From: Candidatus Lokiarchaeum ossiferum
GTDB taxonomy: Archaea; Asgardarchaeota; Lokiarchaeia; Sigyniarchaeales; Promethearchaeaceae
Reading direction: 5' to 3'
Length of the DNA stretch: 32,000 nucleotides
Assembly: GCA_025839675.1 (NCBI GenBank)
Contig: CP104013.1
Location: 2,040,001-2,072,000 of the forward strand
A program made the translations under genes and the position numbers. The notes beneath the pieces were generated by a model. The model did no database searches, had not been told where the DNA came from, and saw nothing but the letters and a program-made list of their open reading frames with translations. This document shows, piece after piece, positions 1 through 32,000 of this stretch (position 1 is its first letter; each line of letters starts with the position of its first letter).

Positions 1-279
1 AGCCATTCTATGGCCCGAAACTTGTATAAGAGATGATTTTTCAAGAAATTCCATATAGCGATAGATAGTTTTCAATGCTTTAGAATATTTTTGGGTTTGG
101 GGGTTATAATATAAATGATGAATTTCCTTGACGGTCATATGTCCATATTTCGTCAAACTTTTCATAATAAGTACGTGTTCCCTTAAAAGTTCTTCTTGTT
201 TTAGGGAAATACGCCGAATTAGTTGAGGTTTTTTGGTTACAAAATCTTCATAATTCTTAGCGCTAATTTCATCAACCAT
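1..279 (-). CDS. winged-helix (ArsR/PadR-like) transcriptional regulator, N-terminal part; the gene runs off the left edge
   Basis: Absent from the supplied track because it is truncated. Hand translation of the reverse strand from ATG (277-279) gives 93 codons with no stop to position 1: MVDEISAKNYEDFVTKKPQLIRRISLKQEELLREHVLIMKSLTKYGHMTVKEIHHLYYNPQTQKYSKALKTIYRYMEFLEKSSLIQVSGHRMA. The I-x-x-L-x-x-x-G-x-x-T-x-x-E-I ... Y-R-Y-M-x-x-L-E-x-x-x-L-I pattern matches the HTH plus wing layout of small wHTH regulators. Confidence 0.45.
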   Translation of the reverse strand, partial: MVDEISAKNYEDFVTKKPQLIRRISLKQEELLREHVLIMKSLTKYGHMTVKEIHHLYYNPQTQKYSKALKTIYRYMEFLEKSSLIQVSGHRMA

Positions 280-328
280 GTGAATGCAAGTTATTCAAGA
301 TATGAAAACTTTTTAAACTTGTGAATCA

Positions 329-345
329 TTGTCATGACATGACAA
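329..345. promoter_or_regulatory. perfect 8-1-8 palindrome TTGTCATG-A-CATGACAA in a divergent intergenic region; candidate operator
   Basis: Read directly at 329-345. It lies between the divergently oriented wHTH gene (start 279) and the MBL-fold gene (start 381), where an autoregulatory operator would be expected. Confidence 0.4.
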
Positions 346-380
346 CCATTTGTCGATATGCAAGAATTGGATGAAAAAAT

Positions 381-1319
381 ATGTCAATCGAAAAAGCAGA
401 AATTATTGAAGTTACCGATAAAATATACTTACATCGTTATACTGGAACCAGGTTCAATGAAGGAAACATTTCCTGCATTAATATGAAGTGGGGATTAATT
501 TTTATAGATGCGGGAGCACGAATGGATAAAGCCGCAGAATTTCGAAAACAGATGGAACAAAAATTTCAAAAATCCTCGAAAATATTAGTTTTAACCCATA
601 CCGATGGGGATCACATTCAGGGAATGGATGCTTTTGCAGATCTTCAAGTAATTGTCTCTGAATCTGGAATGCAAAAGATGGTTGAAGACGAAAGGGAAGG
701 TGCCTTCAAGAAAGAATTTCGTCAAAATCAAATTGACAAAATAATCAAAGGAGCGGAAGAACGAAAGGACCCTTTACCAGATGCATGGATGAATGACTTT
801 GCACCTCGCTTCATTAAAGCAAAGTTTTTTCTTCCCAATATATCCTTTAAGAATCAGATGTATATCAGAGATAATACTCAAACATTAACACTAACTTTGA
901 TTCAAGGGCATACTCCTTGTTCCATTCTAATTGAGTATCGTTCAAGTGAAGATAATTCACAAAAAATTTTGTTTACGGGAGATAATCTGAATGCAGAGCA
1001 TGCTGATAATTCCGGTTGTATGTTAGGGCGATCTATGGAAAGTTTGAAGCAAATTAAACATATAATTGATTCAGATTTTAATGTTTTTGTACCTGGACAT
1101 GGACCTGTGGTTGATAAAGAATATGCAATTAAAACATTAGCTTATTTAACAGAAATGAAATCAAGAATAAACCAATTGATAGCAGAAAATTTATCAAAGG
1201 AAGCAATCATAACACATCCAAGTCTCCCCGTCTTCTATGAAACCAAGGTCCCAGATTTTCTCCCAAGAGTTATTTCATTATGGTATGACTATTTCAATTC
1301 AGATCCAAAATCAGTTTAA
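381..1319 (+). CDS. MBL-fold (metallo-beta-lactamase superfamily) hydrolase
   Basis: 312-aa ORF. It carries LVLTHTDGDHIQG (an HxHxDH-type motif with the second His replaced by Asp), then QGHTPCS, FTGDN and VPGHGP in the order expected for MBL motifs 3-5. Confidence 0.7.
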   Translation: MSIEKAEIIEVTDKIYLHRYTGTRFNEGNISCINMKWGLIFIDAGARMDKAAEFRKQMEQKFQKSSKILVLTHTDGDHIQGMDAFADLQVIVSESGMQKMVEDEREGAFKKEFRQNQIDKIIKGAEERKDPLPDAWMNDFAPRFIKAKFFLPNISFKNQMYIRDNTQTLTLTLIQGHTPCSILIEYRSSEDNSQKILFTGDNLNAEHADNSGCMLGRSMESLKQIKHIIDSDFNVFVPGHGPVVDKEYAIKTLAYLTEMKSRINQLIAENLSKEAIITHPSLPVFYETKVPDFLPRVISLWYDYFNSDPKSV

Positions 1320-1475
1320 TAGGACTCCCTTATTTTTTTCCCCATATGATTTTCTAGTTACCATATGGATCCATTGGAACTCTTTGGTGAATTCATATTA
1401 GACTAAGAGACTATTATATAATTAGAATCTTAGTGATTCGGGTGAAATATTATATCAATATATGAAAGCGCAAAA

Positions 1476-1649
1476 ATGGATTTTATGAGACGGGAACACT
1501 ACAATGTTGGGCGATATGATGATGTTCAAAAGGATTATGTTCAACACGATAAGAAGAATAGCATTATGAAAATGGTAGACAAATTAGTACCTTTCATCCT
1601 ATTCGGTGGAATTTTTCTGATGTGGATTCTCGTTTTTAATAGAGCTTGA
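1476..1649 (+). CDS. hypothetical small membrane protein (57 aa)
   Basis: Below the track length cutoff. Translation of ATG 1476 to TGA 1647-1649 is MDFMRREHYNVGRYDDVQKDYVQHDKKNSIMKMVDKLVPFILFGGIFLMWILVFNRA, with one C-terminal hydrophobic helix. A TATA-like ATTATATAA lies about 60 nt upstream. No family recognised. Confidence 0.25.
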   Translation: MDFMRREHYNVGRYDDVQKDYVQHDKKNSIMKMVDKLVPFILFGGIFLMWILVFNRA

Positions 1650-1922
1650 AGGGTAATCAACCTATCTATTTATTTTTTCAATCAACTGACCTAAAATACT
1701 TACAATTATTTAGAACTTTTCGATTTTTTCGAAAATACTTAAACTTTTAATCAATTAACAATGTATTTGGCGGATAACAAGGTTATTTTTGGGATATCTA
1801 CCAGTTCGTTAAAGACTACACTTTCGTACATATCCACATTCTTCTGTTTCTTCCGAAAGGATATATAAACTGTTGTCTGTTAAATACAATTTTTTTTATT
1901 ACTCCAACTTCAAGATCTATCA

Positions 1923-2117
1923 ATGAGTTTTCATACTGCAGAATCGAACCTCATCTTGGATTGTGTATCGGAAAATCAAAAAATAATTCGTGGGGGCAAA
2001 GATCTGGACATTCAACGAGCTATTCATTATGCTTTTCCCAATGCTACAGACTATGAGACCTTCGGTTTCAAGCAAATCGGTAATGATTTGCAAATCAAAA
2101 AAATAAATTATTTTTAA
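1923..2117 (+). CDS. hypothetical small protein (64 aa), uncertain
   Basis: Both strands are open here, which is unusual in an AT-rich intergenic region. The + frame peptide (MSFHTAESNLILDCVSENQKIIRGGKDLDIQRAIHYAFPNATDYETFGFKQIGNDLQIKKINYF) has the more protein-like composition. GGATATATAAAC lies about 60 nt upstream. No family recognised. Confidence 0.2.
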   Translation: MSFHTAESNLILDCVSENQKIIRGGKDLDIQRAIHYAFPNATDYETFGFKQIGNDLQIKKINYF

Positions 2118-2252
2118 TTCTACAAATTTTGACTTAACCATCCATAAAACACAATACACCCTGAAATTCATTTTTCATAAATTCTTGTTCGGATAATTGA
2201 ATTTAATTCGAGAAATTGGAGAAAGAAAGTAAAAAAAAGGGGACTATTTTTC

Positions 2253-4244
2253 TTATTCAGTATAGTTTGATAAAGCCAGGTCTGGAGAACCCTTATTTTC
2301 TTCGTCGTTTGAAGATTTAAAATTGGAGGATAAAGAGAATCCATGGGAAATCAGCATGAAACTCAAACAAACCAAAAATATTCCGAGAGCAGGCCAAAAA
2401 ACAGCATGGAATGCAAATTGCATATTATTTCTCGCCAAAGCCACCCAATTTCCTAAATCGATGCTCGAAGGATCACTATATCCATAGTAAGATACTGTTG
2501 ATTTCATAATAGCAATAAATGTACTATAGAAGAGAATTAAGCTAATTAATTGAGGAAGCATCTCTTTGAACAACAAATTTAACTCTTTGGCTCTTCCAGA
2601 GCGATTAATATGTTTCAATACCAGATTACGGGTCAATTGACCCAGGAATATGGCACTAAGCAATGAAAACGTAATAAATCCTAAAATATTACTAGTGCCC
2701 ATTACACTAGATAGAACGATAAATAACACTGCTTGGGGTAGTAACATTATAACATTACCACAAACCATAAAGAAAGTTCCAATTTTCCCCCCTTTTGCAC
2801 CCGAAATAAAACCAATCGGAATCCCAATTGTTGCTCCAACGAACGCAACTCCGAGGGAGTATGAGATTAAGGAACCAATCCCAAACATCAACCCACCCAG
2901 TACATCCCTTCCAAATCTTGTAGTTCCCAATAAGTGTTCTGAACTTGGAGGCATATAATCACCACCCATTGAGACACCACTAATATCGACCTTATTGAAG
3001 AAGATTGGGGCTAAAATAGCTAAAAGAATTAAAACGGCAAATAAACTAAGCCCAACAATTATGGAGGGAACTTTGAAATACGATTTAATGTCATCCGATG
3101 AGAGCGAGTCACCATCATCATTCTCAACTTGTGGAGATTTTTGAAAATTTGGTCCTTCATCTTTACGATGAAATGCAGCTAACTCTCCATTATCTTTATC
3201 ACGTATTACGTGAATCACATTCAAGATAAAATTAGGAAGAAGAAAACTTAGGAGAAGGAGAAATACTATAGCATTCACTACATAGTAATCCACAGCATTT
3301 ATCGCCATAATTAGAAGACTTGATATTCCAGAAAGATTAAAAATGCTTTCTACGGAGATAAGTGCCATAAAAATTACACTAAAATTGAATGCATATAATG
3401 AAGTTTGATCTATATAAGGTTCTGCTATATTCTTAATTTTTTTTAAGCGATTTGCACGAACTACAGGAATTAATAAACTTCCAAACAAAAAACTCATCGT
3501 TAAACAAGGTAATAGAAGATGCAATAGTACATCGCCAAACATTGGAAGATTCAAATTCAAAAGTGAATCGAGTAAAGGAAAACCAGTAATCATTTCACTA
3601 ATATAAGTTATTTCATACGTAGTAGACATGTAATTTGAATAAAATGGAAAAATTTGGCTTTCTAATGCAAGCAAAAATTGAAAGAGCAGAGCTACGAACA
3701 CCAAAGGCACTCCAAAATAAATTTTTGAGAAACACAAAATTCCACGATCACTCGTTTGTGTTTCTTTTTTTGCAGCAAGTCTTCCTAGAGGAATTGCTAA
3801 AATAAGGGTAATTAACAATGTAACTCCACAAATTTCAATAGATCTTGGGAAATTTCGTATTATTAATTCCCAAACAGGTGTTCCAGAACTAATTGATATC
3901 GAGGTCCCCCAATCACCACTGAGTAAAACTCCAATATATTTGAAAAATTGAACAATTACATGTTGATCCAACCCTAATCGTTCCACATTCTCAAGATATG
4001 CTTGTCTTTGAGCATCTGAAGTAAAACCTCCATTTGCAAGCAACATTTTATAAGGATTATCGGGCATCATACGAGTAAGTATAAAAGTTGCGAGTATTCC
4101 AATAAATAAATAGGCGATAAAACAGATTCCTTGATATAATATCCGTTTGGCAATGAGATTAGGAGAAGAATCGGAATCTACAGTTAAATTAGGTTCTTTG
4201 TCTAATTGGTATGACATTTTTTTATTCAGCTTTTTTTTTATCAT
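2253..4244 (-). CDS. fused ABC transporter permease (OppB/DppB-like N-terminal half plus OppC/DppC-like C-terminal half)
   Basis: 663 aa and polytopic. The N-terminal half starts like OppB permeases (RILYQGICFIAYLFIGILATFILTRMMPDNPY...). The C-terminal half has the OppC signature EHLLGTTRFGRDVLGG followed by a permease core. A hydrophilic linker (HRKDEGPNFQKSPQVENDDGDSLSSDD) joins the two halves. Confidence 0.8.
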   Translation of the reverse strand: MIKKKLNKKMSYQLDKEPNLTVDSDSSPNLIAKRILYQGICFIAYLFIGILATFILTRMMPDNPYKMLLANGGFTSDAQRQAYLENVERLGLDQHVIVQFFKYIGVLLSGDWGTSISISSGTPVWELIIRNFPRSIEICGVTLLITLILAIPLGRLAAKKETQTSDRGILCFSKIYFGVPLVFVALLFQFLLALESQIFPFYSNYMSTTYEITYISEMITGFPLLDSLLNLNLPMFGDVLLHLLLPCLTMSFLFGSLLIPVVRANRLKKIKNIAEPYIDQTSLYAFNFSVIFMALISVESIFNLSGISSLLIMAINAVDYYVVNAIVFLLLLSFLLPNFILNVIHVIRDKDNGELAAFHRKDEGPNFQKSPQVENDDGDSLSSDDIKSYFKVPSIIVGLSLFAVLILLAILAPIFFNKVDISGVSMGGDYMPPSSEHLLGTTRFGRDVLGGLMFGIGSLISYSLGVAFVGATIGIPIGFISGAKGGKIGTFFMVCGNVIMLLPQAVLFIVLSSVMGTSNILGFITFSLLSAIFLGQLTRNLVLKHINRSGRAKELNLLFKEMLPQLISLILFYSTFIAIMKSTVSYYGYSDPSSIDLGNWVALARNNMQFAFHAVFWPALGIFLVCLSFMLISHGFSLSSNFKSSNDEENKGSPDLALSNYTE

Positions 4245-4410
4245 CGAACAAATTAATGAACATTTTGTTAATCTAATTAGGAGATGTTATGGTATAAAAA
4301 TCTAAGGGTCATTTTCAGATTCAACCTAAAATTCATCCAAAATCTATGAACTACGAGGGTGAAGAAAAATAAGGCAGCATATGGTTCTTATGGTGTTGGA
4401 ATATAAATAT

Positions 4411-4420
4411 AAAAAAAAAA
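4411..4420 (-). terminator. oligo-T tract (T10 on the minus strand) 15 nt after the stop of the 1011-aa gene
   Basis: A10 on the + strand at 4411-4420 is read as T10 on the coding strand. Archaeal transcription commonly terminates at oligo-T runs. This suggests the surface-protein and permease genes are separate transcripts. Confidence 0.35.
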
Positions 4421-4434
4421 TATAAATCGTGCAT

Positions 4435-7400
4435 TTATATGGGATTTTTCTTTTTGTAGACCACTACCCCACCAATGATTGCAATAATGGCAACCCCTCC
4501 TCCAATGGATACAGGAAGTACCCATGAAGGTACCTTTGTAACATCATCTTGAGTAGAGGAAAGTGTTAAATTTGGAGTTAGGAGCTGAACACCATAACTT
4601 GCTATATTTAACCGATATTGAACATATTCGGAGGTATTCACATCAGCGGCAACAAATATAAATTTGAAGCTAGATGGAGCAATCCCTAATTCTATAGAAT
4701 CATTCACATTTCCTGAAAATAGAGGATAAACATTTGACATAACGGGGCCAGTATTATCTAACCATATATTATCAAAAATTAATCCAGCAGAGATCGGGTT
4801 TTGAGTATTGGTACTTTGGAAAACAAATTGGTACCAATCATAGAGATTTCCTTCAACGGAAACAATTACCCCATCATGGTGAGATTCATTATAAGAACCG
4901 GAAAATCCATAGGTGTTATAATCTTCAAAATCCAATTCACTGAGATCAATTGGACTAGAACCAATGGAAGGATATGTTTCAGTTTCATAACGTGCTACAT
5001 CATCGAATGTAACTATTCTAAACTTAACCTCTTTGGTGATAGGTACATTTGTATAGGTGCTTGTACTTTCATCATAAGTTCGATCGTAGACTTGATAAGG
5101 CCAAATAGACCAGAGAGCATCACCAGATCCAAAAAGACCATTATCGGATAATTCAAGATAGATATAATCCTGAGAATCAAATTCATCAAATCCGTCGAGG
5201 TTGAGAGTATAATCTTTAGTTTCTTTTTGAAGCTTAGTCATATTATCAAATTTTGAAATTAAATTAATCTCAGAGTTAACTTTCACATATAAATTTGTAT
5301 AGGGATACATTTGCACTTTAGGGGAAGCAGAATTATGTGGAGCAAGAGCAGGAATTGAACTGGGAGAAGGAACCAAACACCTCAATCGATACCAATACAT
5401 AGATTTATTGACATCGGGCATAGCACCTCCCCAATCAGGATCACTCACTTTATTAAACTCAGTAAAAACTTGAGGATAATCAAAATTGATCTTTCCACTT
5501 TGTCCTAAAGTTCCCCCTGTAGTATTAGTCCCATCGGATAAAATATTCATATTCGTCCAATCGTTATCCGAATCGTTATCCAACCATTGCCAAGTATAAT
5601 TACCCGTAGAAGAACTGACATTCACTAAATTAAAAGCCATGCTATCAACTTGTTGATCACACCCGAAATAGACATAATGACTTGTTGCACTTCCATTAAC
5701 AAATAAGTCCAACGCAGATCCACTAGTTGTTTGATTTAAGTACTCAGTTCCATTCCAAATCCACACTTGAGTATCAGATACATCCATAACTCTATCGAAG
5801 ATGAGTGGATTATCAGCGGGATAGATGCTGACATTATAACCAAATCGAATGGAATCATCATACTCGAACGACCGAGTTGATGGATAATTAACAGTATAAG
5901 TTGAAGTATCATAAAAAGGAGCACTCGTTAATTGACTCATGTCTGATTTCAAAATGTAATCGTTAATTTTAGTATGATGTTTGCTAGTGATTTCATCTCG
6001 ATCTAAAATGTATGATTGGAATTCTACCACATCTGTCTGTAATTTCGAAGTACTATGAATAAATAATCGATAAATGCCTGGAACCAAATCATAATAATAA
6101 TCTGACACACTTCCACTTGCAATAGGGGCGTTTATTTTTAAATAGCCAGTTTCATCGCTTAAATAAAAGAAATCATTAGCTGGGTCATATACACCAGCTC
6201 CACCTTGATGAATAGTATAGTTCAAAAGAACTGAGGTTGGTTCAGTTCCAGTGACATTGAATTGGATGATTGCTCTCTGAAAAGTGGGATCTACACTATA
6301 AAGACTTGTATTGCCCAATTCATACTGGTATGTCGGAATTTCATCATTGTAAACAGCGAAATTATAATAAAGAGGGATGTTCCAAAGTGTATTGAAATAT
6401 TGATTGTGTAAAACTGCAAAATAGGCAGTACCGTCTTCACTTATAGGAATGAACGTATCTGTTCCATCAGTTGCAATAGTATCCATTTGATACCCAGAAA
6501 TACTTGGAAGGAGTAAGAAACTCATGGGGGATCCCCATATTTCAGCATAATTAAATCGAAGGTATTGTCCGGTGGAAACGGGGAATGAATATAATTGAAT
6601 TGGGAAATATGCACTCTCTGACATCAATGTGGATGGATCAATTTCCTCAGAATTACTATCTTGGTATATAACACGATCTCCAATATCTAAATCTGTGATA
6701 TCAGTGATTCCCACTAGTTCAAAAGTGACATAACGTGTAGTGGTTTTAAAGAAAAGAGTATAACTTCCAGCATAATCTGCCCAGAAATATGCAAATTTCC
6801 GAATGGTTGTCCCACCTCCCATTCCATCAGCGAGTAAAGGAAGTAAATTTTCCGCAGTAAACCCAATTTCTGTTCCATTTTTGTTTATTAAATGGGGACT
6901 ATTCAAAGTAGTATCAGCTTCATAGTAGAAAATATACAAACCTGGTGCTCCAACAATTAATTCCAATTCTCGATAATCAGACATAATAAATGTATCAAAT
7001 CCAGTTTTGGCACCAACATTTAAAGATCCCAATTGTACTGATGAAAGTGAGAGATTATATGATGCAGTTTCTCCACTCTCAATATCATTATTCGAAATAT
7101 CAAGCCATTCAACAGCCCAAGGATTTTCCAAAGGATCAACACCCCATGTTTCTTCTAATGTTCCAAGTGATGTAGGATATCCTTTTTCATTTGTTGTTGA
7201 AAATGTTTTTGTTCCTATTTGATTATCTTCAAAATCAACATAGGTGAACACACCCGGTTGATCCCCTGCTACATGAACATTGAAAGGATAATTTTTAGCA
7301 GGAAGCATAGCAATTTTTGTATTAGTTGGAAACTCACTGTCAATGGACACAGATTCAGTGCTATTTATAATACTAGACTGAGTTTCAGCAGGTAAAGCTG

Positions 7401-7470
7401 TACCAGGACCCATCAACATGGAAATGACACACAATACAAAAGCGTATGTTATTATTTTTTTTGTTTTCAT
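4435..7470 (-). CDS. large secreted, C-terminally membrane-anchored surface protein (probable glycoprotein), function unknown
   Basis: 1011 aa. It has an N-terminal signal peptide (MKTKKIITYAFVLCVISMLMGPGTALPA) and a C-terminal TM plus basic tail (VLPVSIGGGVAIIAIIGGVVVYKKKNPI). It is rich in Tyr, Thr, Ser and Asn, with about 20 N-x-S/T sequons counted by eye. Confidence 0.7.
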   Translation of the reverse strand: MKTKKIITYAFVLCVISMLMGPGTALPAETQSSIINSTESVSIDSEFPTNTKIAMLPAKNYPFNVHVAGDQPGVFTYVDFEDNQIGTKTFSTTNEKGYPTSLGTLEETWGVDPLENPWAVEWLDISNNDIESGETASYNLSLSSVQLGSLNVGAKTGFDTFIMSDYRELELIVGAPGLYIFYYEADTTLNSPHLINKNGTEIGFTAENLLPLLADGMGGGTTIRKFAYFWADYAGSYTLFFKTTTRYVTFELVGITDITDLDIGDRVIYQDSNSEEIDPSTLMSESAYFPIQLYSFPVSTGQYLRFNYAEIWGSPMSFLLLPSISGYQMDTIATDGTDTFIPISEDGTAYFAVLHNQYFNTLWNIPLYYNFAVYNDEIPTYQYELGNTSLYSVDPTFQRAIIQFNVTGTEPTSVLLNYTIHQGGAGVYDPANDFFYLSDETGYLKINAPIASGSVSDYYYDLVPGIYRLFIHSTSKLQTDVVEFQSYILDRDEITSKHHTKINDYILKSDMSQLTSAPFYDTSTYTVNYPSTRSFEYDDSIRFGYNVSIYPADNPLIFDRVMDVSDTQVWIWNGTEYLNQTTSGSALDLFVNGSATSHYVYFGCDQQVDSMAFNLVNVSSSTGNYTWQWLDNDSDNDWTNMNILSDGTNTTGGTLGQSGKINFDYPQVFTEFNKVSDPDWGGAMPDVNKSMYWYRLRCLVPSPSSIPALAPHNSASPKVQMYPYTNLYVKVNSEINLISKFDNMTKLQKETKDYTLNLDGFDEFDSQDYIYLELSDNGLFGSGDALWSIWPYQVYDRTYDESTSTYTNVPITKEVKFRIVTFDDVARYETETYPSIGSSPIDLSELDFEDYNTYGFSGSYNESHHDGVIVSVEGNLYDWYQFVFQSTNTQNPISAGLIFDNIWLDNTGPVMSNVYPLFSGNVNDSIELGIAPSSFKFIFVAADVNTSEYVQYRLNIASYGVQLLTPNLTLSSTQDDVTKVPSWVLPVSIGGGVAIIAIIGGVVVYKKKNPI

Positions 7471-7645
7471 AGATTTTCACTTTTTTTTGAAGTTTTTTGT
7501 TTTGATTGATGAGTCACATTCGTTTTTGGAAATATAAATATTGTGGCCTTAATCAAATCCATTTGCTCAAATATAATTAGATTGATTTGAAATCATTCTG
7601 AAATAAACTAATTTTTGAAGAATTCAAACAAAAAAGCAAAAAAAA

Positions 7646-8524
7646 TTAATAATTCTTATCATCCTTGGAACCAAAAATCTGCCTCTGAATTCGTTTTCCC
7701 GTCGGTGAAGCTGCAAGTCCACCATTCCCAGTCTCTCGTAAGTCTTCAGGTAATTTACGCCCAACTTTCATCATAGCTTCGATAACTTCATCAGCGGGAA
7801 TTATAGAAGTCACTCCGGAAAGCGCCATTTCGGCAGCGAGAAATGCATTCATGACACCAATTGCATTACGTTTGATACAAGGAGAAATTACTAAACCCGC
7901 TACGGGATCACAAACCAAACCCAAAAGATTTTTTAATGTCAAGGCAACGACTTGCCCAATTTGGTCGGGAGAACCACCTGCCATATATGCGATAGCAGAA
8001 CCCGCCATTGCTGATGCCACCCCCACTTCAGCTTGGCATCCCGCTTCACTTCCAGACAAAGACGCTAAATTTCCAATAATAGCTCCAACAGTTGCACCGA
8101 CTAAAAACGCATTTAAAACATCTTCATTGGATTTATCTAGCATCTGTTGAGCCTTAAAAATGACTGCAGGAAAAATACCCGAAGATCCAGCAGTTGGACA
8201 AGCGCAAATTACACCCATTCCATTACTATATTCCATAATTGACATCGCCCAATATATTGCTTCTTTTAAATCTTTCCCGATAAAGATTGGGGCACCCATC
8301 ATATGTTGCGATTGCTCAATAACTTCTTTGATTGGGAGATCGATGTCCAAAGTGTTTCCTTTTTCAAGAGATTGTAACATTATATCAAGTGAATGTTGCG
8401 CTCTATCAAGAATTTCCTTATGAGACCTTCCAGTAGTTAAAGATTCTTCATTTAAAATAATCTCATGCATTGGGAGATTTTCTTTTTTCACTATGGAAAT
8501 TAAATCAGCCATATCCTCAAACAT
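7646..8524 (-). CDS. sdaAA: L-serine dehydratase (iron-sulfur dependent), alpha subunit
   Basis: 292 aa. The motif GVICACPTAGSSGIFPAV and the Gly/Ala-rich core are typical of SdaAA. It overlaps the upstream beta-subunit gene by 8 nt. Confidence 0.9.
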   Translation of the reverse strand: MFEDMADLISIVKKENLPMHEIILNEESLTTGRSHKEILDRAQHSLDIMLQSLEKGNTLDIDLPIKEVIEQSQHMMGAPIFIGKDLKEAIYWAMSIMEYSNGMGVICACPTAGSSGIFPAVIFKAQQMLDKSNEDVLNAFLVGATVGAIIGNLASLSGSEAGCQAEVGVASAMAGSAIAYMAGGSPDQIGQVVALTLKNLLGLVCDPVAGLVISPCIKRNAIGVMNAFLAAEMALSGVTSIIPADEVIEAMMKVGRKLPEDLRETGNGGLAASPTGKRIQRQIFGSKDDKNY

Positions 8525-9191
8525 TTATAGCCCTCACCTCTTTCATTTCTGGAATCTTTCTTAAAGCAGATATTAGTTCATCTGGAATTTGTTTTGTTAA
8601 TTCAATCCAACTCATTGCAATTTTTTTCCGAATATTGCGGGAAAGGTGCATTTCGCTAATATTTATATCAAATATCGAAACAACACTAGCGATATTTGCC
8701 AATACTCCAGGAATATCATCGTGAACTTCAACAATAGTAGGAGAATCCGCATCAAAGCCCGCTTCTAATCCATCTATTTCTTTGATTCGTATATTGCCAC
8801 CTCCAATGGAAGAACCCACAATTGAAAGCTGTTTTTTATCCGTTTTCATAACAATTTTGATGGAATTTGGATGATAATCAGGACCCAAATCAGCCATTTC
8901 AAATTTAAATTTCATAGACTTTTCTTGAGCATGCTGAAAACTAAATGGAATTCGTTCATCGTCAGGTTTATAGCCAAGTAATCCCCCAACTATGGCTACA
9001 TCGGATCGATGGCCTCGATATGTTTCAGCAAACGACCCGTGCAAATATATCTTAGCCTCAAGAGGCATCCCCCCAAAGATAATATGGGACACATATCCAA
9101 TCCGACAGGCCCCAGCTGTGTGAGAAGAACTCGGCCCTACCATGATGCGACCAACCACATCAAAAATGGAATCATATTTCACAATGATCAA
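8517..9191 (-). CDS. sdaAB: L-serine dehydratase (iron-sulfur dependent), beta subunit with C-terminal ACT-like domain
   Basis: 224 aa. The N-terminus SIFDVVGRIMVGPSSSHTAGACRIG is the hallmark of the SdaAB family. The gene is coupled to sdaAA. Confidence 0.9.
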   Translation of the reverse strand: MIIVKYDSIFDVVGRIMVGPSSSHTAGACRIGYVSHIIFGGMPLEAKIYLHGSFAETYRGHRSDVAIVGGLLGYKPDDERIPFSFQHAQEKSMKFKFEMADLGPDYHPNSIKIVMKTDKKQLSIVGSSIGGGNIRIKEIDGLEAGFDADSPTIVEVHDDIPGVLANIASVVSIFDINISEMHLSRNIRKKIAMSWIELTKQIPDELISALRKIPEMKEVRAINV

Positions 9192-9248
9192 TTAATGCTA
9201 TTTTCCAATAAAACTTTAGGCGTGCTAGTTAAGATTATATTAAGAAAA

Positions 9249-9911
9249 ATGAATCGTTGTGAATTTATCTATAATGCCGCCATGACTATAGATGGAAAAA
9301 TTGCCACTCGGGAAGGAGACTCGCAACTTTCCGATGAGTTGGATTGGAAGGAAGTCCATGCCATCAGGAGGGATGTAGATGCAATTATGGTCGGAATCAC
9401 GACAGTCCAACAAGATGATCCCAAATTAACAGTCAAGTTTTACGGGCCTTTAAAAAAATATCCCACTCGTATTATTATTGATAGCCGAGGGAAAATACCT
9501 ATAAATGCGAGAGTGATTAACTTTGAAAAGGATAAATATCCCACATTAATTGCGACCACCACCCATATAGACCCAAAAAAGAAGGAACAGTTGATTCAGA
9601 AAGGAGTGACTGTCATCGAAGCGGGAATAAATCAACACGTTGATCTCTTGTTATTAGCCAAAAAGTTATGGGAATTAGGCATCAAGAAAGTACTCTTAGA
9701 AGGAGGGGGAACTTTGGCTTGGGGATTATTGGAACAAGATCTCATTGATGAAATTAGATTATTTGTAGCTCCATTTTTAACCGGTGGAAAAAAAGCCACG
9801 AGCTTGATTATGGGGGAAGGATTTCCAAAAATACTTTCCTCCCGAAAATTCAATTTGGTAGACCTCAAGAGCCGAAATTCGAATGTTATAGTAAAATATT
9901 CTCGTAAATAG
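9249..9911 (+). CDS. RibD C-terminal-domain reductase (archaeal-type 2,5-diamino-6-ribosylamino-4(3H)-pyrimidinone 5'-phosphate reductase-like)
   Basis: The track ORF starts at 9009 but overlaps sdaAB antisense. The internal ATG at 9249 gives MNRCEFIYNAAMTIDGKIATREGDSQLSD...IMVGITTVQQDDPKLTV...LLEGGGTLAWGLL...DEIRLFVAP, which is the RibD_C/DHFR-like pattern at the usual length of about 220 aa. Confidence 0.75.
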   Translation: MNRCEFIYNAAMTIDGKIATREGDSQLSDELDWKEVHAIRRDVDAIMVGITTVQQDDPKLTVKFYGPLKKYPTRIIIDSRGKIPINARVINFEKDKYPTLIATTTHIDPKKKEQLIQKGVTVIEAGINQHVDLLLLAKKLWELGIKKVLLEGGGTLAWGLLEQDLIDEIRLFVAPFLTGGKKATSLIMGEGFPKILSSRKFNLVDLKSRNSNVIVKYSRK

Positions 9912-9928
9912 AAAAGAAATAAAAAAAC

Positions 9929-10411
9929 TTATGAACGTTTCAAGTGATGATCCCAGAGACCATCTTTTTTCCCTTGTAATTCATATGTCGCTAAGAGATC
10001 ATTTGCTGCATCTTCTTCTTCTACTTGCTCTTTGACATACCAATTTAGAAATTCGATAGAAGGGTAATCTTTAGTTGATTGGGCGAGATCCATCAATTCA
10101 TGAATTTTGCTTGTAATAAATTGCTCATGACCAATAGACAACTTAATGGTTTCTTCGGTGTTTTCAAATTCCGATTTTACTGCTTCCAAGGTACCTAATT
10201 CCACGTGTCCACCGCGTTCGGTAATGAATTTCATAAATTTCTCTGCATGCGCAAATTCTTCTTTGGCTTGCAGATGCATCCAGCTTGCATAGTGATGCAT
10301 TGAACGTTCTTCCGCCCACCGGGAAATACCTAAATAGATGTAAGCAGAATGTAATTCTTCCACGATCTGCTTATTCATTGCAGATTCCATTTCTTTACTT
10401 AATTTTGACAT
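9929..10411 (-). CDS. ftn: ferritin
   Basis: 160 aa. The sequence NKQIVEELHSAYIYLGISRWAEE...QAKEEFAHAEKFMKFITERGG...HEQ contains the ferroxidase-centre Glu/His pattern of non-haem ferritins. Confidence 0.85.
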   Translation of the reverse strand: MSKLSKEMESAMNKQIVEELHSAYIYLGISRWAEERSMHHYASWMHLQAKEEFAHAEKFMKFITERGGHVELGTLEAVKSEFENTEETIKLSIGHEQFITSKIHELMDLAQSTKDYPSIEFLNWYVKEQVEEEDAANDLLATYELQGKKDGLWDHHLKRS

Positions 10412-10420
10412 AATATCACT

Positions 10421-10438
10421 TCTAATCCAATGATTAGA
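10421..10438. promoter_or_regulatory. 7-4-7 inverted repeat TCTAATC-CAAT-GATTAGA just upstream of the ferritin start; candidate operator
   Basis: Read directly. It lies 10-27 nt upstream of the ferritin ATG (10409-10411, minus strand). A TATA-like AGTATATC (minus-strand sense) lies immediately beyond it. Confidence 0.3.
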
Positions 10439-10649
10439 TATACTTCAATTAAAAACTTACAATTACGTAAAGAAAGAAATTTGGTTAGAATTCTTATTTT
10501 TTGTTAGGAAATTGGATCAAAAAATGATAAGACTTATTTTAGACAATTAAAACGGAGAATTTTTTGATGTCTTAAAAGCTAAAATTTCAAAAAAAAAGGA
10601 AGGTTAATAGAGTTATATAATTTTATCTTTAAAAATTCTGTGAGTAATT

Positions 10650-11024
10650 ATGTATTCTGACAAAGTTATGGATCATTTCCGAAAACCCCGTAATGCAGGT
10701 GTGATTGAAAATCCGGATGCTGTAGGAGAAGTTGGTAACCCTGCATGCGGTGATGTTATGAAGATTTATTTAAAAATTAACAAGGACGAAATTATTAATG
10801 AAATTAAATTTCAAACCTTTGGTTGTGCCTCAGCTATTGCATGTTCATCAATGGTGACGGAACTTGCTATAAATAAGCATATTGATGTTGCCGAAAAGAT
10901 ATCTCGCAAAGATATTGCAGATGCATTGGATGGTTTACCTGCACCAAAAATGCATTGTTCTAATTTGGGAGCTGATGCACTTCAAGAAGCTATCAAAAAC
11001 TATCGTTCAAGCAAACAATCTTGA
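10650..11024 (+). CDS. iscU: IscU/NifU-like Fe-S cluster assembly scaffold
   Basis: 124 aa. The three cluster-ligand cysteine contexts are present: GNPACGDVM, FQTFGCASAIACSS and KMHCSNLGADAL. Confidence 0.9.
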   Translation: MYSDKVMDHFRKPRNAGVIENPDAVGEVGNPACGDVMKIYLKINKDEIINEIKFQTFGCASAIACSSMVTELAINKHIDVAEKISRKDIADALDGLPAPKMHCSNLGADALQEAIKNYRSSKQS

Positions 11025-11039
11025 TATTTTCTCTTTTTA

Positions 11040-12953
11040 TTACTTATTCTCATCAAATAAAAATTCAAAGAACCAACCGCTTTCTTCTGCAGTAACCTTC
11101 ACACTGTAACCACAATTTTTTATGATATGTTCCATGGCTTTATTTTCCCACATTATTTCTCCATTAAAACCAGCCAATTCTTTTTCTTTGGCAATTCTAA
11201 TCAATTGCTGCAGCATATAAGTGGTGAGACCTTTGTTTCTCCATTCATTATGAACAGTAAAAGCAATTTCAGCAAGATTCTTGGTAGAATTCTTTTCATA
11301 ACTGCATAAAGCCACCGCCTTCTCGTGCCCAACTTCCCCAACTACACCAATTAGACCTAATATATTTTCATAATCCATTAAGATATCCATTTGAACATCT
11401 GGACGTTCAAAATATTTCTTTTTCCTAAAAAATCGATAGATACGACTTTCTTCATCCAGTGAATAATAGAGATCTTGTACCAGTCGTTCATCAGTGGGGA
11501 GAATCGGGCGAAAATGGACTTCGAGGATGTCATCAATCATGAAGACAGAGCGATATTTTTCAGGATAAATGATCACGTGCCCTGTTGCATCAGTGGCTAA
11601 CTGTTGGTCAGAGTAACAATAATTAAGTTTCTTCGCTTCATCCAACAACCACTTCCTAAATTTAGGATGAGCAATAGATATTAAAGCAAGAGCCCTTTCC
11701 CGAATATTTTTTCCATATAACTGGGCAATACCATATTCAGTCACAACATAATGAACATCTGCCATTGTTAAGGAAACATGAGATCCAGAAATAAGTGTTG
11801 GAACAATCCGAGATAAACTACCCCCAATAGCTGTAGAAGGAAAACAAATAATGGGCATCCCACGCTTTGAGTATGAAGCACCTCGACTAAAATCAACTAA
11901 ACCCCCAATTCCAGAATAAAATATTGGCCCAATCGAATCCGCATTGATCTGTCCCATCAAATCTACGCTGATTGCTCCATTGATTGTTGTCATCTGATGA
12001 TTCTTTGCAATCAACAGGGGATTATTCGTATAATTGGCGGGTTGAAATTCGATCCCCAAATTGTCATCCACATAATCAAACAGTTTTTTTGTCCCTAAAC
12101 CGAAACAAGCCACAGATCTCCCAGGGGAAACGGTTTTCAATTTATTAGTCACAGCACCTTGCTCAATTAAATCCACGAAACCATCAAAAAAACTGTCGGA
12201 ATGAATCCCCAAATTTTTATGATCTATTAACTCGTTCAATACGGCATGAGGAACATCACCCAACCCCACTTGAATTGTGGAACCATTGCGAATTAACGAG
12301 GCCACATTTTTAGCTATTTTGCAAGTGGTCTCATCTGGTGTTTTATGCTTATATTCTAAAAGTGGTTTTTCATTATAGACAAAATGATCGATCTTGCTCA
12401 TATGAACAAATGAGTTGCCGTGCACTCTGGGAACAAAGGGATTCACCTCTGCAATCACTAATTCGGCTTCTTCCATGATAGGTTTAGCAACATCAACATT
12501 CACACCCAAGGAACAATAATCATTCTTATCTGGGGGTGAAACTTGAATTAAAGCCACATCAATTGATTTTCGACCGGAATGAAATAAAGCAGGGATATCA
12601 GATAATCCCATTGGAGTGTAATCCGCTTGCCCTGAATTTACAGCATCCCGAATAGATTGTTCTCCCAAAAAAAAGGCATTATATCGAAACAAATCTTGAG
12701 GTTTATGTTTTAGTATTTTTTGATTATTGGAATAAATGGATAAAAAGTGATGAATCTCAATATCTTTCAAATATTGATGTTGGCGATACAATTCCGAGGT
12801 CAACTTTTGAGGTTGAGAACATCCAGAATGGATAAATAATTTATTGCCAGGTTTTAATAACTTAATGGCATCTTGAGGAGTAATTTCTTTGTGACCGAAG
12901 TTATTATACCATCGGGCAAGATTTTGCCACACTTCACTTTTCTTATTTTCCAT
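11040..12953 (-). CDS. acetyl-CoA hydrolase/transferase family protein fused to a C-terminal GNAT acetyltransferase domain
   Basis: 637 aa. The first ~450 aa resemble 4-hydroxybutyrate/acetyl-CoA CoA-transferases (GxGGxxDF-type motif in FYSGIGGLVDFSRGA). The last ~150 aa carry the GNAT core (VHNEWRNKGLTTYMLQQLIRIAKE). Confidence 0.8.
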   Translation of the reverse strand: MENKKSEVWQNLARWYNNFGHKEITPQDAIKLLKPGNKLFIHSGCSQPQKLTSELYRQHQYLKDIEIHHFLSIYSNNQKILKHKPQDLFRYNAFFLGEQSIRDAVNSGQADYTPMGLSDIPALFHSGRKSIDVALIQVSPPDKNDYCSLGVNVDVAKPIMEEAELVIAEVNPFVPRVHGNSFVHMSKIDHFVYNEKPLLEYKHKTPDETTCKIAKNVASLIRNGSTIQVGLGDVPHAVLNELIDHKNLGIHSDSFFDGFVDLIEQGAVTNKLKTVSPGRSVACFGLGTKKLFDYVDDNLGIEFQPANYTNNPLLIAKNHQMTTINGAISVDLMGQINADSIGPIFYSGIGGLVDFSRGASYSKRGMPIICFPSTAIGGSLSRIVPTLISGSHVSLTMADVHYVVTEYGIAQLYGKNIRERALALISIAHPKFRKWLLDEAKKLNYCYSDQQLATDATGHVIIYPEKYRSVFMIDDILEVHFRPILPTDERLVQDLYYSLDEESRIYRFFRKKKYFERPDVQMDILMDYENILGLIGVVGEVGHEKAVALCSYEKNSTKNLAEIAFTVHNEWRNKGLTTYMLQQLIRIAKEKELAGFNGEIMWENKAMEHIIKNCGYSVKVTAEESGWFFEFLFDENK

Positions 12954-13111
12954 TCTTGCATAGAATTAGTTTTTTTTAGATAAAAATTTTCTTTTAAGTG
13001 AATAGCAATGAACTGGTTTTATTTACCATAACTAATTCATTGAAAATCCTTATTTAGAAAAAGAAAAAAGGTTAATTTGGGTCCGAATAGATCTTATTCG
13101 TTGAATTTTAC

Positions 13112-14296
13112 ATGGAAGATAAGATTTATTTAGACAATGCAGCGACTACACGTTGCCATGAAGATGTACTGAAAGAAATGATACCTTATTTTACAGATAT
13201 ATATGGAAATGCTTCTTCACTTCATACAATGGGCCAAGAAGCCAGAAAAATCATCGAAAATGCCCGTGCTAGAATTGCAAAATACTTGAATGCTAATCCA
13301 AACGAGATCATTTTTACTGGAAGTGGTACAGAATCAGACAATATAGCCATCTTAGGAACTGCCCGCAAACTTAAATCACGCGGAAATCATTTAATTACTT
13401 CAAATATCGAACACCCAGCAGTTCGAAATACGTTCCACCATTTACAAAGAGAAGGGTTCGAAATAACTGAAGTTCCAATATCCCCAAATGGGACAGTCTC
13501 AGTTAAAGATGTAGAAGATGCAATCCGTCCAGAAACAATTTTCATTTCAATTATGTATGCGAATAATGAAATAGGGTCAATCCAACCTATTGAAGAAATC
13601 GCAAAACTTGCAGATGACCGTGATATCATTTTTCACACTGATGCAGTCCAAGCTCTGGGAAAATTAAGATTGGATCTGAAAAATTCTCACATTCATTTAT
13701 TAAGTGCATCAGCTCATAAAATAATGGGTCCGAAAGGTGTTGGGCTATTGTATTTTAAAAATAAATGTCGGCATCCAAAGTTAGGTAAATTTTTAGAACC
13801 AATTACTTATGGAGGAGGGCATGAAGGAGGATACCGGTCTGCAACAGAAAATGTTCCAGGTATAGTAGGATTTGCTAAAGCCATTGAAATCGCCTACAAT
13901 GATTTGGAAGCGGAACAAACCCGAGAAAAAAAAATTCGCGATGATTTTATAACTTGGGTACTCACAAACATCCCAGAATCCTATCTGAATGGATCCCAAG
14001 AAAACCGATTAGCAAATAATATTAACCTCGGTTTTAGATATATTGAAGGCGAATCCCTTCTATTATATCTTAATGATGAAGGTTTTGAAGTTTCCACAGG
14101 ATCAGCATGCTCTTCACATTCATTAGAACCTTCCCATGTACTATTAGCTTTAGGGTTGGAAAAGGCAGAGGCTCATGGATCATTGCGAATCACCCTTGGA
14201 AGAGATGTAAATCAAGCAGATATGAACAATTTAAAGCCAGTTCTCAAACAAGTCGTTGAAAACTTGCGAAAACTTTCTCCTTTAGCACCACATTAA
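13112..14296 (+). CDS. iscS: cysteine desulfurase (NifS/IscS class, PLP-dependent)
   Basis: 394 aa. IYLDNAATT lies at the N-terminus. The PLP lysine lies in SASAHKIMGPKGVG and the catalytic Cys in STGSACSS. Confidence 0.9.
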   Translation: MEDKIYLDNAATTRCHEDVLKEMIPYFTDIYGNASSLHTMGQEARKIIENARARIAKYLNANPNEIIFTGSGTESDNIAILGTARKLKSRGNHLITSNIEHPAVRNTFHHLQREGFEITEVPISPNGTVSVKDVEDAIRPETIFISIMYANNEIGSIQPIEEIAKLADDRDIIFHTDAVQALGKLRLDLKNSHIHLLSASAHKIMGPKGVGLLYFKNKCRHPKLGKFLEPITYGGGHEGGYRSATENVPGIVGFAKAIEIAYNDLEAEQTREKKIRDDFITWVLTNIPESYLNGSQENRLANNINLGFRYIEGESLLLYLNDEGFEVSTGSACSSHSLEPSHVLLALGLEKAEAHGSLRITLGRDVNQADMNNLKPVLKQVVENLRKLSPLAPH

Positions 14297-14689
14297 TTGA
14301 TTGGTAAGCTGAATTTTTTTCTAGTTTCATTTCCTCAAGGAGAATATTTTTTTAGTCATGTTTTAACGATCGTTATAGGATTAAATATCCTTTTGATTCT
14401 AATTGGAACTTATATTCCTTTTATGAAGAATACACGCTCGATGATGAATTCAAATGATAACCAACGAATTAATAATCAAAAAAGGAAGATTTTTCTGAAA
14501 ATTGGAATGAAATATATAGATATTGTAGGAATTTTCCCTTTAATGTTGATCCCGTTTATTTTCTTCAATGATGTAGAATCCATTGGGATTTTTTTGGGAA
14601 TCGCAGCAATTTTCGCAACATGTTCCATAGGTAGTGACATATATCAATATCGAGGCAAGATAGAAAAAGAAACAATTGTTAAATCCTAA
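14297..14689 (+). CDS. hypothetical small membrane protein; start uncertain
   Basis: The ORF abuts the iscS stop and begins with TTG. The first in-frame ATG is at codon 43. There are about 3 hydrophobic helices. No family recognised. Confidence 0.3.
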   Translation: MIGKLNFFLVSFPQGEYFFSHVLTIVIGLNILLILIGTYIPFMKNTRSMMNSNDNQRINNQKRKIFLKIGMKYIDIVGIFPLMLIPFIFFNDVESIGIFLGIAAIFATCSIGSDIYQYRGKIEKETIVKS

Positions 14690-14747
14690 TGGATTCTTTG
14701 AATACTTCATCAAATTTCTTATTTTTTATTTGTTTTTTATATTTTAA

Positions 14748-14778
14748 TTGTGCATAATTAGTGCACAAACTTTATATA
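14748..14778 (+). promoter_or_regulatory. inverted repeat TTGTGCA-N7-TGCACAA (14748-14768) abutting the TATA box TTTATATA (14771-14778); promoter of the Sec-containing ORF
   Basis: Read directly. The TATA box ends 23 nt before GTG 14802, which fits archaeal TATA-to-TSS spacing and implies a leaderless or near-leaderless mRNA. Confidence 0.45.
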
Positions 14779-14801
14779 TCATTTTCACTGATCAATACTT
14801 A

Positions 14802-15104
14802 GTGATACCCTTGAAAGTAACAAAGAAAGCTCAAGAATATATGCAAGAACAATCGAAGCAATTTGAAAATCCGGCTTTGGTAGTGTTCGAACGTGTCTAT
14901 CGTGGATGATGTGGCACGGAAAAAGTCAATACAGTCGTTATTGCAGATCAAAAACAAATCGGAGATAAAAATGCTTTTGAAGAGAAAAAAATGGAAAATC
15001 TTGAATTTCCATTATTCTTGGATAAGAATCTCATCGGTTTATGGGATCGAACCAAAGTCGATCTCGTTGGTTGGTCTAGCTTCAAACGATTAGCATTAGT
15101 ATAG
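14802..15104 (+). CDS. HesB/IscA-like small selenoprotein candidate (in-frame TGA = Sec at 14907-14909, G-U-C-G motif)
   Basis: Not in the track. The frame starting at 14802 reads VIPLKVTKKAQEYMQEQSKQFENPALVVFERVYRG[TGA]CGTEKVNTVVIADQKQIGDKNAFEEKKMENLEFPLFLDKNLIGLWDRTKVDLVGWSSFKRLALV, then TAG at 15102-15104. By eye it aligns to A-type carriers (E. coli IscA ITLSDSAA...RLGVRTSGCSGMAYVLEF...[26 protein letters not shown]), with U-C at the GCSG cysteine position. There is no canonical start codon for 27 codons after the TGA. A SECIS-like hairpin lies in the 3'UTR. Confidence 0.6.
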
Positions 15105-15113
15105 ACTCTAAAA

Positions 15114-15179
15114 CTCAGAGGAATGACACAAATTCGTAAACCTTGGAATTTGTTGACACCTATGCCATAGGATTCTGAG
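15114..15179 (+). promoter_or_regulatory. SECIS-like 3'UTR stem-loop with an AUGA...AAA...GA (kink-turn type) core
   Basis: Helix I is CTCAGA (15114-15119) paired with TCTGAG (15174-15179). ATGA (15123-15126) sits opposite GA (15155-15156). Helix II is ACAAATTC (15128-15135) paired with GAATTTGT (15146-15153). The 10-nt apical loop GTAAACCTTG contains AAA. A side hairpin CCTAT-GCC-ATAGG lies at 15159-15171. The element starts 10 nt after the TAG and is followed by T6 (15190-15195). Confidence 0.5.
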
Positions 15180-15193
15180 CACAATCCCCTTTT

Positions 15194-16096
15194 TTATAGC
15201 ATTTCATGCATGGAACCACTTTTAAATCCATGTAAATCAATTGTGACGTACGTAAACCCAAATTTTTTTAGTTGAGATACGATTTTTTGTTGAAATCCCC
15301 TCTTTATAATTTGTTGATGAATCTCATTTTCACATTCAATGCGACCTAACAAATTAGTTGTTGGATGGAGTACATGAAGCCTTACACGAAGAGGACTATG
15401 ATCATTTTTCAGAAGAGTCCGTATAAATTGCTCACTTTGATCAATTTGAGCAAGAATCTGTGGAGTTAGGGGAACGTTGAAGGGTACCCGTGATGCCAGA
15501 CATGCTTGAGAAGGGATATCCTTTGATGGTAAATTAAGAATTTGACTAATTTGAATGATTTCTGCTTTTGAGAGTTCGGCTTCAGCTAGAGGAGACCGCA
15601 CAGGAGTTTCCTTTAATGCTTTCAATCCAGCGCGTGTAGTCGATAAATCGGAGAAATTCGTACCATCAACAACCAGATCAAATTGACGTTGTTCAGCCAA
15701 AGTTAAGAGAATTTTTAATATTTGCTGCTTACAGAAATAGCATCTTGCTTCTGAATTCTGGGCAATATCAGGAATTGCCAAGGTATTCACCTCAATTATT
15801 TCAAGCGTTAATGATAATTCTTTACTAAATTTCTGGGCTTGTAAAAACTCTTGTTGAGGAGTGGTGGGAGCTTTAATTAATACTACTAAAACTTTTTGTG
15901 CAAATTCCTTTGCAAGAAAAGCAAGAAAAGTACTATCGATTCCACCAGAGAAAGCAACAATAACCTTTTGATCCTTAAACATGGCTTGTATAATATCAAT
16001 TTTTTTCCATAAATCTTTTGTAAATTTATTACGATCTAATTGTGAGCTAACCATTATCCCTACTTCCATTGAACAATTGGTGCTAAAAAAGCGCAT
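15194..16096 (-). CDS. PP-loop ATP pyrophosphatase, LarE-like sulfur transferase family (TIGR00268-type) with a putative Fe-S-binding Cys triad
   Basis: The SGGxDS PP-loop is present in VIVAFSGGIDSTFLA. A CxxC lies in EARCYFCKQQ and a third Cys in SQACLASRVP. The true start may be Met10 (16069) or Met15 (16054) of the track ORF. Confidence 0.8.
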   Translation of the reverse strand: MRFFSTNCSMEVGIMVSSQLDRNKFTKDLWKKIDIIQAMFKDQKVIVAFSGGIDSTFLAFLAKEFAQKVLVVLIKAPTTPQQEFLQAQKFSKELSLTLEIIEVNTLAIPDIAQNSEARCYFCKQQILKILLTLAEQRQFDLVVDGTNFSDLSTTRAGLKALKETPVRSPLAEAELSKAEIIQISQILNLPSKDIPSQACLASRVPFNVPLTPQILAQIDQSEQFIRTLLKNDHSPLRVRLHVLHPTTNLLGRIECENEIHQQIIKRGFQQKIVSQLKKFGFTYVTIDLHGFKSGSMHEML

Positions 16097-16137
16097 CGAA
16101 TATATTTCATAAATTCATAAGTTATCATGAACCAATA

Positions 16138-17022
16138 TTGTTGAATCAAAAATCAAAAGAAGAACTTTTTCCTATTTTTCGTCATGCTTGGGAAGCGATA
16201 CTTGTCCTCCTAGTCCTTTATTTTCTAGTGATGTTCATTCCAGCGGGATTAGTCTATCTTATTCCTTTAGAAGAATTGACTAACCCCGAACTGATTACTT
16301 TTAGTATCAGGTTTGTTTTCCTAAGTCTCTATTTCTTTGTTTTGTGGCCAAAATTTCGTTACCCTAAAAACTATAGCCAAATATCTGAATATTTAGAAAA
16401 AATTCTTCTAAAAAAACCTAATCATTCGTGGGAATTGAGATTAGGTCTCATGACTGCAGGAATAACCCTTTGTTGTTCCTTCATCGCTGTCTTGTTGACT
16501 GGAGCTTTTATTTTAGATTTTTCTACAATATTACCGCCAACATCATGGTATATTTTAACTTCCTTAATCCCGGGAATTTTTGAAGAGATTTGTTTTCGAG
16601 GAATCCTTCTATCAATATTTCTAAAAACACCGCGAGGAAATCCTAAAAACGCAATTATTGCATCATCAATTATATTTGGCTTATTTCATTTCACAAATTT
16701 GCTCACAGCCCTTTCTGTTTATACAATTATTCAAGCAATTATTTCAATCTTCGGTGGAATTATGTTTGCATATCTAACAATCAAAACCAATAGTATTTTT
16801 CCCGCAATGATAAGTCATTATCTTATTGATGTGTTCGCCCCTCTTGTTTTTAATGCACCTGAAGCTAATTTGATTCTATACGGAGGGCTCTTAGTAATTA
16901 TCGGTTTTCTACTGAGCACCATTCTAAATATTAAAATAATTGATTATTTTATAAATAAAAGAGATCAAAATTCTTCCATCAACACCCATTTTGAAACATC
17001 TGATGAGAAAAGTGGAATTTAA
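16138..17022 (+). CDS. CPBP (CAAX protease/bacteriocin-processing) family intramembrane metalloprotease
   Basis: Polytopic protein with the three family motifs: PGIFEEICFRG (EExxxR), IIFGLFHF (FxxxH) and MISHYLIDV (HxxxD). The track start is TTG, so the start is uncertain. Confidence 0.8.
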   Translation: MLNQKSKEELFPIFRHAWEAILVLLVLYFLVMFIPAGLVYLIPLEELTNPELITFSIRFVFLSLYFFVLWPKFRYPKNYSQISEYLEKILLKKPNHSWELRLGLMTAGITLCCSFIAVLLTGAFILDFSTILPPTSWYILTSLIPGIFEEICFRGILLSIFLKTPRGNPKNAIIASSIIFGLFHFTNLLTALSVYTIIQAIISIFGGIMFAYLTIKTNSIFPAMISHYLIDVFAPLVFNAPEANLILYGGLLVIIGFLLSTILNIKIIDYFINKRDQNSSINTHFETSDEKSGI

Positions 17023-17206
17023 AATAGCAAAAAGCTATGAAAATTTAATTAATGGAACTGCTACAACCGAGATAAAACTTCCAAAAAAGATTATCAGCAT
17101 TCAAGCACCTGAATTTCAATCTATTACCCTAAAAAAGTTAGATTCTTTCCTTAAAGAGCGGGACGTGCAATTTACGGAGCGGATGAAGGAATTGGGAGTA
17201 AAATAA
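17003..17206 (+). CDS. hypothetical small soluble protein (67 aa from ATG 17003), uncertain
   Basis: The ORF overlaps the CPBP gene end by 20 nt in another frame. Translation: MRKVEFKIAKSYENLINGTATTEIKLPKKIISIQAPEFQSITLKKLDSFLKERDVQFTERMKELGVK. No family recognised. Confidence 0.3.
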   Translation: MRKVEFKIAKSYENLINGTATTEIKLPKKIISIQAPEFQSITLKKLDSFLKERDVQFTERMKELGVK

Positions 17207-17370
17207 AAAATTAATAGTTATTTTCTTTTTAAATTTCGACCATTTTCATTTTAAAATCACACTTCCATATCGTAACTCGTTTTTTATCTTTATCAATGGA
17301 GTTTTTGGGAGATAAGTGGTACAAACAAATGATTTTAATAGGGCGCAGATCATTTCTTTGTTGAAGAACA

Positions 17371-18339
17371 ATGGGTAACGAAAAAAAAAACTATCATATC
17401 CGAGATTTGATCATAGATGACGAATATGGTACAATTTCAAATGAAGCAACTGTTGAAGAAGTTGCCAAAAAAATGAAAGAATTGGACGTTCCAGACTTGG
17501 TAGTCTTGGAAAAAGGTTCAGATAAAGTATTAGGTGTTGTAGCAGATTTTGATATAGTTCAAAATATTGTTGCCGATGGTTTAGATCCAAAGACAACTAA
17601 AGCAACCGCAGCGATGTACACCATAGAACCAGTCACTTTAAACACCAAAGTTGAAGAAGCCTTTTCAAAAATGCAAGAATTGCATGTTAATGTGGTTCCT
17701 GTGATTGAAAAGAAAAAATTAATTGGAGTAGTCACCCTTCAAGATTGTTGGGGATTTATTCCTGATGAAACAGTGGATGAAATAGGATTAATCCCCGTCC
17801 CAGATCCAAAGACGGCGGAATTTTGGTTTGCTGGTTTAGCAGCAATTTTAGCTCTTATCCTTGGAATGGTTTTTCCGCTTGCAGGAATCACCGGATTCTA
17901 TAAGGGAGATTTTCTCGGAAATCCGATATCATACTATCTTTTTGAAGCACATAGTTCAGATTATCGAACAGCCTATATGAACATGAACGGCGCAATGTGG
18001 ATAGTTACTGTCATCTGCAGTTTCTTAGTAATCTTTTCAAGTATTTTCGGAGTTTTTGCCTTATTATATGTGAGCTATTCAGATTCAAAAACGATTAAAA
18101 CCGCACCTGTATTGCGATATATTATTCCTGCATTACCAATTGTGTTCTTGGTATTCGAATGGATTTTTATAAAAATCGCCCTAAATGTGAGTTCAATAGG
18201 GACTAATGTTAAGATAGATGCTTTAGGATTAATTATGACCATTTTTGCGATACTCTTCTATTTAGGTGCAATTTTTCGGGACTATGCATTCCGACAAACT
18301 GGCGGAACCCCTGCATCAACAAATCAGGTGAATAATTAA
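17371..18339 (+). CDS. CBS-pair domain protein with a C-terminal multi-pass membrane domain
   Basis: The N-terminal ~135 aa carry two CBS motifs (ATVEEVAKKMKELDVPDLVVLEKGSDKVLGVVADFDIV and KVEEAFSKMQELHVNVVPVIEKKKLIGVVTLQD). Four to five hydrophobic helices follow. Confidence 0.8.
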   Translation: MGNEKKNYHIRDLIIDDEYGTISNEATVEEVAKKMKELDVPDLVVLEKGSDKVLGVVADFDIVQNIVADGLDPKTTKATAAMYTIEPVTLNTKVEEAFSKMQELHVNVVPVIEKKKLIGVVTLQDCWGFIPDETVDEIGLIPVPDPKTAEFWFAGLAAILALILGMVFPLAGITGFYKGDFLGNPISYYLFEAHSSDYRTAYMNMNGAMWIVTVICSFLVIFSSIFGVFALLYVSYSDSKTIKTAPVLRYIIPALPIVFLVFEWIFIKIALNVSSIGTNVKIDALGLIMTIFAILFYLGAIFRDYAFRQTGGTPASTNQVNN

Positions 18340-18341
18340 AA

Positions 18342-19916
18342 ATGCCCAGAGGAGGAGGAGGTTTTAGCGGGGGCGGTGGAGGATTTCGAGGAGGCGGATT
18401 TCGCTCCAGCGGGGGAAGTTTTAGATCCAGTTCCTTCCGCTCCAGTAGCCCAAGTTTTAGATCCCGTTCCAGTTCACGCCCTTATGGAAGAACTGGTGCT
18501 CGAAGGACAACATCTTCATCATATCATAGAAGTCGATCAAGCCCTTATCGCCATAACACGTATCATCGACCATACTATCATCGACGTCACTACCACCGAC
18601 CCTATTATTACCGAAGCTGGTGGTATCGTCCATACTTCTGGGGTCGGCATTATCGCCCATGGTATTATTCTCCCGTGTATGTAGGCGGGGGTTTAGTGTT
18701 AGCAGTAGTATTAATGATGGTATTTATCCCCTTAATGGGAATTGCTCTCTCTTTTCCATTTTCAAGTAGTAGTTCATCCGGATTAGTAAATTACAGAGCA
18801 ACCGAGCAATTAAATTTTAATGAATATTGGTATGAATATGAATCACTTGAAGCAGGGAATGAAATCAAATTCGACATTCAAGCAACAACACCAATTAGTT
18901 TCGCCATTGCAGATCACCCCTTTGCAGATTTCCCAACAACTACAGAATCAGGGCAAGATACAGGAAGTTTATCATTAGGTGCAGATGAATATGGATACCA
19001 AGGATACTATGTCAGTGCGGGTTCAAATTTAGTTTACAATTATTCCGCTACAGACGGGATTGAATTCAAAGTTATGAATAGCGATGAATTTAATTCTTGG
19101 TTATATTATGGTATTCCAGACACATTTGATGAAAGCATGGCGAGTTCATATAGTGGCAGTAGTGCATTCTTTGGCTCAGAAGATGTTTATCTGGTGTGGT
19201 ATAATGAAGTTGGAGCCATTGTTGATGTCGATTATACGATAGACTATACTATTACAGGAGTCTATGATTTAAGTGGAGCAGAGTTTTCCGAAATAGCAAC
19301 ACAAAATGTTGATGGAACTATCACTGTGCCAGAAGATGGAACATGGTATTTCTTCGTGTTTTTCGATCCTATGTACTCAAATGCTGAATCTACATCAATC
19401 ACATTCGATGTTACATATGATAAACAACTCGATACTCAAACACAATGGGCAAATATTAGACCAACCTTGATTTGGGTAGCAATAATCTCCGGAGCACTAA
19501 TTTTAATTGCGAGATCTGCCCGTAAGAAACAGAAGGCTAAAGGAATAACGGCAAATGGAACCAGCGTTGCTCAAACGGGCAGCACCACATCTAAGGTCGC
19601 CAGTTCAACCCTTAGAACAACCAGTAATTCCAAATCATCGGTTTATGGAAAATCAGAACAAAAACAAACACCTTCTGCATCCGTTAAAACCACGCTTCAA
19701 CCTCAAATTGATCCATCTAAATGTACCCGATGCGGTTGTTCTTTGGAAGCAAAAGATATCTTTTGTCCCGCCTGTGGAAAGAAAAAGGAAGGGAGGAAAG
19801 TGGGAGGAACTACGGTTTCCAAGGAACTTAAATCCCAAGTTTGTTCTTATTGTGGTAAGCAAATTCAAAAAGATGCCCAATTCTGTATTGGTTGTGGATC
19901 AAAGATTCAACGATAA
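18342..19916 (+). CDS. two-pass membrane protein with an N-terminal RGG/RS/Tyr-His-Arg-rich low-complexity tail, an extracytoplasmic domain and a C-terminal double zinc ribbon
   Basis: 524 aa, with the ATG 2 nt after the CBS gene stop and AGGTGA 12 nt upstream. Residues 1-113 read MPRGGGGFSGGGGGFRGGGFRSSGGSFRSSSFRSSS...YHRPYYHRRHYHRPYYYRSWWYRPYFWGRHYRPWYY. TM1 is at about residues 114-140 and TM2 is IRPTLIWVAIISGALILIA. An S/T-rich linker follows, then CTRCGC...CPACG and CSYCG...CIGCG (19722-19895). Confidence 0.8.
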   Translation: MPRGGGGFSGGGGGFRGGGFRSSGGSFRSSSFRSSSPSFRSRSSSRPYGRTGARRTTSSSYHRSRSSPYRHNTYHRPYYHRRHYHRPYYYRSWWYRPYFWGRHYRPWYYSPVYVGGGLVLAVVLMMVFIPLMGIALSFPFSSSSSSGLVNYRATEQLNFNEYWYEYESLEAGNEIKFDIQATTPISFAIADHPFADFPTTTESGQDTGSLSLGADEYGYQGYYVSAGSNLVYNYSATDGIEFKVMNSDEFNSWLYYGIPDTFDESMASSYSGSSAFFGSEDVYLVWYNEVGAIVDVDYTIDYTITGVYDLSGAEFSEIATQNVDGTITVPEDGTWYFFVFFDPMYSNAESTSITFDVTYDKQLDTQTQWANIRPTLIWVAIISGALILIARSARKKQKAKGITANGTSVAQTGSTTSKVASSTLRTTSNSKSSVYGKSEQKQTPSASVKTTLQPQIDPSKCTRCGCSLEAKDIFCPACGKKKEGRKVGGTTVSKELKSQVCSYCGKQIQKDAQFCIGCGSKIQR

Positions 19917-20158
19917 CACTTTTTTTAATTTCGTTTTCTTATTCTTTTTTCTATGTTTCATCGATTCGAAATTTTATTTTTTTTATATCAAATTTAAACA
20001 GTTAAATGAATAATGATAATCAAGAGAATTTTAACCCTTCATTTCCCACCTTTTTGTTCATCAGTTTTAGGTATTCAAAATTTTATTTCGATGAAAAACT
20101 TTTTATCTCTTTCTTTGTCTTGTATCTATTACAGCTTAAATTTTACATAGGTCATTTC

Positions 20159-20662
20159 ATGAAAAAACGGTTTGATTCGTATTGTGGACTTTATTGTGGT
20201 GCTTGTGAGATAATGAAAATTAACTTGACAAACAATTTTATTCAAGCTGCTAAAGATCGCAATGAGGAATTGGAAAATCTTGTATGCGACGGATGCAAGA
20301 GTTCCCAACACTGTGCAGAGTGTTCGATATGCGATATTCGAAAGTGTGCTCAAGATAAAGGTTTGGAATTTTGTAGCGAATGTGCATCATACCCGTGTAA
20401 AATGCTCCTTCGCTTTAAGAGTAATAATAAACCCCATCATTCTGCAATTATTGCGAATTTAGAAGAGATTAAAAATTTTGGTGTAGAAGAATGGTTAATA
20501 AGACAAGAAACACGATGGGCGTGCCCTAAGTGTAATACACCATTTTCTTGGTATGAAAAAACATGTGAAGAATGTGGAGAATCTCTTTATCATTGTAAAA
20601 AAGAACAAAAAGAAATTTTATTGGACGAATTATCAAAACTACCTTTATTTTTTGCCCTATAA
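20159..20662 (+). CDS. Cys-rich DUF3795-like protein with a C-terminal zinc ribbon
   Basis: The first 51 codons of the track ORF (from 20006) are low-complexity junk. The ATG at 20159 gives MKKRFDSYCGLYCGACEIMK...CDGCKS..CAECSICDIRKCAQDKGLEFCSECASYPC, which is the DUF3795 cysteine pattern as I recall it, followed by CPKCN...CEECG. Confidence 0.6.
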   Translation: MKKRFDSYCGLYCGACEIMKINLTNNFIQAAKDRNEELENLVCDGCKSSQHCAECSICDIRKCAQDKGLEFCSECASYPCKMLLRFKSNNKPHHSAIIANLEEIKNFGVEEWLIRQETRWACPKCNTPFSWYEKTCEECGESLYHCKKEQKEILLDELSKLPLFFAL

Positions 20663-20717
20663 CGAAAACAAAACCCTAAAATTTGAACCAAATTAATATT
20701 CCTTACTGGTAATCTCT

Positions 20718-22217
20718 ATGAAATCTAATACACCACGAAATTTAATTATAATTTCCTTATTGTTATTAAGTACTAGTTTATTTTCATCTGTTCCTTCAGC
20801 TCATGCCCAATCATCTACCTTTGAATCCATTGATGCTTTTATTCAAGAACAAATGAAAGATATGTTAATCCCAGGAATTGCTTATGGATTAGTGATGGAT
20901 AACGAAACTGTTTACACCAATGCTTTCGGAAAAGCGGATAATGATGGAGCATCCATGACATCAGAAACACCAATGCATCTTGGAGCAATGGGAAAGACTT
21001 TCATTTCAACTTTAATGATGAAGTTAACAGAAACTAACAATATAACGTTAAATCAGACAGTTCAATCCATCTTTCCTTGGTTCACCACATCTAATTCCCT
21101 TGAATCGTCAAAAATAACACTTGAGCAATGCCTATACCATTTTACAGGGATTCCAACGAGTTTAGATATTTCTATTTTATTAAATAACTCCCTTGAAGAA
21201 ATAGTTCGAAAATTTGATACCATCCAACTTTCTTCCACACCGGGTTCAGAATTCATCTATAGCAACTATAATTATATTATCCTCGGAGCGATCATTGAAA
21301 AAGTTTCCAATATGACCCTTAACGATAGTTTTCACATTTTTATTGCAGATCCACTCGAAATGAACAACGTCTATACTTCGATTGATGAAGCAAAGGCAAA
21401 TGGGTTATCTCATGGCTATCAACCATGGTTTGGATTACAACAAATATCAAACAAAGAGTATTCTAAATCTAATATAGTCACGGAGCAATTTATTGCTTCA
21501 GCGGATGATATGACACATTTCATAGTGGCTCATTTGAATTCAGGAAATTATGAAAATACCACTATCTTGAACAAAACAAATATTCAAATGATTCATAGTA
21601 TCCCTGAGAAATTTCAAGATAAATCCTATTATGCAATGGGATGGGCAAATCATACTTTAGATGAATATGAAGTAATCAGTCATTTAGGTAATTTGGACGA
21701 TACATTTGCGGATATGATGCTTATTCCGAGTGAAGGAATTGGAGCAGTGATTTTAATAAATACGAACAATTTCCTTGGTCAAACCGCATATTATCAAGAA
21801 TTAGTGCCAAGTATTCTTAAGATGTTATTGGATCAGGAACCAACAGTGCGAAATATGACGTACATCTTCCTATATATGATCATTGATCTTCTAATTATAC
21901 TTTCTATTGTTTTTGAAGGCCGTCGTTATATAAAATTTGAAGACCGATTAAAAAACTTCTTAGCGGATTTTAAAGATCCAAAGGAACGACGTTCTCAAGC
22001 AATCGGCAAATCTATCGCAGATTTTATGATTGTCCCATTCATACTTCTCGGAGTTCCCGGAATAGTCTCACTTATGATGGGCATTCCAGGTTTTAATTTA
22101 AGAATGTTGATGAGTTTACAACAAGATCTTGGACTTTGGATCTTTTTCTTTGGCGCTTCAGCACTTATTCAAGCAATTTTACGAGTAGCTTATTTTAAGA
22201 AGAAAAAAATATACTAA
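20718..22217 (+). CDS. secreted beta-lactamase/PBP4*-fold (serine hydrolase family) protein with C-terminal TM helices; the nucleophile Ser is replaced
   Basis: A signal peptide is present (LLLLSTSLFSSVPSAHA). The family motifs YSNYNY (YxN) and SHLGN (HxG) are present. The SxxK position reads LGAMGKTF, i.e. A-M-G-K (Ala codon 20985-20987, Lys 20994-20996). There are three to four C-terminal TM helices. Confidence 0.75.
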   Translation: MKSNTPRNLIIISLLLLSTSLFSSVPSAHAQSSTFESIDAFIQEQMKDMLIPGIAYGLVMDNETVYTNAFGKADNDGASMTSETPMHLGAMGKTFISTLMMKLTETNNITLNQTVQSIFPWFTTSNSLESSKITLEQCLYHFTGIPTSLDISILLNNSLEEIVRKFDTIQLSSTPGSEFIYSNYNYIILGAIIEKVSNMTLNDSFHIFIADPLEMNNVYTSIDEAKANGLSHGYQPWFGLQQISNKEYSKSNIVTEQFIASADDMTHFIVAHLNSGNYENTTILNKTNIQMIHSIPEKFQDKSYYAMGWANHTLDEYEVISHLGNLDDTFADMMLIPSEGIGAVILINTNNFLGQTAYYQELVPSILKMLLDQEPTVRNMTYIFLYMIIDLLIILSIVFEGRRYIKFEDRLKNFLADFKDPKERRSQAIGKSIADFMIVPFILLGVPGIVSLMMGIPGFNLRMLMSLQQDLGLWIFFFGASALIQAILRVAYFKKKKIY

Positions 22218-22397
22218 AAAAGTTCAACAATCTTGAATTTATACCCATTTTTCATTTTTATTCAATTTTAGCATCATAGGAAAATTGCTTTTTTAATTTA
22301 TTGCAAGAAAATATAAAGAAAAACTGCTCTAAAAAACGGAGATCACAGCATAAAGTTAAATATTTGAAAGATATAAAAAGCAAAAAAGTTTGAAGAT

Positions 22398-22481
22398 CTA
22401 TTCTTGAACTTTTGCTAATTGCTTGCGTGCCCATTGAAGCATAGTGGCTTCTAATTGAGCGATATCGTCGTCAGTAATCAT
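22398..22481 (-). CDS. micro-ORF (27 aa) with a strong Shine-Dalgarno sequence, hypothetical
   Basis: Hand translation gives MITDDDIAQLEATMLQWARKQLAKVQE followed by TAG. AAGGAG (22491-22496, minus sense) lies 9 nt upstream of the ATG. The peptide looks like an amphipathic helix. No family recognised. Confidence 0.3.
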   Translation of the reverse strand: MITDDDIAQLEATMLQWARKQLAKVQE

Positions 22482-22665
22482 TGTATCTATCTCCTTATCA
22501 GTTAATTGCGAATGAAATCAGTGTGGCTATATATTCCGACATTATTTCTTAATTCACGTACACTAATGTATCATCCCAAAAAAACCTTTTGACTGCAAAT
22601 TAATGCAAATTTTCACCCTATTTCATGAAAAAGCGGAACAAATGAAACCCATTAAAATGGACGAC

Positions 22666-23946
22666 TCATGAAATTTGATGAGATTTCCACCGAAAATCAT
22701 GGCTAATTTTTGCATAATGGCGATTTAATTGATCCAATTCTTCAAAATTATAAACTTGAATCACAATATACGACAGATCAGGATGAAAAATGGATGCATC
22801 TAAAATAACAATGAATCTATGGCCATCGTCTAATGAAAAGGTGAAATAGTCGCCTTTTTCTCCAAAAATTCGTTTATGATCCATCAATAACTTGAGAATA
22901 TAGGATTTCAGTGAATTAATCTCATCTAAAACCTTGTTATCAGTGGTGAAGAGTGATGCGATATCAAAATCTTTATCTAATAAAAATAATGGTTGAATCA
23001 TGGAAGTATCGGCAAGCATTTGAAATAATTCTGAAAAGAAATTGAAAAACAGGGAGAATTTATCCAGAATCAACTGAGTCCCAATAATTAAATCTTGATT
23101 TCCTTGATATTGGAGACTGGTGAAGAAAATCGGAATATTATTTTTAAATGCGAATTCTTGAAGAGATATTTGATCAAAATCAGGAAAATCAGCAACTAAA
23201 TCAAATTTATGACAAAAAATGACAATCTGAGGGCATATTTTTTCTTCACTTTGATTAATACGGATTAAACGCGATAAAGTATCTAACAATTTCTCGGAAC
23301 TGAGGGTCCAGTCTTCGACAGAAATGAAAAAAATAATGAGATCCGAATATTGCAAAAGATTTTCATCTGGATCCAGCCATCGTTCAATTTCTTGGCCCGA
23401 AGTATCAAACACTGATAGTTGCAAATCAATGAGATCATAATGCGACGTTTCAAATGCTTCCGTGGGGGAAAGGGAAGTATTTAATAAATCTTCGCTGGTA
23501 ATTTTATCAAAAATGAACTGTTTCGTTGAAGTCTTTCCTGAATTCGGATACCCCATGAACACTATCTTTCTGATTTTAGGTTCTATAATATTTTTTGCAA
23601 ATTTGTAGAAACATTGATTTCTTTGATCTTTAGCCATTTGGAGTATAGAATCACCTTGAATTTTGAGTTCCATTTGAAGTTTATTTATCAAAACTGTATC
23701 GGTTTCATCTAATACTGCGACAATAAAATCGTAATTCATGATCCCATCTCTCACTGGAAATCCATAAATTAAAACAATTTGATTTTCATCCTTGATTTCT
23801 AACGTTGGAGATGTACCCAAAGCTTGCAATGTCGCCAAATATTGCGAAATTTTATTCTTATCGATTTGAGAATTGTCCGGATATTGAGCTTCGATTATTG
23901 AACCCAACATATTATCCCAACCAACTAAGAATATCCCTTTTAGCAT
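22666..23946 (-). CDS. multidomain small GTPase: N-terminal longin/roadblock-like domain, Rag/Gtr-like GTPase domain, C-terminal roadblock-like domain
   Basis: 426 aa. G1 is KIVFMGYPNSGKTS (23530-23553), G3 is DTSGQ (23392-23406) and G4 is CHKFD (23200-23211). By eye it matches human RagA segment by segment: KVLLMGKSGSGKTSM, WDCGGQD and FCLVHKMDLV. The flanking ~120-aa regions have alternating beta/alpha-like patterns. Confidence 0.8.
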   Translation of the reverse strand: MLKGIFLVGWDNMLGSIIEAQYPDNSQIDKNKISQYLATLQALGTSPTLEIKDENQIVLIYGFPVRDGIMNYDFIVAVLDETDTVLINKLQMELKIQGDSILQMAKDQRNQCFYKFAKNIIEPKIRKIVFMGYPNSGKTSTKQFIFDKITSEDLLNTSLSPTEAFETSHYDLIDLQLSVFDTSGQEIERWLDPDENLLQYSDLIIFFISVEDWTLSSEKLLDTLSRLIRINQSEEKICPQIVIFCHKFDLVADFPDFDQISLQEFAFKNNIPIFFTSLQYQGNQDLIIGTQLILDKFSLFFNFFSELFQMLADTSMIQPLFLLDKDFDIASLFTTDNKVLDEINSLKSYILKLLMDHKRIFGEKGDYFTFSLDDGHRFIVILDASIFHPDLSYIVIQVYNFEELDQLNRHYAKISHDFRWKSHQIS

Positions 23947-24031
23947 TTTTGATTACCCATTTCGAGATTAATTATATTGTTTATATGAGCCCAGATGTTT
24001 AATAGTTGTGAAAAAAGGAAAAAACTGGAAT

Positions 24032-24733
24032 TTATTCCCCAATTTCAGTAGAATTTTTAAAAAACTTTGAAGAATAATATCCTTGGATCCAAAATGTAAC
24101 AATTTCAGCATAAACTACAATCTTTTGGCCAACAACTTGAATAAACCGTCCCGTTTCAGTATTTGAATCAGGGCCAAAAAATAAAAGATAAAGATATACA
24201 ATCAAAATACACCCCATTGCAATATATACAACGGATAAAATTTTTGGAGTAGATTTGTTCCGTAAAAATGTTATAACATAACATAGAACAACAGGTAAGG
24301 TGGTTGGAAAGGCTAAATAAACAAAAAAGAGATGTAATTCTAAAGTTGTATCCCAAGGAGTAAAACCTATTCCAATGTAGCCAAAAGCGGCAACAAATCC
24401 GATTAAGCTTCCAATAACCATCAGAACGAAATCAAGTTTATTCGTTTTAAATAGAGAAGGAATAGTTGCAAAGTAAGGCAGCATGAATCCTCCACAAAAT
24501 ATGGTAGCGAGTAAAAAGAGCGTTGATGAGAGCATATTTGATTCTCCACTATAACTCGTTGTCATTCCCAAATCGCTAAAAAAATTGTTGAAGAAAGAAT
24601 ATCCCAAGTTTTCTTGATTAAAAGCAGTCCCACCAGTAAATGTAAACATTGCGATTATGGTTAAAATGAAGAAAAGAGAACTACCGATAACTGGTGCGAA
24701 AAGAGCCCATTGTTTCAGTTTATTTTTATCCAT
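24032..24733 (-). CDS. polytopic membrane protein (possibly DUF998-like)
   Basis: 233 aa with about 6 hydrophobic helices. The FFSDLGMT motif after TM1 is reminiscent of DUF998. The family call is weak. Confidence 0.55.
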   Translation of the reverse strand: MDKNKLKQWALFAPVIGSSLFFILTIIAMFTFTGGTAFNQENLGYSFFNNFFSDLGMTTSYSGESNMLSSTLFLLATIFCGGFMLPYFATIPSLFKTNKLDFVLMVIGSLIGFVAAFGYIGIGFTPWDTTLELHLFFVYLAFPTTLPVVLCYVITFLRNKSTPKILSVVYIAMGCILIVYLYLLFFGPDSNTETGRFIQVVGQKIVVYAEIVTFWIQGYYSSKFFKNSTEIGE

Positions 24734-24819
24734 AAAATTTGTTTAGCTGTTTTTTTTTTTAAGCTTGCTGTAATTTTATTATAGAAATATTTATTTTTGT
24801 TTAATTAATTCCAAAAAAA

Positions 24820-25284
24820 TTAACTTGATAGTGCCAATAAATTATACTCTTCCCATTTTTTGTCAAACTGAATTATTTTGAAACCAAGACTAAAGAAAAA
24901 GTTTAGAGCTCTAAAATTTTCAATTTTTACTTCAGTATAAACCGGGAAATTTAATTTTTGCGCTTCTCTCTTAGCAAAACTAATTAATTTCTTTCCAAAG
25001 CCTTGGTTTTGAAAATTGCTTGCAAGTGCAGTCATTTTTATAATTAGTTTATCTAATTCATATTTTAAAATCATAAATCCACAAAGATAATTTTTTTTAA
25101 AAATTCCATAATATTTATGATTCCCGATAGATCTATTTTGAAACCATTCTAAAAGGGATTTTTTTGTATGTTTTCGATTGGTAGAAGATAATACATGAGC
25201 ATTTGGATTCCAAATCTCCACCATAGTAGGAATATTTTCTTCAGTAATGAGGGTAATATTTACATTAACAGAATTTTGACTCAT
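24820..25284 (-). CDS. GNAT family N-acetyltransferase
   Basis: 154 aa. The acetyl-CoA-binding motif Q/RxxGxG/A is present as FQNQGFGKKLISFAKREAQ, with GNAT-like surrounding beta strands. Confidence 0.8.
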   Translation of the reverse strand: MSQNSVNVNITLITEENIPTMVEIWNPNAHVLSSTNRKHTKKSLLEWFQNRSIGNHKYYGIFKKNYLCGFMILKYELDKLIIKMTALASNFQNQGFGKKLISFAKREAQKLNFPVYTEVKIENFRALNFFFSLGFKIIQFDKKWEEYNLLALSS

Positions 25285-25348
25285 TATGACTCTTTATTTT
25301 TATTTGCATAAAAAGATTTAAAAAGTCACAGAAAATGACATTGATATA

Positions 25349-26704
25349 GTGCCTCAACCTTTAAAATCTCAAATCAAAGAAATTCAACTGATTATAGACA
25401 AGGATGATGTAATTGTCAAACATTTTGTTGCGGGGATCTGGAAAGGATCACAAACTTTTACGGGATTTTCTTTCTCCACATCATTGAAATTAGATGCAGT
25501 TTATGCCTATGAACGAGATAAAATTCCAGCAAGAGCAACCTTGCGAGATGATCACCATACCATTGATGTCCAATTTACTACTGCCATTCAACCTAATTCA
25601 AAATATGTGTATGAAATTCAACTTCTTTTAAATCCCAAGGACATCATTCAGAAATTAGGGAGTTTAAACATCATAGAATGGCCCAAAGAAGATTTAACAG
25701 AAATAATCTTTCTTCGCAATGCAGGAGAGATATTCTTTAGCTCTGCATTAGCCAAAATTAAGATTGATCAAAAAAATCACACTCGAAACATTGTTCCGGG
25801 AAAATTTTCAAAGAATTTAACTTCCCATGCTCGGAATGCATCGGCAATAAGAATTGAATGGGGAAAAAGTCCCCAATTTAGATTGCATTTTGATTATATT
25901 ATAAAAAATGTTGACAACCAAACTGCAAGGAATCTCATTCTGGAAACTTATATTCCCCCTTCCACTAAATTTCAAAATTCTAGACTATTATCGCTCAATA
26001 ATTCTAAAATCGATATTGATGAAGATGGAAATTCTCTGTTAACCATAAAAGTTGATGAAATCCCAGCTCATCAAACAAAAGCACTTCAATTTGATTTAAT
26101 TATTACTCCAAAGGGGAATTCCGATATTGTCTTACCTATATTTGGAAAGTGGGAAGAATATCGTAAACTTACACTCCCAGGGTCAACTGGATCGGCCATG
26201 CTTCTAGCTTCGCAATACTGGCCAATTTCAGATTCAATAATCCAAGAATTAGTCAGGATTTTAAAAAAAAATGCCAAGAATGCTTCCGAATTTATCACTC
26301 TCGCCTTTGAATTTGTGAACCAAAAAATATCATATGAAATGAATGGAATTCGAGAGGATGCAGTCAAAACGATGAATGATCGTCGCGGAGACTGTTCAGA
26401 AATGTCCGATTTATTTGTATGCATACTTCGAGCGGGAGGAATTCCAGCCAGAATTGTTCACGGATGGTCTGTTGATTTAGATAACTTATCTCTAGGACCT
26501 CATGCATGGTGTGAATTTTTCTCTCCAGATGCTGGAGGATGGAGGAGTGCAGATCCAACATGGGGTTTTCTTACCGGCACAGGTGTGCAACATATCTGCC
26601 GACAACGCGAAGGGTTAGTGACAGATCAACACACTTATAGTTGGAAATATCAAGGTCAGACAAAAATCGAAGTACAAGAAACGACTACACTATCAATAGA
26701 GTGA
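25349..26704 (+). CDS. cytosolic transglutaminase-like (papain-fold Cys-His-Asp) protein with a ~300-aa beta-rich N-terminal region
   Basis: 451 aa with a GTG start and no in-frame ATG nearby. There is no signal peptide. The transglutaminase core is RRGDCSEMSDLFVCILRAGGIPARIVHGW (Cys codon 26393-26395), GPHAWCEFF (His codon 26501-26503) and RSADPTWG (Asp codon 26552-26554). Confidence 0.8.
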   Translation: MPQPLKSQIKEIQLIIDKDDVIVKHFVAGIWKGSQTFTGFSFSTSLKLDAVYAYERDKIPARATLRDDHHTIDVQFTTAIQPNSKYVYEIQLLLNPKDIIQKLGSLNIIEWPKEDLTEIIFLRNAGEIFFSSALAKIKIDQKNHTRNIVPGKFSKNLTSHARNASAIRIEWGKSPQFRLHFDYIIKNVDNQTARNLILETYIPPSTKFQNSRLLSLNNSKIDIDEDGNSLLTIKVDEIPAHQTKALQFDLIITPKGNSDIVLPIFGKWEEYRKLTLPGSTGSAMLLASQYWPISDSIIQELVRILKKNAKNASEFITLAFEFVNQKISYEMNGIREDAVKTMNDRRGDCSEMSDLFVCILRAGGIPARIVHGWSVDLDNLSLGPHAWCEFFSPDAGGWRSADPTWGFLTGTGVQHICRQREGLVTDQHTYSWKYQGQTKIEVQETTTLSIE

Positions 26705-26708
26705 TAAT

Positions 26709-29700
26709 ATGAAAAAACAAGAAATTGTAAAAAGGATGGAAGTTCCAGTTGCGAATATTTTTGATATGCAATATAAGTGGACAATTTTAGCTGGAGCAGG
26801 TATTTCTATGGATGCTCCATCAAATCTACCTTCTGCTCGTCAAATCACACGTTCTTTATTGGAATTTTGTGCTCCAGAGGAAGAAGTCGAAGAATTAGCA
26901 AATTTAGAGGCTCTTCGCTATGAACTTCTTGTGGAAATGATTCAACAGGTCAGAGATACCGAATTAGTGTTTATGGACTATTTTGATCTGGTCAAGGATC
27001 CAAACTTGGTTCACCTTTTCATTGCTCAAGCAATTCTAACGGGAAATCATGCAATAACTACAAATTTTGACTATCTTATTGAATTTGCCCTTCAATCACT
27101 CCTTTCTCAAGAAAAACACCACAATATTCATCCCATTATAACTAAAGCAGATTTTCTTCAATATAAAAATCCAGAGGAATTGATGGCACAAGGGAGATTT
27201 CCACTGTACAAAATTCATGGCGCAAAAAGTAATATAATAACTCAAGAATCTACCATCGATTCCTTGGTAACCACAATTAGCGATCTGGGAAAAGATCGCG
27301 AGGTAGGAGAAACTTTTGCGATTGAACCTTATAAAAAACCCGCGGTGAACAACATGATGCGAGATAGATCTCTGCTCATTATGGGTTACTCGGGAAGTGA
27401 TGATTTTGATATCGGACCAGTGTTAAAAGAATTGCCTCATTTAAAACAATTGGTTTGGATAGAACATGCACCAGTGGATCGTCCAGAAATCTACCAAATT
27501 CAAAAAATAACAGATCTTTCTACTATTTCTTCTCTTTCTAAACCGGATTCTCTTTTAGCAGAAATTCGATCCGATGTAGATTTTGAAGTCTTTCTAATAA
27601 AAACCAATACAAGAACACTTATACAAGACTCTTTGTGGTCACAATTCTTTCCTTCAATTACTTTACCGAAAATTGCATCCCAACCTACTCAAAGACCTGA
27701 TTTTAAATCATGGGCACAAAATATATATGCAAATACGGGAATCTTAGATAAATATATCTTAGCAAGTAAAATATACTTGGAAGTCAATCAAAATCAATCT
27801 ACTTTGCGAACAGCCCGAAAAGGATTAGATTTAGCATCCAAAATGGAAGATCAATATGAATTTATGAAACAAGGGAATTTTAACAATATTCTTGGTCATG
27901 TGTATAAAGACATTGGTGAACCTGAAAAAGCTTTGGAGGCCTATTCCGCAAATTTGGAGACAGATTTAAAATTAGGTGATGTTGATGGAATAACAGCAGC
28001 TTATAGCGGAATTGGTTACATTTATTATAGTCAAAGTAATTTTCAGACAGCTTTGGAATATTATAACAAAGCATTGGATCTAGCAATAGAGAATGATTTA
28101 CTTGAAAAACAAGGGCATTATCTCAATAGCCTCGGAATGATCTATAAAGATCAAGGAAAATTTGACCAAGCAATGAATTACTTGCAAAAAGCGCTAGCAA
28201 TAGCAGAAAATGTAGGCAATTTGACCAGTAAAGCACGTCTTTATAGCAATATAGGACAGATGCACAAATCCCGAATGGAATATGACAAGGCGATCCAATA
28301 CTATCAAGATGCTTATAAGATAAATTCTGAATTAGGACAAATTAGGAGCATGGCTGTCAGATTAGGCCATATTGGACAAGTATACTATATGCAAGAAAAA
28401 TTTGATCTCGCTAAACAACATTATGAGGATTCATTAAAGATTTATAAAGAACTAGGCGATATTTCGAGTCAAGCACGTACCATGGGAAATTTAGCGTTAA
28501 TTAACGTTCAAAATAAAGAATATGACATTGCCTTGAAAATTTTCAAGGAAACAGTGCAAATTGCAGATAAATTGGGAGAATTACGTGGAAAGGCAATCCG
28601 GTTGAATAATATTGGTACAATTTATCAAGCTCAAGATGAGGATGAACAAGCTTTGAAATATTTCTTTGAAGCCGTAGATATTGATCAATCCACGGGAAAT
28701 CAAGCGAACCTAATCACGGATTTCAATAACATTGGGCTGTCATATGGGAAGCTTAAGAATTATGATCAAGCATTTGATTATTACAATAAAACTATTAACA
28801 TTGCAAAAGAAATTCAACAAGAAGAAATTCGAATGATTGGGTTAAGAAATCTCCGAGATCTTTATGTGCAAAGAGGAGATGAACTCAAATCGGAGAGAAA
28901 TTATCTTCAAGCCATTGAGGATTATCAACAAGCTTTTGAATTACACAACACACTTAAAAATCCCGAAGAAAATGCATATTATTTGAATAAATTAGGTGTT
29001 GCAAATTACTATGCAGATCAAAATGAGACAGCTATGCAATATTTTGAAGAAGCATTTCTTCTCGATGAACAGTTTGATGATCGAAAGGGAAAATCGGATC
29101 GACTTTATTATATGGCCTTAATTTATCAGGAAGCACAAAATCTTGAGAAAGCAGTTGATTTATTCGCTCAATCATTGAAATATGCAGATGAATTAGCTTT
29201 AGTAGACGATCAACTATTATTATTAGAAAAAATTTATAAGATTCATCGGGAACTTGCTTTACCAGAAAAAACAGTTTCATTCTTTGACCGATATTTAACA
29301 CTCCATTCTCATATTTATGCTGAAAACGCGGAAGAACTTCAGGAAAGTGTGATTAAATATCTTGAACTAGCGAAATTAAGTAATTCTCTAAAAATGCATG
29401 AGGAAGCATATGAAATTTTGTTAAGAGGAGCAAAAATTGCCGAACAAACACAGATGTTTTATGAATTATGTGCAATATATTATACTGCAGGATATACACA
29501 ATCTCAAAATCTGAAGAATTATTCAAAGGCAAACAAACTATACAAGCAAGCAGATCAAATTGCAAGTTCACATCACTTTGAGGATCTTCAAAATCAGCTT
29601 TTAAATCAATGGGCCTTAAGTTTAAAGTATTTGGGGCAATTTGATGAAGCAATAAATAAATTATTAATGGCTATTCCTTTAGCGGAAAAAATAGCAGATC

Positions 29701-29876
29701 CAAATGCATTAGGCCATCGATACAATAATTTGGCTGGAATTTATTTTCGGAAGAAAGCTTATCAACAATCTCTCGAATATTATACATTAGCATTAGCACA
29801 ATTTTCTGCTTTAGGCAAAACGAAAAGTGTTGCGACCATTCAAAAAAATATTGAAAATGTCCAAAAACGGATTTAA
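26709..29876 (+). CDS. SIR2_2-type sirtuin-like (putative NAD+-consuming) domain fused to about 17 TPR repeats
   Basis: 1055 aa, with the ATG 4 nt after the transglutaminase gene stop. The N-terminal domain has LAGAGISMDAPSNLP (26793-26807), ITTNFDYLIE (27057-27071), LYKIHGA (His codon 27216-27218) and LLIMGYSGSDDFDIGPVL. These match the GAGxS, TTNYD, HG and GYSxxD blocks of the SIR2_2 family. From about residue 375 to the end there are ~40-aa TPR_12-like units (NxxGxxYxxxGxxxxAxxYYxxAL). Confidence 0.85.
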   Translation: MKKQEIVKRMEVPVANIFDMQYKWTILAGAGISMDAPSNLPSARQITRSLLEFCAPEEEVEELANLEALRYELLVEMIQQVRDTELVFMDYFDLVKDPNLVHLFIAQAILTGNHAITTNFDYLIEFALQSLLSQEKHHNIHPIITKADFLQYKNPEELMAQGRFPLYKIHGAKSNIITQESTIDSLVTTISDLGKDREVGETFAIEPYKKPAVNNMMRDRSLLIMGYSGSDDFDIGPVLKELPHLKQLVWIEHAPVDRPEIYQIQKITDLSTISSLSKPDSLLAEIRSDVDFEVFLIKTNTRTLIQDSLWSQFFPSITLPKIASQPTQRPDFKSWAQNIYANTGILDKYILASKIYLEVNQNQSTLRTARKGLDLASKMEDQYEFMKQGNFNNILGHVYKDIGEPEKALEAYSANLETDLKLGDVDGITAAYSGIGYIYYSQSNFQTALEYYNKALDLAIENDLLEKQGHYLNSLGMIYKDQGKFDQAMNYLQKALAIAENVGNLTSKARLYSNIGQMHKSRMEYDKAIQYYQDAYKINSELGQIRSMAVRLGHIGQVYYMQEKFDLAKQHYEDSLKIYKELGDISSQARTMGNLALINVQNKEYDIALKIFKETVQIADKLGELRGKAIRLNNIGTIYQAQDEDEQALKYFFEAVDIDQSTGNQANLITDFNNIGLSYGKLKNYDQAFDYYNKTINIAKEIQQEEIRMIGLRNLRDLYVQRGDELKSERNYLQAIEDYQQAFELHNTLKNPEENAYYLNKLGVANYYADQNETAMQYFEEAFLLDEQFDDRKGKSDRLYYMALIYQEAQNLEKAVDLFAQSLKYADELALVDDQLLLLEKIYKIHRELALPEKTVSFFDRYLTLHSHIYAENAEELQESVIKYLELAKLSNSLKMHEEAYEILLRGAKIAEQTQMFYELCAIYYTAGYTQSQNLKNYSKANKLYKQADQIASSHHFEDLQNQLLNQWALSLKYLGQFDEAINKLLMAIPLAEKIADPNALGHRYNNLAGIYFRKKAYQQSLEYYTLALAQFSALGKTKSVATIQKNIENVQKRI

Positions 29877-29878
29877 TT

Positions 29879-29903
29879 AAACAGGAATACATTTCTGTTT
29901 TTT
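29879..29903 (+). terminator. hairpin AAACAG...CTGTTT followed by a T-run, after the SIR2-TPR gene
   Basis: AAACAG (29879-29884) pairs with CTGTTT (29895-29900). The stem extends with G-U/A-U pairs and runs into TTTTTT (29898-29903). It starts 3 nt after the stop codon. Confidence 0.35.
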
Positions 29904-29982
29904 CTTATGGGGAAAAGTATCAGCGAAAGATTAAATATATCATAACAATTTGGCGAATCAGACCAAAGGTCCGAGACATTGG

Positions 29983-30010
29983 GCACCATTGGTGCGAAAT
30001 GCTTTATATA
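29983..30010 (+). promoter_or_regulatory. 13-bp palindrome GCACCA-T-TGGTGC (29983-29995) followed by the TATA box TTTATATA (30003-30010)
   Basis: Read directly. The TATA box lies 47 nt upstream of ATG 30057. GTGA lies 8 nt upstream of the ATG. Confidence 0.4.
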
Positions 30011-30056
30011 TCCTTTTGGACTTAACTATCATAGCACTCAACCAGTGTGAAAAACC

Positions 30057-30323
30057 ATGAAACGCTCTCAAAAATTAATGTTATATAGTATTGTCGGAAT
30101 GTTAGCAGTTGGCATCTTTATTGCTGCTGCTAATGCCTCAGCGGAAGAATTAACCTCAGATTTGACTAATGAAACATGTGATGGAACTGGAACACAACAA
30201 CAAAAACGCCAAGGAAATGGAACTGGAGATCATCCTCAAGATGGGACAGGAAACGGTTATAAACACCAATATAATGCAACCTTAGATGAAAATGGTGTCT
30301 GCATCTATGCAACAGAAGCATAA
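30057..30323 (+). CDS. small secreted or membrane-anchored protein with three (D/N)GTG repeats and two Cys
   Basis: 88 aa. The N-terminal signal/anchor is MKRSQKLMLYSIVGMLAVGIFIAAANASA. The mature part is ...ETCDGTGTQQQKRQGNGTGDHPQDGTGNGYKHQYNATLDENGVCIYATEA. It has its own promoter (previous feature). No family recognised. Confidence 0.55.
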   Translation: MKRSQKLMLYSIVGMLAVGIFIAAANASAEELTSDLTNETCDGTGTQQQKRQGNGTGDHPQDGTGNGYKHQYNATLDENGVCIYATEA

Positions 30324-30429
30324 TTGACCTTTTTTTCTTTGTATTTTTCATTAATATTCTTGTAAATCAGCTTGGATTAAAAGTTGGAAAAAATGAAAAT
30401 GAAAAAAAATTTGTACTTCACGCTCTCAT

Positions 30430-31821
30430 TTACAAGAATATTGGAGCAATTAAAGCCCCAACAGAAAATATAAAAGTGAGCCAGAGCCATGCGTTAATTT
30501 CTTTTATCTTCCCTAAAACAATTTTAATTAACACAAAAGAAATAACTCCAAAAACAATTCCATTTGTAATACTATAAGTAAATGGAATCATCACCATAGA
30601 TAGGAACGCAGGAATAGCATCTTCCAAATTAGTCCAATCAATATTTGCAAGAGGTTTAAACATCAAAACACCTAAAAGAACTAAGACAGGAGCGGTTGCA
30701 TATAATGGAACGGCAGCTAATAAGGGACTTAAAAACATAAATGGAAGGAAGCATAATCCAGTAACAACTGCAGTTAAACCAGTTCTACCACCTTCTTCCA
30801 CACCAGCGGCACTTTCAATATATGTTGTTGCATCAGAAGTTCCAAAAAAGCCAGATACAAAAGTAGTTAAACTATCAGCAACAAGAGTTCTCTTGAAATT
30901 CTTTGGATCACCATTTTCATCGAGTAATCCTCCCACTTCAGAGACACCAAGAAAAGTTGAAACACTGTCAAAAAGATCAGTAAAGGCTAAAGTAAAAATT
31001 GGAATAATCAAAGCAGGTTTTAAAATAACCCCAAGATCAAATTTGAAGAAAGTTCCTGTATCGGGTAAGGCAGCAATTTCGGTTATCGCAATTGATTGAA
31101 AATTTTCATCAATAACGTTAGTACCCCATCCACCTATGGAAAAAATTACTCCTAAGATCGCTGTGGTAACAATACCAATTAAAAATGCACCATTGACCTT
31201 CTTAAGCATCAATACAGCCGTAAAAATTAACCCAAATAGAAATAATGCAAAAGTTAAACCAAAATTATTCATACCTACTAATGTGGCGTCATTATTGATT
31301 ACCACACCTGCATCTTGTAATCCAATGAACACTAAAAATAATCCAATTCCGGCCGCAAGACCAAATCTAAGGCTTTTTGGAATTGCTTTTAACACCCCAC
31401 TACTAATTGGAGTTAAGGACATGATAGTTAATAATGCACCAGCAATGATTATTGCCCCCATCATTTCTTCCCAAGTTATTGTTCCACCCCCAACTAATGC
31501 AAAAGAAATATAAGCATTTAAACCCATACCAGGGGCCACAGCATAAGGATTATTTGACATTAATCCCATTACGATGGTCATTACCGCAGAGATTAAAACT
31601 GTTGAGAATAAAATTGCATTGAAATCTTGGTTCGCCCCGTATTCATTAGAAAGAATTCCTGGATTGACCACGATTATATATGCCATTGTCATAAAACTGG
31701 TAATTCCTGCGAGAACCTCAGTTTTGACAGTAGTTTTATTCTCTGAAAGTTTGAATGTTTTTTCGAGGAATTCTCCAAATCCACCTGTAGAATTCTCTTT
31801 CGTTTCTGTTTCAGCAGACAT
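30430..31821 (-). CDS. NCS2-family nucleobase permease (AzgA/PbuG-like adenine/guanine/hypoxanthine transporter)
   Basis: The sequence FKLSENKTTVKTEVLAGITSFMTMAYIIVVNPGIL is the typical AzgA-type N-terminus, followed by about 12 TM helices. I prefer Met21 (ATG at 31819-31821) over the track start at 31881. Confidence 0.85.
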   Translation of the reverse strand: MSAETETKENSTGGFGEFLEKTFKLSENKTTVKTEVLAGITSFMTMAYIIVVNPGILSNEYGANQDFNAILFSTVLISAVMTIVMGLMSNNPYAVAPGMGLNAYISFALVGGGTITWEEMMGAIIIAGALLTIMSLTPISSGVLKAIPKSLRFGLAAGIGLFLVFIGLQDAGVVINNDATLVGMNNFGLTFALFLFGLIFTAVLMLKKVNGAFLIGIVTTAILGVIFSIGGWGTNVIDENFQSIAITEIAALPDTGTFFKFDLGVILKPALIIPIFTLAFTDLFDSVSTFLGVSEVGGLLDENGDPKNFKRTLVADSLTTFVSGFFGTSDATTYIESAAGVEEGGRTGLTAVVTGLCFLPFMFLSPLLAAVPLYATAPVLVLLGVLMFKPLANIDWTNLEDAIPAFLSMVMIPFTYSITNGIVFGVISFVLIKIVLGKIKEINAWLWLTFIFSVGALIAPIFL

Positions 31822-32000
31822 ATTTTTTACCTTGTATTTTTTTAATAAAACAAATTTTGTCCAACCTTTTCTGTAACACAACTACAAAATCTGTTTCGTT
31901 CTTCTCAAAAGCTTCTATTTGAAGTTTATCAAAGAATTGATTCTTACTTAGCTTTGAAATATAAAAGGAGTAAGTACTAGTAGGTTAATATGTCTCGCAA

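Follow-up and report, generated by a model that had tools for sequence, protein, structure and literature searches.

Genes and features at the locus

The window analysed here, a stretch of 32,000 nt from Candidatus Lokiarchaeum ossiferum, contains a short gene, interrupted by a single in-frame TGA and followed by a structured 3' untranslated region (3'UTR), which very probably encodes a selenoprotein. Its neighbours are a NifS gene on one side and a LarE-like sulfurtransferase gene on the other, and the features of the locus are as follows.

10650-11024: IscU/NifU_N gene (NifU_N, E = 4e-50)
13112..14296, + strand: upstream neighbour, NifS/IscS-type cysteine desulfurase (PF00266, E = 5e-80; TIGR03402 NifS, 494 bits)
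14748..14768, + strand: inverted repeat TTGTGCA-N7-TGCACAA, just 5' of the TATA box (read from the sequence)
14771..14778, + strand: TATA-box-like TTTATATA, about 25-35 nt 5' of the start codon (conservation)
14811..14906, + strand: first part of the coding sequence, TTG start and codons 1-32, (M)KVTKKAQEYMQEQSKQFENPALVVFERVYRG (start alignment with L001, L005 and L002; dN/dS)
14907..14909, + strand: in-frame TGA, putatively the codon for selenocysteine at residue 33; the invariant Cys34 comes next (conservation in homologs)
14910..15104, + strand: second part of the coding sequence, codons 34-97 (CGTEK...GWSSFKRLALV) and the TAG stop at 15102-15104 (dN/dS; homology to the C-terminus)
15114..15179, + strand: SECIS-like element, helix I starting 10 nt after the stop (MFE fold; RNAalifold consensus of six orthologs; motif; published type I criteria)
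15159..15171, + strand: auxiliary hairpin CCUAU-GCC-AUAGG, directly 3' of the GA(C) core, within the SECIS internal loop (position-anchored test)
15190..15195, + strand: T-run 3' of the SECIS-like element, overlapping the stop codon of the convergent gene (read from the sequence)
15194..16096, - strand: convergent neighbour, LarE-family PP-loop ATP-dependent sulfurtransferase with a CxxC and a third Cys (TIGR00268, 241 bits, cut-off 150)

Read directly from the sequence, the frame that opens at GTG 14802 runs for 100 codons to the TAG, with its sole in-frame TGA (14907-14909) flanked as R-G-TGA-C-G-T (RG-U-CG), exactly as the first-pass annotation had described it, and the earliest in-frame ATG, GTG or TTG past the TGA is indeed ATG 14991, which comes 27 codons later. 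The list of open reading frames carries only fragments of the gene (14748-14909, 14893-15093 and 14991-15104), and in GenBank the locus is represented by its last 37 aa, as the hypothetical protein NEF87_001688. Lokiarchaeum and Promethearchaeum (MK-D1), the two cultured genera, both have the gene, mis-annotated as a hypothetical fragment of 37 or 63 aa. Taken at face value, the GenBank entry suggests two small genes, namely a peptide of 32-35 aa that the TGA terminates and another of 37 aa translated from ATG 14991. Such an arrangement is exceedingly improbable, as no start codon occurs in the 27 codons that separate the TGA from ATG 14991 and their protein sequence is conserved, the homologs carrying Cys in place of the TGA are single uninterrupted proteins of 97-102 aa, and the whole length is predicted to fold as a single IscA-like domain.

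The start codon of the uninterrupted gene was originally placed at GTG 14802, but homology moves it to TTG 14811, to which an ATG is aligned in the L001 and L005 orthologs, while in the L002 ortholog an in-frame TAA separates its GTG from its TTG. With the start at TTG 14811 the product has 97 aa, with selenocysteine (Sec) at residue 33. The TTTATATA at 14771..14778, which we take to be the archaeal promoter TATA box, has counterparts reading TTTAAATA or TTTATATA at the same relative position in L001 and L002-L005, and its distance from the start codon implies an mRNA that is leaderless or has a very short leader. The adjoining inverted repeat is also present in L001, and its TGCACAA half-site is kept beside the TATA box in the Promethearchaeum loci; judged by its sequence, it may be a regulator-binding site. 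At the other end of the gene, the T-run is possibly an archaeal transcription stop, and T-runs likewise lie 3' of the SECIS-like element in the orthologs. The convergent pairing with LarE is the same in MK-D1 (L005) and L013, as judged by model score, and in L001 and L002-L004, where sequences were aligned and the region downstream was inspected; at the most distant homologs it was not seen.

Conservation across the in-frame TGA

A word search with the single sequence returned one homolog only, and the wider family comprises TGA-type genes from Lokiarchaeum, Promethearchaeum (L002-5, L014-15), L013, L006-9 and L020-24, metagenomes included. The TGA is kept in all TGA-type homologs for which the DNA was read, amounting to about 14 distinct versions. 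In the ortholog L001, which shares 82% amino acid identity, the hairpin and the frame past the TGA are retained together with the TGA itself. TGA and 3' element are also both kept in three Promethearchaeum MAGs and in the chromosome of P. syntrophicum MK-D1, where the site reads R-G-U-C-G-V-E-R, as well as in three JGI contigs and nine more distant TGA-form loci (seven distinct contigs). The Cys-containing homologs that the first-pass annotation had suggested looking for do exist: L016, L017 and L019 have a Cys codon (TGY) in the TGA column of the alignment, and the next Cys is invariant across the homologs.

It had also been allowed that homologs might end at the TGA or lose their conservation beyond it. 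Homology instead runs to the C-terminus in all full-length homologs, and purifying selection acts on the sequence downstream of the TGA. Compared with L001, dN/dS is 0.033 upstream and 0.082 downstream of the TGA, and compared with L010, which is about 96% identical overall, there are three synonymous and no non-synonymous changes upstream and five and none downstream (8/0 in total). The low dN/dS on both sides of the TGA means that both halves are translated.

These observations bear on a reading in which the UGA is decoded as Trp or Cys, through near-cognate decoding or a local change of the code, with the 3' element acting as a read-through stimulator or as an L7Ae-type kink-turn with another role. 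Gene callers did store the TGA as W in metagenome entries; these loci, however, do not give the stored proteins under table 11, so the W calls are artefacts. A genuine TGG occurs in the TGA column in none of the homologs, and Cys is the only alternative residue, which is the classical Sec/Cys signature. Moreover, TGA terminates 4 of the 23 other long ORFs in the window and is thus not reassigned. Decoding as Trp or Cys is consistent with SBP2 not being known in Asgard archaea, but the 3' element shares features of the SECIS elements behind established Asgard selenoprotein genes, and overall we consider this reading quite improbable.

Structure of the SECIS-like element

The 3'UTR had been described by eye as containing a helix I, an ATGA opposite a GA, an 8-bp helix II and a loop with AAA, and the MFE fold yields precisely that structure. 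Helix I is formed by CUCAGA(G) at 15114-15120 paired with (U)UCUGAG at 15173-15179, AUGA and GA occupy 15123-15126 and 15155-15156, and helix II consists of 8 bp with zero mismatches (ACAAAUUC at 15128-15135 with GAAUUUGU at 15146-15153), closed by a 10-nt apical loop, GUAAACCUUG (15136-15145), in which the AAA lies at 15138-15140. The RNAalifold consensus of six orthologs gives the same structure. The core alone has a fold energy of -6.5 kcal/mol and the whole element one of -15.8 kcal/mol; the stability of the 101-nt stretch that contains it is unremarkable (z = -0.52).

Of 10 distinct elements, 9 have the auxiliary hairpin, defined as at least 4 bp starting 0-2 nt past GAC; the average among shuffles is 3.6, and only 1 of 2000 reaches 9. 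This hairpin is not part of the motif that was used for detecting the elements. Most of its loops contain GCA or GCC, and no description of such an extra 3' hairpin was found in the Asgard eSECIS-like literature consulted.

Recurrence of the element and its relation to known SECIS models

An element of this form lies just 3' of the stop codon behind every Sec-form homolog, with stems that differ yet remain complementary, so that the lack of conservation behind orthologs that the first-pass annotation had named as a possible outcome was not observed. Behind the three Cys-forms that were checked it is absent (L017 and L019) or decayed (L016, UUGA...GAU). Throughout 13 different stem sequences seven stem pairs are Watson-Crick or G-U, as counted by a script, since the MAFFT alignment of the SECIS cores gapped the 3' stem; this covariation count for helix II is partly circular, pairing having been a detection requirement. 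The AAA falls exactly 11 nt past AUGA in 11 of the 13 elements, and compared with L010 there is one substitution in the 66 nt of the element.

The motif (ATGA, N, a stem of at least 7 bp, loop, stem, N1-2 and GA, with AAA about 11 nt past the ATGA) has a single match in the window, both strands included, at 15123, where about 0.18 matches are expected per simulated window, a comparison flattered by the motif having been defined after the elements were seen. A crude longest-helix test of helix I is borderline, with 29 of 1000 shuffles reaching the observed value, and a crude test of a hairpin at free position is weak (153 of 1000 shuffles); among these shuffling tests, a clear result came only from the position-anchored one for the auxiliary hairpin. 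The covariance model R1, which is burdened by flank-specific sequence, recovered the near relatives together with L006 and L007 and did not recover L008 or L009.

This evidence also addresses the reading of the locus as a pseudogene, in which a CC-motif gene was broken by a nonsense mutation from TGY to TGA and the hairpin is an unrelated terminator or a chance structure. It is in line with such decay that annotation pipelines treat the locus as fragments, that the hairpin is of ordinary stability and that a search for SelD gave no match attributable to Lokiarchaeum ossiferum among the 120 matches listed. Against it stand the conservation of the TGA in about 14 distinct versions from several genera, the dN/dS of 0.08 downstream of the TGA together with the zero non-synonymous changes relative to L010, and the occurrence of the hairpin with TGA-forms only, which makes a broken gene very improbable.

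The Rfam SECIS models do not match the hairpin. At the gathering thresholds Rfam finds nothing in the whole window, and at E values up to 10 the region 14700-15300 yields no SECIS family, just weak snoRNA-like noise; the C/D-box snoRNA-like matches overlap the AUGA region (E = 3.9), which is compatible with the L7Ae-type kink-turn of the Trp or Cys read-through reading. Eukaryotic, bacterial and archaeal SECIS models thus miss the element, and according to the literature they likewise miss all Loki SECIS elements.

The element does fit the published model of the Asgard eSECIS-like type I (Huang et al. 2024, PMC11227280), as the first-pass assignment to a eukaryote-style AUGA-AA-GA arrangement would lead one to expect, and the covarying stems behind every Sec-form agree with that assignment. 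The type I core is 5'-GA...[G/A]A-3', usually AUGA_GA, and the window element has AUGA/GA at 15123-15126/15155-15156; the type I stem has 7-15 bp with at most two mismatches and a loop of 8-20 nt, and the element has 8 bp, no mismatch and 10 nt; the type I free energy is below -5 kcal/mol, and that of the core is -6.5 kcal/mol. In the type I model the element lies no more than 30 nt before or 600 nt after the stop codon of a gene whose in-frame UGA is aligned to Cys or Sec in homologs; here helix I begins 10 nt past the stop, and homologs have Cys opposite the UGA. The accompanying claim that the element is not of the methanogen (GAA_A) type also holds, no GAA_A-type element being present in the intergenic region. 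Loose eaSECIS (GAA_A) matches, which have weak 3-bp stems and lie in the LarE coding region 370-450 nt downstream, were judged to be due to chance.

Fold and family of the protein

The AlphaFold model of the protein has a pLDDT of 94.7, and the eight best full-length matches of a Foldseek comparison with the PDB are IscA, SufA and HesB-type structures, with a probability of 1.00 and TM scores of 0.53-0.60 over the full length to 1r94, 1s98, 1x0g, 2d2a and 1nwb. The model thus supports an IscA/HesB fold. A sequence profile search of the PDB gave no significant match, and PF01521 scores 13.8 bits (E = 0.069), below its cut-off of 26.3 bits, with only 3 of 22 homologs in the family at E < 0.1. 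The earlier description of the protein as HesB/IscA-like is therefore borne out by the predicted fold but not by the sequence score, nor by the C-terminal Cys-x-Cys, which is missing.

In the predicted structure the vicinal Sec33-Cys34 pair would lie at the tip of a β-hairpin, where A-type carriers hold their first cluster-ligand Cys, and by motif and topology the G-U-C-G turn appears to be the counterpart of G-C35-S-G of E. coli IscA. A comparison with E. coli IscA by hhalign aligned only 29 central columns and was not significant, so the equivalence of U33 with Cys35 rests on fold and motif.

As to family, NF041239 scores 30.2 bits (E = 3.5e-7) over model positions 3-87 of 91 and is matched by 14 of the 22 family members (best E = 3.8e-9), and PF28096 (CC_Se_fam) gives weak matches on homologs. 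The suggestion that the protein belongs to the NCBIfam CC/Se family hence pointed in the right direction, while the score stays under the 40-bit cut-off, making the protein part of a divergent archaeal branch that is related to the CC/Se motif family below threshold. A HesB-like selenoprotein of the Methanococcus type was ruled out, TIGR01911 giving no match to the protein at E < 10.

Selenocysteine use in related archaea

In MK-D1 (GCA_008000775), SelD, FrhA, FrhD, HdrA and Prx-like proteins are listed as containing Sec, and for Lokiarchaeum GC14_75 a complete Sec machinery is reported (PMC4989117). Of the components of that machinery (tRNA-Sec, EFsec, PSTK, SepSecS and SPS) the window itself contains none, and it has no tRNA genes. 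More than 400 Asgard genomes have been surveyed for selenoproteins, with seven families recorded, and for archaea as a whole a 2026 review counts eleven. The CC/Se family is catalogued for bacteria only; it is listed neither for Asgard archaea nor for any other archaea, and the 2026 catalogue does not mark it as archaeal.

Proposed mechanism and significance

Taken together, the comparative evidence makes it very probable that the locus is a real, unannotated Lokiarchaeum selenoprotein gene in which UGA recoding is directed by a eukaryote-like SECIS in the 3'UTR. In the proposed model, a short-leader mRNA would be transcribed from a TATA promoter near 14771, and translation would begin at TTG 14811, as homology shows. 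The UGA at codon 33, for which comparative support is strong, would be read as selenocysteine and not as a stop, with the kink-turn-type SECIS at 15114-15179 presumably directing the recoding, as its conservation, covariation and fit to the published Asgard SECIS models suggest, and with an archaeal EFsec delivering the Sec-tRNA. The product would be a 97-aa protein of IscA/HesB fold with a Sec33-Cys34 pair, belonging to the wider lineage of CC/Se-motif (seleno)proteins.

Judging from fold and gene neighbourhood, the role of the protein is most likely in sulfur or Fe-S trafficking, where it might serve as a persulfide or selenosulfide relay or form a dimer with a cluster on two Sec and two Cys ligands. 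A more speculative proposal, which we regard as rather unlikely as a whole, is that the Sec-Cys protein and its LarE partner constitute a selenium-dependent sulfur/Fe-S relay fed by NifS, with the protein acting as a persulfide/selenosulfide carrier or holding a dimer-interface cluster with two Se and two S ligands, and that the GCA-loop hairpin is an extra protein-binding module in a SECIS recognition that does without SBP2.

The gene would add to the Asgard archaea a selenoprotein family that has so far been reported only in bacteria, and it is an example of how surveys seeded by homology overlook selenoproteins that are small and divergent. With this gene, selenium enters a sulfur/Fe-S trafficking neighbourhood (NifS, IscU, LarE-like), in contrast to the known archaeal selenoproteomes, which are dominated by the setting of hydrogenases and heterodisulfide reductases. 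The coding sequence of about 300 nt and the element of 66 nt, just 10 nt past the stop, also make the locus a compact natural test case for how eukaryote-like SECIS elements work without SBP2.

Comparison with known systems

Among known RNA elements, the closest in form are the Asgard eSECIS-like type I elements, with which the window element shares the AUGA...GA core, the short upper stem, the unpaired loop adenines and a position in the 3'UTR near the stop codon; the start of its loop, G-U-A-A-A, is a variant also found behind other Asgard genes. It differs from them in the extra hairpin with GCA/GCC loop directly 3' of GA(C) and in its host gene family, which is new for such elements. The lokiSECIS of Mariotti et al. 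2016 (PMC4989117) has a precise 9-bp stem and an 11-nt loop in which the first five positions are A-rich and the last is a G, followed by GA. The window element likewise has a loop that starts with GUAAA and ends with G, and a GA past the stem, but combines 8 bp and a C.U mismatch beside the core with a 10-nt loop, so that the form is similar and the dimensions are not identical. With the eukaryotic SECIS of form 1 it has in common the tandem sheared-pair core of AUGA/GA, with helix I below and helix II above, the position in the 3'UTR and, some 11 nt from the core, the unpaired A's of the apical loop, whereas its upper stem is shorter, it carries the extra 3' hairpin, the Rfam SECIS models give it no score, and Asgard archaea encode no SBP2.

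On the protein side, the A-type Fe-S carriers (IscA/SufA/ErpA) resemble the window protein in the predicted fold and in the presence of NifS and IscU in the neighbourhood. These carriers have three ligand Cys, one in the β-hairpin turn and two in a C-terminal C-x-C (C-G-C), whereas the window protein has the turn position only, occupied by U33 with C34, and ends in ...GWSSFKRLALV without Cys. The HesB-like selenoprotein of Methanococcus and bacteria (TIGR01911, UxGP motif) is similar in its small IscA/HesB fold and in having Sec in place of the first conserved Cys, and the distant family members L009 and L022 read U-C-G-P; in contrast, the window protein reads U-C-G-T, and the Methanococcus genes use an archaeal SECIS of the GAA_A type. 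The CC/Se motif family (NF041239 'Moor_selen_rel'; PF28096) is comparable in length, at about 90-100 aa, is matched over nearly the full length and shares the vicinal dyad, which in the archaeal homologs is U-C or C-C with an invariant second Cys. Its bacterial members would use a bacterial SECIS within the ORF, whereas the window gene has an eSECIS-like element in its 3'UTR.

Reading frame and annotation

The frame that opens at GTG 14802 runs to TAG 15102-15104 with the TGA at 14907-14909 as its sole interruption, as read from the sequence and its translation (...FERVYRG*CGTEK...GWSSFKRLALV). The first-pass annotation had claimed this frame and the lack of a start codon for 27 codons past the TGA, and both statements hold, the earliest possible start being ATG 14991; the mechanical ORF list gives fragments only at the locus. 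The GTG proposed there as the start is replaced by TTG 14811 on grounds of homology, with ATG found at the same position in the ortholog L001 and in L005 (MK-D1), and an in-frame TAA separating the upstream GTG from the TTG in L002, a Promethearchaeum MAG. Two Logan contigs (L011, L012) match the window at 100% identity, and chromosome CP163304.1 (L010, 6.27 Mb) matches it at ~96%.

In GenBank, the final 37 codons of the frame are entered as a hypothetical protein of Candidatus Lokiarchaeum ossiferum (NEF87_001688), and the proposed selenoprotein gene is presently annotated only as this fragment. Together with the sequence identities, this entry assigns the window to a Lokiarchaeum, an Asgard archaeon. 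Besides this 37-aa entry, NCBI holds a 63-aa partial protein of the family (MHA2019579.1), and entries P0001-P0022, P0024 and P0030 either carry a W stored at the TGA by metagenome gene callers or are N- or C-terminal fragments; the family is systematically mis-annotated in public protein entries.

Translation through the TGA

An exhaustive HMMER search returned 22 small homologs, in whose alignment the TGA column is W or C and the following residue is an invariant Cys. The W of the W-type entries proved to be a TGA miscalled by the gene caller in all of a representative set for which DNA was fetched, and the TGA is retained in three Promethearchaeum MAGs, the chromosome of cultured Promethearchaeum syntrophicum MK-D1 and three JGI contigs. 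Genuine Cys codons occupy the position in three loci (L016, L017, L019), and the TGA/Cys alternation is the classical Sec/Cys pairing.

Cys-bearing homologs aligning across the TGA and conservation downstream of it had been named beforehand as checks, and both were found. Between the window and L001, dN/dS is 0.033 before and 0.082 after the TGA; relative to L010 all 8 differences are synonymous (0 non-synonymous), and 5 of them lie downstream of the TGA. The low dN/dS and the synonymous-only changes on both sides therefore indicate that both halves are translated in frame. TGA is an ordinary stop in 4 of the 23 other long ORFs of the window, e.g. in the IscU gene, and is not reassigned in the genetic code.

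SECIS-like element in the 3'UTR

The minimum-free-energy fold of the 3'UTR reproduces the hairpin described in the first-pass annotation (helix I, AUGA/GA, 8-bp helix II and an AAA loop), with the following parts:

15114-15120 with 15173-15179, + strand: helix I
15123-15126, + strand: AUGA
15128-15135 with 15146-15153, + strand: helix II, 8 bp
between the helix II strands, + strand: apical loop, 10 nt, GUAAACCUUG
15155-15156, + strand: GA

Its stability is ordinary for the AT-rich DNA of the locus (z = -0.52). The eukaryote-like arrangement claimed for it fits the type I eSECIS-like class of Huang et al. 2024 (PMC11227280), the GA...GA core being present, the upper stem 8 bp (7-15 bp in that class), the apical loop 10 nt (8-20 nt) and the energy -6.5 kcal/mol (below -5 kcal/mol), and it shares with lokiSECIS (Mariotti et al. 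2016, PMC4989117) the AUGA, the early unpaired loop A's, the G as last loop base and the GA past the stem, its 8-bp stem and 10-nt loop differing from the 9 bp and 11 nt of lokiSECIS. No archaeal SECIS of the GAA_A type, to which the hairpin was said not to belong, is found in the intergenic region. The SECIS models of Rfam do not score the 3'UTR element, as is likewise reported for all Asgard SECIS (Mariotti et al., PMC4989117; Huang et al., PMC11227280).

A scan motif (ATGA-N, then a hairpin with ≥7 bp in its stem, then N1-2-GA, AAA standing ~11 nt past the ATGA) matched once on both strands of the window, at 15123, with ~0.18 matches expected per simulated window, the motif having been defined post hoc. 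Conservation behind orthologs, also proposed beforehand, is seen at each TGA-form locus, which the motif matches exactly once, on the coding strand and always just 3' of the stop. It is missing behind the gene in the Cys-forms L017 and L019. Past the stop of Cys-form L016 (GCCG; ENA ERZ23498622 scaffold_518711, 420-500), a decayed copy is still recognisable, with UUGA in place of AUGA and GAU in place of GAC but the stem GCAAGUUU/AAAUUUGC kept, which suggests a recent Sec-to-Cys conversion at this locus.

Despite widely differing stem sequences, the seven innermost pairs of the stem are Watson-Crick or G-U in 13/13 distinct elements, a count with some circularity, since the search itself demanded pairing; in 11 of the 13 the AAA stands exactly 11 nt past the AUGA. 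Two results do not depend on this demand: RNAalifold predicted the structure again from six orthologs, three of its pairs being compensatory, and 9 of 10 distinct elements have, 0-2 nt past the core GA(C), a hairpin outside the scan motif, a count reached by 1 in 2000 shuffles. In a crude test helix I was borderline only.

15159-15171, + strand: auxiliary hairpin with GCA/GCC-containing loop (equivalents in L001, L005, L013, L006, L008, L020, L022 and L023)

No mention of such a hairpin was found in the published SECIS descriptions consulted, and the GCA-loop hairpin beside the SECIS core may be a new detail.

The minus strand of L019 (Logan SRR22746113_711266, ~486-800) holds a further, uncalled frame, ...WVVITPEIGS-TGA-TGA-PDGSSFGRIEPEQ..., with a SECIS-like element, ATGATCTTATCAAAAAAACGCCGTTGATAAGGGAC, behind it. 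The frame may encode a further unannotated selenoprotein, one in which two Sec residues are vicinal.

Sec use in relatives

Within the window there is no Sec machinery and a tRNA gene search returned zero; of the 120 matches listed in a SelD search, none could be assigned to L. ossiferum. MK-D1, which bears the orthologous TGA gene and element, has listed Sec-containing SelD, FrhA, FrhD, HdrA and Prx-like proteins, Sec is used by 85.9% of Lokiarchaeia/Helarchaeales genomes, and complete Sec machinery was reported for Lokiarchaeum GC14_75 (PMC4989117). These relatives lend indirect support to the presence of Sec machinery in L. ossiferum.

Protein family and fold

The protein had been described as HesB/IscA-like, which stands for the fold but not for the sequence. 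The eight best PDB matches of its AlphaFold model (16-sequence alignment, mean pLDDT 94.7) are all IscA, SufA or HesB-type over the full length (probability 1.00, TM 0.53-0.60), whereas PF01521 (Fe-S_biosyn) scores only 13.8 bits and TIGR01911 (HesB-like selenoprotein) gives no match. The suggested NCBIfam CC/Se family (NF041239, CC/Se motif family (seleno)protein) is the single NCBIfam match, aligned over model positions 3-87 of 91 with E = 3.5e-7, but its 30.2 bits lie under the 40-bit cut-off. NF041239 is matched by 14 of the 22 homologs, and several homologs carry weak precomputed matches to PF28096 (CC_Se_fam).

In the predicted model Sec33 lies where a long beta-hairpin turns, within G-U-C-G. 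Since hhalign of the protein against E. coli IscA was not significant, we infer from motif and topology that this would correspond to G-C35-S-G of that protein. A-type carriers have a C-terminal Cys-x-Cys, which the window protein lacks, and with this and the low PF01521 score a canonical A-type carrier is ruled out. The fold and family matches therefore mark the protein as IscA-fold and as belonging to an archaeal branch that diverges within the CC/Se lineage.

Genomic neighbourhood and proposed role

10650-11024: IscU, upstream of the selenoprotein gene
13112-14296: NifS-type cysteine desulfurase, upstream of the selenoprotein gene
15194-16096, - strand: LarE-family PP-loop ATP-dependent sulfurtransferase (TIGR00268, 241 bits), convergent, directly downstream

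The convergent LarE-like pairing recurs by model score in MK-D1 (L005, 3404-4273) and L013 (987-1847), with TIGR00268 scores of 228-241 bits across these and the window, and in L001 and L002-L004 when the loci were aligned and the DNA downstream was inspected; it is thus conserved across genera but was not seen at the most distant homologs. The LarE-like protein of the window has a CxxC and a third Cys (in ARCYFCK and SQACLASR), a pattern that resembles the cluster-dependent, non-sacrificial LarE type. Given these IscU, NifS and LarE-like neighbours, a role in sulfur or Fe-S trafficking is favoured, in which the selenoprotein could relay persulfide or selenosulfide, or could dimerise and so present two Se and two S ligands.

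Ahead of the gene (14748-14778), a TATA-like box is directly preceded by an inverted repeat, TTGTGCA-N7-TGCACAA, which is conserved in L001 and of which Promethearchaeum loci retain the half-site TGCACAA; a regulator may bind to this repeat, perhaps in response to iron, sulfur or selenium. A 130-aa hydrophobic ORF without any family match lies between NifS and the selenoprotein gene (14297-14689); at this place the ~96% identical CP163304.1 (L010 8872-9723) carries a 283-aa ATC_hydrolase gene, so that close strains differ here by a local replacement of one gene. The gene at 22666-23946 (- strand), unrelated to the selenoprotein gene, is a predicted eukaryote-signature small GTPase typical of Asgard genomes, judging by the precomputed Gtr1_RagA and weak Arf family matches of its near-identical L010 counterpart.

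Relation to known selenoproteins

What the first-pass annotation observed is confirmed, and its interpretation as a selenoprotein gene with a SECIS is supported. Huang et al. 2024 (PMC11227280) described seven selenoprotein families among >400 Asgard genomes, with HesB-like or CC/Se not included; a selenoprotein lineage already known thus gains a new member in archaea and in the Asgard group, and this member uses a known kind of SECIS.

Follow-up and report, generated by a model that had tools for sequence, protein, structure and literature searches.

The reverse strand of the analyzed window (the whole 32,000-nt stretch of the Candidatus Lokiarchaeum ossiferum genome considered here) carries an ORF that begins with ATG and encodes 426 aa, with the sequence quoted in the sequence-only reading that had pointed it out as a three-domain protein. 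The ORF is real, and its product is 100% identical to NEF87_001696 (UYP45411.1) of Ca. Lokiarchaeum ossiferum. Full-length orthologues have 421–451 aa, and the one from MK-D1 (Promethearchaeum syntrophicum), WP_147663503.1 (429 aa), is 42% identical to NEF87_001696 from end to end. The whole three-domain architecture is conserved across Lokiarchaeota, and we use for it the label LGR (longin-GTPase-roadblock) that Tran et al. (2024; Commun Biol, PMC10933270) gave to the MK-D1 protein. Inspection of the hydropathy of NEF87_001696 (maximum over 19 residues, 1.64) and of its termini (N-terminus MLKG, with no Gly2; C-terminus HQIS) showed neither a lipid-anchor motif nor a transmembrane segment; an N-terminal amphipathic helix and a myristoylation site were also not found in the protein, whose N-terminus is the longin domain. 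A TATA-like stretch about 20–35 bp before the ATG, read from the letters, may be a promoter of the LGR gene's own. The features are listed in Table 1.

Table 1. Features of the LGR gene and its product, with positions in the 32,000-nt window
Feature	Position	Strand	Basis or remarks
LGR protein NEF87_001696 (longin, Rag-like GTPase, roadblock), whole ORF	22666..23946	-	426 codons + stop
Longin domain, residues 1-122 (b1 b2 a1 b3 b4 b5 a2 a3), predicted	23581..23946	-	AF2 domain model, Foldseek
b1-b2 hairpin W10-D11-x3-G15-S16-x6-P23 (WDNMLGSIIEAQYP)	23878..23919	-	Matches WD motif and, in part, GP motif of GAP-type longins
R109, start of helix a3	23620..23622	-	Among 59 non-redundant N-domains, 46 with R and 10 with K
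Rag/Gtr-like G domain, residues 123-298	23053..23580	-	Pfam PF04670, RagA profile match, Foldseek
G1 P-loop GYPNSGKT, 132-139	23530..23553	-	G132, P134, N135, G137, K138 invariant in close family
Switch I P161-T162	23461..23466	-	Both invariant in close family
G3/switch II DTSGQ, 181-185	23392..23406	-	D181, S183, G184, Q185, E186 invariant
G4 HKFD, 246-249	23200..23211	-	C245, H246, K247, D249 invariant in close family
G5 FFTSL, 274-278	23113..23127	-	F274, F275, T276 invariant; aligned to RagA cFrTSi
Roadblock domain, residues 299-426 (a1 b1 b2 a2 b3 b4 b5 a3), predicted	22669..23052	-	DSSP on AF2 model
Upstream spacer, 85 bp, AT-rich TATA-like stretch (catataaacaatataatt)	23947..24031	-	Read from sequence

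The AlphaFold2 (AF2) model of the full chain had a mean pLDDT of 79.8 and a pTM of 0.74, and the sole segment with a pLDDT below 50 was the one around switch I (residues 151–164). In this model, residues 1–121 are arranged as bb-a-bbb-aa and residues 299–424 as a-bb-a-bbb-a, in accordance with the secondary structure that had been guessed for both flanks; neither region is disordered, and the segments FIVILDA and YIVIQVYN of the C-terminal domain both form strands. When the full model was searched with Foldseek, each of the ten best PDB matches was a Rag/Gtr chain, one of them the solved LokiRagO (8yl2; E = 2e-11) for the G plus roadblock part, and the alignments extended across the C-terminal domain. 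With 306–329 columns, they span the entire Rag/Gtr chains (284–301 modelled residues), at a sequence identity of only about 15–17%.

An HMM search gave Gtr1_RagA (PF04670) as the best Pfam family for NEF87_001696 (E = 7.9e-11; 42.3 bits, cutoff 22), with Arf (PF00025) past its own cutoff and below it, at 31.4 bits. Gtr1_RagA was the best family in all 10 diverse members evaluated (30–87 bits), and reached 87 bits across about 210–220 of the 232 model positions. When the family profile was compared with PDB sequences, the best match was human RagA (4e-12), in an alignment that continues through the roadblock to RagA residue 293; Gtr1 (9e-10), Gtr2 (1.5e-6), and then Arl6 (7e-6) followed. The HMMER alignment pairs the RagA blocks KKvllmGksgsGKTs, lwDcgGQd, and FClvHKmDlv with LGR, which are the same blocks that had been aligned by eye to RagA/Gtr1. 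Judged by these scores, the resemblance of the G domain to Gtr1_RagA is far above chance.

The motif set for nucleotide binding and hydrolysis (P-loop, Thr162 of switch I, Gln185, HKxD, and FFTS) is intact, with GYPNSGKT, P161-T162, DTSGQ, and FFTSL all invariant or close to it. DTSGQ is aligned to DcgGQd of RagA, with Q185 in the position of RagA Q66; in G4, a His replaces the usual Asn, as in RagA, RagC, Gtr1, and Gtr2, and HKFD is aligned to HKMD of RagA and HKVD of Gtr2; and FFTSL in G5 matches FRTSI of RagA. The HKxD motif had been proposed as a Rag hallmark, which stood in the close family, where it is invariant in the 23 homologues used to score the invariance of all the G motifs, but not in the wider family, four members of which carry NKxD. 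The central domain is therefore taken as Rag/Gtr-like, as originally proposed, an assignment supported by similarity rankings (Gtr1_RagA in 10 of 10 members, and RagA, Gtr1, and Gtr2 ahead in both the PDB sequence and the Foldseek rankings), motifs, and architecture, and not by placement in a tree.

The identity of the two flanking domains was given by structure. The C-terminal ~125 aa, directly after the G domain as in Rag/Gtr, are predicted to form a roadblock domain, which is supported by the AF2 topology and by the collinear alignment with the Rag C-terminal domain; a sequence-only profile of this domain retrieved nothing significant from the PDB sequences. For the N-terminal ~120 aa, also expected to be longin-like, the isolated AF2 model reached a pLDDT of 89.1 and a pTM of 0.86, with strands at residues 2–11, 15–22, 48–53, 56–62, and 74–80 and helices at 30–43, 84–103, and 106–121 (DSSP). 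Its best Foldseek match was a Lokiarchaeota longin (8yqg), along with yeast Npr2 (8adl_S) and the GATOR1 chains NPRL2 and, probably, NPRL3; Lst4, DENND1A, C9orf72-SMCR8, VAMP7, and AP sigma were also matched. The query-normalised TM scores were 0.4–0.63 and the E-values modest (about 1e-3). The model thus supports a confident prediction of a longin fold. Longin sequence profiles, however, were silent: an unbiased profile of the N-domain found no longin among PDB sequences at E <= 10, and none of the longin, NPR2, folliculin, C9orf72, and uDENN families was found at E <= 1 in 23 members. Because neither the N- nor the C-domain gave significant sequence-only matches, both assignments rest on structure. 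Among 1.84 billion representatives searched, the N-domain had 44 matches, almost exclusively at the N-terminus of proteins of ~420–447 aa.

The b1-b2 hairpin of the longin domain matches the WD motif and, in part, the GP motif that a recent paper (Traffic 2025, PMC12290439) defines for eukaryotic GAP longins, in which GP closes the b1-b2 loop and WD precedes it by five residues (W33-D34...G38-P39 in C9orf72); the spacing from W-D to G is the same in LGR and C9orf72. In that paper, the WD...G hairpin is reported as GAP-class-specific among eukaryotic longins, adaptins, TRAPP, and DENND proteins being without it. Among 76 LGR family sequences that contain the N-terminus, the W and the G are present in all and the D in 71; the G is followed by S in 43, P in 17, T in 6, G in 4, A in 3, C in 2, and F in 1. 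NEF87_001696 and its close relatives have GS in place of GP, and a true GP is found in 17 of the 76 sequences. By hhalign, the N-domain was aligned to the C9orf72 profile over 41 columns with the hairpins in register (P = 6e-5, with a probability of 65% at best), a P-value that is optimistic, as C9orf72 was picked after the motif had been noticed by eye, and that was obtained with a shallow profile, as only vertebrate-level homologues were retrieved. None of 200 shuffled templates reached the single-sequence score observed against C9orf72. The alignment to the NPRL2 family profile was also in register and was not significant (P = 0.017), and the non-GAP controls AP2S1 and SEC22B gave P-values of 0.5 and 0.25, respectively.

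No conserved arginine finger was found in the b4-b5 loop, which is the site of NPRL2 Arg78 as placed on the PDB-verified sequence: only 29 of the 59 non-redundant N-domains have an Arg anywhere in it. R66, in the PVRxG loop, was considered as an in-cis finger and dropped, since it is missing in many members. The sole basic residue that is conserved in the longin domain, R109, is not equivalent to the Arg78 site. On this evidence, we are inclined to place the longin in the NPRL2/C9orf72 WD/GP (GAP-longin) class, with a weak sequence relationship. Given the W-D-x3-G-(S/P) hairpin, LGR would then be a natural fusion of a GAP-class longin with a Rag-like GTPase.

Around related genes, a divergent response-regulator gene lies just upstream of the LGR-type gene in 11 distinct loci, and its product is a single receiver domain. 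This neighbor is absent from the 32,000-nt window of L. ossiferum and from the loci L005–L007. The MK-D1 LGR gene is surrounded by a divergent response regulator, sensor kinases, and extra Rag-like GTPases, all of them missing around the L. ossiferum gene. An upstream 233-aa membrane protein and a downstream 27-aa ORF were rejected as family-wide partners because they are confined to two Lokiarchaeum loci. The window had no match in Rfam, and PADLOC returned no defence-system match for the LGR GTPase.

GATOR1 and FLCN have Rag GTPases as their substrates. Like LGR, the eukaryotic RagA/B, RagC/D, and Gtr1/Gtr2 carry the HKxD and FxTSI motifs in a G domain that a roadblock follows, and have no lipid anchor; unlike LGR, they are without an N-terminal longin domain. 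Heterodimers, Ragulator binding, and TORC1 signaling are features of the eukaryotic Rags, and the likeness of LGR to them is one of sequence and predicted fold. GATOR1 (NPRL2-NPRL3) resembles LGR in that the longins of NPRL2/Npr2 and, probably, of NPRL3 are the nearest in fold to the LGR N-domain. In GATOR1, FLCN-FNIP, and C9orf72-SMCR8, however, the longin belongs to a separate subunit, whereas in LGR it is fused to the GTPase, and LGR has neither a DENN nor the NPRL2-specific C-terminal domain. Further differences from these GAP-longin complexes are the Ser of NEF87_001696 in place of the Pro of GP and the lack of a conserved arginine finger.

Similar proteins are also known from Asgard archaea. 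The three-domain architecture itself is not new, since it was published earlier for the MK-D1 orthologue, in which all three domains recur in this order and the G motifs are shared; that protein is from another genus, and the published work did not place its longin in the WD/GP class. Longin-Rag fusions and NPRL2-like longins of Asgard had also been described by Liu et al., who linked the latter to two-component signaling; the NPRL2-like structure is shared with the LGR longin. The same authors found the homologue of the mTOR catalytic domain to be missing from Asgard genomes. Accordingly, of the claim made for the fusion, the presence of all three domains was borne out, but its novelty had been overrated. 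What is added here is modest: the hairpin of the GAP-longin class on a chain with a Rag-like GTPase, and the pairing with a response regulator in relatives. The Asgard Folliculin/SMCR8-type longins (Traffic 2025, PMC12290439) have a GP hairpin; as that paper describes them, on the basis of similarity in structure and motifs, their arginine finger is conserved and the GTPase that partners them is left open. In the LGR longin no finger is conserved, and a covalent link ties it to a Rag-like G domain. Among solved Lokiarchaeota proteins, LokiRagO (8yl2) and LokiRagM (8zla) are similar, 8yl2 being one of the top fold matches of the G and roadblock domains, and the longin of a Roadblock-Longin protein (8yqg) is the best one for the N-domain. 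They differ in being G-roadblock or roadblock-longin chains, with an identity of about 12–17%, and none of the three was retrieved by the family profile from PDB sequences at E <= 0.01.

On balance, we lean toward LGR being a Rag-type switch with the roadblock of its family and an extra, GAP-class longin that regulates hydrolysis or the nucleotide state. By analogy with RagA-RagC and Gtr1-Gtr2, the roadblock domain would mediate dimerisation, and the two G domains would sit atop the roadblock platform; published AF2 predictions for MK-D1 longin-containing GTPases give dimers mediated by the roadblock or the longin (PMC10933270). The longin would pack on the G domain of its own chain or of the dimer partner via the invariant W-D...G-(S/P) hairpin and could tune GTP hydrolysis or the nucleotide state in cis, a role that in eukaryotes would correspond to that of the trans complexes GATOR1, FLCN-FNIP, and C9orf72-SMCR8. 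Since no arginine finger is conserved, the longin would work either in the manner of the C9orf72-type partner subunit, which has no finger, or by allostery. For many relatives, the neighboring single-domain response regulator probably connects the switch with a two-component phosphorelay; L. ossiferum does not have this neighbor.

A rather less likely possibility is that the longin is not a hydrolysis regulator but a second dimerisation or platform domain, a GEF-like module, or one for binding an effector or partner. Most longin and roadblock domains have roles of this sort (TRAPP, Mon1-Ccz1, Ragulator, SNARE longins). This reading would agree with the lack of a conserved arginine finger in the LGR family and with the common use of longin domains as dimeric platforms (PMC13408092). 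The Lokiarchaeota longin that gave the best structural match, 8yqg, is a dimer; for some longin-GTPases of MK-D1, AF2 predicts dimers mediated by the longin (PMC10933270); and the probable NPRL3 chains and the FNIP-type Lst4, both non-catalytic partners, score as high as NPRL2. Against it, the one invariant surface feature of the domain is the hairpin reported as specific for the GAP class among eukaryotic longins, and non-GAP longins give no profile signal. An improbable reading concerns the G domain, which would belong to an Arf-related or SR-beta-like branch, with HKxD and the roadblock tail convergent or independently acquired; the combination of a longin and an Arf-like GTPase would then look like a fused pair of SR-alpha (SRX longin) and SR-beta. 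Pfam Arf indeed passes its cutoff in NEF87_001696 and matches all 23 close members, vs. 21 of 23 for Gtr1_RagA, the margin is slim in the MK-D1 orthologue (Gtr1_RagA 32.3, Arf 31.1 bits), and relatives are annotated as 'ADP-ribosylation factor-like', 'SAR1 family', or 'SRP receptor beta'. Yet Gtr1_RagA leads in every one of the diverse members, by at least 40 bits in divergent subfamilies, and Pfam SRPRB stays below its cutoff (18.4 vs. 25). RagA, Gtr1, and Gtr2 outrank every Arf-like protein of the PDB in alignments that run on into the roadblock, and the ten best Foldseek matches leave no place for Arf; HKxD with FxTSI is the Rag combination, while Arf has NKQD, and the membrane-attachment features looked for (amphipathic helix, myristoylation site, transmembrane anchor) were all absent.

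We give very little weight to LGR being a fused polarity module of the MglA-MglB type that works with a receiver-domain protein, as MglA/MglB/RomR do in Myxococcus. That system also comprises a small GTPase, a roadblock dimer regulator, and a receiver-domain protein, and is in this sense analogous to LGR with the response regulator of its relatives: a roadblock is fused to a small GTPase, the response-regulator neighbor is conserved in relatives, and MglA/MglB homologues exist in Asgard (PMC10933270). The LGR G domain, however, is not of the MglA type. Its G3 is DTSGQ, the longin-GTPase paralogues of MK-D1 are without the catalytic switch I arginine of MglA, and Tran et al. treat MglA-like proteins as a separate group (PMC10933270). 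No MglA appeared among the 50 Foldseek matches listed or the 55 profile matches (E <= 0.01). The roadblock is fused and collinear as in the C-terminal domain of Rag, and the response regulator linked to LGR is a single receiver domain, absent from the L. ossiferum window.

Nutrient sensing at the eukaryotic lysosome has at its core the Rag GTPases, together with the longin and roadblock proteins that regulate them, and the origin of this machinery is part of the problem of eukaryogenesis. Tentatively, and with more doubt than for the regulatory longin itself, the N-domain may be a true homologue of the NPRL2, FLCN, SMCR8, and C9orf72 longins; the fusion would then identify Rag-like GTPases as the partners of Asgard GP-longins, and the eukaryotic relationship between Rag and GATOR1/FLCN would descend from a lokiarchaeal arrangement in cis under the control of a phosphorelay and not of TOR. 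If so, the partner question of the Asgard GP-motif longins, left open in the Traffic 2025 paper (PMC12290439), would be answered, and the cis arrangement of Lokiarchaeota, run by the divergent response regulator, would be ancestral to Rag-GATOR1/FLCN. Since a cultured Asgard archaeon has all three types of module in a single chain, LGR is open to purification and study. The general point that the three modules share a chain is already in the literature; the tie between a GAP-class longin and a Rag-like G domain, together with the response-regulator pairing, leads to a hypothesis, open to testing, as to which partner and which input the Asgard GP-longins have.

The gene under study is a 426-codon ORF with an ATG start (22666–23946, minus strand) in a window of ~33% G+C. 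Its translation is exactly the peptide quoted in the sequence-only reading, with 100% identity to NEF87_001696 (UYP45411.1), annotated in the database as a hypothetical or GTP-binding protein. We refer to it as LGR, for longin-GTPase-roadblock protein. L. ossiferum is a member of the Promethearchaeota (as NCBI calls the former Lokiarchaeota), and 27 further LGR homologues of ~421–451 aa could be aligned end to end at 31–93% identity, including a full-length one from the cultured Promethearchaeum syntrophicum MK-D1. In an AF2 survey of MK-D1 GTPases, WP_147663503.1 was labelled "LGR" and aligned with human RagA and RagC (Tran et al. 2024, PMC10933270, Supplementary Fig. 6). Because this protein (P0020 in our searches) is the MK-D1 orthologue, at 42% identity, the three-domain architecture is already known and NEF87_001696 is its L. 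ossiferum member; the fusion read from the sequence was thus confirmed, but not as a new one. Liu et al. had also reported fusions of longin and Rag in Asgard archaea.

The HMM search proposed with that reading returned Gtr1_RagA (PF04670) as the best Pfam family (E 7.9e-11, 42.3 bits, cutoff 22), with Arf second at 31.4 bits. The margin is thin within the close family (32.3 vs 31.1 bits for the MK-D1 orthologue). Gtr1_RagA was the top family in 10 of 10 diverse members scanned, and divergent subfamilies reached 72–87 bits over ~210–220 of the 232 model positions. When a profile of 23 LGR homologues was searched against PDB sequences, human RagA was the best match (E 4e-12), with Gtr1 at 9e-10 and Gtr2 at 1.5e-6, while the best Arf-like match was Arl6 (7e-6). 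The alignment with RagA begins at the P-loop and ends at RagA residue 293, well inside the roadblock domain, and reproduces the motif correspondences drawn by eye. Invariant in the close family (23 aligned homologues) are GYPNSGKT, P161-T162, DTSGQ, CHKFD, and FFTS. The HKxD of LGR corresponds to HKMD in RagA and HKVD in Gtr2; its His, taken beforehand as a Rag hallmark, is invariant in the close family, but four wider-family members have NKxD, so it is typical and not absolute. Similarity supports a Rag/Gtr-like G domain, possibly but not necessarily orthologous to eukaryotic Rag.

Neither the N-domain (residues 1–122) nor the C-terminal domain, searched alone, had a significant match in Pfam or, by sequence only, among PDB sequences, so the longin and roadblock assignments are structural. 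An AlphaFold2 model of the whole protein, built on a 23-sequence alignment, had a mean pLDDT of 79.8 and a pTM of 0.74, and switch I (residues 151–164) was the only segment with pLDDT below 50. In the model, residues 2–121 follow the longin order b-b-a-b-b-b-a-a and residues 299–424 the roadblock order a-b-b-a-b-b-b-a. The ten best Foldseek matches of the whole model in the PDB were all Rag/Gtr chains, led by Gtr1 8fw5_D (5e-12) and the solved Lokiarchaeota LokiRagO (8yl2), then 4arz, 6s6a, and 3r7w; these alignments cover the G and C-terminal domains (306–329 columns, chains of 284–301 modelled residues). The predicted topology and these matches bear out the roadblock reading of the C-terminal region. 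Modelled alone, the N-terminal 122 residues gave a pLDDT of 89.1 and a pTM of 0.86, and their best PDB match was the longin of the Lokiarchaeota Roadblock-Longin protein 8yqg (8.8e-4), along with a run of GATOR1/SEACIT chains. One of these, 8adl_S, is yeast Npr2 by name; judging by chain length and order, chains of 362–370 modelled residues fit NPRL2 and those of 400–461 are probably NPRL3. Lower matches were the Lst4 longin, DENND1A, DENND10, VAMP7, AP sigma subunits, and C9orf72-SMCR8. The predicted fold thus agrees with the proposed N-terminal longin.

A search of the N-domain profile against 1.84 billion representative proteins gave only 44 matches, nearly all either ~420–447 aa long, the domain occupying residues 1 to ~123, or short (60–166 aa), the latter of which may be fragments. 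All the named ones, as well as 16 loci from GTDB species genomes, are from Promethearchaeota. Three of the 44 carry other C-terminal parts: P0060 (312 aa), P0066 (333 aa), and P0069 (359 aa) join the WD...G longin head to unrelated regions—one with Cys-rich zinc-ribbon-like repeats, one with a possible winged-helix-like tail—so this longin subtype also occurs outside the GTPase fusion.

The b1-b2 hairpin carries the motif W-D-x3-G-x7-P, with W in 76, D in 71, and G in 76 of the 76 sequences that include the N-terminus; the residue after G is Ser (43/76), Pro (17/76), or mostly another small residue. This G occupies the structural position of the "GP motif", described as specific to the longins of the GTPase-activating proteins FLCN, NPRL2, SMCR8, and C9orf72 (PMC12290439, Traffic 2025). 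In C9orf72 the essential W33-D34 lie five residues upstream of G38-P39, the spacing also seen in LGR, where Ser follows the G. Some Asgard longins were also found to have a GP motif in that study, which asked whether they partner with Arf-related or with Rag/Gtr GTPases. With a 59-sequence N-domain profile as the hhalign query, and human sequences verified against PDB chains, C9orf72 aligned with the motif in register through its vertebrate family profile (P 6e-5, probability 65%, 41 columns) and as a single sequence (P 1e-3; score 25.6, against 11.5 ± 2.2 and a maximum of 19.4 for 200 shuffled templates). NPRL2 was also in register (P 5e-3 as a single sequence, 0.017 as a family profile), while the non-GAP controls SEC22B and AP2S1, as single sequences, gave P 0.25 and 0.5. 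The C9orf72 P-value is optimistic, as the template was picked after the motif had been seen; at the level of sequence, the similarity appears real but short.

Unlike NPRL2, which has Arg78 in the b4-b5 loop, the family has no conserved arginine finger there (Arg in 29/59 sequences). R66 of LGR is missing in many relatives, and the only conserved basic residue of the N-domain is R109, where the last helix begins. LGR combines a nucleotide-binding domain whose catalytic motif set is complete, a roadblock tail of the Rag type, and a longin head with the invariant WD...G hairpin; no membrane anchor was found in its sequence. By analogy with Gtr1-Gtr2, it would dimerise through the roadblock domain, and the longin, acting within its own chain or across the dimer, may regulate GTP hydrolysis or nucleotide state, presumably without a classical arginine finger. 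In the main alternative, the longin would serve as a platform, in dimerisation, or in partner binding, and would leave hydrolysis unaffected; the lack of a conserved Arg in the b4-b5 loop speaks for this alternative, the WD...G hairpin against it. In relatives, a neighbouring receiver protein would give the input or output of the GTPase switch.

Such a protein is encoded in 11 distinct loci, where a closely related single-domain response regulator (detected with a three-sequence HMM at 166–253 bits) lies 150–300 bp upstream of the LGR-family gene, in divergent orientation. Five of these loci have LGR orthologues and five a paralogous subfamily of identical layout and only 26–31% identity (see table). 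No such regulator was found in the 32-kb window or in three other relatives' loci (L005, L006, and L007). Genes for PAS/GAF sensors and additional Rag-like GTPases also cluster near LGR-family genes in relatives. In the MK-D1 cluster (L001, chromosome 2077182–2090471) there are four genes for receiver-domain proteins and two for large sensors, one a PAS/HisKA/HATPase histidine kinase and the other a 1061-aa PAS/GAF protein; the cluster also encodes Gtr1_RagA-matching proteins of 500 and 383 aa and a GTPase of the OBG/TGS type. In L004, two ~500-aa Gtr1_RagA-matching proteins are encoded in tandem, and the locus also has a 215-aa Arf/Ras-like GTPase. This context fits the proposal of Liu et al. 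that in Asgard archaea growth is regulated by linking "eukaryotic" longin modules with two-component systems. No paper describing the LGR-GTPase/response-regulator gene pair was found in a literature search.

Coordinates of features in the window and in loci of relatives
Feature	Locus	Position	Strand	Remark
GNAT acetyltransferase	window	24820–25284	-	86-bp spacer to 233-aa membrane protein gene
233-aa multi-pass membrane protein	window	24032–24733	-	directly upstream of LGR gene, 85-bp spacer
27-codon ORF (MITDDDIAQLEATMLQWARKQLAKVQE)	window	22398–22481	-	AAGGAG 8–9 nt before ATG
Counterpart of 27-codon ORF	L022	7475–7561		
1055-aa SIR2_2/TPR protein	window	26709–29876	+	between transglutaminase-like gene and permease
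1011-aa ORF	window	4435–7470	-	no Pfam or NCBIfam match at E <= 0.001–0.01
Serine dehydratase beta/ACT ORF	window	8517–9191	-	TTG start
RibD_C ORF	window	9009–9911	+	
Response regulator	L001	5354–5749	-	beside MK-D1 LGR gene
Response regulator	L003	3922–4221	-	LGR orthologue
Response regulator	L004	4485–4874	-	LGR orthologue
Response regulator	L008	3398–3718	-	LGR orthologue
Response regulator	L011	3408–3719	-	LGR orthologue
Response regulator	L012	823–1191	-	paralogous subfamily
Response regulator	L013	3488–3853	-	paralogous subfamily
Response regulator	L014	3459–3827	-	paralogous subfamily
Response regulator	L015	3446–3814	-	paralogous subfamily
Response regulator	L021	3476–3847	-	paralogous subfamily

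The arrangement around the LGR gene is syntenic in L022, a 93%-identical Lokiarchaeum relative, and not in the other loci. The GNAT and membrane protein gene pair is kept in L022 only and possibly forms a genus-specific operon; the 233-aa protein has ~5–6 hydrophobic segments and belongs to no Pfam or NCBIfam family. Downstream, a convergent beta-lactamase-fold gene is separated from LGR by a 448-bp gap holding the 27-codon ORF. This ORF and ~110 bp upstream (to ~22590) are far better conserved in L022 than the rest of the gap, conservation collapses past its stop, and of eight codon differences five are synonymous and three conservative. Judging from this comparison, the ORF is probably a genuine small gene preceded by a conserved leader or promoter; no locus besides the window and L022 has it, and Rfam gave no match. 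L022 is otherwise syntenic but lacks the SIR2_2/TPR gene (N-terminal SIR2_2 domain, long TPR array) and has a 74-aa ORF in its place, so the gene looks like a strain-specific insertion; PADLOC matched only generic TPR models. The serine dehydratase and RibD_C ORFs, which lie on opposite strands, share 183 bp as called, and one mechanical start call is probably too long.

The observation of a longin-GTPase-roadblock protein is confirmed and its interpretation supported, for an architecture already published in an orthologue. The additions for this family are modest but testable: a hairpin signature of the GAP-longin type on the same chain as a Rag-like GTPase, no conserved arginine finger, and a conserved response-regulator partner in relatives.

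Follow-up and report, generated by a model that had tools for sequence, protein, structure and literature searches.

The window, i.e. the whole stretch of 32,000 nucleotides that was analysed, comes from Candidatus Lokiarchaeum ossiferum and hosts two co-directional genes that are described here (Table 1). Gene 1 encodes a transglutaminase-like protein and gene 2 a SIR2-TPR protein. Both reading frames lie where the sequence-only reading had placed them, as does the 4-nt gap between them (...GAG TGA TAAT ATG AAA...). That reading also proposed boundaries on either side of the pair. On the left, gene 1 is separated by a short AT-rich spacer from a divergent GNAT gene, an arrangement that is likewise found in the relative L005, and the spacer presumably acts as a promoter region. 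On the right, the T-run is real and conserved, whereas the hairpin that precedes it is weak (-7.3 kcal/mol, z = -1.5). No integrase or transposase was found in the window. It is a housekeeping neighbourhood rather than a variable or defence island, and gene 2 alone is variable.

Table 1. Features of the locus, with their positions in the window and the evidence for each.
Feature	Position	Strand	Evidence or remark
GNAT acetyltransferase gene	24820..25284	minus	Pfam; divergent from gene 1
AT-rich divergent spacer (GNAT / gene 1), 64 bp, presumed promoter region	25285..25348	.	sequence
Gene 1, cytosolic transglutaminase-like (papain-fold) protein, 451 aa, NEF87_001699	25349..26704	+	ORF, GTG start
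Transglut_core, residues 303-403	26255..26557	+	Pfam, 64.9 bits vs cutoff 23
Triad C349, H385, D402	26393-26395, 26501-26503, 26552-26554	+	within Transglut_core
Segment of 3160 bp, almost exactly gene 2, replaced by 28 bp in the closest relative, L005	26686..29845	.	blastn
Junction gene 1 / gene 2, TGA-TAAT-ATG, 4-nt spacer	26702..26711	+	sequence
Gene 2, SIR2 (putative SIRim-type)-TPR protein, 1055 aa, UYP45415.1	26709..29876	+	ORF, Pfam
SIR2 domain, ~residues 1-315, with extra C-terminal strand/helix subdomain	26709..27653	+	AlphaFold2, Foldseek, profiles
N119, H170	27063-27065, 27216-27218	+	within the SIR2 domain of gene 2
TPR alpha-solenoid, ~residues 332-1055, presumed ligand-binding or regulatory module	27702..29873	+	Pfam, model
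Weak hairpin + T6 run, probable archaeal terminator	29879..29903	+	fold + conservation in relatives

The gene 1 protein is 100% identical to an L. ossiferum protein and has 37 homologues, all of Asgard type and about 450 amino acids long, with an orthologue group that is confined to Lokiarchaeia-like Asgard archaea. Its Cys-His-Asp triad is complete, as had been proposed. The three residues, in the motifs GDCSE (from residue 347, with C349), PHAWCE (from 384, with H385) and ADPTW (from 401, with D402), are invariant across 23 orthologues, and in profile alignments they fall on the Cys, His and Asp of TgpA (6g49) and PNGase (1x3w). The best Foldseek matches of the AlphaFold2 model (pLDDT 85) are 3isr, 3kd4 and TgpA (6g4h). 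Gene 1 thus shares the Transglut_core fold and an aligned triad with bacterial transglutaminase-like cysteine proteases, TgpA and eukaryotic PNGase, but differs from them in being cytosolic, in its restriction to Lokiarchaeia-like Asgard archaea and in an N-terminal region of its own, ~260 residues that are modelled as two beta-sandwiches and have no Pfam match. Neither protein of the pair has a hydrophobic N-terminus, in keeping with the cytosolic location suggested earlier for gene 1, and Walker A motifs are missing from both. Within a conserved housekeeping neighbourhood, gene 1 encodes a core enzyme of the Lokiarchaeia that has been inherited vertically and has the transglutaminase fold; it may act as a protease, transamidase or amidase.

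Co-conservation across genomes had been named beforehand as a test of the pair, and the pairing was not found in either direction. The two relatives L005 and L107 carry gene 1 with 88% and 77% identity, respectively, and keep the flanking synteny, yet both lack gene 2. In blastn comparisons, window positions 18002-26685 match positions 613-9337 of L005 and positions 29846-31991 match 9366-11595. The order in L005 is beta-lactamase, RagA-like GTPase, membrane protein and GNAT, then the transglutaminase, then a small ORF and a permease; L107 has the same arrangement. The segment that is absent from L005 has no flanking direct repeats, and its GC and GC3 are similar to those of the host. Within 8 kb, none of ~17 gene 1 orthologue loci (including those of P. 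syntrophicum MK-D1 and Harpocratesius) has a SIR2 or TPR gene. Conversely, neither tblastn nor HMM searches found a gene 1 homologue at any of 86 SIR2-TPR loci (734 kb), and no transglutaminase occurs at any of 87 such loci (~0.75 Mb). The closest full-length relatives of gene 2, P0159 (45% identity) and L027/L028 (43%), are found in other, conserved contexts. In general these relatives are stand-alone genes with their own upstream intergenic spacers and unrelated surroundings. Two L. ossiferum genomes have the genes side by side, under consecutive accession numbers, and gene 2 is 96.5% identical between these, a value equal to that of gene 1. Because they are neighbours only in this species, genes 1 and 2 do not constitute a two-gene system; we think it rather probable that they are unrelated and that their adjacency is confined to the L. 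ossiferum lineage.

The TTTTTT run is kept in both L005 and L107, directly 3′ of the transglutaminase gene, and is therefore probably the terminator of gene 1. It is also probably older than gene 2 at this locus, or at least common to relatives without gene 2. Gene 2 lies between the gene 1 stop codon and this terminator, so that transcripts starting at the gene 1 promoter probably include it.

Gene 2 is annotated in databases as 'Photosystem I assembly protein Ycf3' or as a TPR protein. The name 'Ycf3' has been carried over on the strength of the TPR repeats: the protein scores 64 bits against the NCBIfam Ycf3 model, which has a cutoff of 143. Pfam SIR2_2 (PF13289) matches residues 114-239 with 41.4 bits, above the cutoff of 24.5. 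The motifs associated with NAD+ binding and catalysis, GAGIS (29-33), TTNFD (from 117, with N119), IHG (from 169, with H170) and GYSGSD (226-231), are intact, which bears out what had been read from the sequence. In profile alignments N119 and H170 fall on the catalytic N133 and H171 of DSR2, and GAGIS on GAGVS; on this basis the domain looks active. The AlphaFold2 model (pLDDT 93) alters the earlier picture of the middle of the protein. The supposed linker of ~120 residues is not one, since residues 240-315 extend the SIR2 domain by further strands and helices and include W250, which is invariant in the family. The TPR array is present as described, although TPR-like helical hairpins begin at about residue 332 and the array spans ~720 rather than ~680 residues. 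Pfam repeats (TPR_12 in 8 stretches, TPR_1, TPR_2, TPR_10, TPR_MalT and SNAP) fill the C-terminal part of the protein from about residue 360 on. No NACHT, NB-ARC or AAA domain was matched by Pfam in gene 2, and a motif scan confirmed that Walker A is missing.

All of the top 10 Foldseek matches of this model in the PDB are immune SIR2 NADases (ThsA, KomC, DSR2 and Avs5). Profile searches of the PDB return SIR2-APAZ (1e-8), DSR2, KomC, ThsA and FAM118B, and match classical sirtuins weakly, with E-values of at least 5e-4. We infer that gene 2 has a SIR2 domain of the immune class to which ThsA, DSR2, KomC and Avs5 belong ('SIRim'), as opposed to a classical deacetylase sirtuin. PADLOC recognises no known system at the pair, as the sequence-only reading had anticipated; its DSR1, DSR2, ThsA and SIR2-HerA models miss gene 2, which is matched by generic TPR models only.

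A good point of comparison is DSR2 of Bacillus subtilis (PDB 8k98, 8wyb), which ranks high in both the profile and the fold searches. In DSR2 a SIR2 domain is followed by a middle domain and a C-terminal alpha-solenoid, and a tail-tube protein acts as the activator (PMC11850899, PMC10981675). Like DSR2, gene 2 encodes one polypeptide of ~1000 amino acids with an N-terminal SIR2 domain, the aligned Asn and His and a C-terminal alpha-helical solenoid (the sensor in DSR2, PMC11850899), and has no NTPase and no partner gene. However, the sequence likeness is limited to the SIR2 core (E = 2e-7 with the family profile), and the PADLOC models for DSR proteins do not find gene 2. The DSR2 solenoid is HEAT-like whereas that of gene 2 is canonical TPR. 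DSR2 is bacterial, and a phage tail-tube protein binds and activates it through the C-terminal domain; gene 2 is archaeal. Avs5 (SIR2-STAND; PDB 9nc9, 9jap), also in the Foldseek top 10, resembles gene 2 in combining a SIR2 effector with a C-terminal repeat sensor, but has a central STAND NTPase, of which gene 2 shows no Walker A, NACHT or NB-ARC. ThsA (Thoeris) and KomC (Kongming), the first and second Foldseek matches, belong to the same SIR2_2/SIRim class as gene 2, together with SIR2-APAZ (SPARSA), SIR2-HerA and human FAM118A/B. This group is marked by dependence on partners or second messengers (SLOG or Macro with ThsB, KomA/B, pAgo, HerA). Neither gene 2 nor the window contains SLOG/Macro, ThsB, KomA/B, HerA, APAZ or pAgo, and none of these recurs at 86 SIR2-TPR loci.

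The SIR2-TPR family is large, with 1,111 clusters at E<=1e-30 and lengths from ~600 to 3154 amino acids, and every named match is from Asgard archaea. The four SIR2 motifs are found in nearly all of 109 homologues and in 134 of 136 cluster representatives, with no variation at N119 or H170. At their N-termini some members have an additional LRR, DUF4062 or E2 (UQ_con) domain, and some are fused to TBP; the LRR and DUF4062 fusions resemble conflict and signalling proteins. No recurrent partner gene was found across the 86 loci, beyond items shared by small syntenic groups. The neighbours that do recur are TPR or SIR2-TPR paralogues (8 loci) and, within syntenic groups, genes such as nadB, which lies downstream at 5 loci and encodes the L-aspartate oxidase of de novo NAD synthesis.

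Gene 2 most likely encodes an autonomous, DSR2-like NAD+-consuming enzyme that is gated by its TPR solenoid. The GAGIS, TTNFD and GYSGSD loops would bind NAD+, and Asn119 and His170 would serve in its cleavage. The C-terminal solenoid would take a protein ligand and gate the SIR2 activity, probably by oligomerisation, in parallel to the DSR2 solenoid that binds the phage tail-tube protein. A foreign or stress-related protein would in this way trigger NAD+ depletion or signalling derived from ADP-ribose. The putative NADase activity is suggested by homology, and the TPR array is a candidate sensor in an immune or stress role. Extended to the family, this leads to a proposal that we put forward tentatively: SIR2-TPR proteins, which PADLOC does not recognise as a family, may be stand-alone, NTPase-free pattern-recognition NADases, i.e. 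DSR2-like immune receptors, that Asgard archaea, as the closest archaeal kin of eukaryotes, have kept by vertical descent and expanded, and that are possibly related to eukaryotic SIRim proteins with TPR-like repeats.

The slow vertical evolution of gene 2 leaves room for a non-immune, regulatory role. It could be a housekeeping Asgard protein, either an NAD+-dependent modifier (an ADP-ribosyltransferase or deacylase) or a sensor of NAD+ or ADP-ribose, with the TPR array as a scaffold for cellular partners. Judging by sequence identities, the family is unlike a fast-turnover defence gene, being inherited vertically and evolving about as slowly as its neighbours, TPR part included. For example, orthologues at a stable locus are 91% identical between L027 and L028, where neighbouring genes are 73-94% identical. 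Gene 2 is common to two L. ossiferum strains, B35 and B36, which have almost no recognised defence systems in common (bioRxiv 10.64898/2026.02.13.705702). One subgroup lies directly upstream of nadB at the 5 loci mentioned above, a synteny that is kept in the 803-aa members. The absence of mobile-element genes from the window points the same way, as do the E2 (UQ_con) and TBP fusions, which suggest cellular regulation, and the PADLOC results for 148 neighbours of SIR2-TPR genes, a handful of which match families that are scattered (mad2 5, four families 2 each and the rest 1, as hits per family without a background rate). Against this, the top matches by structure and by profile are without exception immune NADases and not deacetylase sirtuins, the family is hugely expanded with TPR arrays of variable length and LRR or DUF4062 fusions, and presence or absence at the locus differs between close relatives. 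On balance we regard a housekeeping role as somewhat unlikely.

Do Asgard archaea use DSR2-like NAD+-depletion immunity, or has the same chemistry been adapted for cellular regulation? Either outcome would inform the question of how eukaryotic SIRim and NLR-like proteins arose from prokaryotic ones. L. ossiferum is in culture, now with a cultivable virus (bioRxiv 10.64898/2026.02.13.705702), which makes the large, uncharacterised SIR2-TPR family, with its strictly conserved catalytic site and a SIR2 domain closest to bacterial immune NADases, a tractable test case.

The two genes had originally been read as a self-contained bicistronic cassette that targets NAD+, the idea being that the transglutaminase-like enzyme acts on the SIR2-TPR protein, by activating, modifying or guarding it, or vice versa. 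The 4-nt spacer and single downstream T-run make co-transcription likely, catalytic residues are intact in both proteins, the pair is adjacent in both L. ossiferum genomes, and transglutaminase-like peptidases and SIR2 are both effector domains in prokaryotic conflict systems (PMC8195603). In those systems, however, the two are alternative effectors and not partners. The neighbourhood analysis largely refutes the cassette: co-conservation is absent both ways, gene 1 is a core orthologue whose conserved metabolic neighbourhood does without gene 2, and relatives of gene 2 stand alone behind their own spacers in unrelated contexts. That the genes are tightly spaced and probably co-transcribed in one species is no evidence of a functional pair. 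Given the 4-nt spacing, a functional coupling peculiar to this lineage is still formally conceivable, but we consider a functional cassette very improbable, and a two-gene NAD+-targeting system, being absent as a conserved unit, is not worth pursuit as such.

Least credible of all is that the SIR2 domain is a pseudoenzyme, a binding module without catalysis, and the protein merely a TPR scaffold, as its purely TPR-based database names might suggest, since the 'Ycf3' name was transferred from below the cutoff and GAGIS, TTNFD, K-I/L-HG and GYSGSD are kept in almost every member across >1,000 clusters, a conservation that indicates purifying selection on the NAD+-binding and catalytic residues.

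Two adjacent genes, a transglutaminase-like gene (gene 1) and a gene for a SIR2-TPR protein (gene 2), had been taken in the sequence-only reading as a candidate two-gene cassette. The adjacency itself is confirmed. Both open reading frames lie where that reading had placed them, joined by the spacer TGA-TAAT-ATG; the motifs it quoted for the two proteins are all found at the residues given, and a Walker A motif is lacking in both. Gene 1 matches NEF87_001699 of Candidatus Lokiarchaeum ossiferum (6.03-Mb chromosome) with 100% identity, and gene 2 is UYP45415.1, publicly named ‘Photosystem I assembly protein Ycf3’ or ‘tetratricopeptide repeat protein’. The 3′ signal described after gene 2 stands in part: the T6 run is genuine and the hairpin is weak (z = -1.5).

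The cassette interpretation is not supported. The closest relative of gene 1 (88% amino acid identity) is on L005, a 74.6-kb metagenomic contig with the same flanks as the window (a beta-lactamase, a RagA-like GTPase, a membrane protein and a GNAT on one side, a small ORF and a xanthine/uracil permease on the other), and despite these shared genes gene 2 is absent. Using blastn, L005 aligns continuously to window 18002-26685 and 29846-31991, while window 26686-29845 (3160 bp, essentially gene 2) corresponds to just 28 bp. At L107, where gene 1 is 77% identical, the transglutaminase gene is followed directly by the small ORF and permease, again without gene 2. The T-run found 3′ of gene 2 here directly trails the transglutaminase gene in both relatives. 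A SIR2 or TPR gene was never found within 8 kb of the gene 1 orthologues, which come from P. syntrophicum MK-D1, Harpocratesius, several Promethearchaeum MAGs and distant Heimdall-like contigs. The metabolic genes around these orthologues are conserved (acetyl-CoA hydrolase, class-V aminotransferase, 2-hydroxyacid dehydrogenase, ADP-forming acetyl-CoA synthetase), and some of this neighbourhood is also present in the window.

The search from the other side gave the same answer. With tblastn and a gene-1 family HMM, a gene 1 homologue was found at 0 of 86 SIR2-TPR loci (734 kb). P0159, among the nearest full-length relatives of gene 2 (45% identity), adjoins an MFS transporter and a methylmalonyl-CoA mutase cluster, and the homologues at L021, L022, L027 and L028 (43% overall) have their own conserved locus, by an ATC_hydrolase gene and a 120-aa gene. 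Clustered neighbours of the SIR2-TPR loci include no recurrent partner, only TPR or SIR2-TPR paralogues and small synteny groups. The pair is thus not co-conserved in either direction, and the cassette is refuted by the very comparison that the sequence-only reading had proposed. Full-text literature searches, anti-phage context included, found no description of a transglutaminase and SIR2-TPR pair, nor any match to ‘SIR2-TPR’. Kaur et al. (PMC8195603) catalogue conflict systems in which SIR2 and transglutaminase-like peptidase domains stand in for one another as effectors and are not partnered.

Gain of gene 2 in the L. ossiferum lineage would be the more parsimonious history, because two successive outgroups (L005 and L107) are without the gene. 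A loss from L005, with the 28-bp filler as a deletion scar, could be suggested by the filler itself, 'ATGAAAAAG...TTTTAATTAG', whose sequence is similar to both termini of gene 2, but gene 2 is missing from the more distant L107 too, where comparable AT-rich sequence precedes the T-run. No target-site duplications and no direct or inverted repeats were found flanking gene 2, its GC and GC3 are host-like with no compositional anomaly, and there is no integrase or transposase in the window. Viral contigs searched for the SIR2-TPR family gave one distant match only (22% identity). With either history, gene 2 sits between the transglutaminase stop codon and the probable terminator of that gene, and is therefore probably served by the gene 1 promoter.

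Gene 1 is a core Lokiarchaeial cytosolic transglutaminase-fold enzyme, and is probably single-copy. Pfam places Transglut_core at residues 303-403 (64.9 bits). C349, H385 and D402 do not vary among 23 orthologues and line up with the Cys-His-Asp residues of both TgpA and PNGase, and the best fold matches (Foldseek) are the bacterial putative cysteine proteases 3isr and 3kd4 together with TgpA. Nothing meaningful matched the N-terminal 300 aa in Pfam at E<=10; the region holds two beta-sandwich domains. In Foldseek these match Ost1/ribophorin I of the eukaryotic oligosaccharyltransferase (6s7o_E, 6e-9; 6ezn_A, 1e-7; 7oci_A; 6c26_1) as well as M1 aminopeptidase N-terminal domains, at low TM-scores of ~0.25, and PNGase aligns with the transglutaminase core. 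A glycoprotein-related role is conceivable from these modelled likenesses. No link between gene 1 and NAD+ metabolism was found.

Gene 2 encodes a predicted NADase of the immune-type SIR2 class (SIRim) with a predicted alpha-solenoid sensor. SIR2_2 covers residues 114-239 (41.4 bits) and many TPR models match from about residue 360 to the C-terminal end (Pfam). What had been described as a ‘120-aa linker’ is instead a well-predicted extension of the SIR2 fold: the AlphaFold2 model of residues 1-400 (pLDDT 93) has strands at 247-253, 260-264 and 293-299, and W250 is invariant across the family alignment. N119, H170 and the GYSG.D block are also invariant, in a 37-sequence alignment of the SIR2 region. 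A family profile built from these sequences and searched against the PDB matched SIR2-APAZ (1e-8), DSR2 (2e-7), KomC, ThsA and FAM118B, with weak matches to classical sirtuins; this profile was required, as single-sequence phmmer of the SIR2 region against the PDB gave no relevant match. N133 and H171 of DSR2 align exactly to the family's TTNFD Asn and K-I-H-G His in the profile alignment, and the best ten Foldseek PDB matches of the gene 2 model are all immune SIR2 NADases (ThsA, KomC, DSR2, Avs5). The catalytic residues of both proteins therefore align to catalytic positions, and the misalignment that the earlier reading had named as evidence against itself was not seen. Every source name leaves the SIR2 domain unmentioned. 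NCBIfam Ycf3 reaches 64 bits where the cutoff is 143, and so reflects TPR similarity only; judged from sequence, the Ycf3 name is a mis-transfer by that route. As had been anticipated, PADLOC matched gene 2 to generic TPR models only and to no known system.

The closest architecture is that of DSR2, with which gene 2 shares an N-terminal immune-type SIR2, a long alpha-solenoid and the lack of an NTPase and of a partner gene. In DSR2 the C-terminal domain, an alpha-solenoid, turns on NAD+ hydrolysis when it binds the tail-tube protein of a phage (PMC11850899, PMC10981675). On the strength of this architecture we favour, with moderate confidence, a DSR2-like mechanism, in which the TPR array would bind a ligand, binding would relieve inhibition of SIR2 or drive its oligomerisation, and the released or oligomerised SIR2 domain would consume NAD+.

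The rival, a regulatory, non-immune and vertically maintained cellular function, appears to us the less likely reading. We keep it since the features that follow suit such a role no less well than they suit a mobile defence gene. Two L. ossiferum genomes differ no more in gene 2 than in gene 1 (96.5% identity for each), and strains B35 and B36 have hardly any recognised defence systems in common (bioRxiv 10.64898/2026.02.13.705702). At L027 and L028 the SIR2-TPR proteins are 91% identical and their neighbours 73-94%. PADLOC matches are no more than a handful among 148 neighbours scanned, in scattered families (hits counted per family, not per neighbour). Finally, an 803-aa subgroup has stayed directly upstream of nadB (L-aspartate oxidase) in 5 loci, with gaps of ~110-200 bp; nadB matches NF006567 at 694 bits and the NadB proteins are 71-88% identical. 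Here a predicted NAD+ consumer adjoins the gene for the enzyme that opens de novo NAD+ synthesis; the synteny may be a coincidence or may reflect a functional link.

Gene 2 belongs to a large, uncharacterised family in which the named homologues, among the matches listed, are all Asgard (Promethearchaeota, Lokiarchaeota, Hermod-, Hel- and Sigynarchaeota). An exhaustive profile search at E<=1e-3 returned 7,782 cluster representatives, of which 1,111 also pass E<=1e-30. The best 136 new representatives span 376-3154 aa (median 785), and 134 of them keep both catalytic motifs. At the loci retrieved, most complete ORFs are 600-1116 aa long; family lengths are taken from these ORFs and the exhaustive search, as the homologue list for the N-terminal 356 aa is incomplete, holding only proteins of <=~620 aa and not the L. 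ossiferum protein itself. At least one genome has two copies (P0029 and P0039). A SIRim survey that included Asgard genomes describes eukaryotic SIRim fused to NACHT and to TPR-like repeats, and is without a description of the SIR2-TPR family (Bonhomme et al., preprint, 10.1101/2024.09.18.613514).

Some family members depart from the usual layout. P0184, P0242, P0187, P0189 and P0262 carry extra N-terminal domains: DUF4062, leucine-rich repeats, or a putative E2 (UQ_con) or TBP fusion. Two of the closest homologues of gene 2, at L021 and L022, are each split in two ORFs, and the near-identical homologues at L027 and L028 are one 1052-aa ORF. A frameshift or a low-coverage assembly error could account for the split, or the gene could be a pseudogene.

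Coordinates of the genes and features discussed (window positions unless a locus is named)
Feature	Position	Strand	Remarks
Gene 1, transglutaminase-like	25349-26704	+	451 aa
Two beta-sandwich domains, gene 1 N-terminus	25349-26130	+	residues 1-260; without Pfam match
Gene 2, SIR2-TPR	26709-29876	+	1055 aa
803-aa SIR2-TPR and nadB	L030:7962-12052		same strand
803-aa SIR2-TPR and nadB	L031:7789-11880		same strand
803-aa SIR2-TPR and nadB	L033:334-4425		same strand
803-aa SIR2-TPR and nadB	L036:7298-11399		same strand
803-aa SIR2-TPR and nadB	L038:7980-12151		same strand
Split SIR2-TPR homologue	L021:5704-8116		481+327 aa
Split SIR2-TPR homologue	L022:4002-7159		418+575 aa
Conserved intergenic stretch	29958-30056		upstream of the small secreted ORF
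Small secreted ORF	30057..30323		88 aa
Gtr1/RagA- and Arf-like small GTPase domain protein	22666-23946	-	426 aa; eukaryotic-signature type
Large ORF	4435-7470	-	1011 aa; no Pfam match at E<=1e-5

Other features of the window were also recorded. In the 88% and 77% relatives the intergenic stretch downstream of the pair hardly varies, which makes it more conserved than the coding DNA on either side. Within it are the palindromes GACCAAAGGTCC and GGGCACCATTGGTGC, a BRE/TATA-like GCTTTATATA and, in addition, AACCAGTGTGAAAAACCATG; Rfam gave no match to it. The stretch probably acts as a regulated promoter or an operator, or else encodes a small structured RNA. The GTPase-domain protein keeps the same position in the 88% relative.
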